DNA from: a virus
Taxonomy: Duplodnaviria > Caudoviricetes
Length of the DNA stretch: 62,763 nt
IMG/VR virus record: IMGVR_UViG_3300044641_003586
Coordinates: 1 to 62,763 of that record
Strand: one strand, 5' to 3'
Part shown: in pieces, positions 1-62,763 of the stretch
Position numbering within the stretch: the first letter of the stretch is position 1
Layout: each line of letters begins with the position of its first letter
Program-made: the position numbers and the translations under genes
The notes under the pieces: model-generated
Told to the model about the DNA's origin: nothing
What the model saw: only the letters and a program-made list of their open reading frames with translations
The model's database searches: none

Positions 1-39
1 GACGAGAACCAGAAGCTCCAAGAACTCAATGAAAGTCTG

Positions 40-249
40 ATGAAGGACGACACAAAGAAGGAGATTGCCGTTTGGCGTGACAAGTTTGACGCTGCCTGTG
101 GTCGCATCAACCAACTCACGACGACCAACAACGAGATGAAGAAACAGTTGGAGTATCAGACCAAGTTGTTCGCTAACATCCGCAAGGAACTGCGTGTCGA
201 GAAGAACTCCGAAATTCTTTCCGCTATCAAGGAGGCAATGTCAAAATGA
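40..249 (+). CDS. hypothetical coiled-coil phage protein (probably 5'-truncated by the window edge)
   Basis: Frame is open from the window start; stop overlaps the helicase ATG (ATGA). Confidence 0.55.
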   Translation: MKDDTKKEIAVWRDKFDAACGRINQLTTTNNEMKKQLEYQTKLFANIRKELRVEKNSEILSAIKEAMSK

Positions 250-1736
250 GCATTCCAATCGAACTGCGCCCTTATCAGAATGAAAGCGTTGAGGGATTGC
301 GAGCTAACATCCGTGACGGCATTAAGAACCAAGTTCTTTGCAGTCCAACAGGAAGTGGCAAAACAGTGATTGCCCTCTATCTACTTGACGAGTGCCGTAA
401 CAAAAACAAACGAGCCATTTTTGTTGTGGAGCGGCTTCCATTAGTGGAACAGACATCCGCCATGTTGGACAAGTTTGGCATCGACCACGGTGTTATTCAA
501 GGCAACCATTGGAGAACGAGGCCGGGAGAGAAGATTCAAGTCGCTACCGCTCAGACGCTTGATCGTCGTGGCTGGCCTGATGCCGACCTTATCATCGTTG
601 ACGAATGCCATGTAATGCACAAGGACACGCTCAAGAAGATCGTGAAGCGCGACTCAATTACCATTGGCCTCACGGCAACCCCATTTACTCGCGGGATGGG
701 TAGATTTTACGACAAGGTGGTGAACGTGACGACCAGCAATAAACTGATGGACGAGGGCTTCTTGGTTCCAGCCAAGATTTTCGCGGCCAGTCAACCTGAT
801 ATGACAGGAGCAAAAGTTGTCGCTGGGGAGTGGACAGATGCAGAATGCTCATCTCGCGCCATGCCAATCATCGGTGATTGCGTGGCAGAGTATCTCAAGC
901 ACGGTAATGACAAAAAGTTCATCGCCTTCGGTGTCGATGTTGAGCACTGCAAGGAGATGCAGAAGCAGTTCATGGCTGCTGGCGTGATTTGCGAGCTTCA
1001 CACATATCAAGACGGCGACAAGATTCGTGAGACGAACATGATCGAGTTTCGCAAGCCTAACTCTTATATTCGTGGATTGATTTCTGTGTCAGCCCTGTCT
1101 CGCGGCCTAGATGTCCCTGATGTTTCTTGCGTCATCATGTGCCGCCCATTGCGTAAGGCATTCTCTGAGTTCATTCAGGTGATTGGTCGGGGCTTGCGTC
1201 CATATCCAAACAAGGAGCATTGCATCATCCTAGACCATAGCGGGAACTACTCGCGTTTCTTCGGCAAGATGCAGGATCTGTTTGAGGAAGGTGTCCATGA
1301 ACTCGACACTGGCGAGAAGGAGGACAAGGAGAAGAAAAAGAAGGAGGACAAGGAAAAGGAACCAGTCAAATGCCCCAAGTGTCACCATGTCCACACGCCG
1401 ATGCCAACATGTCCTGCGTGCGGGAATGTCTATCCCAAGAAGGAAACGGTCACGCATGAGGCCGGAGAACTGCATGAGGTTGGTTCCATCAAGCGCATGT
1501 CCACCGATGAGAAGCGGACGCTCTATGGGGAACTCAAGTGGATTGCCAGCAGTCGCAACTGGAGCAAGGGCGCGTTGGCGCACAAGTTCCGCGAGATTGC
1601 AGGCGTGTGGCCCAACAATTACGAGGATGCCCCTATGCTCATAGCAACACAAAAAACCATCAACAAAGTCCAACAACTTCATATTGCTTGGCTGAAATCA
1701 GAAAGATATAAACAATGGAAAGAATCCAGAAAATGA
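246..1736 (+). CDS. SF2 DEAD/DEAH-type helicase (RadD/UvsW-like) with C-terminal Zn ribbon
   Basis: Motifs LRPYQ, PTGSGKT, DECH, LTATP, RGLDVP, QVIGRGLR; CPKC..CPACG. Confidence 0.93.
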   Translation: MSIPIELRPYQNESVEGLRANIRDGIKNQVLCSPTGSGKTVIALYLLDECRNKNKRAIFVVERLPLVEQTSAMLDKFGIDHGVIQGNHWRTRPGEKIQVATAQTLDRRGWPDADLIIVDECHVMHKDTLKKIVKRDSITIGLTATPFTRGMGRFYDKVVNVTTSNKLMDEGFLVPAKIFAASQPDMTGAKVVAGEWTDAECSSRAMPIIGDCVAEYLKHGNDKKFIAFGVDVEHCKEMQKQFMAAGVICELHTYQDGDKIRETNMIEFRKPNSYIRGLISVSALSRGLDVPDVSCVIMCRPLRKAFSEFIQVIGRGLRPYPNKEHCIILDHSGNYSRFFGKMQDLFEEGVHELDTGEKEDKEKKKKEDKEKEPVKCPKCHHVHTPMPTCPACGNVYPKKETVTHEAGELHEVGSIKRMSTDEKRTLYGELKWIASSRNWSKGALAHKFREIAGVWPNNYEDAPMLIATQKTINKVQQLHIAWLKSERYKQWKESRK

Positions 1737-2716
1737 ACTTCAGAGACTTCCTTCTCTCCCTTGGCATCAATCCTCCTCAGACTTTTACACCTGGACAATG
1801 GCAACGGTGTTCAACCACGACACATCCACGCAAGAAGAACGCCAGTATCAAACTCGTTGAGACAGGTGACGTTGGATTCGCTCAAGACTTTGCTAATATG
1901 GCTGAACCCTGCATTTGGCGGCAGGAAGGAGCAACCAATGTAAAACCATTAGATCAGGCTGAGATACGCTCTAGGATCGCCGCAAAGAAGCGAGAACTGA
2001 TTGAATGCACCAAAGCCGCAAGGGAGTTTTACGCGCACAAATGCACGCCACTGCTTCACGGGCATCCTTATCTCGACAAAAAAGGATTGGATATGTCTGG
2101 TTGTTATGGACTCAAGCAAGATGAACGAGGTAATCTAGTCGTTCCCATGAGTCTCAATGGCTCGCTGATTTCTTTGCAGCGGATCACGCCAGAAGGGACA
2201 AAGCTATTTTGGTCAGGCGCAACTACTAACGGAACCTCTTATGTCATTGAGCGCAAAAAAGCCACAATCACGCTAGTCTGCGAAGGCTTGGCTACTGGAC
2301 TTACACTCTGGAATGCTGTTCCTAATGCACAGGTGATTGTTGCCTTCAATGCAGGCAATCTTGCAAGGGCAGTCGTTCATCACGACATCAGTGGTCTTTG
2401 CGTTGTCTGCGCTGATAATGACCATGAAACCCAGCAGCGCATTGGTAAGAATCCCGGTGTAGATGCAGCCACCCTTGCTGCGGATGCTATCGGTTGCGAC
2501 ATTGCCGTTCCTGAGTGCGTGAGTGGCACTGACTTCGACGACTGGAGGCAGGAGCTACTGGCGAGCGAGCGGCAGCAGAACTTGTTCCGCAAGTGGAAGC
2601 TCACTGACAACCAGATGCGCTCCAATGCTCTTGCCACGATCAAAGCCTGCATTTCTGCACGACTAAAATTCATAAAAACCAAACATCCGGTCTATGACTC
2701 CCTTATTGCTGCCTAA
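1733..2716 (+). CDS. TOPRIM-domain DNA primase
   Basis: HPYL..KG, LQRI..G.K, CEGLATG, AFNAGNL, CADND, GTDFDD; ATG 1733 overlaps the helicase stop. Confidence 0.88.
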   Translation: MNFRDFLLSLGINPPQTFTPGQWQRCSTTTHPRKKNASIKLVETGDVGFAQDFANMAEPCIWRQEGATNVKPLDQAEIRSRIAAKKRELIECTKAAREFYAHKCTPLLHGHPYLDKKGLDMSGCYGLKQDERGNLVVPMSLNGSLISLQRITPEGTKLFWSGATTNGTSYVIERKKATITLVCEGLATGLTLWNAVPNAQVIVAFNAGNLARAVVHHDISGLCVVCADNDHETQQRIGKNPGVDAATLAADAIGCDIAVPECVSGTDFDDWRQELLASERQQNLFRKWKLTDNQMRSNALATIKACISARLKFIKTKHPVYDSLIAA

Positions 2717-2818
2717 TGCGCTCCGGCGAGAGGGGGATGGTAAGGGGGATTTTCAGAAAAATCCAATACTCTCTTAACAAAGTGAATTGGTAATCTATAA
2801 CGAATAGGCATAAGCCCC

Positions 2819-3460
2819 TTACCGCATCCAACAATGTTCAGGCCATTGCTCTCGATACTCTGGTTCATCCATTGGTTCTTTAGGACACCAAACTTTCATT
2901 TTTAGATCGCAATGACAGATCCCACAGTTTTTTAACTGATGATCGTTTGAAGTATGTTGCGAGGTCAGGAATTGATTGATGCTGCTCACTAAACCTCTTG
3001 TTGCGCAAGTCACACAAAACTCAGTAACTCTGTCTGTGTTTTTCGGGCATGAAGCACAAATAGCAGCCCTGCGTTCTGCTTCTTCTTGATTGACCAGATT
3101 ATTAGCCAAGTAAGGCTCAATAGCAGAACGATAAAAGCGGTTCATCATCTGCCAGGCACTCACTTTGCGTTCTTGTTCAGGATCGCGTTCTAGGCACAAA
3201 TCTGGACGATACTGGCAAAAGGCTGCGTGCATCGCAAGCCCAAGGTTAACGGGGATTTGCACATTGTTTCCCTTTAGATGGGCCTTGACCTGCCTGAACA
3301 GTTCAACCCATGCCATATTCACAAAAACCGTGTTTGTGGCTTCTACATGGTAAAAGAAACCATAGGTATCACCTGTGATGATGGCCGTTGGAAACATTTC
3401 TTGTAGGCGAGCATGGGTGAACTCGCGGGGGATTTCAGTGCGGCGGATTAGCTCTTTCAT
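2819..3460 (-). CDS. hypothetical protein with Cys-rich Zn-binding C-terminus
   Basis: 213-aa ORF coupled to the giant gene; CASCPKN, CVTC, CGICHCDL..K. Confidence 0.7.
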   Translation of the reverse strand: MKELIRRTEIPREFTHARLQEMFPTAIITGDTYGFFYHVEATNTVFVNMAWVELFRQVKAHLKGNNVQIPVNLGLAMHAAFCQYRPDLCLERDPEQERKVSAWQMMNRFYRSAIEPYLANNLVNQEEAERRAAICASCPKNTDRVTEFCVTCATRGLVSSINQFLTSQHTSNDHQLKNCGICHCDLKMKVWCPKEPMDEPEYREQWPEHCWMR

Positions 3461-6400
3461 GGTGTAGCTGTGCGACTACGATACCCGCGATACACTTTCT
3501 TCAATGCCCGATCACGAATTTGATCGGCTTTATCATGTAAGAAGGCTTTGGCGCGTTCAGGGTCCATTTGCAAGGCGCGTGGTCCATAGCGTAGAATCAT
3601 CGCTTTATAGCCCTTTCCAGTCTCAAAAGAATAGGCATCAGCTTCTTCTTGAGTCAGGCGACGACGATTGCGACCTTTGCCGACCATCCGGTATTCAGCG
3701 TTGGCTGGTGTAAGCCAGATGTTGCGGGAGTTGAGAGCACCAAGGATCTGATAGACAGGTTCAGTCTTTCCAACAAGGAACTCGCGAGAGCCTGGCAAAG
3801 TGTTGGCCTTGATTGGATCTCCAAGGATATTGTAGTAATCCTCGCCTACATAGCGGCGATAGAATGGGACTTTTCCAGCAAACTTCTCCCAGATGGTTGT
3901 GTATTTGCGACGATTATCGTCCAAGATGTAATCCACATCCATGAATGGTTTTGGAATGAAGCCACCAACCCAATTTGCTGTTGTGGCACCAATGTTCTCC
4001 CAGAACTGCTCTGTTGGATCACTGGACGATACTGAACGACCCATGAGAGTTCCAAGTCCTTGAAGGGCAGGCAAGTCAAGAGTTGAGGACAAACCAGATG
4101 CGGCAACGGATAGTGCTACATCCAATTTGGATTTATCGTTCCACTTGTCAGGCGAGAAGCGGATAATGTCAGATATAGCTCCAACAGCAGCAAACAGTTG
4201 GCTATATGGGGAGTTCTGGTAGTTCCAGACATACCATTTACCACCAATCTTAGCACCAAGTCGGTATTCCAGTTTGCCGCTTTCTTGAAGCTGCCTGCGT
4301 TTATCCGTAGGGACGTTCTTCAAGCCACCATTGATGAAAAATCCGCGTTCTTCATCATCAGGCTCATCTGCGATAGCTCGCAGCAAAATAGAACCAGCCC
4401 CCACAAAAAACATACCAACCATCTGATTGCGCTTAATCATGTCGTAAAACGCTTCTTTACGATCAGCCAGTTGATTGTTGCTGGCCTCCCATCCGCGAAG
4501 TATTCCAACAAACGGAATGAAGCTCAATCCTTGATTAAATTTATTGCTGGCAAATCGGGCGAATCTCAAGCCGATCATGTTGATTGCATTGTAGGCAATA
4601 AAGTGAGCGACAAACATTCCAGCCAGCTTTGCGTTTTCAAGCGACATCGGCCCAGCAACAGCAGCTTTGAGCTTTTGTTCTGCCAACTTACGGCGCATGA
4701 ACTCTTGCACTTCAACATCTGCACTGCGAATCTTGTTGTAAACGATTCCGCCAATGCCAGTTGGATTCATTGTCATAGCGGATTCACTCGCGAAGAAGTC
4801 GGCATTTTCCAACTTTGCCCCTTCTTTGTTCATTGCCTCATACATCATGGCTTCAGCCGTTGCATTGAGAAGCGCTCTTTTCTCAGAGTTCATCTGAGCA
4901 AAGTATGGATCTGAAGCAAGAATCTGTTGGCGATAATGCTCCAACGAAGCCTTCTCAAGAATGCGTTGATGATCTTCAGGATTCTTTGTCCCTAGTCGAA
5001 CTGCCATTGATAGCATTCCACGCTTTGTCAAAATGGTGTTGAATCCATCAAGAGCAGTCATCATTCGGCTAATCATAACCGAGAATTTACCCATCCATTG
5101 AGTCACCTTCTGGGGATCATTAGCCATTGCTTCAGCCACCTTGCGATAACGAAGCACGTCAGCCCATCCACGGAAGATGCGATCTGGAGCAGATGCTTCG
5201 CTTTCAAGGAACTCGACACGACCCGTATTCAAATAATGCCATGAACGCTCAAGTGCTTCTGGAAACGCTTCAATGTAACGCTTAATGTCATTTAGTGAAT
5301 CAAAAGTAGAGTAGAAAGCCCCTTTGAAATCGCCATTTATCAGATTCGACATGATCTTCATTGGCAGATTGACCATGATGATATTGGCCCCGTTTAAGAA
5401 AGCCAAGCCAATCGCAATCATCGTATTCCAACCAGCCAAGACAGAACTTGTCCAGAATGCAGATAGACGCTCACTCCAACCAACCTTTGTGTCATTGACC
5501 AAGGCAAAGGCTAGGTCATTAGCTGCTTGATTTCTCTTGTTCTTGGGAAGCGTTTCGTCTTGAAGAATATCAACGAGCCTTTGAATATTCTCACGCTCTG
5601 CTTCTGTGAGTTCCATTTTGATGCCAAACTTCTCGCCCAATATGCGCGTGAAAGCATCATTGCTAAGAGCATTCAAATTCAAATGCTGGATAACCTGCAA
5701 ACGAGTCTTGTTTAGAACATCACCAGCATGACGGCGTTTAGCCCTGTCCAACTGTTGAGTATAGTTATCAATGATTTGATTGACTACCTTATCAAGTTGC
5801 TGCTGCCACACATCAGCGAACATATCCGCTAAGCGTTCTTTTACCTCTGAATCCACACTAGCTAGGTCTGGATTTGCCATAATTGCATCCAGAACTTTTT
5901 GGCGATATTCCGCAACAGATTTAGCTGGCTTACTAAGCAGCTCTTTCCAAGGAATTGGGCTACGCAATGGGACTTCAAGTCTGGTGCGAACATTGCGAAT
6001 TTCATCCAACATCTTTTGAAGTGCTCTTGGGCCTTCAATCATGTCGAAGACTCTAGTGCGCTGTCTATCGCGGCGTTCGCGAGCTGCTGTGTTGAACAAG
6101 CTCTCAGCTAAATCAAATGTGACTCCCAACTTATCAAGACGTTCAACAAATGTTTTCAGATCTGTCGGTGAAGAAACTTGATCGGTGAAAGCGTCAATAA
6201 CTGTATCTCCATCAACTTCTTTTTCGAGAGCATCTGGTCGAATATCACCCCTAGTATAGATGATTCTTCTGGCCTGATCTTTTCTCATTTCAACCGAACG
6301 GACGGCAGCACGGGAGGCAATATCAAAGTATTTCTTTACCTGTTTTGGCGTGAGATTGAACCTGGACAGCTTTTTGGCAAAATCATCCATCGAAACAGGA

Positions 6401-9400
6401 TTATCAGCCTGCTCAGCGACAAGGTTGGAGATTTCCAAGCGGTTTTGTTGCTCAATCCTCCACTTGGCAATCGCTTCATCTATTGCCTTTTCAGCAAGTT
6501 GACGACCTGTGTTTCCAGTCTTGTTCCACCCTTGTTCGGTAAGATTTTCATTTGCAGCAGCTTTGTCAAGATGAGCCATTAGCTTATTTTTTGCTTGCTT
6601 AGAAATCTCTGGTCTAGGATCGAGAAGATCCTCGCGTGAAACGCCAGATTCCTCCATTGCCAACGCAATCGCCCTTTTAGCTGCGGATGGAGAAAACGCC
6701 AGCGTTGGAGTCGGCGGCATAATTTTATTAAGCTCTGAATCCAACTCTGATTCTTCAATTCCAATTTCAGCCAACATCTCACGCACTTTCTTGCGTCCCT
6801 CGCTCCAAGAAGAAGCATAAACGCGAGCTTCACTCACTTGTTGGGCAAATGTCATTGCCAACATGCGTCCAAGCGAATCAGCATCAGTGGTTTTATCCAC
6901 CTTAATGTTAGCCAACAACGTGCGTTTAATGCTCGCAATAAGTTGCTGAATGCTAGAAATCTTTGATGGTTTTGCCATTGCTTGCTTAGCTCTTTTGAGA
7001 AGGGCATCAGCAACATTATCTACAATTTTCTCGCGAGTATCGTCGCCAGGCTTGAACAAGTCAGCCATTGCTTCTTCAATAGTGACTTGAGTGAATGTTA
7101 TATCTTCACCTTTGTTGGCACGATCAGTTGCAACATTGATAGCGGCATCCACTTTGGCTTTAACATCTTCTCTACCAGAAAGGCTAGAGTTGAGCTTTTT
7201 AAGTGCAGCGGACAGTTTAGCGTCAATCTCTTTTTCAAGAGCATTGGCTTCCTCATCCGACATCGCCATGATAGCATTGTATTCTTCATCTGAAACAATG
7301 GATGCCATTGCTTGATTGCCTGCACGGATGAGTTTGCGGCGATTGATGATGGCTTTGATTTTTAGGAATGACTTAATACTTTCAAAAGTATTTTTATCTT
7401 CTCCAGAAAGAGCTTCTTGGCCTTCTCGGAATAGCGCAGCATCTCGATCTTCTTGCGCCTGACCTTCAACCTCATTTGCAGTTGAATCAGAGACTCCTTC
7501 AACAGACCTGCGAAGCGATTCACCAATTTGAATGCTGACAGACCCTCCCATTTGAGAGTCGATTGCATCGACAGCGTTTTTCAACGCATCAGCCTTCCAA
7601 GAATCAAGCATCCAACCATATTTGCCATTGGTGGATTCCCAAGCACGATAGCCCATGACTGTTCCGCCAATCGTTCCAGAACCTTCATAGTAAGTGGAAA
7701 CATTGGTGTAAGCGTCATTGAGTTTAATGCGAGTTACATCATCCTTCGTTGTTAGAAGTGCTGAGTAAATCTTCGCATTCAACGGTCCCGCAACAGCTTG
7801 AGTAGCCAATAGCTTTTCTTCTGTTCCAGAATCAGCCATGTATTCATTGGCAAATGATGGATTCGTGATGGTATTCGCAATTTCGATTAGAGCATCGGCA
7901 TAAGACTTACCTTTTGCTTTTTGAGCGCGAATCATTTGATTCACGAAATCTTCAGCAGACTTTCTGACACCGCGATAATCAACGCGAGCATGAGTCTTGG
8001 GAGTTACACCAGTAAATGATAATCCTTCGTATGGAGTTTGTTCTCCTTCTGTTACAGATGCTTTCAGATCACTTGCCAGCTTGCTTGCAATTTCTGGCAC
8101 TTCGTTAGAAGGAATCATCGAAGCCATCGGTCCTTTGCCAAGTAGCACAACAGAGCTAACGCGATCACCGTCTTTATTGACCACCGAGAAATCACTCTCG
8201 CCTGCATTCAGCAAAGCAGAGTTGTTCTGATACATGGTCTGAACAGCCTCGCTGAACTCTTGCTGAGTCATGTCTGGCAGAGCTTCTAAAGCAGCTTGGT
8301 AAAGCTCGGAAAGCGGGACGGAATGACGCCCAGGCTTGCGAGACATGTTGTATGCACCTTCCAAAGCGGAATAAACATACATTTGGCGAGGCGTGAACGT
8401 CACCATTGACGCTGCCATCTGACCATTTGCGTAAGATGCCTCAGACTCGCTGGAATGAACGATTGGCAGAGAGAGACGGATGTCCGGCGATGTCGGCTGG
8501 AAGCGTTGCGAGGGAGGGATGATGTTGCCTGCGTTGTCTTGCACAGACACCGGTAATTTCAACCCCCCCTGCTCACGCTCATCGAAATCTGTGTTATAGG
8601 AATTAAAAACCGCCCAATCTTTGAGATTATTTCTCTGCGTGCGATTTAGCGGTCCTCCTTCGGTCATAACCATGTTTTCTTCCCAGCGGAACTGCCCTGC
8701 TTTGATTGCTCTTACTATGCGCCAGCCTCTCCCAAAGGCATATCCAACTCCATCATCGAGGTTTTTTGCTTTGAAAAATTCCTTGGCGAACACCGAATGG
8801 TTGTCCACAGGGATGATTCTTCCGTCTGGAAGAATCCAAACACCATAACCTTCCATACCACGGTTGCGTGCGCCTAAAGTTCTGTTTTCGACATCAAAAG
8901 CGCGTGAAGCCTTTTTTTCAGCAGCCTTCGCAGCCTCATCCACCATCCGCCGTGCCTTCTCCATGTCGCCAGCCTCAACCGCCGCGAGGTATTCGGCGTC
9001 TGTTGCGGGGGCAGCCATGCTCATCTGCGCTCCACCGCTACCGAACATGACAATCGCATCTTCTGGCGCGATGTTCTCGCTGGAGTAAGGCGCGGTTGCA
9101 GCGCGTTGCTCGTCGGTCATTGATTGTCTGGCTTGAACATCGCGGGCTTCGATTTCGCCAGCGAGACTACGATAAACCATATCAAGCCCTTCATTGCGCT
9201 TATTAAGAAACCAAGAGGTTCCAAACCGATCTTCAACGCGATTGATTGCAGAAAGCAAAGCAGCACGAACTGAGCCTTTGTCTAAGGATAGATTTTTCTT
9301 TTGTGCCGCCCAAATTTCATTAACTGTTTTTTGAATTTCTTCAATGCGATCATTTAGACTTTGAACAGCTTTTTTGTTCGGGCCACCAAAACCCAAAAAT

Positions 9401-12400
9401 CCGGTTTTTTCTTTCTCCTTTCGAACTTCGTCAACTAATGCAGCAATCTGCTGTCGGTATTTATTGATGGCTTGATAGGATTGACGGAATTTAACCGCAT
9501 CCAACAAGTCGGCCTTTGTCAGTAGGTTGTCTGGAGAACCACCTTTGGCGAAGCCTTCATTATTTTGTATGTAATGCTGAAGCTCATGGAGGATAGTAGA
9601 TAGTGACTCATCACTAATCTGGTCACCATCAAGTGTGACAGTGGCAGTAATAATACTGTTGCCGTTGACGGCACGATGCGATCCTTGAACAATATTTCCA
9701 CTGATCGGGAAAAATGCTATATTAGCTGCGTCAGGATATGCCTCAAACAACAATGGATGGTTTAAAACATCCGATATTTTGAGATATTGACCAGATTCGA
9801 GTCTGTCCACGACCTCTTTCCAAGGGAGGTGGCTAAATGCAGGTCCGCCATAAACCTTGGTGGATGCCTCGCGGAATGCCTTAGCATCAATGAAGGAGGC
9901 ATCATTGTCCGGCACTTCCCATCGCATCTTACCATCAAGTCCAGGGAACCAGCCCGTAGCAGCACGGATTTCCTCGCTGCTCTTGCCAGCAGCAGCCATC
10001 GCCTTCGCTGCATCGAGCGAGTCACGCATGAACTGACGGCGTTCTTCAGGAAGGTTCTCAATGGCTTTTTCGCCAATAAAACTCATCATCACATTCCCAC
10101 CATCTCTCGTTTGGTCAGTTGGAGTTGTTAAAACTTGCCCGTTTTCCTCCAGAATCTTGACTAGGTTCTCGTCAAAGATGACGTAGTTCCGCGTACCCTC
10201 TTGATCCTTGCGAATCAAGTCAGACAAAGCCTGTTCAGCGTAGCGTAGTGCGCTCTGATTAGTCGCGGACGGGTCGCGTTCAACGTCAGCTTTGCGGGCG
10301 GAGACTTCCGCCTTTCGAGCGCGAATTTCCAAAGGAGAAACGCGACTTTGCCCGTCAGCGTAGCGAATGCCGGGGATGCCGAGGGATGCGAGGTATTCGG
10401 AAGCTGCTTTTGCGGTATCTGTTGGCGTTGCTCCATTGCCACGAACACCTCGAATCAAATCATACAATCCCGATCCACTAGCCGTTGCGTCATTCAGCCA
10501 CAAATCAATCAGGTTTTGAACATTTACTGGCGCTCTAGGAATGCCCAAAGCAACGGCTTTTTCCCGTTGAGACATCTCCTTTCCTTCCATCTCAGCTTTC
10601 ATTTTACCCGTAAGGTCCGAAAGTAGGTCAAAAAAGACTTGCTGAACTTTTTCTGGCTGCTCACTCAGCGGCTTGTCCCAGTCTAAAAACTCGTCGGCGT
10701 CTGGCAGGAGTTCGACGGTGTAGAGGTTACCTCGTTCTTGGCCTCGCGCTTCCCGCATACCCCATTCAAGCGCAGCGGTTGAAGCCTTTGGATATGCAGA
10801 GCGCAAATCTTCGAGCGTCACTTTGCCATTGGAGGCAATAAACGATTTTGCCGCCTCGGTAAATGCAGAGTCGTAATCGTCAGGCTGACGCGGACGAAGC
10901 TGCTCTTGATAGGTTTTGGCCACCCTCTCACTTTCCGCAAAGTAAAGCCCCCATCCGTAAGCCTGCGCACCCTCGCCCGTGCCGATCTTGGCCGTTGTGA
11001 ACTTGTCCACCTTGTGCGGCGTTCCGTGATATGCGCGAACGCTCAACAGCACATTCCCACCGTCTTTTGTTTGATCGGCTTGTGCTTTTGTAGAGCGAAT
11101 CAAACCATTGCGGACAAGTCGCATGACATCCTTCATATCTTTGACCGTTGGCTGATTGCGCTTGCCAGTGATCCTGCGCCAGATTGCTGTCAAAAGCTCA
11201 AAGAATTGGCCCCAGATGCCATCCTTGGGAAGCACAGTGGATTGATCGAGTTTCTGATTTACGATTTCTTCAATCGCCTGGAAATACAACCTTGGATCAG
11301 AACGCCAGTTGGCATACTTAGTGTAAGTCTTGGCTAAGTTGTCCAAGGCTTCTTCACTGAAGATTGTCGCAAGGAATCGGCGCATTGCCACCATCTCACT
11401 TGGAGTCAAGTGCAGCATCCCCTTATGGATGTTCTCATGGCGCAACACACGCCTTACAGCAGCTACTTGAGGCGAAATGCCTAGCTCTTGAGCCGCTTTA
11501 CGGTCAAGATCGTAAACCACTACTCCATCTGTAAAAACAAATGGCGTGTTTGTCGCATCGTCGAAAAGACCTTCAATTTTCTTGTTGGTTTTAAGCGCAT
11601 TCCAAACTTGAGGATACAGTTGCTCATTACGAGGGTCAGCCAAAAATTCTTCGCGTGTAGTGACAACAGTGAAGAAGACATTAGGAAGCTCCTTGCCATC
11701 CTCAATTAGCCGCATGGCTTCATTTGCATCTTCTCTTGTGACTGTTCCAAAAACAGGATTGGTTTTCGTTCCAGCCTCAAGACTATTAAGAGCCTTGAGG
11801 TTTTCGTCCGAGTCTTTCTTTTGCTGCTTCGCGTCCTCCTTGTTTTGAGCCAAAGATTGAGGAGTTGACAAAGTTTCAGTTTCAGGTGAAACTTCGTCAA
11901 CCGTGGGAATCGACCCTTCCACGGGTTCAGCCTGAACAACACCGGGACCCCCCGCACCTTCGCGCAAGGGTGCGGGGGATGATTTTTCAGCTACAATGGG
12001 TTCAGCCACAGGCGCAGTCACCCCCTCAACTTCCGCTGCTTTCTCAGTAGGAACGACTTGTTCCGCATCAATCTGAGCCTTCCTTTGATCGGCAGTTAGC
12101 TTGGGTTTCTTTGGCATTTGCTCAACGCCAACGTCAGTAATAACAGGACTGCCTTTGTAAATTTCAACAAATCCCCTATTCACAAGGGCATCAATTTGAT
12201 CCTGACTTGCTGTATTATTATTAACAGCTTTAAGGTCTGAAGCATTGCTGGTGTTCTCAGCCTTGAGTGGCTTGTTTGGATCAAAGCGTTGCTCGCCAAA
12301 CTTGGGGCCAGTTAGGATAAGGGCAGTTGGATAACCATCCTCATCGTATTCATAGGTGACACGCATCTTGTCGTCTCCTACTTGGACGACATCGCCAATA

Positions 12401-14478
12401 TCTAAATCTCTGCGTGGAATCAAAGTAAGTGGCGCGGTTCGATCACTGGCAGATTTGTAAAATTCAATCGTGCGCTGTTCGGCAGTTTCCATCTGCTGCT
12501 CACCTTCTTTAATGAGCGAGGTGCCAGCTTTGCGAGCCTTGAAAGCCTCAATGATGGATTGCGCTAAAACAGTAGGATCGTTGCTTGGAATCAAGTTGGC
12601 CTCATAAGCCAAGCCAGTAATTTCATCCATGTTGGCGACATTTGTTCCCTCGCCGTAATCAAACGAGAAAAGCCGCCTCTTTACGGGGAGTGGCAATTCA
12701 TCTAAAATGCCTAATGCTTCAGCTTCGGCAGTTGCCTTTCTACGCTTAGCTTTTGGAACGAATACAATGGGTTTTCTGGCGTAATTCTCTTTAAGCCAAG
12801 TGATAATATCAGGAGCTTCCCCCGGTTGTTGCCGGGGGAGTCCTGCTTTCAAATCTACTTCTTCTTGGGCTTCGACTTGCCTGCCGACGACAGGGCGATT
12901 GCCACCGCCTGTTTCTGCGGTCGCCCCTCCTTCATCAGTTTCGATACGTTCTTGCTGACTGTCTTTTGGGATTTCCCCTTGTATAGTGGCATCTTGTGTT
13001 GGTATTGTTGGTGTTGGTGGTATTCCCACAGCGGGTGCTGCGGCTTGCTCCATTGTTGGAGGAAGTTGTGCTTGAGGCTCTGTGACAGACGCAGGAGTGA
13101 TTGGCGCAGGCGCAGGCGCAAGAGTGATTGGCGCAGGCGCAGGAACTATTGCAGCTTCAGCCGCTTTATCTGCCGCCAGTCTTGCTGCCTCTGCATTGGC
13201 TTTATCTGCCGATTGCAATTCAGATTGATTGATTGTTTCTTGAGCTGCTTGCGCTGATAACTGAGTATCAGGATTCTGCAATGCGGGATTGAGCATGTAT
13301 TTTGCACCCTCAATCGTTTTGTTGGCAGCAGATATAGGAACAGAAAGGGCCATTTCGCCCAGACCTTCTAGGAAGGCTTCTGTGGTGTCGATTTCTTGTC
13401 CAGCAGCAGCTTGGGCTGCAAGCTCCCCACCAACGGCAGCACCAGTTTCAATAGCGGAACCACCAGCCAAGCGAGCTAGATTGCCAGCAGATGAGAATTG
13501 TTTCTTCGCTGCTTCAGCAGCAGTTCTGGTTGCTGTTCTCAAAGCAGGATCAAGCAAAGCCTTATCCACTGCTTCTTTAGAGGCAATGTCCACACCAGCA
13601 TCTACCAGTTTCTTTTGAACAGCTCGCGCAGCAGCACGTTCTGGCATGGTCATCAATTTACCAGATCCCTTCATGCCAAGAGATTCAACAGCACCAATTA
13701 CCGTGCCTCGAATAGCTCCAGTTTTTAGACCCTCATCAAGAATATCAGGATTATCTTTGAGATAAGTCGCAATTTGGTCAGCCGTCATGTTGGCTGCTGC
13801 ACCTTGAGTGCGCTCATTCAAAACATCATAAATGGAAGGACCAGCCTCCATCAGAGTGTTAGACAATGCTCCACCAGCAATCGAGCCTGCAATGCCTGTT
13901 AGAATAGCTCCTGGACCAAGTTCAAGACCGCCAGCACCGCCAACCAATCCACCAAGTGCTCGACCAGCTAACTGAGTTCCAGCACTGATAATCACATTCG
14001 GAGCAGATTGAACGGCTGTCTTAAATGCAGCTCCCGGTTCAGCAAGAACGGCTGCTGGGTATTGAGCAAGAGCACCAATGTATTCAATCGGACCTTGAGC
14101 TTCTTCGCCTGCTTTTTTAGCCTCCTCAAGTCGGCGCATGAACTCAACATCTTCTGGAGTTTGCGCGGCCTGTTGCTCACGTTGCAGCTTGCCCATTTCA
14201 ACCATTTCAGCAGCTACATCTGCGGTGTCTCCAGTGAGAGCATTGAAGGTTGCCCCTACACCTGATGCCATCTGGCGATAGCCAAGTCCTAAAGCTGTTC
14301 CAAGCTGAGAAAAATAACCCGGAGTTTCACCAGTTGGCTGTTGAGGAGCTGTTTGCCCTCTTTGCTGAAGAATTTGCTGAATTGCTTCATCATAATCTTG
14401 CTGCGTTGGTTCAGTCTCCGTGTTGAAGGTCACGGGGTATTCAAGACCGTCAACTGTAATGGGAACTTGCCAAGGCAT
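3457..14478 (-). CDS. giant polyvalent internal virion / DNA-ejection protein (zincin-like HExxH, ART-like module, LPD23-like module)
   Basis: 3673-aa ORF at the end of the structural block. Contains [37 protein letters not shown] (ART-like) and [18 protein letters not shown]...[13 protein letters not shown]...[11 protein letters not shown] (LPD23-like). Confidence 0.85.
12855..12992 (-). CDS. small basic phage protein nested out of frame in the giant gene
   Basis: [45 protein letters not shown] resembles a widespread small phage protein family; preceded by an A/C-rich leader like other genes here. Confidence 0.7.
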
Positions 14479-14480
14479 GA

Positions 14481-16034
14481 CTAGCGTGGTGTTTGAATTG
14501 GTGTGCCAATTTGGATTTTTGGCATTCTCGCAATATTAGCATTGGCCGTTGGTGGAGCAACTTGGTTTTGTTGTGTATTTACCTTCTCTTTTGAAGAAGA
14601 TTCTCTTTCTTCCAAGAACCTTCTCGCCCAATCTTTAATTAACTCAGCATAATTGACATCTTGTGCTCCTGAGCGTTTTCCACCTGGTTCAGTAAATGCT
14701 TTATCAAATGGATTGATACCAATATCCTCAAGAACATTTTGCCACACTGGAACCGAGATAGAAACCGGGCCAGTTTGTCCAAATTGACTCACCGAGAATG
14801 GCTGGGGCACTTGAGTCCTGCCTTTAGCTTGAACTCCACTAACAACTTGTTTAGCAAATTGCTCCAATGGATTGATGCCAATTTGATTAGGTTTATCTGG
14901 CAAAATATTTTTGAGTTTCTTCTCAAGATCGGTCTTGGCTTTTGTCCAAGCCTGATTGATTTCAGCGTTAGCTTTGAGAGTTTTTTGAAGGTTCTCTTGC
15001 TCTTGTTTAATGGCAGTTTCTAACTCATTTGCTGGTATATTTCGCAAACGGGCAATGGCTTCGGGCGGAAGTCCGCCCATATTAGATGTCGGTGGCGAAG
15101 GTGGCGTAGGGGGTGGAGTAGGGGGTGGCGGAGTTGTAATCGTTTTAGTAGTATCGCCAGCTCCAGCAGTAGGCGCAGTCGGAACGGATGGAGTGCGATA
15201 CTTGCTTTGATAGAAGCCACGCAATTCACTCTGCAATTTGGCAGATTCATCCATCAACGATTGATACTTTGGAGTGTAGGTTGTTTTGCCAGCTTCGTCA
15301 GTCACCGCATCTTCACCCAAGTCTTCCAACCGCTTCATCTCACTAGCCAGCAAGCCCAAATCCTTCTCCATCATCTGACCGCGAATATCCTTCTCTGTGC
15401 GTCCACCGTATTGAGCTTTCAATGAAGCAATTTCGTATGGTGATTTAGCAGCAAGCACCAATTCACGCGGTGCTCCTGAATCAATCGCGTCAATTCGCAA
15501 TTCATCAATTCTATTTATCTCGTCCTGTTGAGCCTTGAACATTTGTTGCTCTGTTTTCATTTCAGCTCTCCGCAACGCATTTTGGCGAGTGGTGTAATCT
15601 TGATTTTGTTTTTGCAAGAAGCTCATTGCCTCACGCATCCGAGGATCAAGGAATGCAAGTTGATTGCGGCCATAGAACTGTGTAGCTTGCTGATTGAAGT
15701 CTGTGCTTTCAGGATTGAGAACACCTCCAAGAAGCTCGTCTGTGGCACGCTGAACCTGAGCTTCCACTTCTTGTTTTTGACGCAAAACACGGGCTTCCTC
15801 GCCAATCTTGTCATAAGCAAGCTGAGCCTGTTGAGCTTGAATTGCAGGAGCAAGACGCTGAAGGCCAGCCAACCGCTGACGACCTTCAACATTTGCTAAC
15901 ATCGCTTCATTTGAATACGGGTCGTAAGCCCTCAAAGCCATAGGATCAAGACTCTGTGTTGTCGATTGAAACACAGGTTGAGTGGGTGCTTGTTGAGGCA
16001 TCCCAAGGTAGTCTTTGAGGTCAATGACTGGCAT
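14481..16034 (-). CDS. putative internal virion protein
   Basis: 517 aa, Q/A-rich helical with a Pro-rich linker; directly upstream of the giant gene. Confidence 0.65.
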   Translation of the reverse strand: MPVIDLKDYLGMPQQAPTQPVFQSTTQSLDPMALRAYDPYSNEAMLANVEGRQRLAGLQRLAPAIQAQQAQLAYDKIGEEARVLRQKQEVEAQVQRATDELLGGVLNPESTDFNQQATQFYGRNQLAFLDPRMREAMSFLQKQNQDYTTRQNALRRAEMKTEQQMFKAQQDEINRIDELRIDAIDSGAPRELVLAAKSPYEIASLKAQYGGRTEKDIRGQMMEKDLGLLASEMKRLEDLGEDAVTDEAGKTTYTPKYQSLMDESAKLQSELRGFYQSKYRTPSVPTAPTAGAGDTTKTITTPPPPTPPPTPPSPPTSNMGGLPPEAIARLRNIPANELETAIKQEQENLQKTLKANAEINQAWTKAKTDLEKKLKNILPDKPNQIGINPLEQFAKQVVSGVQAKGRTQVPQPFSVSQFGQTGPVSISVPVWQNVLEDIGINPFDKAFTEPGGKRSGAQDVNYAELIKDWARRFLEERESSSKEKVNTQQNQVAPPTANANIARMPKIQIGTPIQTPR

Positions 16035-16045
16035 GTAATTTTAGA

Positions 16046-16687
16046 TTAAGCGTTAGCAATTCGCTTTTGACGAACTTCTTCTTTGATCTTCTGAAGATCA
16101 GCATACTCTTTTGCAGCTCGCCTTTGACGAGCTTCAGTCTCTTGGAACCATTGAGATGCAGGCTTGCCTTCAATCATGGCTGGCGCTGTGCGTTTGGGGG
16201 AAGCAGAACCAGTTCCATAGCGACCTGCAATTTGACGATTCCCTTCTTCTGTCGTTACAACAGGACGACCAGCTTGCTCTTGTTCTTGTTGCCGCATCCT
16301 AGACAAAACGGCAGCTCTTGCAGCCTGATTTCTTTTAGCAATCATATCCTCGTATTCTTTCCTAGCTGCGAGCGGATCAACAGTTGCTTTAGCTGTGCCG
16401 ATTGTGGGGGTTGCAGCAGTGGTTGGGCGTGTATCTACTACAACGGCTGGCGTCTGGCCTGATGCAATAATAGCATCGCTAATAGTTGTTGGAACTGATG
16501 GTTGTAGAGTGACAACATTTGATCCTTTGCCACCAGAGGACAAAATAGAACTTAAAACATCGCCGCCCAAAGTATTGACTGGTTGTGTAACTCCCAAAGA
16601 ATTTGGGGCAACATTCATTGTTATAGGCTGTTTGCCCAAAATGGCAGCAAGAGCCTGTGTATATGGTTGAGTGATGTCTAGTGCCAT
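16046..16687 (-). CDS. putative internal virion protein
   Basis: Likely start MALDITQ; tightly packed in the structural operon. Confidence 0.6.
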   Translation of the reverse strand: MALDITQPYTQALAAILGKQPITMNVAPNSLGVTQPVNTLGGDVLSSILSSGGKGSNVVTLQPSVPTTISDAIIASGQTPAVVVDTRPTTAATPTIGTAKATVDPLAARKEYEDMIAKRNQAARAAVLSRMRQQEQEQAGRPVVTTEEGNRQIAGRYGTGSASPKRTAPAMIEGKPASQWFQETEARQRRAAKEYADLQKIKEEVRQKRIANA

Positions 16688-16688
16688 A

Positions 16689-17084
16689 TTAGTAGAATTT
16701 AACAATTTGAGGAAATTGTGGAGGGGGAGGTGCTTGCATAGCTCCCATAACAGAATCTTGAGCCAAACGACGAGCTTGATTACCGCCAACTAAATCAGCA
16801 CCAGTAACAAATGGAGAAAGCAGCGCGGCCTGCTCTTTGCCTCGGATTCTACGTTCGCGCTCCTTCATGCGTTCTTCTGAGTAGTATCCACGACCAGACT
16901 CTTTCGCCCCTCGTTCAGATGGCGGCAAAAGCTCAGGAGCACTTGAGCGCATTTCCTCACCCCATGCTTTGCGTGCTCCAGTGTTCATCTGCAAACGCTG
17001 AAAAGATGTTGGAGCATTTTGCTGACCGTAAAACTGGTCAAGCCCACTGCCCATTGGTCTATTCATTCTGCTTTGTGTTGCCAT
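16689..17084 (-). CDS. hypothetical structural-module protein
   Basis: Likely start MATQSR; 1-2 nt spacing to neighbours. Confidence 0.6.
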   Translation of the reverse strand: MATQSRMNRPMGSGLDQFYGQQNAPTSFQRLQMNTGARKAWGEEMRSSAPELLPPSERGAKESGRGYYSEERMKERERRIRGKEQAALLSPFVTGADLVGGNQARRLAQDSVMGAMQAPPPPQFPQIVKFY

Positions 17085-17086
17085 AA

Positions 17087-18049
17087 TTATCGAGTTTGTG
17101 GTGTTTCGCCTGCTGAGAACATCCAATCCATCGCCATTTTAGGACGGATTGCGCCTCGGTTTTGTTTGAGTCCTTGGTTAAGGATTTCGTAGCATTTCTG
17201 CCAGAATCCCTGAAGAAGCTGAAGTTCTGTTGCGCCACCTGAATCCTCAAGCTGGATGGCTCGCATTCCGAACTTGAGTGCGCCAATATTATCAGGCCAA
17301 ACAAGATCAGATTCCTGCATCAAACGAACAAATCGACGTTTGCAAAGACAGCGAAGAACAGGTTTGTTATCATCGCGTGGAACAATGGTTCCAGTTTTGT
17401 AGCGACGATAAACTGGATTGGTTTCGCTTGGCTCATAAACTGACATCACAGTTGGAGTGCCAGATACGACGATAGAAAGCGTCACATTGCCAGCAGTCAT
17501 TGGCTTGACCACCTGCGTTACAAACATTTGCACCGATGCAGTGACGATTGGATTGGTCAATGTAAGGGCAATGCCCTCAACGCCATCTTGATCGAAAATT
17601 GGATCGCCATTGCTGTCATGGCCGTAAAGACGAACCACCAATCCATCGTCAATCGCAGAGGCAATCGTCAATCTTGGGAAACCAATTTGCGTCTGAACCT
17701 CCTGCATACAGACATCGCCTTGGTCAATAATCGTGCGAAGATCGCGGCTGGTTTCGTCCAAAAAACCGGGTCCGCTTGTCATGTATTCATTCATCCGTGC
17801 ATACGGAGAAGTAGGCCAATTCACCCGTGTAACACCTACAATGGATTCCAAACGCCTTGGAAGGGTAATGTATCCACTGGTGCTGTCATAATCCACAGCC
17901 TCATACATATTCTTCCACTGACCGCTATTAATGATCCTTTCCACAACTTGATTTAGCGTGGGAAGGAAAAGTTCGGAATTAGGGTTGCCAGGGTAAATCG
18001 TATTACCGATCAATGCCCTAACATCCGCGACTGTGAGGCCTGTTGCCAT
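17087..18049 (-). CDS. putative head-tail adaptor / tail tubular protein
   Basis: N-terminal T.ADVRALI...LNQVVERI helices and YITLPRRLESI, typical of podoviral adaptors. Confidence 0.55.
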   Translation of the reverse strand: MATGLTVADVRALIGNTIYPGNPNSELFLPTLNQVVERIINSGQWKNMYEAVDYDSTSGYITLPRRLESIVGVTRVNWPTSPYARMNEYMTSGPGFLDETSRDLRTIIDQGDVCMQEVQTQIGFPRLTIASAIDDGLVVRLYGHDSNGDPIFDQDGVEGIALTLTNPIVTASVQMFVTQVVKPMTAGNVTLSIVVSGTPTVMSVYEPSETNPVYRRYKTGTIVPRDDNKPVLRCLCKRRFVRLMQESDLVWPDNIGALKFGMRAIQLEDSGGATELQLLQGFWQKCYEILNQGLKQNRGAIRPKMAMDWMFSAGETPQTR

Positions 18050-18125
18050 TTGGCGTTGAGTGTATTCCATTCATGGATAGGGGCAAGGGAGATTTTCTAA
18101 TGGTTCTTGAATCTATGTATAAGAA

Positions 18126-19952
18126 ATGATACCCATGGGTAGAATGAAAAAGAAACCTACCGGACAACCAAAGTTTGTTCAGTTGACCAAGACGATCAAC
18201 ACCTATGGCATTGAGCTGAAAAACATGCCCCCAAATCAGCTAGAAGTTGAGCTGATGTTTATGAAATGTCCTACGGGGAGCACGCTCAACTATGGGAATG
18301 TTCCTAATCCCAAAGGGCATCCAAATTGGATTCATTTCATCAATGCTGTGAATCTGATTTGGAATTATCCTGGCACACGCACGCCTTTCATGTGGCATCC
18401 TTGGGCGGTCAAAATGGTCAAAGCAGCTTTTGAGAACAAGCGTTTGGCTGTCACTTCTGGAGGTTCAGGCGGGAAAACAGGTGTTTTTGCCGTTTTTGCT
18501 CTTGTTTGGTGGCTGGCTGGTCCAACAAGGAACGTAGTTCTAGTCAATACCACGACCATTAAAGACTCGATGGGACGTATCTGGGGCCAAATTACTCGCT
18601 ATTTCAATGGCATGGTGGCTCGACCTGCTGGCAAATTGGTTGAATCCTCCCATTGCATCAAATCCATCGACCTAAAAACAGGGGCAGTTATGGAGGAATA
18701 CGGCATCCGTTTGTTTGCCGGTGAATCCAGTAAAGCGGCTGAGTCTTCTCGCGCTATTCGAGGACAGAAGCATGGCCCTAATGGTAAAATTATTGTTATT
18801 CTGGACGAGTGCGCCGAGCTTTCTAAAGCCATTGTAAATACCTTCGAGGAAAACATTACTCAGAACCCGAATGTGCAGCTCATAGCCCTAGCGAATGCCA
18901 ATAGCCCATTCGATACCTTTGGTGATCTCTGTGAGCCAAAAGAAGGCGGATGGGACGCTTATAACCCCGATTGGGAGGAATGGGAAGGCAAAGGGGCGCA
19001 TGTCCTACGGATCAACAACGAAACCTCGCCAAACATCCTTGAAGGACGGACCATCTACCCATTCTTGATGACTCGCGAGATGTTGGAAGAAAAGCGAGAA
19101 AAGCTAGGGCAACATACCCGTGCTTACTGGCGTGGTGTTTTAGGGGCGTTCCTGCTGGATGGAGACGACGATAATATCTATTCCCCTGCCGAAATCTTGA
19201 AGGTTCCCAATGACTGTGTTTGGCAAGGCATCCCAACAAAGGTCTGTGGCATTGACCTGTCCTATACTAGCGGTGGCGATAAGACAATTATGACGATTGC
19301 CAGTATCGGTATTTGCACTGATGGGAAAAAGCGTCTCAAATTTGAGAAACACATTGCCCTTAATGATGATGCCTCTAGGCGCGATGTAGATCGAACCACT
19401 CAGTTGATTGACCAGATCAAAGATATTTGCACCAAAGAGGGAATTGACATCAAAAACGTGGCAATCGACGCATCAGCAGGTGGCGGCAAGACCTTTGCGG
19501 ATGCCATGTGGAGCAAGTGGGGCAATACCTTCCTGCGGGTGGACTTTGGTGGGAAAGCATCTGATCGTCCTGTTTCCGCTGCTGATCGTGAGAAATCCAG
19601 TGTGCGCTATGCCAATCGCGTGTCCGAACTTTGGGGAAGCGGCAAAGAACTCATCCGTTGCGACCAACTTCGCAATATCACAAAGGAGATGGCTGCTGAA
19701 ATGACAGTCCGGCAATACAAAGACAACAAAGCTCAGGATGGTGGTTCTCGCATCCGAGTAGAGTCAAAAGTGGATATGAAGCGTAGAACAGGCAAAAGCC
19801 CTGACTACTTTGATAGTGCAGCCGTTCTTATTGAACTATGCCGAGAAAGACATGGACTGTCTAGCATCGACAAGCCTGGCAATGTCCGAGAAGGAGTCCC
19901 AAGTCCATTGAAGAAGAAATTCAACCAGCTTGCGGGACTGTGGGCGGCATAA
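18126..19952 (+). CDS. terL: terminase large subunit
   Basis: Walker A GGSGGKT, Walker B IVILDE, coupling motif LAN; RNase H-like CGIDLS..GGD, AIDAS, GKSPDYFD. Confidence 0.9.
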   Translation: MIPMGRMKKKPTGQPKFVQLTKTINTYGIELKNMPPNQLEVELMFMKCPTGSTLNYGNVPNPKGHPNWIHFINAVNLIWNYPGTRTPFMWHPWAVKMVKAAFENKRLAVTSGGSGGKTGVFAVFALVWWLAGPTRNVVLVNTTTIKDSMGRIWGQITRYFNGMVARPAGKLVESSHCIKSIDLKTGAVMEEYGIRLFAGESSKAAESSRAIRGQKHGPNGKIIVILDECAELSKAIVNTFEENITQNPNVQLIALANANSPFDTFGDLCEPKEGGWDAYNPDWEEWEGKGAHVLRINNETSPNILEGRTIYPFLMTREMLEEKREKLGQHTRAYWRGVLGAFLLDGDDDNIYSPAEILKVPNDCVWQGIPTKVCGIDLSYTSGGDKTIMTIASIGICTDGKKRLKFEKHIALNDDASRRDVDRTTQLIDQIKDICTKEGIDIKNVAIDASAGGGKTFADAMWSKWGNTFLRVDFGGKASDRPVSAADREKSSVRYANRVSELWGSGKELIRCDQLRNITKEMAAEMTVRQYKDNKAQDGGSRIRVESKVDMKRRTGKSPDYFDSAAVLIELCRERHGLSSIDKPGNVREGVPSPLKKKFNQLAGLWAA

Positions 19953-20793
19953 ACGCATTGCCCAAAACTGCTCTAAAAATAGCTGTTTTGACAAGATCTT
20001 CTCCAACTTGAGACACCCAATGCTTTGTCATCTCGACCATCATCGGATGGTTGATGTTGCCGTAGATCTCTAGCCAACCTGTGTAGTAGTTGTGAAGTTT
20101 ATCTTCAAGAGTTAGCGGGAAGGTGCGAATCGGCCAGTTGAAGCGATGGTTCCAACCCATTTTAGGATGGCAAATCACCTTTCCACCATTGCGTCTAACT
20201 TTCTCAGCCATATACCATTCCTCTCCACCAAAACCACGAAAGCCTTGGTTGATTTCTGGAGCGTTGGCTTTGACGAATGAGAAACAACCCATACCTTGTG
20301 CTGGAACCTCAAAAGGTTCGCCTGATTTCATACCTTCTTTGTTATCACCCCAGATGCCGAAATCATGGCCCCGCCACACAGGATTGATCTGCTCGCTGGT
20401 AGCTCTCAAGTTGTCATACAAAAGCGGACCTGTAAGCATGTTCTTGGAATCCATATTTCCAGACCAGTATTCCATCATGGCGGCAATAAACCCCGTTTGA
20501 AGCAGCACATGGCAATCTAGGCCAAGAATGATGTCGCCCTTTGCTAGCTTGAAAACGTCATACTTCACAAAGCTGCTTTTTCGGTCAGTGACATCCACCA
20601 CGCGCATGTTCGGCACATCCTTGGCGAAATGCTTTAACTGCTTGCCGTGTGCGCTATCAGGGTTGTTGTCTAAGACAAGAAACTCAGTGTTATCAGGCAG
20701 GTCTTGGTGCATTCGGATGGACTGGATGGAAAAAAAAACTCCATCAAAATCATCGAAGGTTGCCATTGATATGGTTAGCGGTGTTGCTTGCAT
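19921..20793 (-). CDS. glycosyltransferase, family 2-like
   Basis: LVLDNNPD, LGLDCHV (DxH), GFRGFGGEE, WNHRF. Confidence 0.85.
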   Translation of the reverse strand: MQATPLTISMATFDDFDGVFFSIQSIRMHQDLPDNTEFLVLDNNPDSAHGKQLKHFAKDVPNMRVVDVTDRKSSFVKYDVFKLAKGDIILGLDCHVLLQTGFIAAMMEYWSGNMDSKNMLTGPLLYDNLRATSEQINPVWRGHDFGIWGDNKEGMKSGEPFEVPAQGMGCFSFVKANAPEINQGFRGFGGEEWYMAEKVRRNGGKVICHPKMGWNHRFNWPIRTFPLTLEDKLHNYYTGWLEIYGNINHPMMVEMTKHWVSQVGEDLVKTAIFRAVLGNAFMPPTVPQAG

Positions 20794-21761
20794 AAAAAAT
20801 TTCTAATTATGTCATAATAAACTGCTTCACTTTCATCTCTGAGAAGACGCAAACGATACATTTCTTTTGAAAGAGAACCATCAGCAAGCATTTTGTTTGC
20901 ACTTAAAAGTGCTTGTTGTGGATCGTTAATTTCTGGTATTCCCAATAAATTAGCACAAGTTGATATGCGATAATTTTTGACACTTGATGTGAGAATTGAA
21001 GGAGTTCCAGAAGAATTGGCGGCAATAGCTCCGTGCAAACGAGTTGATACAACTATTTCAGCACTAGAAAACGTGGTTATGAGATCATGGTAACTGCCAA
21101 TCATAAACGGTAAATTATTCTGCATGGCAAATATAGCTTCTGAATAAGCATGGCAAACTAAAGACCAACCATCAAGAACTGCTGATTGTAAAAAATCGCC
21201 ACTTATAGGAACACTGCCATGTGGAGATTTAGCATCTTGAAAAACAAGAATCTTGCCATTCTTTTTGGTATTTTTTTTAGGAAAGCAAAACAACGCAGGA
21301 CATGGTAATGCCACACTTTTTACTCCTAAATCAACAAGCGTTTTGTTTAATTGATGATTTCGACAAACAACAAGACATTGATCTCTTTTCATAAGAGAGA
21401 GAATCAAATCGTTTGGTTTTTCATTTGGATTGCAAGAACCTATACCTAAAAACATGACTGGTGTATCAGGTTGAGTCAACAGATGCTCAATAATTGGTTT
21501 TGTTCTCCAAGAGTCCCATTCTGGAGTTCCGGCAAAAATAATCAAATCCCAAGGCAGTTGAATATTTTTATGACCAATATGCAAAGACACCGGATTGCTT
21601 CTGCTTGCATCTAAATCTGGATTTCTGTTATAGAAAAACCAATTACATTCACCAATAACATTTTGAATCAAGTTTTGAACGCCTTCTCTAATGAAGTCAT
21701 CACCTGGATTCCAACCATTAGTCGTGCTTACCAATATATTGAGTCGTTGCGAACAAGACAT
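20775..21761 (-). CDS. polysaccharide pyruvyltransferase family protein
   Basis: WNPGDDFI, FLGIG, CRN, PCPA, STRLHGAIAA..GTP; start uncertain. Confidence 0.8.
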   Translation of the reverse strand: MSCSQRLNILVSTTNGWNPGDDFIREGVQNLIQNVIGECNWFFYNRNPDLDASRSNPVSLHIGHKNIQLPWDLIIFAGTPEWDSWRTKPIIEHLLTQPDTPVMFLGIGSCNPNEKPNDLILSLMKRDQCLVVCRNHQLNKTLVDLGVKSVALPCPALFCFPKKNTKKNGKILVFQDAKSPHGSVPISGDFLQSAVLDGWSLVCHAYSEAIFAMQNNLPFMIGSYHDLITTFSSAEIVVSTRLHGAIAANSSGTPSILTSSVKNYRISTCANLLGIPEINDPQQALLSANKMLADGSLSKEMYRLRLLRDESEAVYYDIIRNFLCKQHR

Positions 21762-22431
21762 CTTCGACAGTAATTTTTTTAATATCATGTTTATGAATTG
21801 AAATAGTATATCCGCAATGATTTCTCCATGAAATGGGAACTTTGTCCATTAAAACTATATATGGTTTTTTGATACTAGCTGCAAAATGCGATAAACCTGT
21901 ATCCACAGTGATAAATGATTTAGCGTGAAAAATCAAAGTAGCCAATTCATTTGGTGGCAAGACTTTACCAAGCATAGAAGTATCAGCATTTTTAATCTGA
22001 ACTTTGTTCCATTTTCCAACCTGTATTACCGGAGCGTCCAATCTATCAACAAGTGATGCCCAATTATCTTCACTCCAGTGTCTCTCTTTAGTAGATGCTT
22101 CAGCGCAAATAACATAATATGGCTCTTTATGTGAGGTTTGAATCGGGATATTCAAATCTGGTATTAAATCTGATATAGTCAGTTGATTTAATTCAGCTAC
22201 TTTAGTTACAAGATTTGAATTTCCATCGCAGATCAGTTTGTATTCAATATCCGCAGGTTCTGGCTTTGATACAATTTTGATTGTGTAAGGATACCACTTC
22301 AAGAAATCGCCAAAAACAGATTGAACAATAATCTCATCGTTATGGTGCTTTTTACAGATAGCTCTTAACGCTGGTTCTGAGCAAATAAAGTCACCTAAAA
22401 AACAATGCGTTTTTACTAAAACACGACTCAT
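21718..22431 (-). CDS. glycosyltransferase family 9 (heptosyltransferase-like)
   Basis: LGDFIC, KERHWS..NW, FITVDTGLSHFAAS..KP. Confidence 0.85.
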   Translation of the reverse strand: MSRVLVKTHCFLGDFICSEPALRAICKKHHNDEIIVQSVFGDFLKWYPYTIKIVSKPEPADIEYKLICDGNSNLVTKVAELNQLTISDLIPDLNIPIQTSHKEPYYVICAEASTKERHWSEDNWASLVDRLDAPVIQVGKWNKVQIKNADTSMLGKVLPPNELATLIFHAKSFITVDTGLSHFAASIKKPYIVLMDKVPISWRNHCGYTISIHKHDIKKITVEDVLFATTQYIGKHD

Positions 22432-23891
22432 GGGCCAGCAGTTGTTGTTGTAGTGGGCGGCTGAGTAGTGGTTGTGGTCGTTGTCGTGGTTGTGCTAGTT
22501 GTCGTAGTTGTCGGGCAAGTTGCCACTGCTGCTACTCCACTTGTGTAAAGATAAGTGGTCATTCCGTAAATGAAGTAGCCGTTGAACAAGGTGCTCAATC
22601 CAGCATCAGTAAATCCTGTGTCAGTGTTATTAAACGTAGAGTTCGCTGTATAGATAGTTACAGGATTTCCATCACAGTCCACTCCATTGTAAGCATACCC
22701 CGGAGGCGCAGTGGTTGTAGTGCTTGTGGAAGTGGTTGTGCTACTGGTTGTAGTTGTGCTGGAGGTAGTTGTGCTAGAGGTAGTTGTAGTTGTTGTGGGG
22801 CAGAACTGACCTTTTTCAGTTTTGAATCCAGAAGCAAATTGAACCAACTGTCTTGGATTAGCACTATCGTAGAAAAGTCCAGTAACAAGACCAAATGGAT
22901 CACGCGCTTCACACTCAGCAGATGAGTGGTAGTATGTCCGACCAAAACTAGGCCAATCATGGTAGTATAGCGTTACCGATGTAGATCCAGAACTGCATCC
23001 AAGGTAATACGTTTCAGAACCACATGGGGGAGAAGTTGTTGTAGTCGAAGTCGTTGTGGTAGAAGTTGTTGATGTGGTTGTTGAGCAATAGTTACCCAAA
23101 TTGGTTTTTATACCGTTAACGATTTCAACTAGCTCTCTAGGATAGCTATTGGTGTAATATAAAGCAGTTGCAAGGTAAGTTGGATCTAAAGATGCACAGG
23201 CATCCATTGTCTCGTAGTATTCATTTTCAGTTCCATTGAAATGATAATAGAGATTGGTGACAGAAGCATTTTCCTCACATCCCAAACGGAATGATTCTGT
23301 ATTGCACGGAGGCGGTGTCGTAGTTGTAGTCGTTGAAGTTGTAGTTGTCGTGCTGAATGGCGGACACGTTGTGCCTTGATAATATTTTACACCATCCACA
23401 AAATTGTATTTAGCCCGTGGATTTTCATCGCTGTAATAAACACCATTTACTAGGCTAAATGAATTGGATATTTCACAATCCGTTAGTGATTCATAATAAA
23501 TATTATTATAAGCATTATCAGTATGAGTGTAGAGATAAACAGAAATATCTCCCGGATCGCAACCAACCCACCACAACTCTGTCGAACATGGCCCGATTGT
23601 TGGTGTTGTTGTAGTTAGCGTAGGTGGAGGTGGATCACCACCAAGAAATGCAACTTGTCCAGTTATGATTCCATTTTTTGTTTGAAGCTGAAGAAAAGAT
23701 CCTGGTCCAAATGGAATTTGATTGTTACTAAAATCATCCACCTGAACATTGGATTTTGGTAATGTGCTAATAACCAAGGAGTTATCACTTCTTGGAATGT
23801 TGACTTCAATTCCAGACATTCCCCAAGTCCAGCTCCTATTATTAAATGGACTGCTGGTAGGATCAAAGTCGCCTTGAATGCCTTGTATCAT
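22428..23891 (-). CDS. Thr/Ser-tract, Cys-bounded repeat structural protein (tail/fibre-like)
   Basis: About four Tyr/Cys-rich modules separated by poly-T/S linkers. Confidence 0.7.
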   Translation of the reverse strand: MIQGIQGDFDPTSSPFNNRSWTWGMSGIEVNIPRSDNSLVISTLPKSNVQVDDFSNNQIPFGPGSFLQLQTKNGIITGQVAFLGGDPPPPTLTTTTPTIGPCSTELWWVGCDPGDISVYLYTHTDNAYNNIYYESLTDCEISNSFSLVNGVYYSDENPRAKYNFVDGVKYYQGTTCPPFSTTTTTSTTTTTTPPPCNTESFRLGCEENASVTNLYYHFNGTENEYYETMDACASLDPTYLATALYYTNSYPRELVEIVNGIKTNLGNYCSTTTSTTSTTTTSTTTTSPPCGSETYYLGCSSGSTSVTLYYHDWPSFGRTYYHSSAECEARDPFGLVTGLFYDSANPRQLVQFASGFKTEKGQFCPTTTTTTSSTTTSSTTTTSSTTTSTSTTTTAPPGYAYNGVDCDGNPVTIYTANSTFNNTDTGFTDAGLSTLFNGYFIYGMTTYLYTSGVAAVATCPTTTTTSTTTTTTTTTTQPPTTTTTAGP

Positions 23892-24733
23892 TGTATGACT
23901 TCCTCTGGAGGACTTGGCGGATAGATTGTTACACGCTCACGCAGCCAAAGACCATTAGTGGGTTGTTGTCTATCTTCAATGATGAAAGGTGCCCAATCAA
24001 GGAAATTAGTAGCTGGAAAAATCTGTCTGTTCACATTTCTTCCCATTGGAGCTGGAGCAACGCCGACTCCATAAATAATGGATTCAGCATTAAGTCTTGG
24101 GAAAACAACCGTTGGGTGAAGGCATCTTTGAAAGCTAATATTCAATCCAACATAAAATCCATCAATATCCGTTGGAACAGGTTGGGCATGAATCAAATCA
24201 TTCTCAGGCCATGCCACATCACTTAACAACTGCTCCACCTTAATAATGGAATTATGACTTACTGCTGGACGATAACGATAACGAGGCAGCAATCTATTGG
24301 TGGTTTCTGTTTTTGAGCCAATATTGATAACTTGAGGAAAGCCAATTACATTTGATACGAAAAGATCTTCCAAAACAGCAGGCCAAGTGTATTGGCGTGT
24401 GTCATACCAATAATTGAATGGTTTATTGCGTTCTGTCACTGTTTTGGGTTTGCCAAAATACAAAGTCACATGGTCAGCGTCACCTTTTTCACTCCGAAGG
24501 TAAACATAGTCACCATATCCGGGAAACTTACTCAAGAACTCACGGCCAACAGTCCATCCGCATTGGCGAAAAGTTGTTGGTTGCTTGCCATCAATCTTTG
24601 CGGATTGAGCGGATAAGAGTGTTGAACCATCTGGAAATACAAGTCCTGGACCTACTCTGTCCTGTGGAATGCGGACACTGAACATGAACTCCTCTTGATG
24701 AGGGGTCGTTAGGACTTGGAAATCGCTAGGCAT
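23888..24733 (-). CDS. putative tail protein
   Basis: 281-aa ORF coupled to both neighbours in the structural block. Confidence 0.55.
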   Translation of the reverse strand: MPSDFQVLTTPHQEEFMFSVRIPQDRVGPGLVFPDGSTLLSAQSAKIDGKQPTTFRQCGWTVGREFLSKFPGYGDYVYLRSEKGDADHVTLYFGKPKTVTERNKPFNYWYDTRQYTWPAVLEDLFVSNVIGFPQVINIGSKTETTNRLLPRYRYRPAVSHNSIIKVEQLLSDVAWPENDLIHAQPVPTDIDGFYVGLNISFQRCLHPTVVFPRLNAESIIYGVGVAPAPMGRNVNRQIFPATNFLDWAPFIIEDRQQPTNGLWLRERVTIYPPSPPEEVIQ

Positions 24734-25467
24734 TACTCGGTTTCAGGAGGTGAATTGGAGATTTGATCGCCATCTGCCCAAACAGCATACAGATATACTG
24801 GCGTAGTATTATTAGCTTGTTTAAAACGCCAATGAGTCTTTTTCAACAAGGTTTGACGCAATGGTATATGCGCTGCCTCATCACTCAAGGTATTAACCGT
24901 GGGCGTCAGTGTAAATCCACTGGTTGTTATAGTGGTCGATAGTCCAGAAGAAGGCGCACTACCCCCCATGCTTGGACCCTGTTCGCTTCTAGCAGAAGAC
25001 CCACCTCCATAGGCGAGAACAACTCCATTACCTCCAAATGGATTCGATGTGCTACTTTGGGCTGATCCGCCAAACTGTCCTTGCATATTAGAGTTAAACT
25101 GATCGCGGAACTCTGAACTCCATACAGATAATTCAGGCCGGGAATGAATCAAAACTCCAGCAGTAATATTAGACCCTAGATTGCCTGCTGATCCACCTGC
25201 GGATGCTGCAAGTTGGAAATCATTGCCGTTTTTGTTGACCACATAATATGTAGTATTAACCGCCAATGCAGAACCACCTGTTAGTGAGGTGAAATAAACT
25301 GGATCATTATTAGCAAGTTCATTGCCAACGATTGTCACCACATCAGTAGTATTATCACCTGTTACGCTAGGGTAAACGGTTTGCGCTCCCGTTAAGGTGA
25401 TTTCGTCGATTTTGGCAAATTTTTGCCAACGTCGATCTTTCCTGTATAAATATAGGTCTGAGGCCAT
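24733..25467 (-). CDS. putative tail/structural protein
   Basis: Likely start MASDL; ND.VYF...L..NTTYYVV....FQLA beta-domain seen in phage tail proteins. Confidence 0.6.
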   Translation of the reverse strand: MASDLYLYRKDRRWQKFAKIDEITLTGAQTVYPSVTGDNTTDVVTIVGNELANNDPVYFTSLTGGSALAVNTTYYVVNKNGNDFQLAASAGGSAGNLGSNITAGVLIHSRPELSVWSSEFRDQFNSNMQGQFGGSAQSSTSNPFGGNGVVLAYGGGSSARSEQGPSMGGSAPSSGLSTTITTSGFTLTPTVNTLSDEAAHIPLRQTLLKKTHWRFKQANNTTPVYLYAVWADGDQISNSPPETE

Positions 25468-25573
25468 GATTTTGCATTTTAACCGCTTGACAGGGGAAGG
25501 CAAGCGGGATTAAATGAACCCACAAATAGGTTTGCTCGGACTAGGAGCGATCCGACCCACAGCAAACCGCTCT

Positions 25574-25610
25574 GAGGCCGTCTTCTAGTCCAAGACGGCC
25601 TCTTTGTTTG
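25574..25610 (+). terminator. intrinsic terminator-like hairpin
   Basis: gaggccgtctt-ctagtcc-aagacggcctc followed by tttgtttg. Confidence 0.6.
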
Positions 25611-25824
25611 CCGTTCTAGAGTCAACACTCGCACCTGAAAAGGCGGTCACTTGGCAAAGGTAAAATCAACGGGTGTCGGTGTTAGTCCAGCCGACGTAAA
25701 TCGACCTTGGTAATTCTTGGTCATGTGCTCGCCGGTAGCAAAACTATCGGGGCAACGCCTGTCCATTCAACCGTGCTTATAATGCTGAGCTACCGTCACG
25801 GGGATAGGTCTGGGTCAAACCAGT

Positions 25825-26178
25825 ATGTTCTCGGCCTGCCTCACCGCTGAAAAGCAAGGTAATCGAAACATCGTAGTCTCCCCTTTTGGGGACTACTATG
25901 CCCCGACACAACCCCACACAACTGAAAGCAAGGTAAGTTACAACATGACAACTAATTCAGACTACTACACACCAAAAATAGCAAGAGAACTTCACATTGA
26001 CCTCAATATGACCAACGAAATCACCGAACTAAAACGCAAACTAGCCGAGCAAGACGAGATCATCCGAGAACTCAACGAGCGAGCTTCTAGCCATCTCATT
26101 ACCATGCTGAACACCGTTCAGAAGTTGAAGCTGGAAAACGATATGATGAACGCCAAACTGCGCCAGAAAAACCAATGA
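25825..26178 (+). CDS. hypothetical coiled-coil protein (start may be a downstream ATG)
   Basis: Stop is coupled to the HTH gene start. Confidence 0.45.
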   Translation: MFSACLTAEKQGNRNIVVSPFGDYYAPTQPHTTESKVSYNMTTNSDYYTPKIARELHIDLNMTNEITELKRKLAEQDEIIRELNERASSHLITMLNTVQKLKLENDMMNAKLRQKNQ

Positions 26179-26435
26179 ATTTATACAGAAGAACCCAGCA
26201 GCTCCAAGGGGCAGGGAGGTCAATGCAAAAGGCTGAGAAGGCTATGCGCGAAATCTGCAAGGCTATTGGCAAAGAACTGCGTCAAATGCGGGAAGATCGC
26301 CATATCAAACAGGTTACGCTGGCAAAGCAGTTAGGCATAAGTCCCTCCCATCTGTTTGAGATTGAAGATGGGTCTGTGATGCTGGATGAAAAAAGGTTGA
26401 AGCAGATTTATGGGCAGATCAAAGGTGATACATGA
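26175..26435 (+). CDS. XRE-family HTH regulator
   Basis: IGKELRQMRE..IKQVTLAKQLGISPSHLFEIEDG. Confidence 0.85.
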   Translation: MNLYRRTQQLQGAGRSMQKAEKAMREICKAIGKELRQMREDRHIKQVTLAKQLGISPSHLFEIEDGSVMLDEKRLKQIYGQIKGDT

Positions 26436-26843
26436 ACCTTTGCCCAAGATGCTATGCCAACGGACGATCTTTGTGGCCTACTTCATGTCTGTGCGTAGAT
26501 GGCGGTGCTCTTAAGCCTTCCGAGTTTCACGCATGGAACGCCACCCGTAGAATACCCTACAATCTCCCAAAGCAGGAAAAACCCGTTTTTAAACCAATCG
26601 TAAAACGAACCAAACTTGTATTCGGTCAAAATATGAAAAGACCTCAACGGGCAAAAAGCTGATTCCAATTTGCTAACATTGGATTAAGACGCTCGCCTGA
26701 ATCCTGATGCAATCGGCATTTGCAGTTGTTTTCTAGTGAGCATTCAATCCAAACAACTCCCGGTTCACAATGCAGTTTGGGATGCTGCTTGTGGCGGCAA
26801 ACGGCTTTGGCTTCAAAAGCGTTTTTGATTTTCTCGTAGTCAG

Positions 26844-27338
26844 TCATGCGTTAATGCGAATACGGCTGCGAATTCTAGACACATGCCGAGTTTTACGAAG
26901 AACAGCACCACCTTCGCGGGAGCCTGCTCCATCGGTATTCCCTTCAATGACACGGATATTCCTATTCTTGTCCGGTGCTGAGATGGCGATACCAATATGG
27001 CTGAACGTGAAAATCACAATGTCGCCAGCTTGAATATCGTTCTTATGAGGTTTGCGAGTATTCGTTGTGTTGTCTTGAGCCAATGACCAGTTCTCAAAGT
27101 CCCATGCGCCAGCAGTCCGAGGTCGCTTAAACGTCTTGGTTTCTTTGACGCCAGAAAGTGCCAAGGCTTCTCGGAAGCACCAACAAACAAATGCAGCGCA
27201 CCAAGGCCATCCGAGCTTGGGATTCAGCCAAGTTGCAGCTTTGTATTCGTCCACGCGAGGTCCACAGTTTGTTCCATTGACTTCAGTGACGCCAATTTCT
27301 TTGGTGGCTATCTGAACAATGGCTTCTGATAATTTCAT
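26844..27338 (-). CDS. CHAP-domain peptidoglycan hydrolase (endolysin)
   Basis: PWCAAFV, GDIVIF..SHIGI, IEGNT. Confidence 0.88.
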   Translation of the reverse strand: MKLSEAIVQIATKEIGVTEVNGTNCGPRVDEYKAATWLNPKLGWPWCAAFVCWCFREALALSGVKETKTFKRPRTAGAWDFENWSLAQDNTTNTRKPHKNDIQAGDIVIFTFSHIGIAISAPDKNRNIRVIEGNTDGAGSREGGAVLRKTRHVSRIRSRIRINA

Positions 27339-27432
27339 TTATTGGATGTGTAAATGATGATGACGCCCCAAACGAATAAGGCAATCGCGGTAAAGGTTAA
27401 GCCGAAAAGCTGTGCGAATGAAAACTCTTGAA

Positions 27433-27690
27433 TCATGGGAGGCTGTCTGGCTCGATCATACGAGCGTTGTTTTTGTGAAGGAACTTTGCCAGATCGGTGC
27501 TGAGTTTGTCCACAACATCTTCTGGCAAAGCCCACTCCCATTCATGGAGAAACTCATGGATGAGGATACGCAGGTGCGGTTGGCCTTTGAGCCTGGTATC
27601 AATCTCAATCTCACCGTTGCCGTGGGCTAGGCCAAGGGCGCGGTATCGCCCTAGCTTTCGCCTAGTCACGGTGATTGAGGTCGCTTTCAC
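27433..27690 (-). CDS. small zincin-like (HExxH) protein
   Basis: GLA..GEIEID.RL....LIHEFLH. Confidence 0.65.
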   Translation of the reverse strand: MKATSITVTRRKLGRYRALGLAHGNGEIEIDTRLKGQPHLRILIHEFLHEWEWALPEDVVDKLSTDLAKFLHKNNARMIEPDSLP

Positions 27691-28073
27691 AGCTTGGTTC
27701 GGACTTGCTTGACCATCAAAGTATTGGACCCGCGCACGTTTTTGGCGATCTGGTAATCCGTGTAGCGAGGATGACGCTTGATGGCTTTTTTGATTTTACT
27801 CTCAAGATCGTTGGCTTGAGGCTTTACCAATGGTCCATCGGATTCTTGCCTTTGCCGGTAGCATTTGACTCGAATCGTCATGCGCCGTTTGGCATCCCAA
27901 ACAGGAAACTCTTGGGCTTCAAAGACGCCTGATGCAAGTCCGCCACGCAAAAGATCGTGGACACGCTCTGGGGCGCATTGCAGTTCGATGGCTATTTTCT
28001 CTTTGGTGTCCCATCCAGCAGGGACGCGATATTTTTCAATGTTGATCTTATCAATGGCTTTTTGCCAGTTCAT
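27687..28073 (-). CDS. hypothetical, possible DNA-binding protein
   Basis: 128-aa ORF with two HTH-like segments; coupled to the next gene. Confidence 0.55.
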   Translation of the reverse strand: MNWQKAIDKINIEKYRVPAGWDTKEKIAIELQCAPERVHDLLRGGLASGVFEAQEFPVWDAKRRMTIRVKCYRQRQESDGPLVKPQANDLESKIKKAIKRHPRYTDYQIAKNVRGSNTLMVKQVRTKL

Positions 28074-28093
28074 AGGTTTGTTTTGGCGGGTTT

Positions 28094-29089
28094 TCAGACG
28101 AAAATGGGGAACGTGACCGTTCTTCCATATCGTTTGTCAAAGATGAAGCCAGTCTGTGAAGGTGGCTCGTATGGGGCTTTAATGGCAATGGAGTAAGCAT
28201 TGTATCCAATAAGGCTATTGTTACAAATCCACTTGGGATTCTGCTGCGATTGATGCCAATGCCCGAAGATGTCGAGGTCTGCTGGAACGCCTTTGTTCCA
28301 CGCAGCGATAGCTTTTTCGACTGGAATGGTCAGACCACCGACACCACCTTGGTATTGCAAACCGTCTCCGTGGTGAATGCGGAGTGTCTTGCCGTAAAGG
28401 TCAAGAAGCAGATGGTAGCCGTCAGAGACATGCCAAGAGGCTTTGTCTCTCAGATGCTTTGCCATCGTCTTGTAGAGCATCCATTCGTAGCTGTTGGCCG
28501 CACCTGTGGCGTGTCGGGGTTTGCGCGTGTTGCGACCATGATTTCCGTAACAACATGGTATTACAATCTCACCAAAGTTCTTGGTAAGTAGATCAACTCC
28601 GCTTGCAATTTGGTCTTGAAGCCACAGAACCGTTTGTGTTGGCGATAGAGCGTTGTTCTCCATCAGTTCCTCATGGATGTAGCCCGTCATCAAGTCACCC
28701 CCTAAAACAAGCACTAAACGCTCAATTTTGGCCCCATGCCGCTGAATCTCAGCCATGCGGACGATAGACTGCCAAAAACGGTTAATGCGTTGCTCGGCAA
28801 TGTCGAGGTTGAACTCGTTGAGGCCGTTGATCGTCTTGCCTTCCACCGTTTCCTCCACATGCCAGTCAGAGGCTACGGCAACAAATGTGGCCTCGGCATC
28901 GGTTTCCTTGGCAACTTTGATTTTGGATGCCACTGGCTTTTCACCGGAAATGCCAAGGGCAATGTTGAGTTGCTGATCCTTTTCGGCAATGACGGCAAGG
29001 AGCTTCTTGCGCTCTACCTCATGGTCCGCCACCGTTTTCTTGTGACGAATCTCTTGGGTTTCGTGGACAGCGGCAGACCAGTTTTTCAT
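28094..29089 (-). CDS. calcineurin-like metallophosphoesterase
   Basis: SDWH, GGDL, GNHG, HHGD, GHWH. Confidence 0.88.
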   Translation of the reverse strand: MKNWSAAVHETQEIRHKKTVADHEVERKKLLAVIAEKDQQLNIALGISGEKPVASKIKVAKETDAEATFVAVASDWHVEETVEGKTINGLNEFNLDIAEQRINRFWQSIVRMAEIQRHGAKIERLVLVLGGDLMTGYIHEELMENNALSPTQTVLWLQDQIASGVDLLTKNFGEIVIPCCYGNHGRNTRKPRHATGAANSYEWMLYKTMAKHLRDKASWHVSDGYHLLLDLYGKTLRIHHGDGLQYQGGVGGLTIPVEKAIAAWNKGVPADLDIFGHWHQSQQNPKWICNNSLIGYNAYSIAIKAPYEPPSQTGFIFDKRYGRTVTFPIFV

Positions 29090-29243
29090 GGCTTAAATGG
29101 GGGGAGATTTATTTCTTCATCCCCTTGGGAATCTTCCCAAATGGAATGCCAAGGAACGATAAAGTATTTTTACCTTGGGTTTTGACAGCTTTCTTGACAG
29201 TTTTCTTTGTAGAGGATGCTTTGTTGTGTTTCATGGTAGTATT

Positions 29244-29468
29244 TTAAGGTCTAAGTGCTTCTTGGACTCGTTTCAAGTAAAGATCGGCTGAATACCAGCG
29301 TTCGTCAACTTGGGCGCGATAAAGTCCTTGTTTCGTCTGGATCTTCGTTCCCGCCAAGATTTCGAGTGTGTCCGGCGAGTAAAGCTGCATGGAGTCTTCG
29401 ACGGTAGGTGAGCGCTGAGCGCAAGCGGTCAGCAGAAGCCCTGTCAGTAGGATTACCCGTTTTTTCAT
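29244..29468 (-). CDS. outer-membrane lipoprotein spanin (Rz1-like)
   Basis: MKKRVILLTGLLLTAC lipobox; overlaps the upstream gene in another frame. Confidence 0.7.
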   Translation of the reverse strand: MKKRVILLTGLLLTACAQRSPTVEDSMQLYSPDTLEILAGTKIQTKQGLYRAQVDERWYSADLYLKRVQEALRP

Positions 29469-29595
29469 ACCGAATGATCTTCTCTGTGAGCTGTTCACAT
29501 TCATCTGTGATCTTCCAGGCCAACCATAATGGAAACGCTTTAGCAGAGGCGGCAAAGCCTTCTAAAACAGCCGTTATAGCGGCAAAGAGTATCAT
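29305..29595 (-). CDS. inner-membrane spanin (Rz-like)
   Basis: Hydrophobic N-terminus then helical region; lies between the holin and the lipoprotein. Confidence 0.6.
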   Translation of the reverse strand: MILFAAITAVLEGFAASAKAFPLWLAWKITDECEQLTEKIIRYEKTGNPTDRASADRLRSALTYRRRLHAALLAGHTRNLGGNEDPDETRTLSRPS

Positions 29596-29771
29596 TTCTT
29601 GTCGGTGACATTAAGGCCAATATGCTTGAGAAAAGCGATAATCTTCTCAAGAACCGTGTCGTCCTTGGGAGTAGGGGTTAGCTTCACAATGATGCGAGCG
29701 GCACCCATAATGAGGCCAATAGCAGCACCGATTTCAACCCAATGATTCACAACGTAGTTCACAATGTTCAT
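29592..29771 (-). CDS. holin-like membrane protein (absent from the ORF track)
   Basis: MNIVNYVVNHWVEIGAAIGLIMGAARIIVKLTPTPKDDTVLEKIIAFLKHIGLNVTDKK; TM segment plus TPTPKDD motif. Confidence 0.7.
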   Translation of the reverse strand: MNIVNYVVNHWVEIGAAIGLIMGAARIIVKLTPTPKDDTVLEKIIAFLKHIGLNVTDKK

Positions 29772-29803
29772 AGTTTTAGTTAGTTAGACGGTTTAATCTG
29801 GCA

Positions 29804-30040
29804 TCATTTCTTAATTGTGCTAGTAGCAACTCGGCTCAGAGTTCCTTTGATTTCGGAAATATCTTTGGTGTGCTCATCAATCTTGCCCTCATGGGCATCA
29901 AGACGCTGTTGATGGACATTGATAATGGCTTCTGTCCTGCCCTTAATTTCACCAACACTCATCACCTGAATGCCTATGGTTGTTAAGGCGGTAACAACAC
30001 CAAGGGTTATGAGAAGTTTATTCTGTGCTTTTTCGCTCAT
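29804..30040 (-). CDS. small membrane-anchored coiled-coil protein (lysis module)
   Basis: N-terminal TM segment and C-terminal coiled coil. Confidence 0.55.
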   Translation of the reverse strand: MSEKAQNKLLITLGVVTALTTIGIQVMSVGEIKGRTEAIINVHQQRLDAHEGKIDEHTKDISEIKGTLSRVATSTIKK

Positions 30041-30138
30041 GGTTAGTTTGAAATGAAAAGATTAACCATCTTGGAGGGTGGATTGTTTTTGGATGAGTTG
30101 GTCAATAAAGGAAAAGGCTTCTAGCAGTTTCATGGTGG

Positions 30139-31434
30139 TTATGCGTTTGCTATGGTGGTTACAGTGCCAGAACTGCCGCGATACTTGAGTGCTCCGGCCT
30201 CAACATAAAGAATACCTCCGCCAGTAGGATTTGTGCTAGGAACGGGAGAGGCATTGCTAATAGCAAGCGCACCACTGCCATCACCAAGTTTGGATGAACT
30301 AATACTGCCAGCAAGCATAGTATTAGTAATGCCGTTGGATGGCACTGTGAGTGATCCTGAACTAAGGTTCAAACCAGAACCTACGGTGATTTCTTGTCCC
30401 ACAGCAAAGGTGCCGCCAGTGCCAAAAAGACGATTGCTATTTGAACCTGTAATCTGGTTCGGTGCGACAGTATTTTGAATCGCTAGAAAACCAAGCCCAA
30501 GAGTAAATCGAGCAGTCACAGCATCTGCATCGTCAATCAGAGTGCGCCCAAAGCTAGATAAATCCGTAACCGCTGCTGTGCCAGAGCCGATGAAGTAGGG
30601 CAGTTTATTCGCCGCACTAGTAAGTCCAGCCAAAGCATTCAAATTTGCATTGGCAGTTTGATACACCCAATTTACACGAATGAATAAAGTGCCGTTATTA
30701 GGATGAGCATGAACTACTGCCGCCACTTGAACAATATCACCTGTGGTCGGGGCTACATTGGTTAAACTACCACTGGTGTTGCCAGCGTAAAGGATGTTGC
30801 CATCCACCCAAGTTTGCGAATAGTTACCACCGTTGGTTTGAATGCCGCGAAGTTTGCCGAAAGCAATGACAAAACCTTCAGTTCCATTTGCTAAAGATTC
30901 TGCCGTCAACCCCATGAAGTAAGTAGATGGTCCAACTCCATCCCAAGGTTTCACAAGCAACTTGCCACTGTTGCCAGTCGTTCCAGCGAACATTACTGGC
31001 ACACCTTTGGCAATCGGACTTCCAGTTGAGTTTTTGACATGGAAAACAACATGCTCGCCCACATGAAGGGCAAAGCCATTAAGCTGAATATCAACGGTTT
31101 CCTCGTCCACATTCCACATGGCTTGACCCTGTGTAGTCAAACTGCCAGTTGGGGTGGTATCAAAAGCAATACTGTTGACGTTGGCTAGATCACCAAAATC
31201 CGACTCGGTAATTTGACTATTTTGAATGATCTTCCCACTCGTCCCATCAAAACGAACTAACTGATTATCAAGCGATGTGCTAGAACTGGTTACATCACCC
31301 ACTCCGCTAGATGGCGGCGCAACATTGACCAAAACTTCACCAGCAATCGTGGTATTAACTACAATCGCTCCATCCACCGTTACTTCAACCGTAGGCGCTG
31401 AATCTCCAGTAACAATGATGGTGGGTTCATTCAT
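30139..31434 (-). CDS. tail fibre-like protein
   Basis: [24 protein letters not shown]; [15 protein letters not shown]...[22 protein letters not shown]; [21 protein letters not shown]. Confidence 0.8.
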
Positions 31435-31799
31435 GTAATCGAAGTGTAATTGGGTAGAACTTCTCCAGTTCCGTCAAGTGGCGTAAAAACATAAGTAGGC
31501 GATGAATCATCTGATGTTTCAATCTGCCAAATGTATTTACCAACTGGAAGGTTGTATCTGCCGGGATTGACTGTGAAAGTCCAGTTTGCAGCACTTGTAA
31601 TTGTGATGTCGCCGTTTGCACTGGTAAGCTCCAACGCAGGAACGGTGTTTTGGGCAGCTACTTTGAAACCCATCTTGACTGAATCAAGATCACCGGGAGC
31701 CAACGGATTCTGAATGGTGATGGACGACAAGCCATTCCAAGTGTCACCAGACACCCAGACGACCATTGCGTTGACTTCTGGTGAGGTTGCAGGGCGCAT
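31431..31799 (-). CDS. BppU-like Ig-fold baseplate/fibre adaptor
   Basis: GDTW ... [11 protein letters not shown] ... G..EV pattern. Confidence 0.55.
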
Positions 31800-31805
31800 A
31801 ATGAT

Positions 31806-32756
31806 TTACCAAACTCTAGGTAATGGGAAGGTGACGTTAGTTCCAGCAGTCATGCCAGAAATGTTGAAGCTGCTTGTGGCAGTAATTGAACCTGTGCCGC
31901 CACCAATGTTTCCAACAAGTTGAACTGTTCCATTGTTAGTAGTAACTGTCCCGTAATTAGATGAAACTGATCCACTACTTGAATTAGTAGTTACAGTTCC
32001 ATAATTAGAATTTATATTTCCGCTATTTGTTGTTACGGTTGCTGAGCCGCTATTGCTTGTAACAGCTCCACCACTTGCATTGGTAGTAACTATTCCAGAA
32101 TTATTGGTTGTAACAGTTCCACCGGAACTATTGGTTGTAACAGTTCCATCATTTGATGAAACTACACCACCATTGGCATTTGTGGTTACTGTGGAGCCAG
32201 ATTTATTATCACTTACAGTCCCGCTGTTGGTTGTAACAGTTCCATAGTTGTTAGTAACAATAGCTCCACTTGCATTTGTAGTTACCGATGCACCAAAATT
32301 ATTATTATCTATGGTTCCATTATTTGTAGTTACAGTTGAACTACCTTGATTGGTATTTATAGTTCCATTGTTAGTGGTAACTGTTCCACCTGCGTTTATT
32401 GTAACAGTTGCACCAACAGAATTGGTAGTAACCAACCCATAATTGTTATTAACGGTGCTATCATTTGTAACAACCGTTCCACTGTTAGAATCAACGATTT
32501 GAGGGTTGGTTGTAATAACTCCACCACTTGCATTGGTAACATTTGCAGTTCCGTTGTTGGTGGTAACTGTTCCGTAATTGATTACAGTGTTGTATCCACT
32601 TGACTGAATTTCATCAACTGTGTTACCAGCATTGATTTCACAATCATCGCTTCCAGTTGGAACAGCACCATTTGGAATAGTGCCAGCCTGGTCTTGAAAC
32701 CAATTGTTTGAGTCGTTCCAAAGTCCAGAACCTTGATTTATGTAGTAAAGAGTCAT
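31806..32756 (-). CDS. beta-solenoid repeat fibre/spike protein
   Basis: Many (G.)VTTN repeats; N-terminal W...NW...VP...DD motif. Confidence 0.7.
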   Translation of the reverse strand: MTLYYINQGSGLWNDSNNWFQDQAGTIPNGAVPTGSDDCEINAGNTVDEIQSSGYNTVINYGTVTTNNGTANVTNASGGVITTNPQIVDSNSGTVVTNDSTVNNNYGLVTTNSVGATVTINAGGTVTTNNGTINTNQGSSTVTTNNGTIDNNNFGASVTTNASGAIVTNNYGTVTTNSGTVSDNKSGSTVTTNANGGVVSSNDGTVTTNSSGGTVTTNNSGIVTTNASGGAVTSNSGSATVTTNSGNINSNYGTVTTNSSSGSVSSNYGTVTTNNGTVQLVGNIGGGTGSITATSSFNISGMTAGTNVTFPLPRVW

Positions 32757-33619
32757 GCTGTAAATTCTTGGTTACGAACCACCCACCATTTTGAACCATT
32801 GTAAATCATCTGAAGAAGTCGAGTGCTTCCAGATGCAACCGCGCCACTAAACGTAGTGCCAGTCGGAGTGACGATGTTAGTTCCTAACGTGATGGTTCTG
32901 ATAGCCCCAGAAGCAATCAATCGAACTTGCCAAGTGCTGCCATTTGAACCGCCAGTAGGACCATTGAGCGTCAAATCACCCGTCATGGTAATTTCACGAC
33001 TCTGACCATCAGTAAAAACTGGAGTTACCGTTGCAGCGTAGGTAATGCTTGTTGGTGCTGTATCTGCACCGGGGGCAGTAGCCCATTTAACTCCAGTTGC
33101 AGCAGTGCTGTCCACACTCAAAACTTGCCCATTAGTGCCACCAACAGCCAAACGCACATTGTCTGTGCCGTTGTGAGCGATCAAATCACCTTTAGTGGTT
33201 GTGGGAGCCAAGGCATCAAACGCATTGGTTTGCGATGTTTGACCTGTTCCACCATTAGCAATCGGCAATGTTCCAGTGACATGAGACGCAAGATTAATTA
33301 GATCGCGGGTAATGGTTTGACCAGAAATCGTAATATAATCCGGTGTTCCAGACAAGGTTACATCGCCTGAGTTTGAACCAGCTAATGTGCCAGATGCGCC
33401 ATCAGCAATGGTAATACCACTGTTCTGAATGAGTTTGCCAGTGGTTAGATTGAATCGAGCAATCGCATTGTCCGTGGCACTTGCTGGTCCAACCACATCT
33501 CCGCTTCCACCACCTCCGCCTCCGCCGCCGCCACTTTGAACTGATTGATAAATACCATACAGAAGCGTTGGAACGCTAACTGGTGGTGGAACATCTAAAG
33601 TTTGTGGTGTGCCTGGCAT
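32753..33619 (-). CDS. fibre/decoration protein
   Basis: GDVVGPASATDNAIARFN..GKLIQNS; LPIANGGTG; TTKGDL. Confidence 0.75.
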   Translation of the reverse strand: MPGTPQTLDVPPPVSVPTLLYGIYQSVQSGGGGGGGGGSGDVVGPASATDNAIARFNLTTGKLIQNSGITIADGASGTLAGSNSGDVTLSGTPDYITISGQTITRDLINLASHVTGTLPIANGGTGQTSQTNAFDALAPTTTKGDLIAHNGTDNVRLAVGGTNGQVLSVDSTAATGVKWATAPGADTAPTSITYAATVTPVFTDGQSREITMTGDLTLNGPTGGSNGSTWQVRLIASGAIRTITLGTNIVTPTGTTFSGAVASGSTRLLQMIYNGSKWWVVRNQEFTA

Positions 33620-33622
33620 AAC

Positions 33623-33826
33623 TTATGATTGTTGTTGGCCTTGAGATGCCTGCAACGCGCCATAAATGAGCGTTTCGACACTGACGGGCGGGGGTGGAAC
33701 TGACAATGGATCGTAAGTGATAGAACCCGGATGATTCTGGTTCACAAATGCCACGCGAATCGCATTCCAAAGCGTTGGGACACTAACTGGAGGCGGCACA
33801 GACAATGTTTGCAGAGTTCCGGGCAT
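33623..33826 (-). CDS. small structural protein with PPPVSV.TL repeats
   Basis: N-terminus nearly identical to that of 32753..33619. Confidence 0.65.
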   Translation of the reverse strand: MPGTLQTLSVPPPVSVPTLWNAIRVAFVNQNHPGSITYDPLSVPPPPVSVETLIYGALQASQGQQQS

Positions 33827-33833
33827 AATTAGA

Positions 33834-34103
33834 TCACTTAAAGACTCCGGCTTTCTTGGCGCGGGACATCATGGCTTCTTCATCGGATTCTTCCTTTTCA
33901 GGCATTTTCATCTCGATTTCAATTTCGCCACCTTCTTCTTCACCTTCCATTTCGGAGGTTGGAATAGCGGTTCCGTCGATTTCAGTGAGAGTGATGTTGC
34001 CATCTTCATCGGCCATAAACGTGCCGAGAGCTTGGAAGGGTTCACCGGGAGTAGCATCTTCTGGCATTTGCCAGCCTTCAGGAGATTGGAAAGTAAGTTG
34101 CAT
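33834..34103 (-). CDS. acidic hypothetical protein downstream of the MCP
   Basis: 89-aa E-rich ORF in the operon. Confidence 0.65.
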   Translation of the reverse strand: MQLTFQSPEGWQMPEDATPGEPFQALGTFMADEDGNITLTEIDGTAIPTSEMEGEEEGGEIEIEMKMPEKEESDEEAMMSRAKKAGVFK

Positions 34104-34135
34104 GGATAGTAGGATAGAGAGATTTGATGTGTTTT

Positions 34136-34174
34136 CAACAAGAAGGCGGGGCCAGTTTTTTGCTGACCCCGCCT
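34136..34174 (-). terminator. terminator hairpin after the MCP gene
   Basis: aggcggggccag/ctgaccccgcct inverted repeat followed on the minus strand by TCTTGTT. Confidence 0.6.
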
Positions 34175-34193
34175 CGCGAGCTTGTTATCTCGA

Positions 34194-35372
34194 TTACGAG
34201 CAGGCCGTGTTGACCGTCCAGTTGGTCGGGCAGCGGCGGAAGCGGAGAACCGCACCGTATTCAGGGATCACTGGCTGAGCACCGTAGGCAAACTTGCCAC
34301 GGAAGAAGCCAATGTTCTCGTCCACGTTGCAGGTGCGATCATACTTGTTGATCCACTGGAAGCGTCCGAGGTAGTCCTGCGGAGCGAACTTCATCTCACC
34401 AGCTTGAAGCTGAGAGTCAGGGATCGCGAATTTGACGACCTGCTTAGTGACGATGTAGCAGTCTTCGTATTCTGCCGTGAAGTAGGCAGGATTGACGTTG
34501 GCTGCATCACCTTTGTTGGTGGCAGGGAGCATGAAGGGAACACGCACCCAAGCACCGCCGACAAGGTTCCAGCGAGCGGCTGCAATGTCGATGGTCATCT
34601 TGAAACCGTTGAGGGTGTCAAAAGAACCAGGAGCATTGTTCAGCATACGCACGCGGTCACTGTCCCAGCGGATGTTCTGGATGGTGACGCCATCGGTAGC
34701 AAGGGTCTGCTGAGCTTCGTCCGAAAGAACGAGTGGCAGAAGCGGCTGGCCCATCTTGTTGACGGAAAGGCCGTTCTGAATGTCAGCGCCGTTGCGGACG
34801 AGGGAGTAGCGGATGTAATCAAGCATTTCGCGCTTCAGCGTGCCGATGGTTCCAGTCGCGAAGGAGCTGGAGTTCACGGTAAGACCGCTGTTGGCGACAT
34901 ACTTGTTAGAGCAGATCGCGGTGAACTGATCGCGGCGTTGATTTTCCCACAGGTAGCGGGAGTAGCCACGCAGGTTGCGAATGAAGGAAGCCGCCTGCTG
35001 CACGATGTTGTAGCTCATACGAGCATCTTCAATGCAGAATGGAGGGCTTTCGACAGCCGCAATCTTCAGTTCCATCGAACGACGAGTCTGGGACGGATAG
35101 ATGGTGGACACCGGAGGTTGGCAAGAGCCACCTTGATCGCCTTCGCCACCGTCATTGAACCCGTAGGTCGTGAACGTCACATCGCTGCCGTAAGGCATCG
35201 CACGCTCATAGGTGATGAAGTTCGGGGTGTCACCCATGCCGTTGGGCCAGCGGGTGCGGGAAACGACAGTATCGTTCTGCCAAGGATTCGTGATCCACTG
35301 CTTCTCAGAAGGATCGTCAACGATGCGGTTAGCTTCCGTTTCGAGGAAGTTGTTAATATCTGTGCAGGCCAT
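34194..35372 (-). CDS. major capsid protein
   Basis: 392 aa, strong codon bias, follows portal and scaffold, has a long leader and a downstream terminator. Confidence 0.8.
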   Translation of the reverse strand: MACTDINNFLETEANRIVDDPSEKQWITNPWQNDTVVSRTRWPNGMGDTPNFITYERAMPYGSDVTFTTYGFNDGGEGDQGGSCQPPVSTIYPSQTRRSMELKIAAVESPPFCIEDARMSYNIVQQAASFIRNLRGYSRYLWENQRRDQFTAICSNKYVANSGLTVNSSSFATGTIGTLKREMLDYIRYSLVRNGADIQNGLSVNKMGQPLLPLVLSDEAQQTLATDGVTIQNIRWDSDRVRMLNNAPGSFDTLNGFKMTIDIAAARWNLVGGAWVRVPFMLPATNKGDAANVNPAYFTAEYEDCYIVTKQVVKFAIPDSQLQAGEMKFAPQDYLGRFQWINKYDRTCNVDENIGFFRGKFAYGAQPVIPEYGAVLRFRRCPTNWTVNTACS

Positions 35373-35666
35373 AGTGGTAGTTAGGTTAGGGGTGTTGCCT
35401 ATTCAGGCGGGTATTTGAGTTGAGTTGAAGAACTTGATTTCCAGACGTTCTCCGGTTGGCGACATGCCAGCGGTGTCCAGATCGTTCCACTCCGAGCCAG
35501 AGTGATTAGTAGCTCATTTACCCTTTTACCTAGCGAGCCTCCAAGGAGCGTGGGTAACGCTTTTTAGCTCAATGCGATTTTTCACGTTTTTCCCGTGAAT
35601 GTCAATAAAAAATTTTACAACTCCTCTCTTGCAATCTTATCCTAAACATCGACATCATTCTATCAC

Positions 35667-35957
35667 ATGATCCCATCTATCTATATCCGCATTGACCAAC
35701 CTGCTGTTGGTTCTCAATTCAAATTTGACGCTCAAGTAGTTGTTGGAAACGACTCCACAGGAGATGTTACTGGTTTTCGCTCTCCTGTTTTTGAAGTTGG
35801 TGATGAGCACGAATCTTTCGTGACCCTAATGCAAAAAGTCACACAAGCCGTGCTTCAATATCGCGATTTCCGCAAAAAGGCAACTGAGCAGGACTTTCAC
35901 CTGCTAAATCAGCAAGGAGAGCCTGCTCAGGAAACGCCCGTTATCGTAGTGCCTTGA
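35667..35957 (+). CDS. hypothetical protein, counter-oriented between scaffold and MCP
   Basis: 96-aa ORF filling the intergenic gap. Confidence 0.55.
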   Translation: MIPSIYIRIDQPAVGSQFKFDAQVVVGNDSTGDVTGFRSPVFEVGDEHESFVTLMQKVTQAVLQYRDFRKKATEQDFHLLNQQGEPAQETPVIVVP

Positions 35958-35960
35958 GCC

Positions 35961-37142
35961 TTACGATTGACTCATGTGGGCATTAAACCGCGCCATGATG
36001 CTGTCAAAGTCATAGCCTTTAGGCATATCATCCGTGGAAGATGATTGTGGAGTCTGTGTGCTACTTGGACGTGGAGTGGCTGCAACACGGCTTTTCACAG
36101 CCTGTTCAAGCTCACTAATCTTGGCATTGCGTTCATCTAGTTGGCGAAGCAAGTGCGGTAGAATTACACTGGCGCGAGCAGCAACAGCAAGGCTGGCTGG
36201 ATCACGTTTGATTTCTGCCTTTTGAATGGCTTCAAGCAACGCTTTGTTATCCTTGATGAATGGGATCTTCTCTTGAATCAACTTGTTTGCAGCTTCGGTA
36301 GCTGCTTGCAGTTGACGTTCTTCATCTTCTTTGGCCTTACGAGTTTTTTCTTGTTCCAAGAATGACAGTTCCTGCTTGGCCTTCTCTGCATTCTCAAACA
36401 TTTCGGCTGATTTGCGAAGAAGTTGTTGAGTCTCGCGAGCCTTGGCAACCAGTTCGCCAGCATCAATGGGCGACCATCCATCAGTCACTTCGCGCAAACG
36501 GCGGCGTTGCTCAACTGGATCATTGATCGCCAGAACAGATTTGAGAGTTTCCGGGTCAACATCATAGCTTTTGGCGAGAATATCGACATCCTGACCGATG
36601 CGTGCAGCAGGCTCAAGAACTTCATCCTGATATGCTTTAGAATGCTGAATGTCATGGATAGCACGAAACTGTTCATGCTCAACCATAGCAGTTTCCATCT
36701 CGGAGATACGCTTCTCGTAAGCAGAGATGTCTTTGCCTTCAAAATCAGCAATCTTGGCCTTCATCTGCTCAATCTCGATGAGCTTTTCCTGAACGGTTTT
36801 ATCTTTCTCAGGCAAGGTTCGTTGAAGACTGTCGCGTTCCTCACGAAGCTGCTTTAGTTCAGCCTTCATTTCCTTCCATGTGTTGATGGCTTCTTGAGTT
36901 GGTTGCGACTTCTTCGGGAAGTCCTCTGGCGGCGAATCGTCGTCCTTAGCAGTTGGTTCCTGCTCTTTTGGAGCTTCTTCAGCAACCTTTTCAGCGGCTT
37001 GTGGTTCTACAACCTTTTCGGCTGGCTCAGGCTCAGTTTGGGCCTCACCAGATTGGATAAAGGCTTGCGCCCGTTCCCACATGGCTTCGGCTTCTTTGTC
37101 TGCATCGTATTCTGGTGTTTGTGGCGTGGTGTCGTCTTGCAT
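35961..37142 (-). CDS. capsid scaffolding protein
   Basis: Acidic disordered N-terminus and long coiled coil; lies between portal and MCP. Confidence 0.7.
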   Translation of the reverse strand: MQDDTTPQTPEYDADKEAEAMWERAQAFIQSGEAQTEPEPAEKVVEPQAAEKVAEEAPKEQEPTAKDDDSPPEDFPKKSQPTQEAINTWKEMKAELKQLREERDSLQRTLPEKDKTVQEKLIEIEQMKAKIADFEGKDISAYEKRISEMETAMVEHEQFRAIHDIQHSKAYQDEVLEPAARIGQDVDILAKSYDVDPETLKSVLAINDPVEQRRRLREVTDGWSPIDAGELVAKARETQQLLRKSAEMFENAEKAKQELSFLEQEKTRKAKEDEERQLQAATEAANKLIQEKIPFIKDNKALLEAIQKAEIKRDPASLAVAARASVILPHLLRQLDERNAKISELEQAVKSRVAATPRPSSTQTPQSSSTDDMPKGYDFDSIMARFNAHMSQS

Positions 37143-37151
37143 GATGTGTGG

Positions 37152-37493
37152 TTATTTGGTTTCGAGGTAGGATTCGTCAATATGGCTGAATGGTTCATTC
37201 AAGAACACATCCATGTGATCTGTCTTATCCGCTGGCTTGTGAGCTAAGTTACGAAGCGAACGAAGAACACGTCTTTGACCTGCTTGGGCGGCATGTATCA
37301 TGGAGATGGCAAATGACGCTTGCGCTCCGTGGTCACGCACAATAAGCGGAATAACCGAGTCATTTGGCTCAGTTTTTTCCTCGATGATGGCAAGTGCCTC
37401 CATCATCACTGGATCGTTTAGGATTTTGGCTAGACGGTCTGGACCGTCACCTTGGCGGAATTTATCAATGCGGGTTTGTTTGTCTTGTGTCAT
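37152..37493 (-). CDS. small head-module protein
   Basis: Coupled to the portal stop; typical position. Confidence 0.6.
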   Translation of the reverse strand: MTQDKQTRIDKFRQGDGPDRLAKILNDPVMMEALAIIEEKTEPNDSVIPLIVRDHGAQASFAISMIHAAQAGQRRVLRSLRNLAHKPADKTDHMDVFLNEPFSHIDESYLETK

Positions 37494-39766
37494 GCAGTTG
37501 CTCTAAGAGATGCTTGCTGTGCCTGTGCTGCGGCAGACTTGCGTGCAATATCGGCTGCAACTTCGGCATCACGAAGGGCGCGTTTTTGCGCTGCTTCAAC
37601 TTGGCGTTGTTCCATCTTCATGCGGAACTCCTCGGCACGCTGATCCATTTTGGCTTGCCATTCCGCCATCTTTATTTCAATGGGATTCGGGCCTTCAGGT
37701 GGAGCAGGCTGTCCAGCAGCCTCCGCTTCCATCGCCTGTTGTTTCTGTAAGTGTCTCGAACCGTTGACGATGATTTCGTTGAACTGCTGGAGTTGTTGGC
37801 GGAACATTGGGGCTTCTGGCCCTGTGAATTGCTCAAGTGTTTGCGCGGCATGGTCGAAGATTTTAGCCATTGGCGGAACGATCTGCGCGTAAAGCTCAGG
37901 GTTCTGTCCGGCTTGGTCAAACTGCTGGTAGAACTCAGCCAACTTGCCAACGTGAATTTGCAGGTGAACCCGCTTGTTTTCATTGGGCAGGATCATCTGG
38001 TCAATGCCTTGAGCAAGAAGACCATTTTGAGCATCTGCAATGGCGGCGTCAATCGGAGGACGTTGATCGGCTCCCGGAACTGTGGTGAGTTCATCAGCCA
38101 TTTGCCAACCAGCAATAGCTCCCGTGAAGCCACGAACAAGCGTCTGCTTGCCGTAATCGTCGTAGTAGGGGTAGAGCGGCATCAAGTTCTCATAAGCCAA
38201 ACGGCGTGCAGATGGGCTTCCAAATCCGATGGAGCGACTGGCGCGAGTATAGCGGAAGTCGATCATATCGAGAGCTTCAGTTGGAATGCCATCTTCCATG
38301 CACATCTCACGGAACTGCCAGACTTGCTCACCGCCAGGCTCACCACGTTGGTAGCCTTTACGGAAGAAGCGACGAACAACCTCCTTAAACAAACGATCAA
38401 GAGGCTGCATGAACAGGTTAATGGCAGTCACCGAAAGTTGGGAAGCCATTTCCATGCGGCTCATCGCTTCAAACTTAGACAACTCACGTCCTGTATCAAG
38501 TGTCTTGGATGAAGTGTATTGAGCGATGTTGTTGTAGAACGTCTGACGCAGACTTTGAACCGTAGGCTCAATGTTGTTAATGATGTTTGGCTGCTGAACT
38601 TGAACGAATTGCGCTCCCGGCGTGACGAGATAGCCTGCTCCATAAGGAACAATGCGGAAGTTTTCGACAGCTTCTTCACTTTCGACTTGCCAATGCGGAC
38701 CAGCGGTTTGCGCCACATCAACTTTCTTATTCTCAAGACGCATCAACTGTTGGAAGGCGTTAAACATATCAGCCCCAAGACCACGAATGCCGTGGTAAGT
38801 GCCATTGGTGCCAATGCCACGGGTGAAGAATGTAAATGCTTCACAAGCTGTCCTGTAAAGACTGCGAGACTTGAATAGGAATGTCTCAGGAACTCCATCT
38901 GTAATGGGGTAGCCATTTTCTGCAAAGGCATACATAGAATAACTACCATCCAGTTCCTTGACCCACATATAGATTACAGATACAGAAGGACTTGTTTCAC
39001 CAAAAGTGATGTCGTTGTTCTTCCAGCGGCTCTCCCATTCCATCCAATTTAGTGGATCTGGAATCTGTTCGGAAGCATTCATTACTGCCTTTTTAAGCTG
39101 ACCGATATTCCAACCTTGCTCCTCTGCCGTTGCGCCCATCTCAATGTAGCGCATAAGATCAGACGGGTTTTCCAGCTTTTTGAGGCAAGCGTATTGGATC
39201 TCGCATTCATTTGCCCGTGTTTGACGGGGAATCTTCATGTAAGCCAAACTTGTCACATCCCATTCCCAATTTACTGGATCAGGAAAGAAGGCAATACCAA
39301 CGCCATGCAGCGTCATGTAATGCGGGATATAGGCATACTTGAAGTTGAAATCAGGCCAATTCCTGATGACTCGGCTCAGATTTAGGCTGATACGCTGAGA
39401 AATCTCCTGATTCTCAACGCCTTCGCCATACTTAGTCCGAACATCAATCAAGTTTTCTGTGCCACTGATAAGGTCGTAGAAAGCTGCCAATGAGGTATCA
39501 AGAACAGCTTTGGCATCGCCTGGGTTAAAGTTCGACATGTAGGCCAGCCCTTGCTTAGCCAACATATTTTGATCTAGGGGCGGTGCTCCATCGACCATAG
39601 CCTGAACTTTAGCCATTTGCTGATTGCTTTTAAGATCAGCACGTTGTAAGCGAAACCAAAGACTTCTGGCAGCGCCGACATCCTTGATGCGTTCTTCAAG
39701 GAATTTTCCCTTGTCGTCAACAACAGGGGGATTATAGGATTCAAGGGTATTTGTGGAGTCTGCCAT
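37490..39766 (-). CDS. portal protein
   Basis: 758 aa with a Q/A-rich C-terminal barrel; lies upstream of scaffold and MCP. Confidence 0.75.
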   Translation of the reverse strand: MADSTNTLESYNPPVVDDKGKFLEERIKDVGAARSLWFRLQRADLKSNQQMAKVQAMVDGAPPLDQNMLAKQGLAYMSNFNPGDAKAVLDTSLAAFYDLISGTENLIDVRTKYGEGVENQEISQRISLNLSRVIRNWPDFNFKYAYIPHYMTLHGVGIAFFPDPVNWEWDVTSLAYMKIPRQTRANECEIQYACLKKLENPSDLMRYIEMGATAEEQGWNIGQLKKAVMNASEQIPDPLNWMEWESRWKNNDITFGETSPSVSVIYMWVKELDGSYSMYAFAENGYPITDGVPETFLFKSRSLYRTACEAFTFFTRGIGTNGTYHGIRGLGADMFNAFQQLMRLENKKVDVAQTAGPHWQVESEEAVENFRIVPYGAGYLVTPGAQFVQVQQPNIINNIEPTVQSLRQTFYNNIAQYTSSKTLDTGRELSKFEAMSRMEMASQLSVTAINLFMQPLDRLFKEVVRRFFRKGYQRGEPGGEQVWQFREMCMEDGIPTEALDMIDFRYTRASRSIGFGSPSARRLAYENLMPLYPYYDDYGKQTLVRGFTGAIAGWQMADELTTVPGADQRPPIDAAIADAQNGLLAQGIDQMILPNENKRVHLQIHVGKLAEFYQQFDQAGQNPELYAQIVPPMAKIFDHAAQTLEQFTGPEAPMFRQQLQQFNEIIVNGSRHLQKQQAMEAEAAGQPAPPEGPNPIEIKMAEWQAKMDQRAEEFRMKMEQRQVEAAQKRALRDAEVAADIARKSAAAQAQQASLRATA

Positions 39767-39768
39767 AA

Positions 39769-40818
39769 TTATGCTAGACTAACCCACTTGGCTGGTCCCG
39801 CAACCTTCAATCCACTGCCAGTTTCATTACAGGCGGCAATAACCTCGGCCAATGGAATCTGAAGCAAAGTAGCAACTTTCTTGGCAGTCATCTTCTCGGT
39901 AGAGGCTTCGATAGTGTTTTTAATCTTGAATGCCGTAAAACTGGCAGTCGGCAACTTGCCATCCTGTCCACTGAGACTTTTAGCTTCTTCAGCGGCAACC
40001 TGAACAGGTTCAGCTTTAGCTTTTTCAGGCTTAACCGAGTTGATTTTGTCCGCCAAAACAAGGTCCGCAAGGGTGCCATCTTTACAACCGTGGACAACCA
40101 CTGCATGTCCATCATAAGGCTTTGAGTGGTCAAGTTCTTGATCGCCAGTCAAGTCGTCACAAACAATCTTGCCGCCCTCAATACGGTAGTTTCCAGTATT
40201 CCAGTTGTGTTGGATGAGAATGGTATTGTGAGCGTGTGGAACAATCTCAAAGCGCATTTGGATGTCAAAAGGCTCAAGAGGTCCGCTCCAAGGCATCACG
40301 CGATCAATCTGGCCGATCATGGGAGACATAGCCCCAAGCGCATGATGGTAAATACCTGTGCCAACCATGTGAGGCTCGCCAAATGCAGCTTTGCGTGTTC
40401 CATTCGGAAGGAATGTCCATCCGCGAGTTGGAACAATCGCTCCCATGTGAGCTTTGCCGCTTTCGTGGTGCTCTTTCTGGAGCTTAGACAACCATCCTGG
40501 CTGAACTGGAGTGTTATCAAGTTCATACCAATACCAAGGACCATTAGTGTATTTCTCAGCGACAATCTGTGCCGTTTCGCGGAAATGCTTGGCTGCTGCG
40601 TCTGTTGCATTGCTGGAGTAGAAATCCAAAACATGAATATCTACGTTGCTGAACAACGGTTCAATTTCCTCAAGGAATTTGCGAGATTCGTTTTCAATCT
40701 CCCGACGAGCAAAAATCGCGCAGGAAAATCCAGCATAAGGACCAAACTTCTTAAAAACAGCAGCAGTTTTAGACAGCATCTTGATGTCGTGAGCCGACAC
40801 AGGGATAGCGAGTAGCAT
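39769..40818 (-). CDS. glycosyltransferase-like protein with C-terminal wHTH-like tail
   Basis: WYWYELDNTPVQPGWL (ExD), HMVGTGIY, VVHGCKDG. Confidence 0.55.
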   Translation of the reverse strand: MLLAIPVSAHDIKMLSKTAAVFKKFGPYAGFSCAIFARREIENESRKFLEEIEPLFSNVDIHVLDFYSSNATDAAAKHFRETAQIVAEKYTNGPWYWYELDNTPVQPGWLSKLQKEHHESGKAHMGAIVPTRGWTFLPNGTRKAAFGEPHMVGTGIYHHALGAMSPMIGQIDRVMPWSGPLEPFDIQMRFEIVPHAHNTILIQHNWNTGNYRIEGGKIVCDDLTGDQELDHSKPYDGHAVVVHGCKDGTLADLVLADKINSVKPEKAKAEPVQVAAEEAKSLSGQDGKLPTASFTAFKIKNTIEASTEKMTAKKVATLLQIPLAEVIAACNETGSGLKVAGPAKWVSLA

Positions 40819-40866
40819 AGGATAGTATGTGGTGTTGTGGTTTAGTGTTCGATTGACGAGCGATTC

Positions 40867-43308
40867 TTATAGAAGGGAAGTAATTTGTCCAGACATTACA
40901 TCAAAAATTGGATGCTCCTTCCAGCCGCTTTCCTGCAAGGCAGTATGCGGTGCATGAAACCGTGCTGATCGAAGATTGCTGCCAAAATTTTGAGGGGCTA
41001 GGCGAACGGTGAACATAACCACTTCATTTTCGGCTTCCTCTTGGCTCATTCCAGTGAATTTGGCTACCTTAAATGCAGCTTTTCTAACTGTTCCCTCCAT
41101 AAAACGAACGCCATTCCCCTCCCAGCACCAGCCATAGCCACGTCCAACTCGCGGAACAATAGAAGTATCAAAGCTGCCAGCATGAATCAAATTTGATCTT
41201 AATCGCTTGGATTCTTTGCCATTGATGGCTGGCAATACTACCGATCCATCAAAGACGTATTGAGCGTTGGATGGAGGATAAATACAGTCTGGAATATCAA
41301 GGCATCCCTCTAAGATACGAGGGTGTTTTAGCCCTTCAGCAATCGTCATGGCGGATGATTGATTCCCGATGAAAAGACTACTTCCAGCAATGAGTTTTGC
41401 CAGTTCCAGCATGTTTTTGACCTTTACATGTTTAACATCTCCAAAGTGACGGAATGCCGCATATTCCTCATCTAAACCTACAAAAATAAGCTGATCGCCA
41501 TAGTGCTTAACAATCTCACCCCAAGGAAAGTAATCATTGTTGTAGCGAGGGCTGCGATTTATCACGATTTTTCCGTGAAAATCAAAGTCTGACACTTTAA
41601 TCCAGGGTTCAGAAAAAACAGGGACAGCCTCAATAAATCCCATCATGTGAGCATGTTTAGCATGAACCGCTGCTAAGTTTGTCTTTCTGTCATGCACACC
41701 CACTCGGCGGAAATCCTCTGAACGCCAATCGCATTCATCGGGCCTTCCGATGCGGACTGCTTTGATGATGGGCTGGCTTTCAAGGAAAGGGCGGATGAAC
41801 TTCTCACGGGCTACAATACCTTTGGTCAATCCGTCATCCCAAAGATGGTAAATAACTGGATTGCCTCGATAAACGAGAGTGGCTAGAGATACAACGCAGT
41901 CGCCTAAATCGCCGCTGCTAGATACCGTAACAGTAGGAAGCTCAATGGTTTTACTCATATCTTTTGTGGAACAATACACCCCATCATACTTATGTTCCAC
42001 AAAGTTCCACGCCACGGTGTCGTCAAAGACTTCCTCGGTGCAATGGACTCCTGTGATGCCAATGTGCTTAGATCTTGAGGCTGTTGGGACAATGCAATGC
42101 AGGTCGTTCTTTGGCATGACTCGAAGCTGGATATTCCAGTCCCAGCCTGCGGGAGATTCGTCTTCTTTCCCACTGGAATAGTCAAAATCCCAAGTGTCTT
42201 TGAGGTATTTGTTCCACACATGGGGCCATGTTCCCCAGATGTTGCCTGTGAACTCGGTGACTCGGTGCCATGTCGCGGGGTTCTTATCGGCCTTATCGCC
42301 TACCCACTTGGCACAGATCGCCATTGTTTTCTCGTCGCCATGCAGATTCCAACGGCTTGCCCCCCAAAGGAAGTCAAGGATGTCTGGCGAAACAAGAAAG
42401 TCGTCCTCGCCAAGAATGGTGAAGGTTGCGCCCTCAATGCGGAAGCAGTGGTCAAACAAATGCCAAGGATTGCGTAGGACGCCCAACTTTTCCTTGTTGA
42501 AATGCTTGATGACAGGAACCGGAGACTTGGCTGCAAACTCGTCAATGACAGCTACGCATTCATGCCTCTTGTCCGTAGGCTCAATGAAGAAGTGAACTGA
42601 GGACAAAAGTGACAAGTTGGTTTTAAGCCAGCTATCCAAAGTGGGCTTGAGATACTGCGGACGATCAGCGCAGGTGAAGGCCAAAATGGTTTGGCTTTGC
42701 AAGCGTCCCAAGGTCGTAGCTCCATGCTCATAGCGTTCCTTGGAGTTCGACTTGCGAGCCACATCATCTTCCTCGCCATATCCTTGAGAGGGATTGGCAT
42801 GAAGAAAACCAAGGTCAACCTTACCTCCCTTTGTGGCATCCACATAGCCCCAGCGTTTTGCAACCTCGGTAAACCAGTTGTCGCAATAGACCGATTTGAA
42901 GGACGGGTGCCACAGATAGCCCATTGCTTCGTAGAAACGCTTAGACACGATGGGATGGCAAATCAGTTCGTCCTTGCGATGCTTGTCGCCAACATGCAGG
43001 ATGTCTGCCCCATTGCTCATGTAGGACTCAATGATCTGATCCCAAGCATGAGCGGGTTGCCAGTCATCATCTAAGGCAACTAGCACATCGCCAGTCGCTT
43101 CTTCAGCAGCTTTGTTCCATGCCGCTACAACGGTGTTCTCGTTGGAGATCACCGCATCAGGAAACGCAGCTTTGCCAACTTCGTCATCGTGGTCAACGCA
43201 GGTGATGATTTCAATGTTGGCTGAGTTGTCCGCACGTCCAAGCCATAGCTGTTGACATTTCTTAGCGGCTTCAGGACGACGGGTTGCGTGTAATAATGAT
43301 ATTTTCAT
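40867..43308 (-). CDS. three-domain glycosyltransferase fusion (GT-A + GT-A + GT9-like)
   Basis: VALDDDW..SVYCDNWF; DRPQYL..GEDDFLVSPD..GWDW..RSKHIG; SGDLGD..SLFIGNQS..IAEGL. Likely start MKISLL. Confidence 0.85.
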   Translation of the reverse strand: MKISLLHATRRPEAAKKCQQLWLGRADNSANIEIITCVDHDDEVGKAAFPDAVISNENTVVAAWNKAAEEATGDVLVALDDDWQPAHAWDQIIESYMSNGADILHVGDKHRKDELICHPIVSKRFYEAMGYLWHPSFKSVYCDNWFTEVAKRWGYVDATKGGKVDLGFLHANPSQGYGEEDDVARKSNSKERYEHGATTLGRLQSQTILAFTCADRPQYLKPTLDSWLKTNLSLLSSVHFFIEPTDKRHECVAVIDEFAAKSPVPVIKHFNKEKLGVLRNPWHLFDHCFRIEGATFTILGEDDFLVSPDILDFLWGASRWNLHGDEKTMAICAKWVGDKADKNPATWHRVTEFTGNIWGTWPHVWNKYLKDTWDFDYSSGKEDESPAGWDWNIQLRVMPKNDLHCIVPTASRSKHIGITGVHCTEEVFDDTVAWNFVEHKYDGVYCSTKDMSKTIELPTVTVSSSGDLGDCVVSLATLVYRGNPVIYHLWDDGLTKGIVAREKFIRPFLESQPIIKAVRIGRPDECDWRSEDFRRVGVHDRKTNLAAVHAKHAHMMGFIEAVPVFSEPWIKVSDFDFHGKIVINRSPRYNNDYFPWGEIVKHYGDQLIFVGLDEEYAAFRHFGDVKHVKVKNMLELAKLIAGSSLFIGNQSSAMTIAEGLKHPRILEGCLDIPDCIYPPSNAQYVFDGSVVLPAINGKESKRLRSNLIHAGSFDTSIVPRVGRGYGWCWEGNGVRFMEGTVRKAAFKVAKFTGMSQEEAENEVVMFTVRLAPQNFGSNLRSARFHAPHTALQESGWKEHPIFDVMSGQITSLL

Positions 43309-43330
43309 ATTAAAGTATATAGGAAATTGA

Positions 43331-43424
43331 TGCCTGCCGCCGCAAGAGTCCTCCGAAAATTTCCGAAGGCGTATGCCCCCTTGCGCTTGAACAAGGTTCT
43401 CGTCTAGCACAGGAACGGCAGGCA
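43331..43424 (-). ncRNA. structured RNA element of unknown class
   Basis: Closing stem TGCCTGCCG/CGGCAGGCA; inner stems CGCAAGGG/CTCTTGCG and CCTTCG/CGGAGG. Confidence 0.45.
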
Positions 43425-43427
43425 AAT

Positions 43428-43539
43428 TGGTGACTCAGGCTGGAATTGCACCAGCTATTGCAAGACCCTTCAGTGGCTTCTTTATCTTGCTTTCGCCACT
43501 GGACGGAAGGCTGCGTGTCACTTTCCACGCCGCTGAGTC
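43428..43539 (-). ncRNA. tRNA-like RNA with an extended, non-canonical anticodon arm
   Basis: GACTCAG/CTGAGTC acceptor + A-CCA; D-like arm GCGTG/CACGC; T arm GCTGG-TGCAATT-CCAGC; long central arm CAGTGGC/GCCACTG. Confidence 0.75.
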
Positions 43540-43552
43540 AAATTGTCAAAGA

Positions 43553-43894
43553 TCATTTCTTTGCAGGACTGACACGCGCCCCCATCCCGACACGGGACTT
43601 CTCGCGCATCTTTGTCTGCACTTTTTTGCGGCCTAGCTCGCCTGCTGTCTTGGGGGTTTCGGAGGACACACGCTTCGTGGGGCGGCAATACTCGTTGGAG
43701 CCTCCAGCACCACAGGGTTTGCCTGTTCGCTGGTCCTTCCAGTTTTCCTTTTCCCATCGCTTGAGATTGGAACCAGCTTCGCCCTTTCGGACATTGCCTT
43801 TAGCCTTGCGGCACTTGGCAATGGCTTGAGAGGCACGGGCCGATGGAAACACGGCATAGCTGGCTTTGACTTTGTTGTAGCAGGCGTCTTTCAT
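43553..43894 (-). CDS. conserved small basic phage protein
   Basis: DACY.KVKA.Y.VFPSA.AS.A.AKCRK...LKRW.KENW...CRPTKRVS..TPKT, familiar from other phages. Confidence 0.75.
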   Translation of the reverse strand: MKDACYNKVKASYAVFPSARASQAIAKCRKAKGNVRKGEAGSNLKRWEKENWKDQRTGKPCGAGGSNEYCRPTKRVSSETPKTAGELGRKKVQTKMREKSRVGMGARVSPAKK

Positions 43895-43899
43895 GGAAA

Positions 43900-44013
43900 C
43901 TACTTTCGCTTTTGAGAGCTTGCGCGTGGCCCCTTTCCGTAACGGGCTTTTTCGCGCATCTCATGTTTCTCGCCCATCTCATGCCCGTCCTCTTTGGATG
44001 AGTTATGCTTCAT
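43900..44013 (-). CDS. tiny basic hypothetical protein
   Basis: 37-aa ORF MKHNSSKEDGHEMGEKHEMREK... filling the gap. Confidence 0.4.
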   Translation of the reverse strand: MKHNSSKEDGHEMGEKHEMREKARYGKGPRASSQKRK

Positions 44014-44049
44014 GGAGCAGGTTTTTTTGCAGCGGGGGGGGTCATAAGA

Positions 44050-44319
44050 TTATTGGCAGCTTTCACACTCCCCCTCGGTTACGTTGCACGCACGATCTGG
44101 CAACGGTTCATTGAAATCGTCGCCTTCGTAATAGCAGACAAGACTGATCGCGGGTTCGGCAGGAGGACCACCTTGGTTAATGACAGGCTCACATTTAAGG
44201 CCAAAGCTCATGGGCAACTTATAGTTACGAACGGCTTCATTGAGGGCAACCATAACGTCATTCAGAACATCGGTTGGGTGTTGGTAGAGGTGGAGGGGGC
44301 GGGTGTGGTATGAGGTCAT
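44050..44319 (-). CDS. hypothetical protein ending C..GECESCQ
   Basis: Likely start MTSYHT. Confidence 0.55.
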   Translation of the reverse strand: MTSYHTRPLHLYQHPTDVLNDVMVALNEAVRNYKLPMSFGLKCEPVINQGGPPAEPAISLVCYYEGDDFNEPLPDRACNVTEGECESCQ

Positions 44320-44408
44320 GGGATAATCAAAACTCCAAACAGAAACACGAACGACAAAAAGGCAAGCATGGAAGAAAGCCAAAGGAAGTCAGAGTCCATA
44401 GTAAGTTA

Positions 44409-44642
44409 TTATTTCTTCTTCACGCTTTTGCTTCCGACACAACCCCATTTCTTACGAGACAGGGCGTTAGGCGAATTGCGGTCTGAACGCCAGTCGCCCT
44501 TGATGTTGTTGCTGCGAGCACAGTAAGCATCTGCACGCTTGCTGCCGATAGGTCCGATTTTGCTGCCCTTCTGTCCGTATTTGACAGTTTTAGTGCGACC
44601 CGTTTCAGGATTCTTGACGGTCTTTGAGAACTTCTTTTCCAT
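44409..44642 (-). CDS. conserved small basic phage protein (DUF6321-like)
   Basis: KTVKYGQKG...RADAYCARS...SPNALSRKKWGC. Confidence 0.7.
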   Translation of the reverse strand: MEKKFSKTVKNPETGRTKTVKYGQKGSKIGPIGSKRADAYCARSNNIKGDWRSDRNSPNALSRKKWGCVGSKSVKKK

Positions 44643-44665
44643 AGTGTTGAATCTTATATTTGTGG

Positions 44666-45076
44666 TTAGATGATGGCAAGACGCTTCTTGATTTTGTATT
44701 GAGTTTTTTCCGAATTGTCAGCGATAGCTTGTAGCAAGTTTTGAGTTCCATCGGTTGCCTTTGGCATTGCCGCCTTGATGAGCTTGCAAAGATCTTCTTC
44801 TCCTTTGAGAATGACTTTGAAAAACACTTCGCAGTCTTTGGAACCTGAATTGACAGAAGACATCTCAACAGCCTCTTTGTTGATCTGCGAGATATTGATG
44901 ACCTCTTTCTCAAGCCCAATGATGCGTTCGATCACATCGTCATAGTGTCCCTCGTAGGATTTATAGAGTCCACCAAGAAAGTCATGGTCCTGGAAAAAGG
45001 TAAGACCATTGCACTCGTTGTGAGCACGGTGAGCAAGAAATTGGAGGGCGCGTAATTGAAGGGCGATGGATTGCAT
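44666..45076 (-). CDS. ferritin/Dps-like four-helix protein
   Basis: AHRAH...FFQDHDFLGGLY..YEGHYDDVIERIIG...NLLQAIAD...YKI. Confidence 0.75.
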   Translation of the reverse strand: MQSIALQLRALQFLAHRAHNECNGLTFFQDHDFLGGLYKSYEGHYDDVIERIIGLEKEVINISQINKEAVEMSSVNSGSKDCEVFFKVILKGEEDLCKLIKAAMPKATDGTQNLLQAIADNSEKTQYKIKKRLAII

Positions 45077-45287
45077 AGGAAATCAAATGTTTGAATCAGT
45101 TGGCGCGATTGGAGTAAATTGGGACGATTTTTGACCACGACGAAACCCGCGTATGTATTGCTCGTTAGCAATAGCCAAAAGTTCCAGATCTTTTTGATTC
45201 AGGCGAAAGACGTAGAACACAAGCCAAATGAGCGATGCGCTGAAGAATCCCACAAGGAACGCAGCAAGGTCACATGCCAGCCATGAG

Positions 45288-45569
45288 TCATTCATGAGAA
45301 TTTTTCTCCAGCCTAGTTTGAATGTTGGCAATGATCTTGTGCCTCAACTTGGCGTTTCGACCAAGAATGATAACGGTATCCGCAATGATGTGCTCAATGA
45401 TGGAAATCTGATCTTCATCAGTTAGCGATTCACGCATTTCAGCCAATTTAGCAGAATGAACCTCCAAGCTCTCAATCAAGCGAAGGTATCCGTATTCAAT
45501 TTGTTCAGGCAAACTGCGAGGACGGGATGGGTCATTGAATCCAAGGACTTTTTTCGGAGAAGGTATCAT
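45288..45569 (-). CDS. hypothetical protein
   Basis: Likely start MIPSPKK. Confidence 0.5.
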   Translation of the reverse strand: MIPSPKKVLGFNDPSRPRSLPEQIEYGYLRLIESLEVHSAKLAEMRESLTDEDQISIIEHIIADTVIILGRNAKLRHKIIANIQTRLEKNSHE

Positions 45570-45606
45570 GTGATGTGCGTTATGATGTAACGAGTATGAG
45601 GGATGG

Positions 45607-46377
45607 TCAACTGGCTTCTTTAGAGCGTTTCTTAAACCGAGGCATCTCCAAGTTAAAGGTATGGCGATTCTCGATACGAGCATCCTCGATTTTTTCAATG
45701 ATGAACTCGGCAGACAATCCGGCTCGAAGTGCTCTGGCTACCTTCCGTTGCAGGTCAATCACTGTGTCTGCCGTGATCTTTCTATAATCAGCCACGCTTT
45801 TCTGCGTGATCTTGCGGCACTCGTTGACTCGCTTCTGGACATATTGCTGCATCTCTGCCCAAATTTCTTCAGGGATCTCAGGGGTGTTCAGAACTCGCAA
45901 TGCACCATCCAATTCTGCTCGAAATTGGACTTCCCACGGCTTGAGGGATTCTTCGTCGGAATGAAAGTTCTCCTGCATCTCCGGCGCATTCCAGCGAATA
46001 TCGAGTTTCTTCCACGCATCGTAGAACGGTTCCATGTTTTCAGGGGTAGCTCCGTAACGCTCACGCAACAGCCTCCATACCTTCGCTTGCCCCATACTTT
46101 TAGGCGATAATACCTTCACCGTAGTTTTGAGGTAGTTCACCATCAGAAGTTCATTCTCACCAATCTGGACGATGCGTTTCCCAAATTTGAGAAAATCATC
46201 CTCTTGGTAAGTGATTCCAGCCATAGCGGACACAGCAAGTCTGTCGTAGCACACAACACCAATCGGGTCAGCCAGTTCCCACAAGATTCGATAAAGGAGC
46301 TTCAGGTGGTGAGGCTGGTGCTGAAGGTCGCGGATGAGGTTTGGTTCAAAGATAACAATTTTGCGAGTGGTGTCCAT
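45607..46377 (-). CDS. hypothetical, possible replication-initiator-like wHTH protein
   Basis: KLLYRILWELADPIGV N-terminus resembles phage replisome organisers; preceded by repeats. Confidence 0.5.
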   Translation of the reverse strand: MDTTRKIVIFEPNLIRDLQHQPHHLKLLYRILWELADPIGVVCYDRLAVSAMAGITYQEDDFLKFGKRIVQIGENELLMVNYLKTTVKVLSPKSMGQAKVWRLLRERYGATPENMEPFYDAWKKLDIRWNAPEMQENFHSDEESLKPWEVQFRAELDGALRVLNTPEIPEEIWAEMQQYVQKRVNECRKITQKSVADYRKITADTVIDLQRKVARALRAGLSAEFIIEKIEDARIENRHTFNLEMPRFKKRSKEAS

Positions 46378-46498
46378 GTCGCGGCATGGCTATCCGAAAT
46401 AGTTTAACCTGTCAATACCCTATGGCATACCCCAATGTATTTATATAAATAAGTTACTAAGGGTATCAGATAGGGTATAATTGTGGGAATTTACAGCT

Positions 46499-46543
46499 TT
46501 TTGGCGGGAAAATGGCGATTTTTGGCGGGAAAATGGCGATTTT
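46499..46543. repeat. 21-bp tandem direct repeat, 2 copies
   Basis: ttttggcgggaaaatggcgat repeated perfectly. Confidence 0.85.
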
Positions 46544-46582
46544 AGGCTGTTTTTGAACATCACTCACATATCGTGCAGTAAG

Positions 46583-46596
46583 TGTTCATTTGAACA
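46583..46596. promoter_or_regulatory. Verrucomicrobia-type LexA box
   Basis: TGTTC-ATTT-GAACA in intergenic DNA. Confidence 0.6.
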
Positions 46597-46727
46597 GTAT
46601 GTGCAGATAAGTGGACATTAATGTCCACTTCTTTGACGCGCACGTTCCTGTTAGTGTGATCTGGCAGCAATACGATTACCACATTCCTTCGGCGGAAGTT
46701 TTTCGGATTTTTAGTCGTGTGAAAAAC

Positions 46728-46934
46728 CTACTTCCTCCCCTGACATCCGCAGGACTTGATCTTACCCCTTGTAAGGTTCTGGTAATAGACTTCCGTTTCA
46801 GCACCGCATTCGCATAAGCATAGCCACCTAGAGTTTCCGTGGGCATTACGGGATACCTGGCGTAGAACAACTAGCCTTCCGAATACTTGGCCTTGTAGGG
46901 ATTTGGGTGATCTTGGCATAAGCTCAATCTTCAC
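46728..46934 (-). CDS. stand-alone N-terminal domain of an AP2/HNH homing-endonuclease-like protein (possible remnant)
   Basis: LQGQVFGRLVVL...WLCLCECG...NLTRG..KSCGC with no nuclease domain following. Confidence 0.7.
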   Translation of the reverse strand: MKIELMPRSPKSLQGQVFGRLVVLRQVSRNAHGNSRWLCLCECGAETEVYYQNLTRGKIKSCGCQGRK

Positions 46935-47376
46935 TTTCCTCCAATTCCCGCAAGAACTTCTCTCGATACAGTGACTTTTCCTTGATACTCAAGGATTTCA
47001 CACGCGGTATCTCTGGAAACATGACAAAAAATGGATCTGAAGCATGGGGCAAATCAAACACATGGCCCAACTCATGCAGCATGGCTGACAAAACATCCTC
47101 ACCGCGCCCGATAAACCGATCCCACCATTTTACAGCCCAAGGCACTTGGTCCGACAACAAGATCAGCCAAGAGTCCACGCCAAGATGACGACACTCGGCA
47201 ATCCGAGTTGGATGCTTCACTCGGTCAATCTTTCCCCACATGATGAGGATTTCAGCCTTGCCATTCCCAACTGGCTTTAGCTCCACCAAGTCTCTTAACG
47301 TAGTATTCCACTCACGGGCTGCTTTGTGGACAAACTTGGCTATCTCAGGTGGGCAGGCGTAAGTCAGGGTTGTCAT
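46924..47376 (-). CDS. matrixin (M10)-like zinc metalloprotease
   Basis: HELGHVFDLPH...VMFP (HExxHxxxxxH plus Met-turn). Confidence 0.8.
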   Translation of the reverse strand: MTTLTYACPPEIAKFVHKAAREWNTTLRDLVELKPVGNGKAEILIMWGKIDRVKHPTRIAECRHLGVDSWLILLSDQVPWAVKWWDRFIGRGEDVLSAMLHELGHVFDLPHASDPFFVMFPEIPRVKSLSIKEKSLYREKFLRELEESED

Positions 47377-47969
47377 TGCGGCTCTCCAATTCGGCATTCA
47401 GCGGTGTAAAGGTATTCCAACGACTCAAAGCGAGGCAGGTTCTCGCAAGGCTTCTCAAACGCCGTGTCCACGCTCAAAACTCGGTTGTTCGGCACAGCAG
47501 CAAACCACCCCTCATTAACTTGCAGTAGGTGTAATTGTTTGTGTTGCTGGAAAGAATCCGACAAAGCATTTCCCGTGAAGTCAATCGTGCAAAGGTAACG
47601 CGCAGGCAAACGATCTGGATATGGCTTAATCCCACACACATTCAACAGTTGAGCATTCCCACGCTTCCAGATGCCAAACTCATGGACGCAAAACTCCGAC
47701 GAGAACGTGTCCCAAGGCTGAATCAGCTCGACATCCGGCAACTCACACGGCTTCCAACAAATCGCCTGTATCGGCAGGCAATACATCGCTCCGGCAATCT
47801 CCGGCTCATCAAAGCGCACCTGAAACTGGAGGCTCGCTGCTTCCTGACACCTTACCCCTAGAATGTGAGCCTTGAGGTATTTGCCGAAGCCGCTTTGGTG
47901 GTTTTGGGTGAACTCTTTGCGAACGAGGCAATGGATGATGGAGGGTAGGTCGGAGAGAATGTAGGGCAT
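47373..47969 (-). CDS. conserved hypothetical phage protein
   Basis: VRKEF, GAMY..LPI.A, QPWD.FS, Y..TID, HKQ.H, PNNR. Confidence 0.7.
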   Translation of the reverse strand: MPYILSDLPSIIHCLVRKEFTQNHQSGFGKYLKAHILGVRCQEAASLQFQVRFDEPEIAGAMYCLPIQAICWKPCELPDVELIQPWDTFSSEFCVHEFGIWKRGNAQLLNVCGIKPYPDRLPARYLCTIDFTGNALSDSFQQHKQLHLLQVNEGWFAAVPNNRVLSVDTAFEKPCENLPRFESLEYLYTAECRIGEPQ

Positions 47970-47999
47970 AAAATTGTGATACAGAAGAAGTGGCACTCA

Positions 48000-48245
48000 T
48001 CAGCCATGGGGTTGCAGAGATTCAGCCAAAGGTCGCAAATCCTCGATAGCAATCTTGATGGCTTCACCAAGACTTACCGCAAGCTGATCCCACGTCTGGT
48101 TGCCCCCTCGGTTCTCAATAGCATCGCAAGCCAACGACTGAACCAAGATGAATAACCGACAGGCAGGATCATCCGTTACTTCATCAAGCGCACCAAGCAC
48201 CTGCGTAAGACCTTCAGAGAGTATGTTGGGAGGTGGTTCGTTCAT
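48000..48245 (-). CDS. hypothetical protein
   Basis: 81-aa ORF in the operon. Confidence 0.5.
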   Translation of the reverse strand: MNEPPPNILSEGLTQVLGALDEVTDDPACRLFILVQSLACDAIENRGGNQTWDQLAVSLGEAIKIAIEDLRPLAESLQPHG

Positions 48246-48249
48246 AAGA

Positions 48250-48789
48250 TTAGTCTAAAATACGGTAAGCAATGATGTCATGGCCTTCTTCAGCGTGGTC
48301 CCAATCAAATTTTTTTGCTGGACCAATATCCGTTTCCCCGTTGCGAAATTTCACCTCACACTTGGTGTCTTCGGGAATCGGACATTTGCTGAGCAGAGGA
48401 ACGCAGCAAAACAATTCTGATCCGGGATATTCTGGAATCAAGCCCTTACGCTTGGTTCTTTCTTGAATCGGACACCTGTCACCATTCCACAGAATCCAGT
48501 CGGGTTCCGTTTTGGTGTCCTCGCATTGGTCGGAACAGACTTCTTTCCGCAGTTCCTCGCGGGCTGCTTTCCATAATTGAAAAGCGTCTTCTTCATTGCA
48601 GAAAGTAATGCGGTTTACTTTCCACCAAGCATCAAACGCCTTCCGCTCTTCGTCGTAGCCGATGGCGTCGAGAACATGCTTCAAAGCCAGCATCCTTGCC
48701 CCCTCTATGCTTTGACCGTTATGAAGTGCCTTCCTCCGTTCGTAGGCAAACATATCCGCCAGTTCCTTGAGTGTGTAGTTTTTGTTCAT
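48250..48789 (-). CDS. hypothetical protein
   Basis: WILWNGDRCP...CEVKFRNG...W.H....DIIAYR, a phage-typical domain. Confidence 0.65.
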   Translation of the reverse strand: MNKNYTLKELADMFAYERRKALHNGQSIEGARMLALKHVLDAIGYDEERKAFDAWWKVNRITFCNEEDAFQLWKAAREELRKEVCSDQCEDTKTEPDWILWNGDRCPIQERTKRKGLIPEYPGSELFCCVPLLSKCPIPEDTKCEVKFRNGETDIGPAKKFDWDHAEEGHDIIAYRILD

Positions 48790-49082
48790 GGCTTCAAAAT
48801 CAGTTCAATCTGCTTAATCACGTTCGCAAGATACTTGGTCTGCTCCCCCGTCAAATTACCCCCATGAAATCCCAAAAGGGTGCTCAACTGAAGATACACA
48901 TTCCGCATAATCAACAAAGCCTCCTCCAGCTTCTTCTCAGCCTTCCCCTCCCGCGCCAGCTTCTCACAAGCATCGTCTAACCAAATGCCAATGTCCTCCG
49001 GCTCAGGCTGGTCGTCGTGCTCACCCCTCCGCCAAAAATTGTAGTAACGTAGATTATCAATGAGTTCAGTTGTCGTAGTCAT
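48786..49082 (-). CDS. hypothetical protein
   Basis: LRYYNFWRRGE...P..IGIWLD, a phage-typical motif. Confidence 0.6.
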   Translation of the reverse strand: MTTTTELIDNLRYYNFWRRGEHDDQPEPEDIGIWLDDACEKLAREGKAEKKLEEALLIMRNVYLQLSTLLGFHGGNLTGEQTKYLANVIKQIELILKP

Positions 49083-49561
49083 AGAATATGTTGTGATGTG
49101 AAACCCATACTGATCCAATCCCAACAACCACGCAAGCAGAAAGTATAAGATTCAATTCAAGAAGAAATCCAGAGAACCCATTCCAGAAAAATAACCCCCA
49201 TACGGCATCAAGCAGAAATAAACGAAGGGGTGGCAGCAACCACAGATGCCCCACAGATCGCTCAGAATCTCGATCCTACGCACTAAGGGAAGTTGAATGA
49301 CCAAAGACACCAAAAAAGCTAGGATGCGCTAGAATCTCATTTGCGGAGGATAAGATTCATTGCGGGAGAATTATGAAAGGGGGGTGTTTTTACGCCTGTG
49401 CAGAGCACCCGCGCCCCGCTGCCACCGGACCACCCGCCCCGTGGGTAGCACCAGCACCAGCAGCAGCAGGCTACCCGCCCCGCCCTGCCCTAGCGCAGCA
49501 CCAGCTATGTCTTTACATTGTAGTCGCTAACTCCAAACAATAGCACAAAAGCAGACTTTTT

Positions 49562-50059
49562 TCATATAATTTCCATAGAATCCATAGATGCTGGAACAAA
49601 ATCGAACTCGCCGGAGTTCAAGATGTTCACCTGAACAGCATTCCCGCCCTCCATGCCGGATGCTTTGTGAACAATCTCGACTAATGCTTTAACATCGCCC
49701 CAACTTTGGACATCTGGCGGAGCTTGCTCAGCTTGACGCAGCCCTTTAGCAGCTATCTGGAGAGCTAGCAGACGGTTTGACTCGCCCAGAGACGCAATGG
49801 ACTCGCTAACGGTGGACGCGACCTTAGCCGCTAGAGAGGCGACAGGAGGCGATTTTTCGACCTTTTGTGACAATGCGTGACTTTCTTTTTTTTGTCCCTC
49901 CATCGCGGCACGCCATATCTCATCGCGGCATCGACGCTGCCGAATAGTAGCGGCATCAACATCAAAACGTGCTGCTAATTCGCTATCAGAAACGCCTTTA
50001 ATCGACAGCAGACGCAATGCCTCCCATGAATCATCGTTTAAAACTGGAGTGTTTGCCAT
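49562..50059 (-). CDS. putative terminase small subunit
   Basis: N-terminal HTH (W..LR...GVS..ELAARFDV...TIR.R...W), helical middle, VQVNI tail. Confidence 0.55.
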   Translation of the reverse strand: MANTPVLNDDSWEALRLLSIKGVSDSELAARFDVDAATIRQRRCRDEIWRAAMEGQKKESHALSQKVEKSPPVASLAAKVASTVSESIASLGESNRLLALQIAAKGLRQAEQAPPDVQSWGDVKALVEIVHKASGMEGGNAVQVNILNSGEFDFVPASMDSMEII

Positions 50060-50348
50060 GCTCCCACGATTTACCAGCCTCCCAAAAACGCCACCGAAAA
50101 AAAGCAAACTTACCCTTGTCATAATTTCTCCTTTGTGCAAAAGTCGAACGCGCCGACCGCGCTTTACACTATGACACGCACCGAAAAACAACGCATTAAA
50201 TCAGCAGTCCTTGAGCTTGCACGCCTAGCCGCTGGCCTGCTCATGATGGGCACCCTTGTCGCAAGCCTCCCTTTTCTATTCGCTATACGCTAAATAATTT
50301 CAGGCCGGAAAACGGCCACCAACAACACAACACAACAGACACCCAAAC

Positions 50349-51368
50349 ATGAAAACACTAAGCCGCACAGTTGACGAATTGACCCACACGCCAACCAACA
50401 TCCGCACAGCTGCCGCTCGCAGCTTGCGCCGCTATATACTGCCGAGCGGTGACGCCTCGTCGCTGCGCCTCGCGATTTTAAGTCGCCAAGGCGTGAAACT
50501 TAACGGCGGCACGCTCAAATCCGCACGATACTACGCACAACGCAAAAACGACCCATTGACCGAACCCCTTAAAAAGCGACACGACGAGCGAGGATTCCAA
50601 CTGCTTTCCAAGCTTGGAAAAGACCGAGCAGGGGAAATGGTCACTTTCGAGATCGAATGTTTTCTGCCACGCAACAGCGTGCAACCACTGAAGGAATCTT
50701 TGCCGCTAGCCGTGCAAATGGTAAGCGATGGCAGTTTATCGAGCGCAGACAGTCCAAGGACGCGTGAAATGGAAGGGATCGAACTTCGCATTCCGTGCAG
50801 CGTGACCGACTACTCCCGCCTATTCCACGTCTGCCGCCTACTTTCGCTCCACGGCGCTAGGGTAAACAAAACCTGTGGATTGCACGTGCACTTTGACATG
50901 CGTGACCTTTCACCGCTCAAACGCTACGCAGACATTAAAGCCGAGGGTGCAAGGCTCCACTCCGTCATCTCCACAGTCGGCCGCTACCTCGTGCCCCCGT
51001 CAAGGCTCAATAATAGGTACTGCGCCCTGACCCCGCCCTCACTGCGCGACCGTTATCGCGCAGTGAACGCCGAGTCCACAGGCAAACACGGCACGCTGGA
51101 AGTTCGCTTGCACAGCGGGACCGTCGAAGCAGACAAAGCCCGACTTTGGGCGGAGTGGTGCCTTTTCTTCCTGCGCCGCCCTCTCTCCAAGTCGCAGAAA
51201 ACCAGCCTCTCAGCGGTGCATTCTCCTGCCGCTGCTCTCGACTGGATTCTACGCTCCGACCTGCCCCCCACCCTCAAATGGTGGTCAGCCCAACGGCTTG
51301 AAAAGTTTCACCCTTCCGCCGTCTCATTGCCAAGCTCAGGCTCCAACGCCGCAGAAGCGAGCGAATAA
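50349..51368 (+). CDS. amidoligase (COOH-NH2 ligase) family protein
   Basis: TFEIE, SDGSL, GIELR, NKTCGLHVHFD, RYRAVN, GTLEVRLHSGT. Confidence 0.88.
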   Translation: MKTLSRTVDELTHTPTNIRTAAARSLRRYILPSGDASSLRLAILSRQGVKLNGGTLKSARYYAQRKNDPLTEPLKKRHDERGFQLLSKLGKDRAGEMVTFEIECFLPRNSVQPLKESLPLAVQMVSDGSLSSADSPRTREMEGIELRIPCSVTDYSRLFHVCRLLSLHGARVNKTCGLHVHFDMRDLSPLKRYADIKAEGARLHSVISTVGRYLVPPSRLNNRYCALTPPSLRDRYRAVNAESTGKHGTLEVRLHSGTVEADKARLWAEWCLFFLRRPLSKSQKTSLSAVHSPAAALDWILRSDLPPTLKWWSAQRLEKFHPSAVSLPSSGSNAAEASE

Positions 51369-51406
51369 TTCCCCCCCCATAACATAACCACCAAACGTAA
51401 AAACAT

Positions 51407-52246
51407 ATGTGCAAAATTTTTGGAATCACCTCTACCGCTGGACTTCAAATGACAGCCCTTCACGGACTCATCCAGCGATCCCATAAAAGCCTGACCGCAA
51501 CTCAAAAAGACGGCTTCGGGTTCGCGATAGGCTCCGGCGACGGCAACCACTACGTGGAAAAATGGGACAACCCAGCCAATTTCCCCGGTGCGGGACAATG
51601 GCCCAGCATTCGCGCCAACCTCGCAGGACTGCCCGTTGAGGCCGATTGTTGGACCGCTGGCACATTCCCCACCGCCCCCGGCGGTGCATACATCGCACAC
51701 GCTAGGACCGCGACATGCAGCCGAGGCGCGGAGAACGCACACCCGCACAGCTCTCACGGATGGGCAGTAGTCCACAATGGAGTGGTGCAGCCTACCAAAG
51801 GCCGCACCAAGCCTTGTGATTCAATCCATATTCTTGATTCCCTTGTGACGCACAAAGGGGCCTCAAAACTCCATGCAGACGTTGCAGGTTATCTCGCAAT
51901 TCTTGCGATTGACCCCAAAGGCAGACTTTCCGCTCTACGCGACGAACGCGCCCCGCTCGTTGTTGCCTGGGTGCCGAGCTTGTCGGCTTGGGCGTTTGCT
52001 TCATCCGATGCCTTGCTTGCCGAGATTGTCAGCGCGCCGCACGATAAAGCATACACGCTGCAACCATACCGCCACGCAACCCACACTGGCAAAGGTTGGA
52101 CGCACGAGGAGGTCAAAAGATGGGACGCAAGCAAGGCAATCAGCTCCAAAGCATCCAAGGCCTTCGGAGATCGTCCTTTGCTTAACGACGAGTTCCCGGA
52201 ATACTCCGGTAGCAAGTGGCACAGTAACAAAAAATGGAGCTTCTAA
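51407..52246 (+). CDS. class II (Ntn) glutamine amidotransferase
   Basis: MCKIFG (Cys2), DGFG, HARTAT, NAHPH, HNGVV, CDS, FAS. Confidence 0.9.
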   Translation: MCKIFGITSTAGLQMTALHGLIQRSHKSLTATQKDGFGFAIGSGDGNHYVEKWDNPANFPGAGQWPSIRANLAGLPVEADCWTAGTFPTAPGGAYIAHARTATCSRGAENAHPHSSHGWAVVHNGVVQPTKGRTKPCDSIHILDSLVTHKGASKLHADVAGYLAILAIDPKGRLSALRDERAPLVVAWVPSLSAWAFASSDALLAEIVSAPHDKAYTLQPYRHATHTGKGWTHEEVKRWDASKAISSKASKAFGDRPLLNDEFPEYSGSKWHSNKKWSF

Positions 52247-52247
52247 C

Positions 52248-52400
52248 ATGCCCACCCGCGACCATAACACCTATCGAGACCACTACCGCAGCACAGCGGA
52301 GACGCTCGCCAGACGCGCCGAGCTAAAGCGGGTTATCCGCTGGCTCATTGCCTATGCTCTTGTCGGAGCTTTCGCCGCAGCGGTAGCCCTTGCCGCTTGA
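52248..52400 (+). CDS. small membrane protein
   Basis: 50 aa with a C-terminal hydrophobic helix; starts just after the GATase stop. Confidence 0.45.
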   Translation: MPTRDHNTYRDHYRSTAETLARRAELKRVIRWLIAYALVGAFAAAVALAA

Positions 52401-52581
52401 TGCTAAACCACCGCGCCCTTTGCCTAGCAGGGGCGCGGCATTTAGCACCACACACGCCACACACCACACGCCATGCCACAACGACCACGGCGATCCCTGC
52501 TCATGGTGAACGAGCGACGATGCTGCCGCCCTCATGGACTCGCTATCCGAAACGCTCGCCTAGACGCAGCCCCAAAAAACC

Positions 52582-52625
52582 TGTTCAAATGACCACTGTT
52601 CAAACGAGCACTGTTCAATCGAACA
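52582..52625. promoter_or_regulatory. three tandem LexA-like boxes
   Basis: TGTTC-AAAT-GACCA, TGTTC-AAAC-GAGCA, TGTTC-AATC-GAACA at a 15-nt period. Confidence 0.65.
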
Positions 52626-52726
52626 GTCCGGCCTCAGATTTTTCTACGTCCGCCCAATATGTCCGCCCTTGTTAGGATCAAATGTCAGAGCAGCAAAGAG
52701 CAGCAAAAAAGAGCAGAAAAAAGATT

Positions 52727-52755
52727 TTGACAGTTCTCCTTTATGAGAATATATC
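52727..52755 (+). promoter_or_regulatory. sigma70-like promoter
   Basis: TTGACA-17 nt-TATATC upstream of 52795. Confidence 0.45.
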
Positions 52756-52794
52756 AAAGCCGCAGTCGAAACCCATAACACACCACAACACCCC

Positions 52795-53106
52795 ATGAAA
52801 CTCACCATCACAATCGAACTGAACGAAGACGAAAAAGGCTGGATTACCTGCCCTGAAATGCGCTCTTCATTCCCCACGAAAAACGCCACCAAGGACGTTG
52901 CCGCACTTGTCTCAGAGGCTATTGACCTTGCTGAAGAAGCGCAGACGATGCCTGCCGCCGTGCAATATCCCCCCATGCCTTGCTTGCGCCAGCATTCCTC
53001 TCATTGGGCGAAGGAGCGAAGAGCAGGACTGTTGGCTATGGTGAACGACCCAACTGCCAGTCCGCAAGAACGCTTCCTTGCTGCCGCAATCCTCAAGCAA
53101 CCCTAA
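52795..53106 (+). CDS. hypothetical protein (HicB-like N-terminus)
   Basis: ITIELNEDEKGWITCPEM...EAIDL. Confidence 0.5.
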   Translation: MKLTITIELNEDEKGWITCPEMRSSFPTKNATKDVAALVSEAIDLAEEAQTMPAAVQYPPMPCLRQHSSHWAKERRAGLLAMVNDPTASPQERFLAAAILKQP

Positions 53107-53340
53107 ACGCCACCACCCCATGAATCCTCGCTTCCTCATCACTTACAGCATCGCCTCACGATCCTACACGATCACGATGCCTGGCATCTCCGCATCGCAC
53201 ATCTGGCGATCATGGGACCGCCCCGGTTCTACGCTTTTAAACGTGGTTGAATGCGACCACCACGGATTGCCAGAGCAGTAAAGAGAGCAGTAAAAACCAT
53301 TTGCCTATCTGAGAAAGAGCCGTAAATCAAAATCCATAAT

Positions 53341-54069
53341 ATGACACAAGATATGACCATCGAACAGTTTTGCCGCAAGCACAAAGCTTGCGGAGAAGGC
53401 CAAGAATGGGCTTTAGCCTCCTGCTCCACCATGCAGGAAGTTTGGAACAACGTCAGACCAGAATGGCTCATTTGGGTTGCAACCCGTTTGGGCGTGTTGA
53501 CCGATAAAGAGCTTCGGTTATTTGCGGTATTTGCCGCAAGGCAAGTGCAACACTTGATGACCGATTCGCGCTCAATAGCAGCTATTGATGTTGCAGAACG
53601 GTTTGCGAATGGCGAAGCGAGTGTCGAGGAACTTGAAACAGCATACGCAGCAGCAAGGGCAGTAGCAAGGGCAGCAGCATCGGCAGCAGCATACGCAACA
53701 ACAAGCGCAGCAAGGGCAGCAGCAAGGGTAGCAACATCGGCAGCAAGGGCAGCAACATGGGCATCAGACGCAGCAACATCGGCAGCAAGGACAGCAACAA
53801 ACGCAGCAAACGCAGCAAGGGCAGCAGCATACGCATCAGACGCAGCAGCAGAAGCAGAAGCATACGCAGCAACAGGAGCAGAAGCATACGCAGCAGCATG
53901 GGCAGTAGCAAAGGCAGTAGCAACAGACGTAGCATCATGCGCAGCAAGGACAGCAGCAGACAACGCAAGGGTGGCAGCATACGCAGCAGCATGGGCAACA
54001 AACAACGCAGCCATGAAAGAATCTCAAGCCACATGGCTCCGGGAAAACACCACGCCTAATTTTCTATGA
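53341..54069 (+). CDS. phage protein with Imm5-like helical domain and Ala-rich repeat
   Basis: AC.EG..W...EWLIW...LRLFAVFAARQV.HL.TD.RS..AIDVAERFA.G, then a GCA-rich tract at 53641-54012. Confidence 0.75.
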   Translation: MTQDMTIEQFCRKHKACGEGQEWALASCSTMQEVWNNVRPEWLIWVATRLGVLTDKELRLFAVFAARQVQHLMTDSRSIAAIDVAERFANGEASVEELETAYAAARAVARAAASAAAYATTSAARAAARVATSAARAATWASDAATSAARTATNAANAARAAAYASDAAAEAEAYAATGAEAYAAAWAVAKAVATDVASCAARTAADNARVAAYAAAWATNNAAMKESQATWLRENTTPNFL

Positions 54070-54266
54070 AAACACCAAACTCAATAGTCGAGCTTCTTCG
54101 GAAGCATCACAACGAAGCTGCATCACCTATGGCCTTCATTCGGGCTATACGCGAGAAGTGCGGAGTCCACACATCCAGCGTTTATCGTTGGGTGAACGGA
54201 GAAAAGTTTCCGAACGGTCAGCACACGTTATCCATCCTCGATTACCTTAACGAGCAAGAGCCGTAA
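54066..54266 (+). CDS. Cro-like HTH protein
   Basis: IREKCGVHTSSVYRWVNGEKFP. Confidence 0.7.
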   Translation: MKTPNSIVELLRKHHNEAASPMAFIRAIREKCGVHTSSVYRWVNGEKFPNGQHTLSILDYLNEQEP

Positions 54267-54536
54267 AATGGAACTACTCGCTGATATTTTAATCGTTGTG
54301 TGGATCCCCATTACGATCATCGCCGCCATTCATTTACTTTTCAAACTTGTATGAGCCGTTACGGAAACTCAATGATCCCCAGTGATCGTCAATATGATGA
54401 ATACTACGCAATTCGTTGCGAAGATTGCAACGTGAAGCTCAACACCGAAGAACTCAAGCGAGGCGATCCATATCTCTGCGAGATTTGCTTTGAACGCGAA
54501 CAAGAAACCGAAGAAGAATAAACACAAATAACCACC

Positions 54537-55271
54537 ATGAACACACCACGACCCACACCAGAGACAGATGCGGCATGGGCCTGTTTCAAAGGCCACACGG
54601 AATTGTTGCATGATGTTAAGAATTTAAGCCGCAAACTTGAACGCGAGCGCGACGAGGCGAGAAAGGAACTCTCCTCAATACACCGATGGATTGAGCGAAA
54701 TCATGCAGATGGATTTATTGACTCGCTAACTTATTTGCAGAATTTAGAGAGAGTTACGGATTCTTGGTATGATCGTATCGATGCTATAGAAACAGACGCT
54801 CGTCGTTTCGTAAGAGAGCGCGACGAGGCGAAGGAGCTGCATAAAAAATCTTTATGCGAACGCGAAGCGGCTGAACGGGAGTCTGATGCTACGCTTGAAC
54901 GAGCGCATAAAGCAGAACGCGAGCGCGACGAGGCCCTGTCATTGATAACAAAAACAAAAGCCATCCTCCAACAAGTTGATTTACCCGACGAGCTTTTGGA
55001 TGTGCAAGCGCAACGCATGGTTAATCAGCACGACTGGCAACTTGGCATTGCCAGAGGTCAGGCAAAGCAAATCGAGCAGGCAAATCGCACGGTTCACACC
55101 ATGCGCGAAGCCATCAAGGAGGCTCACACCGAGCTTTCCAATATCCTTGACATTATTAACAACTCTCGCGGTGTCGATAATTGGCACCTCAATGGAGCCG
55201 TAGCGACATGGAATGAGTTCGACATAAACCCTGCCGTTGCCCTCACCAAACTCCAACCCTTCATATCATGA
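54537..55271 (+). CDS. coiled-coil phage protein with (E)RERDEA repeats
   Basis: PTPETDAA...RKLERERDEA; three ERDEA copies. Confidence 0.7.
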   Translation: MNTPRPTPETDAAWACFKGHTELLHDVKNLSRKLERERDEARKELSSIHRWIERNHADGFIDSLTYLQNLERVTDSWYDRIDAIETDARRFVRERDEAKELHKKSLCEREAAERESDATLERAHKAERERDEALSLITKTKAILQQVDLPDELLDVQAQRMVNQHDWQLGIARGQAKQIEQANRTVHTMREAIKEAHTELSNILDIINNSRGVDNWHLNGAVATWNEFDINPAVALTKLQPFIS

Positions 55272-55585
55272 CCGACGAACAAATGAAAATCTCGATTGCG
55301 GAAAGCGTTGGCTACAAAGAGCTATTTATGGACAACGGAAAGTCCATGATCCCGCAAAGATGGGAATCTCCGTATGATGAGTTTTGCTATGTCGCAGAAA
55401 GACTCCCCGACTATTTCAACGACCGCAACGCCTGCGCGGAGTTTGAGAAGACGCTGACGGACGCAGAACACGATGCGTATCGCGCACACATCTGGGAGAT
55501 GACATTTATGCCTAGAGATTGTTTTTCCGCCACCGCCCGCCAACGCAGCATCGCATTCCTCAAAACGAAAGGAATCCTGCCATGA
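55268..55585 (+). CDS. phage ABA-sandwich-like protein
   Basis: IAE..G...LPDYFNDRNA..E.EK.L...ATARQR..AFL. Confidence 0.65.
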   Translation: MTDEQMKISIAESVGYKELFMDNGKSMIPQRWESPYDEFCYVAERLPDYFNDRNACAEFEKTLTDAEHDAYRAHIWEMTFMPRDCFSATARQRSIAFLKTKGILP

Positions 55586-55767
55586 AAACTAAACAATGGA
55601 TGGTAATTCATTCGTCCGGCAACCTTTACGCCGCTAGCAATGCCGGAACTCAAAAAGAGGCCAAGAAACGTCATTGTTCAGACACAGGCAATCCGTGGCC
55701 TGTTGCACACAAAAACGGGGATCGCCTCGTAAAGGTAGCAATCTCAATTATCAAAGAACAGCTATGA
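55582..55767 (+). CDS. hypothetical protein
   Basis: Coupled (ATGA) on both sides. Confidence 0.55.
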   Translation: MKTKQWMVIHSSGNLYAASNAGTQKEAKKRHCSDTGNPWPVAHKNGDRLVKVAISIIKEQL

Positions 55768-56096
55768 CCCCCACCCAACTCGACCACCTCAAGCGCATTG
55801 ACGCTCACCTTGAACGTCTCATCGGCATCGCCTCAAAGCGGACGCCGGGGGAGTGGGAGCAAGATCATATTTACGTCGATACCTCCGACAAAGCCGACCT
55901 AATAAAGGCCGATGGTAATGTGAGAAACGCCACCTTCATTGCCTCCTGCGCTGGCAACGCCGAGGCCGGGTGGAAGGCCACGCGGGAAACGATTGCATGG
56001 CTCGACCGTATGGGAGCCATGATGGGCTTGAACTCGGTAGAGCAAAAACTGGCTGACTCCATCCTCGCTGCCTTTCCCCTCGAAACTCTCAAATAA
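55764..56096 (+). CDS. Ead/Ea22-like protein
   Basis: TPGEW...NATFIA motif. Confidence 0.6.
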   Translation: MTPTQLDHLKRIDAHLERLIGIASKRTPGEWEQDHIYVDTSDKADLIKADGNVRNATFIASCAGNAEAGWKATRETIAWLDRMGAMMGLNSVEQKLADSILAAFPLETLK

Positions 56097-56280
56097 ATCA
56101 ATATGACCATTGAAATCAACCGCAGTCGCGGCATACTCGCCGCTCTCGATTACCTAAACATGACCGTGCCGAAAACGCCTGTCATTGGTAGGATCAGACA
56201 ATTTTCCAAAGCCCCTCTGCTTGGGACGCCGAAGACCTCGGTGGAATTGAGGAACACTAAAACACAAGACTAATAAGTAT

Positions 56281-56655
56281 ATGAACATTGATAACATGAC
56301 CATTGGTGAAGCAAAAGCTATTGCAGCATTGTTTTCCAACCAACTACAACCACAACCACAACCGGAAGGCGCTCATCCCATGATTGGTAGGCGTTGCGTA
56401 ATCCGCACTTACTCTGCTGGAGTCCACATTGGCGATGTGGTGAGCGTCACAAACGGAATGGAGGTTCTTCTCAATAACGCATTAAGGCTTTGGAAATGGG
56501 AAGGTGGCGGTCTGAGTTTGTCCGCAGTAGCTAACAACGGAATTAAAGGAGGTCGCCTCAATCGAACTGGTGAGGTTTATTTAACCAATGTTATTGAGTT
56601 TATCCCAATCACCGAACGTGCCAATAAAACCTATGAGCAATTCATTGAGGGTTAA
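56281..56655 (+). CDS. DUF6948-like beta-barrel protein
   Basis: IGRRCVIRTYSAGVHIG...EV.L.NA.RLWKW.G..SLSAVA..G...IE.IP.T. Confidence 0.75.
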   Translation: MNIDNMTIGEAKAIAALFSNQLQPQPQPEGAHPMIGRRCVIRTYSAGVHIGDVVSVTNGMEVLLNNALRLWKWEGGGLSLSAVANNGIKGGRLNRTGEVYLTNVIEFIPITERANKTYEQFIEG

Positions 56656-56914
56656 ACACCACGGAGAAGGGCCGTGTAACACTGTGAGCGGCGATGGCAG
56701 TGGCGATGGCGATGGCGATGGCAGTGGCAGTGGCGGTGGCTATGGCTATGGCAGTGGCTATGGCAGTGGCTATGGCAGTGGCTATGGCGATGGCAGTGGC
56801 GGTGGCTATGGCTATGGCAGTGGCTATGGCGGTGGCTTTGGCTACGGCGATGGCAGTGGCAGTGGCTATGGCGGTGGCTTTGGCTACGGCGATGGCAGTG
56901 GCAATGGCAATTAA
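56633..56914 (+). CDS. (Gly-X)37 repeat protein
   Basis: ATG 56633; 37 GGC-NNY hexamers at 56690-56911, ending exactly at TAA. Confidence 0.6.
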   Translation: MSNSLRVKHHGEGPCNTVSGDGSGDGDGDGSGSGGGYGYGSGYGSGYGSGYGDGSGGGYGYGSGYGGGFGYGDGSGSGYGGGFGYGDGSGNGN

Positions 56915-56943
56915 AAATCAACTCAGACCCAAATACAAAACAC

Positions 56944-57696
56944 ATGAGCACAGAAAATACAGAAACAGCAGCACCAACCCGTCAGCTTGCGAAGCAGCAA
57001 GCGACACTCAAAGACCTGATTAGCGGAGATAAGTTCCGCGAACAAGTTTCCCTCGCGCTTCCAGCGCATCTTACGCCTGAGCGTTTCAGCCGTATCGCTT
57101 TGAATGCCCTTCAGCGCACACCGAAGCTGCAAGACTGCACGCAAGCCAGCTTGTTTAAGTGCTTGCTTGATATGGCAGCTATGGGCATTGAGCCTGATGG
57201 TCGTCGGGCGCATCTCATCCCGTATGGCAACGAAGTCACGCTGATCCTCGATTACAAGGGTCTTCTGGAACTCGTTCGCCGTTCGGGTGATGTGGTTAGC
57301 ATCCGTTCCGAACTCGTCTGCGAGAACGATGAGTTCAGTTGGGAGAACGGTAAAGTCACGCACAAGATTGATTGGCGCAAACCCCGTGGCGAAATGCAAG
57401 CTGTGTATGCCGAGGCCGTTCTCAAGTCGGGTGAAACGCAAACTGCGACCATGACCAAGGATGAAGTGGATGCCATTCGCAAACGCAGTCGCAGTGGTAG
57501 CAATGGACCTTGGGCAACGGACTACGGTGAAATGGCGAAGAAGACAACCCTCCGCCGTTTGTGCAAATTGCTTCCGCTCTCTCCTGAGATTGCCGAGCAC
57601 GTTGACAAGGATCAGGACATCCGCACGGAAATCGACATCACGCCGAAGCCTGCCGCCTCCCTCAACCTTCCAAGCCAACAGGAGGTCGCGCAATGA
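56944..57696 (+). CDS. recT: RecT family single-strand annealing protein
   Basis: LPAHLTPERF.RIAL...PKL..C...S; AHLIPYG; YKGLLEL.RRSG; PWATDY.EMAKKT.LRRL.K.LP.S. Confidence 0.93.
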   Translation: MSTENTETAAPTRQLAKQQATLKDLISGDKFREQVSLALPAHLTPERFSRIALNALQRTPKLQDCTQASLFKCLLDMAAMGIEPDGRRAHLIPYGNEVTLILDYKGLLELVRRSGDVVSIRSELVCENDEFSWENGKVTHKIDWRKPRGEMQAVYAEAVLKSGETQTATMTKDEVDAIRKRSRSGSNGPWATDYGEMAKKTTLRRLCKLLPLSPEIAEHVDKDQDIRTEIDITPKPAASLNLPSQQEVAQ

Positions 57697-58487
57697 TTAT
57701 CCACGACGAAGCCACCTACCGAGCGCATCCCGCTCTCAATTATTCTTCAGCTAAATCACTGCTGAAATCGCCCAAGCACTTCCAAGCCGCGCTCAATCGC
57801 AAGTTTGAGCCTTCGCGGGAGATGATTATTGGCAGCGCGGTCCACAGCATCGTTCTGGAGGGCAAGCAACCTTCCTACATCGTTCGTCCTGCTGATCTCG
57901 ACCTTCGCACCAAGGAGGGTAAAGCATGGCGGGATAAGCACGCTGGCATGGAAATCGTTACGCAGGAAGATCACGACATTGTGCTTAAAGCTGCCGCTGC
58001 TGTGCAAGCTAGTCTTGACGCGCAGTATCTTCTCAAACTTTGTCCGCACCGAGAGATTGGTATTGTCTCCAATTACACCGGAGTGGAAATCAAAGGCAGG
58101 TTGGATGCTCATGGCAAAGACGAAGCTGGAAAGCCGATCATTCTGGACTTCAAGACAACGAGCGATGCTGATCCTGAAACGTGGGGCAAGAAAGCCTTTG
58201 GCCTTCGCTACCCCATGCAGACAGCATGGTATGAATCTCTACTAGCTCTTGAACTTGGCCTTGAAGAACCACCTGCTTATTTCTGGCTTGTGGTTGAGAC
58301 GCAAGACCCATTCGATGTTGTGATTTATCAGCCACCCGAAGAAGCTCTGGAGATTGGCCGCGCTCAAATGAAGCATTGCATCGAAAGCTATAAAACGTGC
58401 CTTGCCACAGGTAAATGGCCGGGATACACAAAAGGAATCATTCAGCTTGAAGTTCCTGTATGGGAACGCAAACGCTGGATCAAGTAA
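57693..58487 (+). CDS. RecE/exonuclease VIII-like PD-(D/E)XK nuclease
   Basis: S.AK.LL.SP; GSAVH; KGRLD; DFKTT; Y.MQ.AWY. Confidence 0.88.
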   Translation: MIIHDEATYRAHPALNYSSAKSLLKSPKHFQAALNRKFEPSREMIIGSAVHSIVLEGKQPSYIVRPADLDLRTKEGKAWRDKHAGMEIVTQEDHDIVLKAAAAVQASLDAQYLLKLCPHREIGIVSNYTGVEIKGRLDAHGKDEAGKPIILDFKTTSDADPETWGKKAFGLRYPMQTAWYESLLALELGLEEPPAYFWLVVETQDPFDVVIYQPPEEALEIGRAQMKHCIESYKTCLATGKWPGYTKGIIQLEVPVWERKRWIK

Positions 58488-58512
58488 GACAAACACCAAA
58501 GACAAACAAAAT

Positions 58513-59571
58513 ATGAATGAAAATATCACATTAGTTATTCCCAACGGGGATATGTTGCCTCAATCCATGCTGTCTAATATCCGCGAAGGATTCCAGTCAG
58601 CATTTGAGCAAGCTGAAACATGGAGAGAAAAAGCTCTTGCTATCAAAGTCACTTCATTGGCAGACAAAGAAGCTATGAAACAAGCTCGCGAAATGCGTCT
58701 AGTTTTGAAAAACATTCGTGTCGAAGCCGAGAAAAAACGCAAAGCTCTAAAAGAAGATGCTCTTGTAATGGGGCGAGCCATTGATGGTGTAAACAACCTG
58801 CTTCTTGCGGCCATCCAGCCACTTGAGAGGCACCTTGAAGAACAAGAGAGGTTCGCTGAACGCTTGGCTGAACAAGAGCGCCAACGCCGCTTGAGTGAGC
58901 GCACCGAAGCACTTCAACCATATCTTGAAGCAAATCAGGTGATTCCAGCCTTGGATGCGATGACAGACGACCAGTTTGCCAAGTATCTTGAAGATGCGAA
59001 ATTGCTGCACGCCGCTAAGCTCGAAGCAGCCAAAAAAGCCGAGGCAGAACGCATCGCTCGCGAGCAAGCTGAAGCCGCTGAACGTGAACGTCTCCGCATT
59101 GAGAACGAACGCCTCAGAGCGGAGGCTGCTGAACGAGAAGCCAAAGCAAAAGCAGAGCGCGAAGCCGCTGAAAAGGCTCAACGTGAAGCCGCTGAAAAAG
59201 CTCGCAAAGAACGTGAAGCTATTGAAGCCAAAGCAAAAGCAGAGCGCGAAGCCGCTGAACTTGAGCTTAATCGCATCAAGGCGGAACAAGAGGCCGCAGC
59301 CAAGAAGGAACGTGAAGCACGCGAAAAGTTGGAGCGCGAGTTGGCAGCAAAAAAAGCAGCCGAAGAAGCCAAGGCTAAAGCAGAGGCCGAGGCAATTAAA
59401 AAGGCTGCACAAGCTCCTGATAAAGAAAAGCTGCTACTCATTGCTGAATCGGTTCGGTCCATCAAGATGCCATCTGTTTCGACAGATGAAGCAAAACGGA
59501 TACTTGCTGACATCTCAACCAAACGCGATAACTTTGCAAAGTGGATCGAAAATCAAATCGCCACAATTTAA
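58513..59571 (+). CDS. coiled-coil phage protein (E/A/K/R-rich)
   Basis: AREMRL.LK.IRVE.EKKRK.LKE...GRAID; long charged helix. Confidence 0.75.
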   Translation: MNENITLVIPNGDMLPQSMLSNIREGFQSAFEQAETWREKALAIKVTSLADKEAMKQAREMRLVLKNIRVEAEKKRKALKEDALVMGRAIDGVNNLLLAAIQPLERHLEEQERFAERLAEQERQRRLSERTEALQPYLEANQVIPALDAMTDDQFAKYLEDAKLLHAAKLEAAKKAEAERIAREQAEAAERERLRIENERLRAEAAEREAKAKAEREAAEKAQREAAEKARKEREAIEAKAKAEREAAELELNRIKAEQEAAAKKEREAREKLERELAAKKAAEEAKAKAEAEAIKKAAQAPDKEKLLLIAESVRSIKMPSVSTDEAKRILADISTKRDNFAKWIENQIATI

Positions 59572-59589
59572 CACCAAAGACAAAGACAC

Positions 59590-59904
59590 ATGCCGACACC
59601 CATCATTGCTAAAATCGACGTTAAGAAGATCAACAAGGAATGGCTCTACACGGGAGCCAAGGGAACCTATCTGGATGCCGTGGTTTACGAAAACGATGCT
59701 GTTGACCAGTATGGCAACTCGCATGTTATCAAGCAAAATCCGCCCAAGGAAGCACGCGACCAAGGTGCGAAACCCGTCATCATCGGCAACTGCCGCTGGA
59801 TGCCTCAAAAGAACGGCTCTGGCAACGCCAAGCCTGCTCCACGTCCAGCGAAGCAGGATTCGTTTGCGGATGACACGGGCGACGATACAAGCATCCCATT
59901 TTGA
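59590..59904 (+). CDS. putative single-stranded DNA-binding protein
   Basis: IDV.KI.K..L..G.KG.YL...DQYGN...IIGN; acidic tail DDTSIPF. Confidence 0.75.
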   Translation: MPTPIIAKIDVKKINKEWLYTGAKGTYLDAVVYENDAVDQYGNSHVIKQNPPKEARDQGAKPVIIGNCRWMPQKNGSGNAKPAPRPAKQDSFADDTGDDTSIPF

Positions 59905-60145
59905 CCAACCTTAACACCCCGTTGGCCGAGGGGAATATCGGCCACTTTATAATATGACACTCTCAGAACTCATTCAGCAACTCAACGACATCCACGCAAG
60001 CCTTGGTCGCGCTCCCAACATCGAGGTCAACTTTCGCATCGGTGATCCTCCAGACGATGAGGGCCAGTGCCAAATCTTCGACGTAGAATGGGAGCCACGG
60101 ATTCGTCTCGTCACCATTTGCGGGTAAAATTCAACCACACTCAAT

Positions 60146-60601
60146 ATGAAGTTACACATTGGCATCGACCCTGGGCAGTCAGGAGGAATTGCCATCATCC
60201 CCGACAATAATCCCGCAAAAGCGTGGGCCGTAAAAATGCCTGATACACTGGCTGATTTGTGGGATGAACTGAGCAAGCATGAGCCTAGATGGGCTGGTGT
60301 TGAGGGCTTCGTTGTCCACGCATATCTTGAGCGTGTCCACTCCATGCCGGGACAAGGAGTTGCTTCATCATTCAAGTTCGGCCAAGGCTTCGGCCACCTT
60401 GAGATGGCACTCACCGCTGCACGCATTCCTTACACTTACGTCACTCCTCAGAAGTGGCAGAAGGAGCTTCAATGTCTCACCAAGGGTGACAAGAACATCA
60501 GCAAAGCGCGAGCACAGCAGTTGTTCCCGCATATCAAGGTGACTCACGCGATTGCAGATGCCCTGCTCATCGCTGAATACTGCCGGAGGACCATGAAGTG
60601 A
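60146..60601 (+). CDS. RuvC-like Holliday junction resolvase
   Basis: IGIDPG.SGG, LERV..MPGQGV.S.F.FG, VTPQKW, ADALLIA. Confidence 0.88.
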   Translation: MKLHIGIDPGQSGGIAIIPDNNPAKAWAVKMPDTLADLWDELSKHEPRWAGVEGFVVHAYLERVHSMPGQGVASSFKFGQGFGHLEMALTAARIPYTYVTPQKWQKELQCLTKGDKNISKARAQQLFPHIKVTHAIADALLIAEYCRRTMK

Positions 60602-60846
60602 TGCCCAACGCCAAACAGCCATCCCCCGCACGCAGGCTCCACGAACAGATGGCACGCTTGCTCAACGGGACAAAAGCTCATCACGACGAAGTTACCGAAA
60701 TCCTCATTGCGTTTCTAGCGATTCAAGTTTCCAGCTACAATCCGCTTGAGCGCATAGACGTTTGGGACGCAGTTATTGATACCCTTGACGACATGATCGA
60801 AGAAATCAGCGAAATGAAGGACGAAGAAATCACAATACAAAACTGA
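60598..60846 (+). CDS. hypothetical protein
   Basis: Coupled to the resolvase gene. Confidence 0.55.
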   Translation: MMPNAKQPSPARRLHEQMARLLNGTKAHHDEVTEILIAFLAIQVSSYNPLERIDVWDAVIDTLDDMIEEISEMKDEEITIQN

Positions 60847-60847
60847 T

Positions 60848-61132
60848 ATGACATCCGAATCCAAACTTGAAGCAGTCTGCAAAGAACTTGACGAGGCAAA
60901 TGCAGAACTTAACATAAAATATATTGAGTATGACAGGTTGTTCGATGAGGCAGAGAAAATTAGGCAAGAACGCGACGAGGCTCAAACCAAACTCAAAGAG
61001 GCCACGGAGCTGATGAAAGATGCCATGTGGCAACTTATGACTTTCCTGAAACCCGCAGACACAAAAACTAAAAACATTATCCATGCACTTTATCACGCGA
61101 CCGACACAATGGACAATCATACCGCAAGGTGA
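60848..61132 (+). CDS. hypothetical coiled-coil protein (ERDEA motif)
   Basis: 94-aa ORF in the operon. Confidence 0.55.
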   Translation: MTSESKLEAVCKELDEANAELNIKYIEYDRLFDEAEKIRQERDEAQTKLKEATELMKDAMWQLMTFLKPADTKTKNIIHALYHATDTMDNHTAR

Positions 61133-61310
61133 ACCCATCTTCCACGAATTAGCCACCGTCATCACCATTGAAGATGACGCTGCTGGCGAGCTTTTGAAAA
61201 TCAAACAACACTATGACAATCCAGAGCCATCCACAATCTTCATTGAGGCTGATTATTGGCCTGTCCTTCGCCAAGCGATTGACGATGCGGTTGCTGGAAT
61301 AAAAAACTAA
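61083..61310 (+). CDS. hypothetical protein
   Basis: P.GEPIF.E.AT.I.IEDDAAGE...W..LR.AID, a phage-typical motif; start uncertain. Confidence 0.6.
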   Translation: MHFITRPTQWTIIPQGEPIFHELATVITIEDDAAGELLKIKQHYDNPEPSTIFIEADYWPVLRQAIDDAVAGIKN

Positions 61311-61388
61311 TTCAAAAAACATTCAGAATCCCTATTGACTCTCGTTCGCCTTTGTGCGAGCAAACCTAGTCGCAAGACAACCCACAAT

Positions 61389-62288
61389 ATGAAAACAAAT
61401 AATAACATCATCACCAACACTGAAACCATCCGCCCACTTGTTCGCGGATTCTACGATTTGCAAAAGCTACGCATCCACACGGGCAACCGTTTGTGTGCTC
61501 AGTTCAGGTCCAAGCTAGGGCTGCAATCTTCCGAGAAGGAAGAAGAAGATGAAAAGGCCGAAGAAGTCCTCGACATCATTCGTGCTTCATACAAGAAGCT
61601 CACCGATGGGGTGAAGAAGGAATTGCCAAACATGAAGTCCTTCGTGGGCGACGAGGTGATTTCCGACTACACCGAGCTTTGCCTTGTCTCGCAATACATT
61701 GACCTTGAATCCCGCGAGAGCACACACCTTCGCCGCATCGAGAACATCGTGCAGGAACACCCATTGTGGGATGCGTTCTTCGCAGGCGTCCGTGGTTGCG
61801 GTCCAACAATGGCAGGCGTAATCTTGTGCGATATTGACATTACTCGCGCTACCTATCCAAGCTCTCTCTGGCAATACTCAGGTTTTGGCGTTGAAGCAGA
61901 TGGTCGCGGCACCAGTCGCCGCAAAGAGCACATGCACCGCATCAGCTACTTGGACAAGGAGGGCAAGCCTGCCGAGCGAGATGGCATTCGCTACAATCCT
62001 TGGCTCAAGACCAAGCTGTATGTCCTTGGCACTTGCTTCGTCAAGGCTGGCGGCTTGTATCGCAGTTACTACGACAACTACAAGAACCGCTTGGAGAACA
62101 GCCCGAAATGGGTGGAATCAAGCAAAGGACACCGACACAACGCCGCGATGCGTTACATGATTAAGCGGTTCCTCGTTGATCTTTACAAGGCTTGGAGGCC
62201 GCTTGAGGGTCTGCCAGTTGCGCCAGAATACGGCGAAGGCAAACTTGGCATCATCCACGGCCAAGTGAAGCTGCCAATGGCGGCATAG
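61389..62288 (+). CDS. Nop-domain (IS110/Nop5-related) RNA-binding protein, TasA-like, with no nuclease domain
   Basis: Coiled coil (YDLQKLRI..GNRL), then HPLW..F..VRGCGPTMAG.IL, SSLWQYSG, YNPWLKT, YR.YYD.YK.R, GHRHNAAMRYMIK.FL.DL...WR..EGL. No N-terminal RuvC/DEDD. Array abuts the stop codon. Confidence 0.85.
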   Translation: MKTNNNIITNTETIRPLVRGFYDLQKLRIHTGNRLCAQFRSKLGLQSSEKEEEDEKAEEVLDIIRASYKKLTDGVKKELPNMKSFVGDEVISDYTELCLVSQYIDLESRESTHLRRIENIVQEHPLWDAFFAGVRGCGPTMAGVILCDIDITRATYPSSLWQYSGFGVEADGRGTSRRKEHMHRISYLDKEGKPAERDGIRYNPWLKTKLYVLGTCFVKAGGLYRSYYDNYKNRLENSPKWVESSKGHRHNAAMRYMIKRFLVDLYKAWRPLEGLPVAPEYGEGKLGIIHGQVKLPMAA

Positions 62289-62623
62289 ATTTTGTCATGC
62301 TTGCTTAGTCACCCATCACCGTCGAGCGAGTCAATAACGCTGAGTCACCCATATGTTACGAGCGAGTCAATCAACGTAAATCATCCCTCACAGAGAAGCG
62401 AGTCAGGAGCACGCATACACCCATTAAATCGGAGCGAACCATAAACCATCTAGCCACCCAAGCTGGTTAAGTGAGCCTAGCGCCTAAAGTCACCCAAGAT
62501 ATATGAGCGAGTCATGTCCAGAAAGTCACCCCAGAGGGCACTAGCGAGTCAGTATGCTAAAGCCAACCAAAGCCCATTTGCGAGTCAAGTGACTAGAGAC
62601 ACCCAACATCTTGTAGCGAGTCA
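62289..62623 (+). ncRNA. TIGR-like tandem interspaced guide RNA array (9 units, ~36-nt period)
   Basis: Alternating 9-nt repeats AGCGAGTCA (10 copies, the first degenerate) and AGTCACCCA (9 copies), separated by 18 unique 9(-10)-nt spacers. Confidence 0.88.
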
Positions 62624-62763
62624 ACTATGAGCGATACTTGACACCCTGACCGTCCGGGGTAATGGGCGGGTGTGCCGGGTAGCTGCGTGAGAAACAGTCC
62701 GGTCAAAATCGAGCCTAACTTTAAATGCTGCCCACCTTCCGGCGACCTCCTTGCTCAGGATTT

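Follow-up and report, generated by a model that had tools for sequence, protein, structure and literature searches.

A dual-repeat TIGR-TasA locus with a variable guide array in the complete genome of an uncultured freshwater tailed phage

The stretch of DNA analysed in this study (IMG/VR record IMGVR_UViG_3300044641_003586, 62,763 nucleotides, hereafter the window) is the complete 62.8-kb genome of a tailed phage, in line with the initial annotation, which had called the system phage-encoded. No terminal repeats were found in the 62.8-kb genome. The carrier is an uncultured freshwater phage that recurs in many lake metagenomes, and half or more of the sampled words are present in 16 runs. Its TIGR-TasA locus lies on the plus strand within a replication/recombination gene block and consists of a conserved leader (61311-61388), the tasA gene (61389-62288) and a guide array (62289-62623). 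Helicase and primase genes follow downstream on the same strand, and the block is of an early type. The approximately 3.7 kb upstream of the locus holds eight ORFs, which comprise an exonuclease, a resolvase and small ORFs, and none of the eight gave a cas-specific match. The RuvC-like ORF at 60146-60601 was considered as the detached nuclease of a split TasR and rejected. The ORF encodes a Holliday-junction resolvase of the ordinary kind (phrog_1770, E 1e-27; PDB matches to MOC1/RuvC), and such a resolvase adjoins tas in just 3 of 117 related loci; no neighbour gene is conserved across the tas family. As to the host, genomic tas relatives are located in metagenome-assembled genomes from many phyla, and the large terminase found no match among 50,697 phage records.

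The leader is intergenic and is a putative 5' UTR of tasA. In an alignment of the window with four close relatives it is almost invariant from 61311 onward, with a mean column identity of 96%, and it holds the repeat-like words TGCGAGCAA (61355-61363) and AGACAACCCA (61375-61384). The tasA gene, present in a single copy in the genome, runs from an ATG at 61389 to a TAG at 62286-62288 and encodes a solo-Nop TIGR-associated protein of 299 aa, identified by sequence and structure matches. Its coiled-coil helices span residues 11-43 and 94-122 and are followed by a Nop domain at about 125-290. In phmmer searches of the PDB, TasA matched TaTasR (9mty_A, E 9.1e-12) and TasH (SpTasH, 2.2e-8), and a 30-sequence profile gave 3.7e-22 and 9.2e-17, respectively. 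The AF2 model (pLDDT 86, pTM 0.78) was compared with the PDB by Foldseek, a check that the initial annotation had proposed; the top ten matches were TasH or TasR chains throughout (E 8e-10 to 3e-7), followed by IS110-type recombinases at about 0.02 and by Prp31 and Nop5/Nop56 at about 0.5. The protein is thus a Tas homologue of the Nop type with a coiled coil, as had been read from the sequence.

TasA is also without an HNH or RuvC nuclease domain, a second point on which the earlier reading held. A Pfam search of the protein returned nothing significant, the model is helical from residue 11, where the first coiled-coil helix begins, and residues 21-37 align with TasR 121-137, that is, past the RuvC domain of TasR. 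Other labels have been attached to this family. PHROG 4285, which matches TasA at E 2.3e-39, is labelled 'transposase', PF02371 is present in some TasA homologues, and a 35%-identical homologue in phiRSL1 is annotated as a transposase. These labels would fit a tasA that is the remnant of an IS110-type transposase, with the repeats behind it being unrelated tandem DNA. However, the DEDD/RuvC domain is absent by both Pfam and the model, Tas structures are matched at E 1e-9 against 0.02 for IS621/ISCro4, the gene is single-copy, and a 36-nt dual-repeat array is retained beside tas in 69 of 75 more distant viral loci. We regard a transposase remnant as highly improbable.

Two residues near the C-terminus form a candidate processing dyad, judged from alignment. 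Y281, which aligns with Y289 of SpTasH, does not vary among the 30 homologues; H290 is kept in at least 90% of the 30 and stands two residues beyond the column of SpTasH H296. Y289 and H296 are the catalytic residues of SpTasH, according to the accessible text of PMC13421893. TasA is also predicted to form a coiled-coil homodimer. The dimer prediction scored 0.68 as compared with 0.13 for the best of three controls, a mark that was reached by 20 of 30 solved one-chain pairs and by 1 of 23 solved single-chain proteins, although solved Tas dimers exist and the pass may reflect them. At least 91% of contacts agreed between runs, the partner pLDDT was at least 79, and the predicted interface is symmetric, involving helices 10-38 and 93-120.

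The guide array opens at 62289, the base directly after the tasA stop codon, and ends at 62623. As the initial annotation had it, two alternating repeats separate 18 different spacers in nine units of 36-37 nt directly behind the stop of the 299-aa gene. Its parse agreed with ours except on one trivial point, the placing of the extra base in unit 7, which can be counted with the loop repeat or with spacer B. The edge repeat AGCGAGTCA and the loop repeat AGTCACCCA, each 9 nt long, alternate between the spacers. The ten edge-type repeats start at 62289 (a degenerate ATTTTGTCA), 62325, 62361, 62397, 62433, 62470, 62506, 62543, 62579 and 62615, and the nine loop-type repeats at 62307, 62343, 62379, 62415, 62452, 62488, 62524, 62561 and 62597, giving unit lengths of 36, 36, 36, 36, 37, 36, 37, 36 and 36 nt in order. 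Sixteen spacers are 9 nt long and two are 10 nt; all are distinct, and any two 9-mers differ by at least 3 mismatches.

Unit 1 (62289-62324) joins the degenerate edge repeat ATTTTGTCA to spacer A TGCTTGCTT, the loop repeat AGTCACCCA and spacer B TCACCGTCG. Unit 2 (62325-62360; ATAACGCTG and TATGTTACG as spacers A and B) has two perfect repeats, whereas the loop repeat of unit 3 (62361-62396; ATCAACGTA and TCACAGAGA) has 3 mismatches. Unit 4 (62397-62432) carries GGAGCACGC and TTAAATCGG. The 37-nt unit 5 (62433-62469) has a 10-nt spacer A, TAAACCATCT, with spacer B AGCTGGTTA and 2 mismatches in its edge repeat, and the edge repeat of unit 6 (62470-62505; AGCGCCTAA and AGATATATG) has 3. Unit 7 (62506-62542; TGTCCAGAA and AGAGGGCACT) is again 37 nt long. 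Unit 8 (62543-62578; GTATGCTAA and AAGCCCATT) and unit 9 (62579-62614; AGTGACTAG and ACATCTTGT) occur in all five close relatives, with 0-1 and 0-2 changes, respectively, and a complete terminal edge repeat, AGCGAGTCA, occupies 62615-62623. The units with degenerate repeats (3, 5 and 6) or of 37 nt may not give working guides.

The repeats exceed chance. Exact AGCGAGTCA occurs nine times in the window, six of them inside the array, while shuffles expect 0.48 and none of 100 reached nine; AGTCACCCA at up to one mismatch has 24 matches in the window against 11.8 expected, with six in the array at 36/37-nt spacing. The array is non-coding, with at least four stop codons in each of the six frames, and its RNA is unstructured, folding no better than shuffles (z +1.66). 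Tandem Repeats Finder reported nothing, as is expected where half of every unit is variable. Rfam searches at E up to 1 gave chance-level matches only, none of them significant in the array. A box C/D snoRNA model matched inside the coding region at E 0.078, which is likewise at chance level. Spacers A and B of the same unit showed no complementarity (mean 2.27 of 9, controls 2.23).

The first edge repeat ATTTTGTCA is degenerate at its 5' end and retains only the 3' GTCA, and a 5'-degenerate (truncated) first edge repeat is also described for TIGR arrays in the accessible text of Faure et al. (2025, PMC12045711). The other end differs from what the same text gives as typical (the authors write 'typically'): the array closes with a complete edge repeat, and no terminator-like site is predicted in 62624-62763. 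In the family, 745 distinct units were compared: A1 (99%), C8 (99%) and A9 (92-93%) are common to edge and loop repeats, and G2 is present in 52% of edge repeats and 95% of loop repeats. In dual-repeat TIGR arrays, as far as that paper was accessible (PMC12045711), edge and loop repeats share a box D-like 5' motif and a box C-like 3' motif, which are UG ... CCA in TasR arrays and covary elsewhere. Since A1, C8 and A9 are shared here, the motif A(G)...(C/T)CA is a variant of the published one. The locus is genuine and belongs to a system type that is already known, the dual-repeat TIGR-TasA type described in earlier work (Faure 2025; Xu 2026), and the assignment to the TIGR-Tas architecture, TasA type, made in the initial annotation agrees with the accessible text of Faure et al. 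2025 (PMC12045711).

The locus very probably works as a dual-repeat TIGR-TasA system in which 36-nt tigRNAs likely guide DNA binding without cutting. tasA and the array would be transcribed together, as suggested by the published family. A metatranscriptome contig covering 62139-62315 runs from the 3' end of tasA into the array, although it comes from a variant and may stem from DNA in the library; regions that the RNA runs leave uncovered carry no weight as evidence. The coiled-coil TasA dimer would bind the common 5' A(G) and 3' (C/T)CA ends of the edge and loop repeats, and the C-terminal Y281/H290 loop would cut within each edge repeat to release 36-nt tigRNAs, each with the order edge 3' half, spacer A, loop, spacer B, edge 5' half. 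Each RNP would then unwind about 18 bp of double-stranded DNA with no need for a PAM, spacers A and B pairing with adjoining stretches on opposite strands, and the nuclease-free, bent complex would block transcription (or replication) at the target. By analogy with characterized members of the family, production of 36-nt tigRNAs and guided, non-cutting DNA binding are the most likely activities of the TasA of the window. FpTasA binds 36-nt RNAs. For MbTasA, binding to target DNA and repression of reporter and chromosomal genes, with no cleavage, have been shown (Xu et al. 2026, bioRxiv 10.64898/2026.09.09.750476, from the accessible part of the preprint). A role as a non-cutting programmable binder or repressor would agree with these experiments of Xu et al. 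on other TasA proteins. It is in other members of the family that repression has been shown, and at least PlTasA uses stem-loop arrays.

Spacer content turns over among close relatives. In five phages whose TasA is 95-98% identical, the repeats are the same but most spacers differ, and each array has about 10-13 units. Across the six close loci, the window alone has its units 1-7, and units 8-9 are common to all. The initial annotation had named the lack of a Nop fold, and homologous loci without arrays or with invariant spacers, as findings that would count against it; a Nop fold was obtained, and the close relatives carry arrays with different spacers. Co-occurring strains also carry differing arrays: contigs from the lake runs diverge just past the leader and rejoin before unit 8, with other spacers between. 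Variation at the 5' end of the array is unsupported as a family-wide rule. Among 36 non-identical array pairs with at least two common units, for which some parses were incomplete, 11 shared units at the 3' end only, 9 at the 5' end only, 4 at both ends and 12 at neither.

The likeliest biological targets are competing phages or host genes. As the accessible texts leave the target arrangement unstated, both arrangements of the two half-sites were tried. The guides might also regulate the phage's own genes as a lifecycle switch, or silence host genes during infection. The position of the locus in the early-type block, upstream of the same-strand helicase and primase genes, would suit such a role, and host silencing and lifecycle regulation are listed as open possibilities by Xu et al. 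(2026), as far as their preprint was accessible. However, the nine guides of the window have no site at up to 3 mismatches elsewhere in its own 62.8-kb genome in either arrangement. We consider regulation of self or host genes improbable as the explanation of the array.

Alternatively, the same TIGR-TasA machinery may be directed at rival phages that share the lakes and are mosaic relatives, with fast guide renewal and with targets in regions that the carrier lacks. The differing arrays of co-occurring strains are consistent with this proposal. Units 1, 2 and 9 of a sister array (L004/L005) have 2-mismatch sites in the window, at 40130-40147, 33912-33929 and 8756-8773, respectively, all in the arrangement revcomp(spacer A)+spacer B, while shuffled spacers would be expected to give 0.15 such sites in the window and 0.35 over the six genomes. 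The three sites fall in stretches without nucleotide homology in relatives. However, their mismatches include central spacer positions and their choice was partly post hoc; as real targets they are suggestive only. Across the family, 746 in-unit spacer pairs searched in the same arrangement against 1.14 Mb of related phage DNA gave 57 distinct matches at up to 2 mismatches, compared with 36.7 for re-paired spacers (sd 5.7, max 48, 30 sets) and 35 for cross-unit pairs. From these near-match counts, revcomp(spacer A)+spacer B would be the expected target arrangement. On the other hand, the 746 pairs had no exact match in the 1.14 Mb, and their two one-mismatch matches are at the control level. 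The nine guides of the window itself had no site at up to 2 mismatches in this DNA. The exact target of L004/L005 unit 1 was found in nine viral contigs, mostly GC-rich and none homologous to the phage of the window, and exact-match scans of viral contigs with units 1 and 2 of the window gave one match, in an unrelated contig, and none. These scans are consistent with chance, and no target is therefore established. We hold a direction against competing lake phages to be possible but unlikely. Its fuller form is that lake phages of this clade use the array against one another as a weapon with rapid turnover, in which tasA-proximal units are replaced within populations, the two distal units persist, and guides (revcomp(spacer A)+spacer B) aim at segments that only mosaic relatives have, and this we would judge rather doubtful. 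If it is true, natural targets of a TasA system would have been seen here for the first time, in a natural setting for watching unit gain in TIGR arrays.

TIGR-Tas systems first appeared in print in 2025, and 20,096 tas loci, along with 4,126 dual-repeat arrays, are on record. Repression by TasA followed in a preprint of 2026 (Xu et al., bioRxiv 10.64898/2026.09.09.750476), to the extent that its text is accessible. The value of the present locus lies in its setting: a complete phage genome, relatives with 95-98% identical TasA that carry different arrays, and recurrence in lake metagenomes. Two questions are left open in the accessible parts of the TIGR papers, namely the natural targets of the guides and how arrays gain units, and both could be approached through time series of these lake viromes.

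Among known systems, the dual-repeat TIGR-TasA of Flavonifractor plautii (FpTasA; PMC12045711, as far as accessible) shares with the window the solo Nop protein, two alternating short repeats, 9-nt spacers and the 36-nt unit, and it is likewise phage-borne with a 5'-truncated first edge repeat. In contrast, the repeats of the window start with AG and not UG, its edge repeat ends with TCA and not CCA, and its array closes on a full edge repeat with no terminator predicted behind it. SpTasH (Salicola phage CGphi29) and TaTasR (PDB 9MTY) have coiled-coil and Nop folds homologous to those of the window TasA, for which a dimer is predicted and in which the tyrosine of the SpTasH processing dyad is conserved. 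However, identity is about 20-25%, and the window TasA is without HNH or RuvC, so that cleavage is not expected. MbTasA and PlTasA are nuclease-free Tas proteins for which DNA binding is shown, and MbTasA also represses transcription, according to the accessible parts of the preprints (Xu 2026; Guan 2026). PlTasA uses stem-loop tigRNAs, and the stem-loop clades are without the Y/H loop, whereas the TasA of the window has a dual-repeat array and Y281/H290.

More distant systems share parts of this design. [quoted passage not shown] Unlike them, the locus has no DEDD catalytic domain, bridge RNA or transposon ends, and has a many-guide array instead. With box C/D RNPs (Nop5, Nop56/58) the common features are the Nop fold, the coiled-coil dimer and a two-spacer guide between box-like motifs, although the folds match only weakly (E about 0.5) and the target of the Tas family is DNA. 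No domain is modelled N-terminal to the coiled coil of TasA, so the fibrillarin-binding domain is absent. The repeats AGCGAGTCA and AGTCACCCA are presumably without K-turn boxes, judged against the canonical box C/D consensus. CRISPR arrays have a single kind of repeat, about 25-36 nt long, with spacers of comparable length and with cas genes, whereas the repeats here are 9 nt long and of two alternating kinds, the spacers are 9 nt, the guide is split over both DNA strands, and there are no cas genes and no known adaptation genes. CRISPR arrays with nuclease-free effectors (type IV, V-M) nevertheless resemble the present locus in having repeats with variable spacers whose content differs among close strains, and, by analogy, interference without cutting is likely to be their common function.

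The locus near the end of the window is a dual-repeat TIGR-TasA system by every feature tested. Protein family and fold, absence of a nuclease domain, array architecture, spacer variation and phage context were all observed, and they support the TIGR-Tas-like, TasA-type interpretation of the initial annotation. The tasA gene encodes 299 aa on the plus strand (ATG at 61389, TAG at 62286-62288), and the array (62289-62623, plus strand) starts at the first base after its stop. Edge-type repeats AGCGAGTCA start at 62289 (degenerate, ATTTTGTCA), 62325, 62361, 62397, 62433, 62470, 62506, 62543, 62579 and 62615, and loop-type repeats AGTCACCCA at 62307, 62343, 62379, 62415, 62452, 62488, 62524, 62561 and 62597. 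[quoted passage not shown] The mapped repeats and this parse bear out the ORF and alternating-repeat array first described from the sequence.

The array repeats exceed chance expectation: exact AGCGAGTCA occurs nine times in the window, six of them in the array, against an expectation of 0.48, and none of 100 shuffles reached nine. The array is non-coding, since each of the six reading frames contains at least four stops across it. Its RNA showed no folding beyond that of shuffles (z +1.66; 96 of 100 folded equally well or better), and Tandem Repeats Finder did not detect the array because half of every unit is variable. Several units have degenerate repeats or are 37 nt long, and these may be poor guides.

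Nothing significant was found in a Pfam search with the TasA protein, and its PHROGs match, phrog_4285 (E 2.3e-39), is labelled 'transposase'. Among the sequences of solved structures, exactly two proteins were matched, TasR of PDB 9MTY (E 9.1e-12) and TasH of Salicola phage CGphi29 (E 2.2e-8); a 30-homologue profile improved these values to 3.7e-22 and 9.2e-17, respectively. The AlphaFold2 model based on the 30-homologue alignment is confident (pLDDT 86, pTM 0.78) and consists of long helices at residues 11-43 and 94-122, followed by a helical domain, which includes a small beta hairpin and extends to about residue 290. When the model was compared with the PDB by Foldseek, the ten best matches were TasH and TasR chains (E 8e-10 to 3e-7), followed by IS110-type bridge-RNA recombinases (E ~0.02) and then by Prp31 and Nop5/Nop56 (E ~0.5), a hierarchy also described for Tas proteins by Faure et al. 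(PMC12045711). Residues 21-37 of TasA align with TasR 121-137, beyond the RuvC domain of TasR, and the 299-aa protein leaves no room for a nuclease domain and is therefore of the TasA type. Thus, the coiled coil with a Nop-type fold and the lack of a RuvC or HNH domain, both claimed before any database search, agree with the model, the Foldseek ranking, the Pfam result and the TasR alignment.

Y281 aligns with Y289 of SpTasH and is invariant in 30 of 30 homologues, while H290, kept in at least 90% of the 30, lies two residues past the column of SpTasH H296. Y289 and H296 are reported to cut pre-tigRNA in SpTasH (PMC13421893), and the Y/H dyad is reported by Xu et al. (bioRxiv 10.64898/2026.09.09.750476) as a mark of dual-repeat systems. 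A two-copy prediction of TasA scored 0.68 against 0.13 for the best of three controls; 20 of 30 proteins with solved structures of one-chain pairs pass the mark set for this score, as does 1 of 23 with single-chain structures. Contact agreement between runs was at least 91% and partner pLDDT at least 79. The prediction supports a symmetric dimer formed via the two long helices, and since Tas dimers have already been solved, it indicates likeness rather than independent proof.

The window is an entire virus record of 62,763 bases, and its helicase (246-1736), primase (1715-2716), large terminase (18126-19952) and tail-fibre-like (30139-31434) genes confirm the phage context originally assigned. 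One sixth of the genome is occupied by a minus-strand ORF of 3,673 aa (3457-14478), whose sole PHROG match is phrog_21376 (function unknown; E 8.9e-15, residues 1487-1665). A comparison of the large terminase with 50,697 deposited phage genomes gave no match. Metagenomes from lakes and freshwater contain the window: 16 runs include 50% or more of its sampled words, and nine of these runs may be the source of the DNA. Upstream of tasA lie genes for a PD-(D/E)XK protein resembling exonuclease VIII (57693-58487) and for a Holliday-junction resolvase (60146-60601); tasA and the array therefore close a plus-strand recombination/replication gene block, which in the relative genome G002 runs on into the helicase and primase genes. 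The resolvase was rejected as a detached Tas nuclease: it is MOC1/RuvC-like, and just 3 of 117 related loci have it beside tas. A 104-aa protein (59590-59904, plus strand; phrog_24909, function unknown) ends in an acidic tip, DDTSIPF, reminiscent of the C-terminal tail found in bacterial SSBs. Three distant loci encode homologues of it some 70-80 nt upstream of tas (L030 9650-9928, L044 2626-2895 and L101 518-802).

The TasA family comprises 1,729 proteins at E <=0.001 out of 2,255 candidates. In five viral loci (L001-L005), TasA is 95-98% identical to that of the window and is followed directly by the same two repeats, and in each the array, of roughly 10-13 units, differs from that of the window. 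The close homologues thus neither lack arrays nor carry invariant spacers, either of which the initial annotation had regarded as speaking against its reading. At the nucleotide level, the genomes of the closest relatives (G002 and G005) are mosaic with respect to the window, ~19.6 kb and ~17.5 kb of 62.8 kb aligning at ~89-91% identity, in contrast to the conservation of TasA. Numbered from tasA outward, units 1-7 occur in none of the five close relatives, and units 8 and 9, the farthest from tasA, recur in each of the five with 0-2 differences. Among shared units, older ones diverge by point changes, for example at 3-4 of 18 positions. A like pattern is seen within samples: several lake-run contigs track the window through the leader and then diverge at 62297, 62298 or 62315 into other spacers surrounded by the same repeats, and others rejoin the window just before unit 8. 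L003 (2868-2898) contains a hybrid repeat, AGCGAGTCACCCA, in which an edge repeat runs straight into the end of a loop repeat. This fits a recombination deletion at AGTCA, which is common to both repeats; if so, it would represent one route of unit loss.

The leader upstream of tasA (61311-61388) is conserved above the gene itself (mean column identity 96% in five phages). It contains two repeat-like words spaced 20 nt apart (TGCGAGCAA and AGACAACCCA), which may mark a site at which TasA binds for autoregulation, or may be what is left of a unit. Homology among relatives stops exactly at the last edge repeat (window 62624-62763 compared with L001, L004 and L005). Past the array, the window, L002 and L003 share one sequence, with TTGACA, and L001, L004 and L005 share another, with a 7-bp inverted repeat at its start.

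Dual-repeat arrays of 36-nt units adjoin tas, either downstream or upstream, in 69 of 75 viral loci at greater distance (45-65% identity); of the six loci in which none was found, four sit on contigs that stop no more than ~160 nt from tas at one end. In L082, arrays flank tas on both sides (9420-9897 and 11039-11480; 13 and 12 units as parsed). A general rule of array variation at one end was not borne out across the family. In 745 distinct units, A1, C8 and A9 are common to edge and loop repeats, a variant of the UG...CCA box D/box C motifs of TasR arrays. On the transcribed strand, both spacers of these units (76 arrays: the window and L019-L098) are A-rich (~35%) and C-poor (~17%), and C is rare (7%) at spacer position 9. 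Purine-rich RNA would form stable short hybrids on pyrimidine-rich DNA.

By analogy with the published family, tasA and the array would be co-transcribed. The sole hint of this is one contig from a metatranscriptome run, possibly derived from DNA, that bridges 62139-62315. Cuts within the edge repeats would yield 36-nt tigRNAs, one per TasA dimer. [quoted passage not shown] Because TasA is without a nuclease, the bound complex is proposed to cause transcriptional blockade. Xu et al. (bioRxiv 10.64898/2026.09.09.750476) report such blockade for MbTasA, from EMSA and from repression of a reporter and of chromosomal genes.

Natural targets and the mode of array unit gain are stated as unknown in the accessible text of the TIGR papers, and we found no report of natural targets for TasA guides in the TIGR-Tas literature available in that form. 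The texts consulted do not specify how the two half-sites are arranged, and both arrangements were tested. The window's nine guides had no site with <=3 mismatches elsewhere in their own genome, which argues against self-regulation by full pairing, and no site with <=2 mismatches across 1.14 Mb of DNA from related phages. Scans of the viral collection for exact matches to the targets of window units 1 and 2 and of L004/L005 unit 1 returned unrelated contigs only. The target of the window's unit 1 (revcomp(spacer A)+spacer B) was matched among viral contigs only in L145 (4432-4449), inside a 435-aa ORF of this unrelated 27.7-kb contig (GC 46%), and this single match is at chance level.

Three units of the sister array L004/L005 have 2-mismatch sites in the window (40130-40147, 33912-33929 and 8756-8773), all in the revcomp(spacer A)+spacer B arrangement and in segments absent from relatives; the shuffled-spacer expectation was 0.15 in the window and 0.35 over six genomes. 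With 6318-6335, 23669-23686 and 28119-28136, the window has six 2-mismatch sites for guides of other arrays, and in all six the minus strand, which is the local coding strand by a rough ORF call, carries revcomp(spacer A)+spacer B. Family-wide, true units (746 pairs) gave 57 distinct hits with <=2 mismatches in this arrangement and 46 in the other, compared with 36.7 (sd 5.7, maximum 48) and 38.6 (sd 5.4) for 30 sets of re-paired spacers and with 35 and 38 for cross-unit pairs (715 pairs). The scan gave zero exact hits and no excess of one-mismatch hits over controls, and the mismatches include central spacer positions. The true-unit excess is small though consistent, and it does not demonstrate targeting.

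With regard to other known systems, an IS110 transposase was ruled out by the absence of a catalytic domain, a box C/D RNP by the lack of a fibrillarin-binding domain and by differing boxes, and CRISPR by the two 9-nt repeats and the lack of cas genes. The nearest counterparts on record are the dual-repeat TIGR-TasA loci described by Faure et al. 2025 (PMC12045711), relative to which the box motifs here are a one-letter variant. Unlike typical TIGR arrays as described, the array ends in a complete edge repeat, and no terminator is predicted after it. Since 20,096 tas loci along with 4,126 dual-repeat arrays have been catalogued, this kind of system is already known, and the locus itself may be among them. 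Its value lies in its setting: the phage genome is complete and variable arrays recur in lake metagenomes, and this could make the questions of TIGR targets and array growth testable.

Follow-up and report, generated by a model that had tools for sequence, protein, structure and literature searches.

A probable dual-repeat TIGR-TasA locus in an uncultivated freshwater-lake phage: predicted guides, candidate external targets and array turnover

Dual-repeat TIGR-TasA systems are exemplified by FpTIGR-TasA of Flavonifractor plautii and by MbTasA (PMC12045711; 10.64898/2026.09.09.750476). Published dual-repeat arrays alternate repeats of 8-12 nt with spacers of ~9 nt in units of ~36 nt, usually 5-15 per array; they open with an edge repeat that is 5'-truncated, are bracketed by edge repeats, and on processing yield 36-nt tigRNAs that are bound by Tas (PMC12045711). 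According to the sections of the same work that concern target recognition, the two spacers bind opposite strands at adjoining sites, the cut in each strand falls 5' of the base paired to spacer position 5 so that 8-nt 3' overhangs are produced, and gaps of 1-2 bp as well as edge mismatches are tolerated (PMC12045711). In SpTasH, residues Y289 and H296 form the catalytic pair for precursor processing, and a C-terminal Tyr/His pair is present in the dual-repeat clades and missing from the stem-loop clades (PMC13421893; preprint 10.64898/2026.09.09.750476). TasA has been described as an RNA-guided repressor, in reporter assays (10.64898/2026.09.09.750476). Where the primary papers turn to outstanding issues, they name the natural targets of TIGR systems and the gain of guides as two open questions, and they describe guide acquisition as unknown (PMC12045711; 10.64898/2026.09.09.750476). 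Two further preprints on TIGR systems were also drawn on (10.64898/2026.08.11.744272, 10.64898/2026.07.30.739390).

The window analyzed here is a single virus contig of 62,763 bp (G000), and "this genome" refers below to that one contig. Between positions 62298 and 62623 it holds nine units of 36 or 37 nt in the order spacer A, loop repeat AGTCACCCA, spacer B, edge repeat AGCGAGTCA (Table 1); with two alternating 9-nt repeats and 9-nt spacers (one of 10 nt), the array matches the dual-repeat format. The stop codon of tasA occupies 62286-62288 and the array opens on the same strand at 62290, ~1-2 nt downstream, directly behind the tas gene; in dual-repeat TIGR-Tas, arrays adjoin tas upstream and/or downstream. 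A truncated-edge opening is likewise present in the related loci L001-L003 and L065, and the terminal edge repeat of the window (62615-62623) is full length. No terminator-like site was found after the array, the sole plus-strand site (62270-62284) lying before it. Rfam matched no family anywhere in the window. Tandem Repeats Finder reported nothing for the array, as is to be expected with half of each unit variable; the periodicity was recovered by a general repeat search.

Table 1. Coordinates of the tas locus, its array units and the large terminase gene in the 62,763-bp window.
Feature	Position	Strand	Remarks
Large terminase	18126-19952	+	Weak PHROG match, E 2.3e-14
tasA (putative nuclease-free TIGR-associated protein)	61335-62288	+	317-aa ORF from TTG
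5'-truncated edge repeat TTTTGTCA, array opener	62290-62297	+	GTCA end retained
Unit 1	62298-62333	+	Spacer A 62298-62306, loop 62307-62315, spacer B 62316-62324, edge 62325-62333; without counterpart in relatives
Unit 2	62334-62369	+	Without counterpart in relatives
Unit 3	62370-62405	+	Loop variant AATCATCCC; without counterpart in relatives
Unit 4	62406-62441	+	Loop ATACACCCA, edge AGCGAACCA; without counterpart in relatives
Unit 5	62442-62478	+	37 nt; spacer A of 10 nt; edge variant AGTGAGCCT; without counterpart in relatives
Unit 6	62479-62514	+	Without counterpart in relatives
Unit 7	62515-62551	+	37 nt; 10-nt loop (extra base at loop/spacer B border); without counterpart in relatives
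Unit 8	62552-62587	+	Counterparts in relatives; kept in 2025 lake contigs
Unit 9 and terminal edge repeat	62588-62623	+	Counterparts in relatives; kept in 2025 lake contigs
Post-array stretch to contig end	62624-62763	+	Two alleles among relatives and lake runs

In a set of 100 distinct units that related contigs supplied for this repeat family, repeat columns carried 0.9-1.9 bits per position and spacer positions 1-8 were near-random (0.01-0.16 bits). Both repeats had A followed by G or A at their start and C-A at their end in 94-99 of the 100 units. Position 9 of the spacers was biased (0.23 bits for A9 and 0.73 bits for B9): spacer B ended in A in 67, in G in 22 and in C in 1 of the 100 units (A or G in 89), and spacer A ended in A in 49, so that the last spacer base may functionally be part of the following repeat. 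A model of 17-bp overlapping target sites was not adopted, as the excess of complementarity between A9 and B9 is weak (30 of 108 units vs. 23.5 +/- 3.3 in shuffles, with 30 or more reached in 167 of 5000 shuffles). Spacer A of unit 9 (62588-62596) holds a 6-nt mirror, i.e., reverse complement, of the start of the loop repeat. Separately, the site predicted from unit 9 resembles the array's own terminal junction in L002 and L004/G002 (minus strand, 2 mismatches plus a 2-bp gap), a resemblance with a chance level of roughly ~0.05.

The start of tasA is likely the ATG at 61389, which would give a protein of 299 aa, in line with homologues of ~285 aa. Searched against PDB sequences with phmmer, TasA matched TIGR-TasR (9mty) over residues 99-296 at E 1.2e-11 and chains of TasH from Salicola phage CGphi29 (21kl, 9w03, 9w04 and others) at E 2.9e-8, the matches being confined to the coiled-coil and Nop parts of TasR and TasH. 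We then used Foldseek to compare an AlphaFold2 model of TasA, built on 46 sequences (pLDDT 85.3, pTM 0.79), with the PDB; the 10 best matches were all TasH/TasR chains (E 3.9e-10 to 3.9e-7, probability 1.00), with ~20% identity to these solved Tas proteins. After them came the IS621 and ISCro4 recombinases (E ~0.02), with Nop56/58, Nop5, and Prp31 lower. Residues 1-121 of the model form three long helices, with no RuvC or HNH fold. Pfam gave no match above cut-off for TasA, and in PHROGs it matched a family labelled "transposase" (phrog_4285, E 6.9e-40). Homologues numbered 1094 at E <= 1e-5, mostly of ~285 aa, and a few of them carry PF02371.

Three C-terminal residues (Y281, K285, and H290, numbered on the 299-aa protein) show no variation among the 46 sequences aligned, and the sequence match aligns the invariant tyrosine with Y289 of SpTasH; by conservation, TasA therefore has the Tyr/His pair of the dual-repeat clades. 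The matches to TasR and TasH, taken together with the lack of a nuclease domain, argue for a dual-repeat TIGR-TasA locus, and sequence and model identify the protein as a nuclease-free TasA of the dual-repeat type.

Because the array opens with a truncated AGCGAGTCA and ends with a full one, AGCGAGTCA is assigned as the edge repeat and AGTCACCCA as the loop repeat. This agrees with the preliminary description of the locus, which had proposed AGTCACCCA as the internal loop and had delimited 62298-62614, which begins with spacer A of unit 1 and ends with spacer B of unit 9; its reading of the nine spacer pairs was also correct, even where unit 5 has a spacer A of 10 nt and unit 7 a loop of 10 nt. 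From these pairs it had predicted nine 18-bp targets (here T1-T9, for units 1-9) by joining spacer A to the reverse complement of spacer B. Deriving the geometry from the published cut rule, we find that an 8-nt 3' overhang arises only when spacer A is placed 5' of the reverse complement of spacer B, the opposite order yielding a 10-nt 5' overhang, and the nine predicted sites are therefore right under the published model. Because position 9 of spacer B is biased, the true guide may be shorter than 9+9, in which case exact 18-bp scans could miss real targets.

The predicted sites would have been built from the wrong halves if the array were read on the opposite strand or if the roles of the two repeats were swapped. 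On the minus strand both repeats do begin with TG, like the UG box D of TasR arrays. We nevertheless regard this as very improbable, given that the array lies on the same strand as tasA and 1 nt behind its stop, that it is opened by a truncated edge and bracketed by edge repeats as published arrays are, and that on the plus strand both repeats end in CA, like box C. An opposite-strand reading amounts to the reverse complement of spacer B followed by spacer A, which was searched in the window and its kin, and swapped roles amount to pairing across the edge, which was searched in the window; neither gave a result. Read on the plus strand, the repeats start with AG or AA and end with CCA or UCA, compared with UG...CCA in TasR arrays, and by analogy we provisionally assign these as a box D-like start and a box C-like end.

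With the array masked, the whole window was searched for self targets on both strands, in both orders, and with gaps of 0-2. Nothing beyond chance was found: the best matches had 3 mismatches, one per order (53395-53413 and 2982-3001), compared with 1.38 and 0.62 matches at 3 mismatches in a mispaired control (72 A/B combinations, scaled to 9 pairs). The impression of the preliminary description, which had noticed no paired match in the window by eye, was thus borne out by exhaustive search. Alternative registers (8-nt and 7-nt cores with a free centre) showed no enrichment in the window, nor did pairing across the edge repeat instead of the loop. Among kin phages, 123 distinct guide pairs from related arrays were compared with 17 sequences (~495 kb, some redundant), giving none at 0-1 mismatches and 6 and 8 matches at 2 mismatches outside arrays, vs. 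7.1 and 7.1 from 608 mispaired pairs. Since self matches are absent, we infer that the targets lie outside the window. The preliminary description had suggested as much; that part of its proposal stands as the natural reading of the self search, although no such target was found in the public and kin sequence scanned.

Imperfect matches could instead let the guides control genes of the phage itself or label its DNA. Such a role would suit a protein that acts as a repressor in reporter assays, and regulation of the viral lifecycle is listed among the possible roles in the part of the preprint that discusses them (10.64898/2026.09.09.750476). A mild excess of self matches over control was seen in the distantly related 90-kb contig G004, whose own 24 guides gave, with both orders summed, 17 matches at 3 mismatches and 2 at 2 mismatches, vs. 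8.1 and 0.5 in the mispaired control. However, many of these G004 matches come from A/T-run spacers, the best self match in the window is at control level with other registers no better, and guides of this kind would be expected to stay conserved, but in phages whose covered tasA stretches are identical the proximal units have been replaced, as described below. We consider self-regulation most unlikely.

Public collections were scanned for exact occurrences of A + N{0,2} + reverse complement of B. The scan of viral_contigs took six of the nine targets (T1-T4, T8, and T9) and returned 5 loci in all, none of them gap-free: two for T1, both in one virus (gap 1, 63% GC), one for T3 (gap 1), two for T8 (gap 2, unrelated flanks), and 0 for each of T2, T4, and T9. 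None of the matched viral contigs carried a second target of the window at <=2 mismatches. The scan of genome_contigs (185,579 species genomes, 596 Gb) took T1 and T2, which gave 58 loci over many phyla and 10 loci in 10 unrelated taxa, respectively. A mispaired control, in which unit 2 supplied spacer A and unit 1 supplied spacer B, gave 102 loci, a comparison that is crude because the control is one mispaired pattern only. No second guide was present in 611 kb around the genome_contigs matches.

These counts bear on two statements of the preliminary description. It had anticipated that finding the targets would reveal both function and host, and the matches are few or scattered over unrelated taxa; with exact 18-bp matches at or below the mispaired control, single matches therefore cannot name a host. 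It had also held that a lack of enrichment over shuffled spacer pairs would refute its proposal, and no enrichment was seen in either the genome scan (58 and 10 vs. 102) or the kin phages. The same difficulty in target finding is stated in the discussion of Xu et al. (10.64898/2026.09.09.750476). Verrucomicrobia, which the preliminary description had named as a group to search, were not supported as hosts: against 201 genomes from the phylum of a Verrucomicrobiota-titled record, T1, the one target used, gave 3 one-mismatch matches vs. 1 for a backwards control. The repeat pattern itself had 5 loci in genome_contigs, none of them an array. Four of the repeat-pattern loci (L037-L039 and L041) have the 18 specified bases at one orthologous, array-free gene site in Stieleria-, Rhodopirellula-, and Phycisphaera-titled records; we rejected this taxon clustering as a signal, as it reflects a chance match multiplied by orthology. 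Chance matches can in this way look taxon-specific, orthologous sites repeating across sister species.

That true targets are no commoner than the mispaired control in 596 Gb, and that viral matches amount to 0-2 loci per target and are never gap-free, would also be in keeping with guides most of which have no perfect natural target, the array diversifying by unit duplication, half-unit recombination, and replacement between co-infecting variants and no more than a few guides, at times none, matching anything; or short-seed binding could make the 18-bp model wrong, and the reported tolerance of edge mismatches and 1-2-bp gaps points in that direction (PMC12045711). The relatives of the locus bear on this alternative from both sides.

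Relatives were gathered in two ways, by protein search and by repeat-pattern search, and the whole contigs G001-G004 were compared; a metagenome scan for more arrays returned 2 loci only, one of them already known. Five contigs encode TasA that is 95-98% identical in protein, with 92-93.5% identity in tasA DNA, and roughly a third of the window has a counterpart in G001 and G002, at ~88% identity. A second clade of relatives has AACGAGTCA as its edge repeat. In the distant relatives G003 and G004, the latter classed as a provirus by IMG/VR, TasA is 45-47% identical and tasA is flanked by arrays on either side, whose repeats, AGCGAGCCA / AGAAACCCA, are related yet distinct (G004, 16965-19000; G003, minus strand, 34744-36300).

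Five distinct arrays from relatives of the window's own lineage (L001, L002, L003, L004 = L005, and L065) end with units matching units 8 and 9, and a third unit in front of those two is common to four of the five. The 18 spacer letters of unit 8 are unchanged in L003, L004 = L005, and L065 and one letter off in L001 and L002; unit 9 is exact in L001, L002, L004 = L005, and L065, and its spacer A differs in L003. Measured against 52 units of relatives, units 8 and 9 of the window lie at distance 0 and units 1-7 differ at 8-11 of 18 spacer positions, like random 18-mers (mode 10). Each unit is thus either conserved or not, rather than conserved by degrees.

For four lake runs, contigs were compared with the window over 60800-62763. 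Two runs from 2020 had tasA and the whole array identical to those of the window. In two runs from 2025 (X10 and X12), the covered tasA stretches were likewise identical (61303-62298 in X10; 60800-61968 and 62079-62298 in X12), and the 244 nt of 62299-62542, from units 1-7 to the last edge, were replaced by 424 other letters, or ~12 units. These contigs rejoin the window at the edge before unit 8, retain units 8-9, and downstream have the alternative flank allele, which departs from the window by 18 differences and 4 gaps, each of them after 62634. One 2025 run also holds a small contig with the window's own units, i.e., the variants co-occur in one run. In a further run (X7), a 113-nt contig (depth 5.7, the full form having 11.4) connects 61331 with 62617 through 11 other letters; it may hint at a variant lacking exactly tasA and the array, evidence that is weak because the shorter side spans 30 letters only and the contig has 3 differences.

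A conserved trailer with a rapidly replaced tas-proximal part fits polarized gain of guides as well as an exchange of alleles through recombination. Some recombination is favored by the altered downstream flank of the 2025 contigs: different proximal units and a different post-array flank beside an identical tasA look like an exchange of alleles. Half-guides moreover reappear beside unrelated partners: two spacer A's are found with TCGAGCGCA and two with CATGCATGA, and two spacer B's with GGATTTAGG and two with GGACCACCT. Some units within arrays are also near-duplicates, so that array reshuffling fits as well as targeted acquisition does. At 2877-2900 of L003, one unit is without spacer A and most of its loop, the edge repeat running straight into CCCA, as if half a unit had been deleted between the AGTCA common to the end of the edge and the start of the loop. 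The exchanged alleles, the recurring half-guides, and the half-unit deletion all favor guides without perfect natural targets. On the other hand, units 1-7 are as far as random 18-mers from the 52 units of relatives and are therefore not reshuffled copies of anything seen, which means that new sequence enters from somewhere. The near absence of bias at spacer positions 1-8 is expected of sampled foreign DNA rather than of decayed repeats, and an intact tasA conserved among 1094 homologues argues for a selected function. On this evidence we judge an array largely devoid of perfect natural targets, or a mistaken 18-bp model, to be unlikely, if a serious contender.

The same observations allow a more specific proposal, which we put forward tentatively and with more doubt than conviction: TIGR arrays in phage populations may gain new two-part guides on the tas-proximal side and keep an old trailer, the arrays of 2020 and 2025 differing beside a letter-identical tasA. 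If true, this would be the first sign of active, polarized guide acquisition in TIGR systems, and it would speak for an arms race with fast-changing external targets rather than for fixed gene regulation. Our search of the TIGR literature found no description of array polarity or turnover.

The phage that carries the locus encodes a helicase, a primase, a large terminase, a CHAP endolysin, exonucleases, a Holliday-junction resolvase, a tail fibre, and a protein of 3673 aa. In 15 lake-water or freshwater metagenome runs from 2020-2025, 0.81-0.99 of the sampled words of 58000-62763 were present, compared with 0.05-0.11 in RNA runs. Attempts to deduce the host failed: no tRNA was found in the window, a tblastn search of 50,697 deposited phage genomes at E 1e-5 returned no match for the large terminase, the best matches of the helicase (~39% identical) were in phages of several Proteobacteria, and the protein atlas was uninformative on the host. 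Judged by the terminase, the phage lineage is far from anything cultured. The 3673-aa protein is encoded by a single ORF (3457-14478, minus strand) whose sole PHROG match is to a family of unknown function (E 8.9e-15, residues 1487-1665); its size is reminiscent of the virion RNA polymerases of N4-like phages. Auxiliary-looking genes lie at 20775-21788 (-), 44666-45076 (-), and 50349-52246 (+), and auxiliary-looking products comprise a polysaccharide pyruvyl transferase, a ferritin/Dps-like protein, and an amidoligase, the last adjoining a weak glutamine amidotransferase match (25.3 bits, below the Pfam cut-off of 27 bits).

Taken as a whole, the locus is probably a dual-repeat TIGR-TasA of an uncultivated freshwater-lake phage in which 36-nt RNAs guide the nuclease-free binding of external DNA. 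The array would be transcribed with or just behind tasA, and TasA, through its conserved Tyr/His pair, would cut the precursor inside the edge repeats to give nine RNAs of ~36 nt. A TasA dimer would hold each RNA, with spacer A on one DNA strand and spacer B on the other at an adjoining 9+9-bp site; having no nuclease domain, the complex would bind and bend the DNA and block transcription or replication rather than cut it. For the 36-nt processing, the tandem pairing with two strands, and the repression by TasA, this scheme follows the published systems by analogy, whereas the anatomy of the array, the protein's family and fold, its lack of a nuclease domain, the missing self and kin targets, and the turnover are results of the present analysis. 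The guides would be aimed at DNA outside the window, either that of the host or, as we infer from the fast turnover of the array, more likely that of rival mobile elements.

With respect to the two questions named in the primary papers, the locus adds a controlled negative on natural targets. On guide gain, its lineage can serve as a natural system for study: it occurs in no fewer than 15 lake or freshwater runs of 2020-2025, and its arrays have an exact trailer in common and a tas-proximal part that is wholly different.

Among known systems, the IS110-family bridge RNA recombinases (IS621, ISCro4) resemble the predicted TasA in being its next-best fold matches, and some of its homologues carry PF02371. 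Unlike them, TasA has no DEDD/RuvC-like catalytic domain, and the locus has a nine-unit array where they have a single bridge RNA, and no element ends; an identity as an IS110 bridge-RNA transposon was ruled out on the grounds of the missing DEDD/RuvC-like domain and the multi-unit array. With CRISPR arrays, which gain units at the leader end and conserve the trailer end, the locus shares its pattern of variation, the units far from the gene being shared exactly and the gene-proximal ones being unique to each variant. Unlike CRISPR repeats, those of the window are 9 nt long and of two kinds, with split guides, and recombination between variants could give the same picture. CRISPR-Cas was ruled out in view of the two 9-nt repeats in place of one repeat of ~25-36 nt and the absence of any cas family, cas1 and cas2 included, in the window (53 proteins with PHROGs, 42 with Pfam). 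We know of no acquisition machinery for TIGR arrays.

Closer likenesses are found in SpTIGR-TasH of Salicola phage CGphi29 (9w03, 9w04, and 21kl) and TaTIGR-TasR (9mty), with which the predicted TasA shares a coiled-coil and Nop architecture. The SpTasH and TaTasR proteins carry HNH or RuvC and cut DNA, whereas the TasA of the window has only helices before its Nop domain, and its Tyr and His are spaced by 9 residues, compared with 7 in SpTasH. The closest correspondence is with dual-repeat TIGR-TasA itself, in that a putative nuclease-free Nop-domain protein with a conserved C-terminal Tyr/His pair lies beside an array of alternating 9-nt repeats and 9-nt spacers with a 36-nt period and a 5'-truncated opening edge, on a phage element; the likeness to FpTasA and MbTasA is one of system description. 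Unlike published dual-repeat TIGR-TasA systems, the window has its own repeats, AGCGAGTCA / AGTCACCCA, with boxes AG...CA, and it departs from typical published arrays in that no terminator is predicted after the array and two of its nine units are 37 nt long. What is new here is the pattern of turnover, in a locus that otherwise appears to be an ordinary dual-repeat TIGR-TasA.
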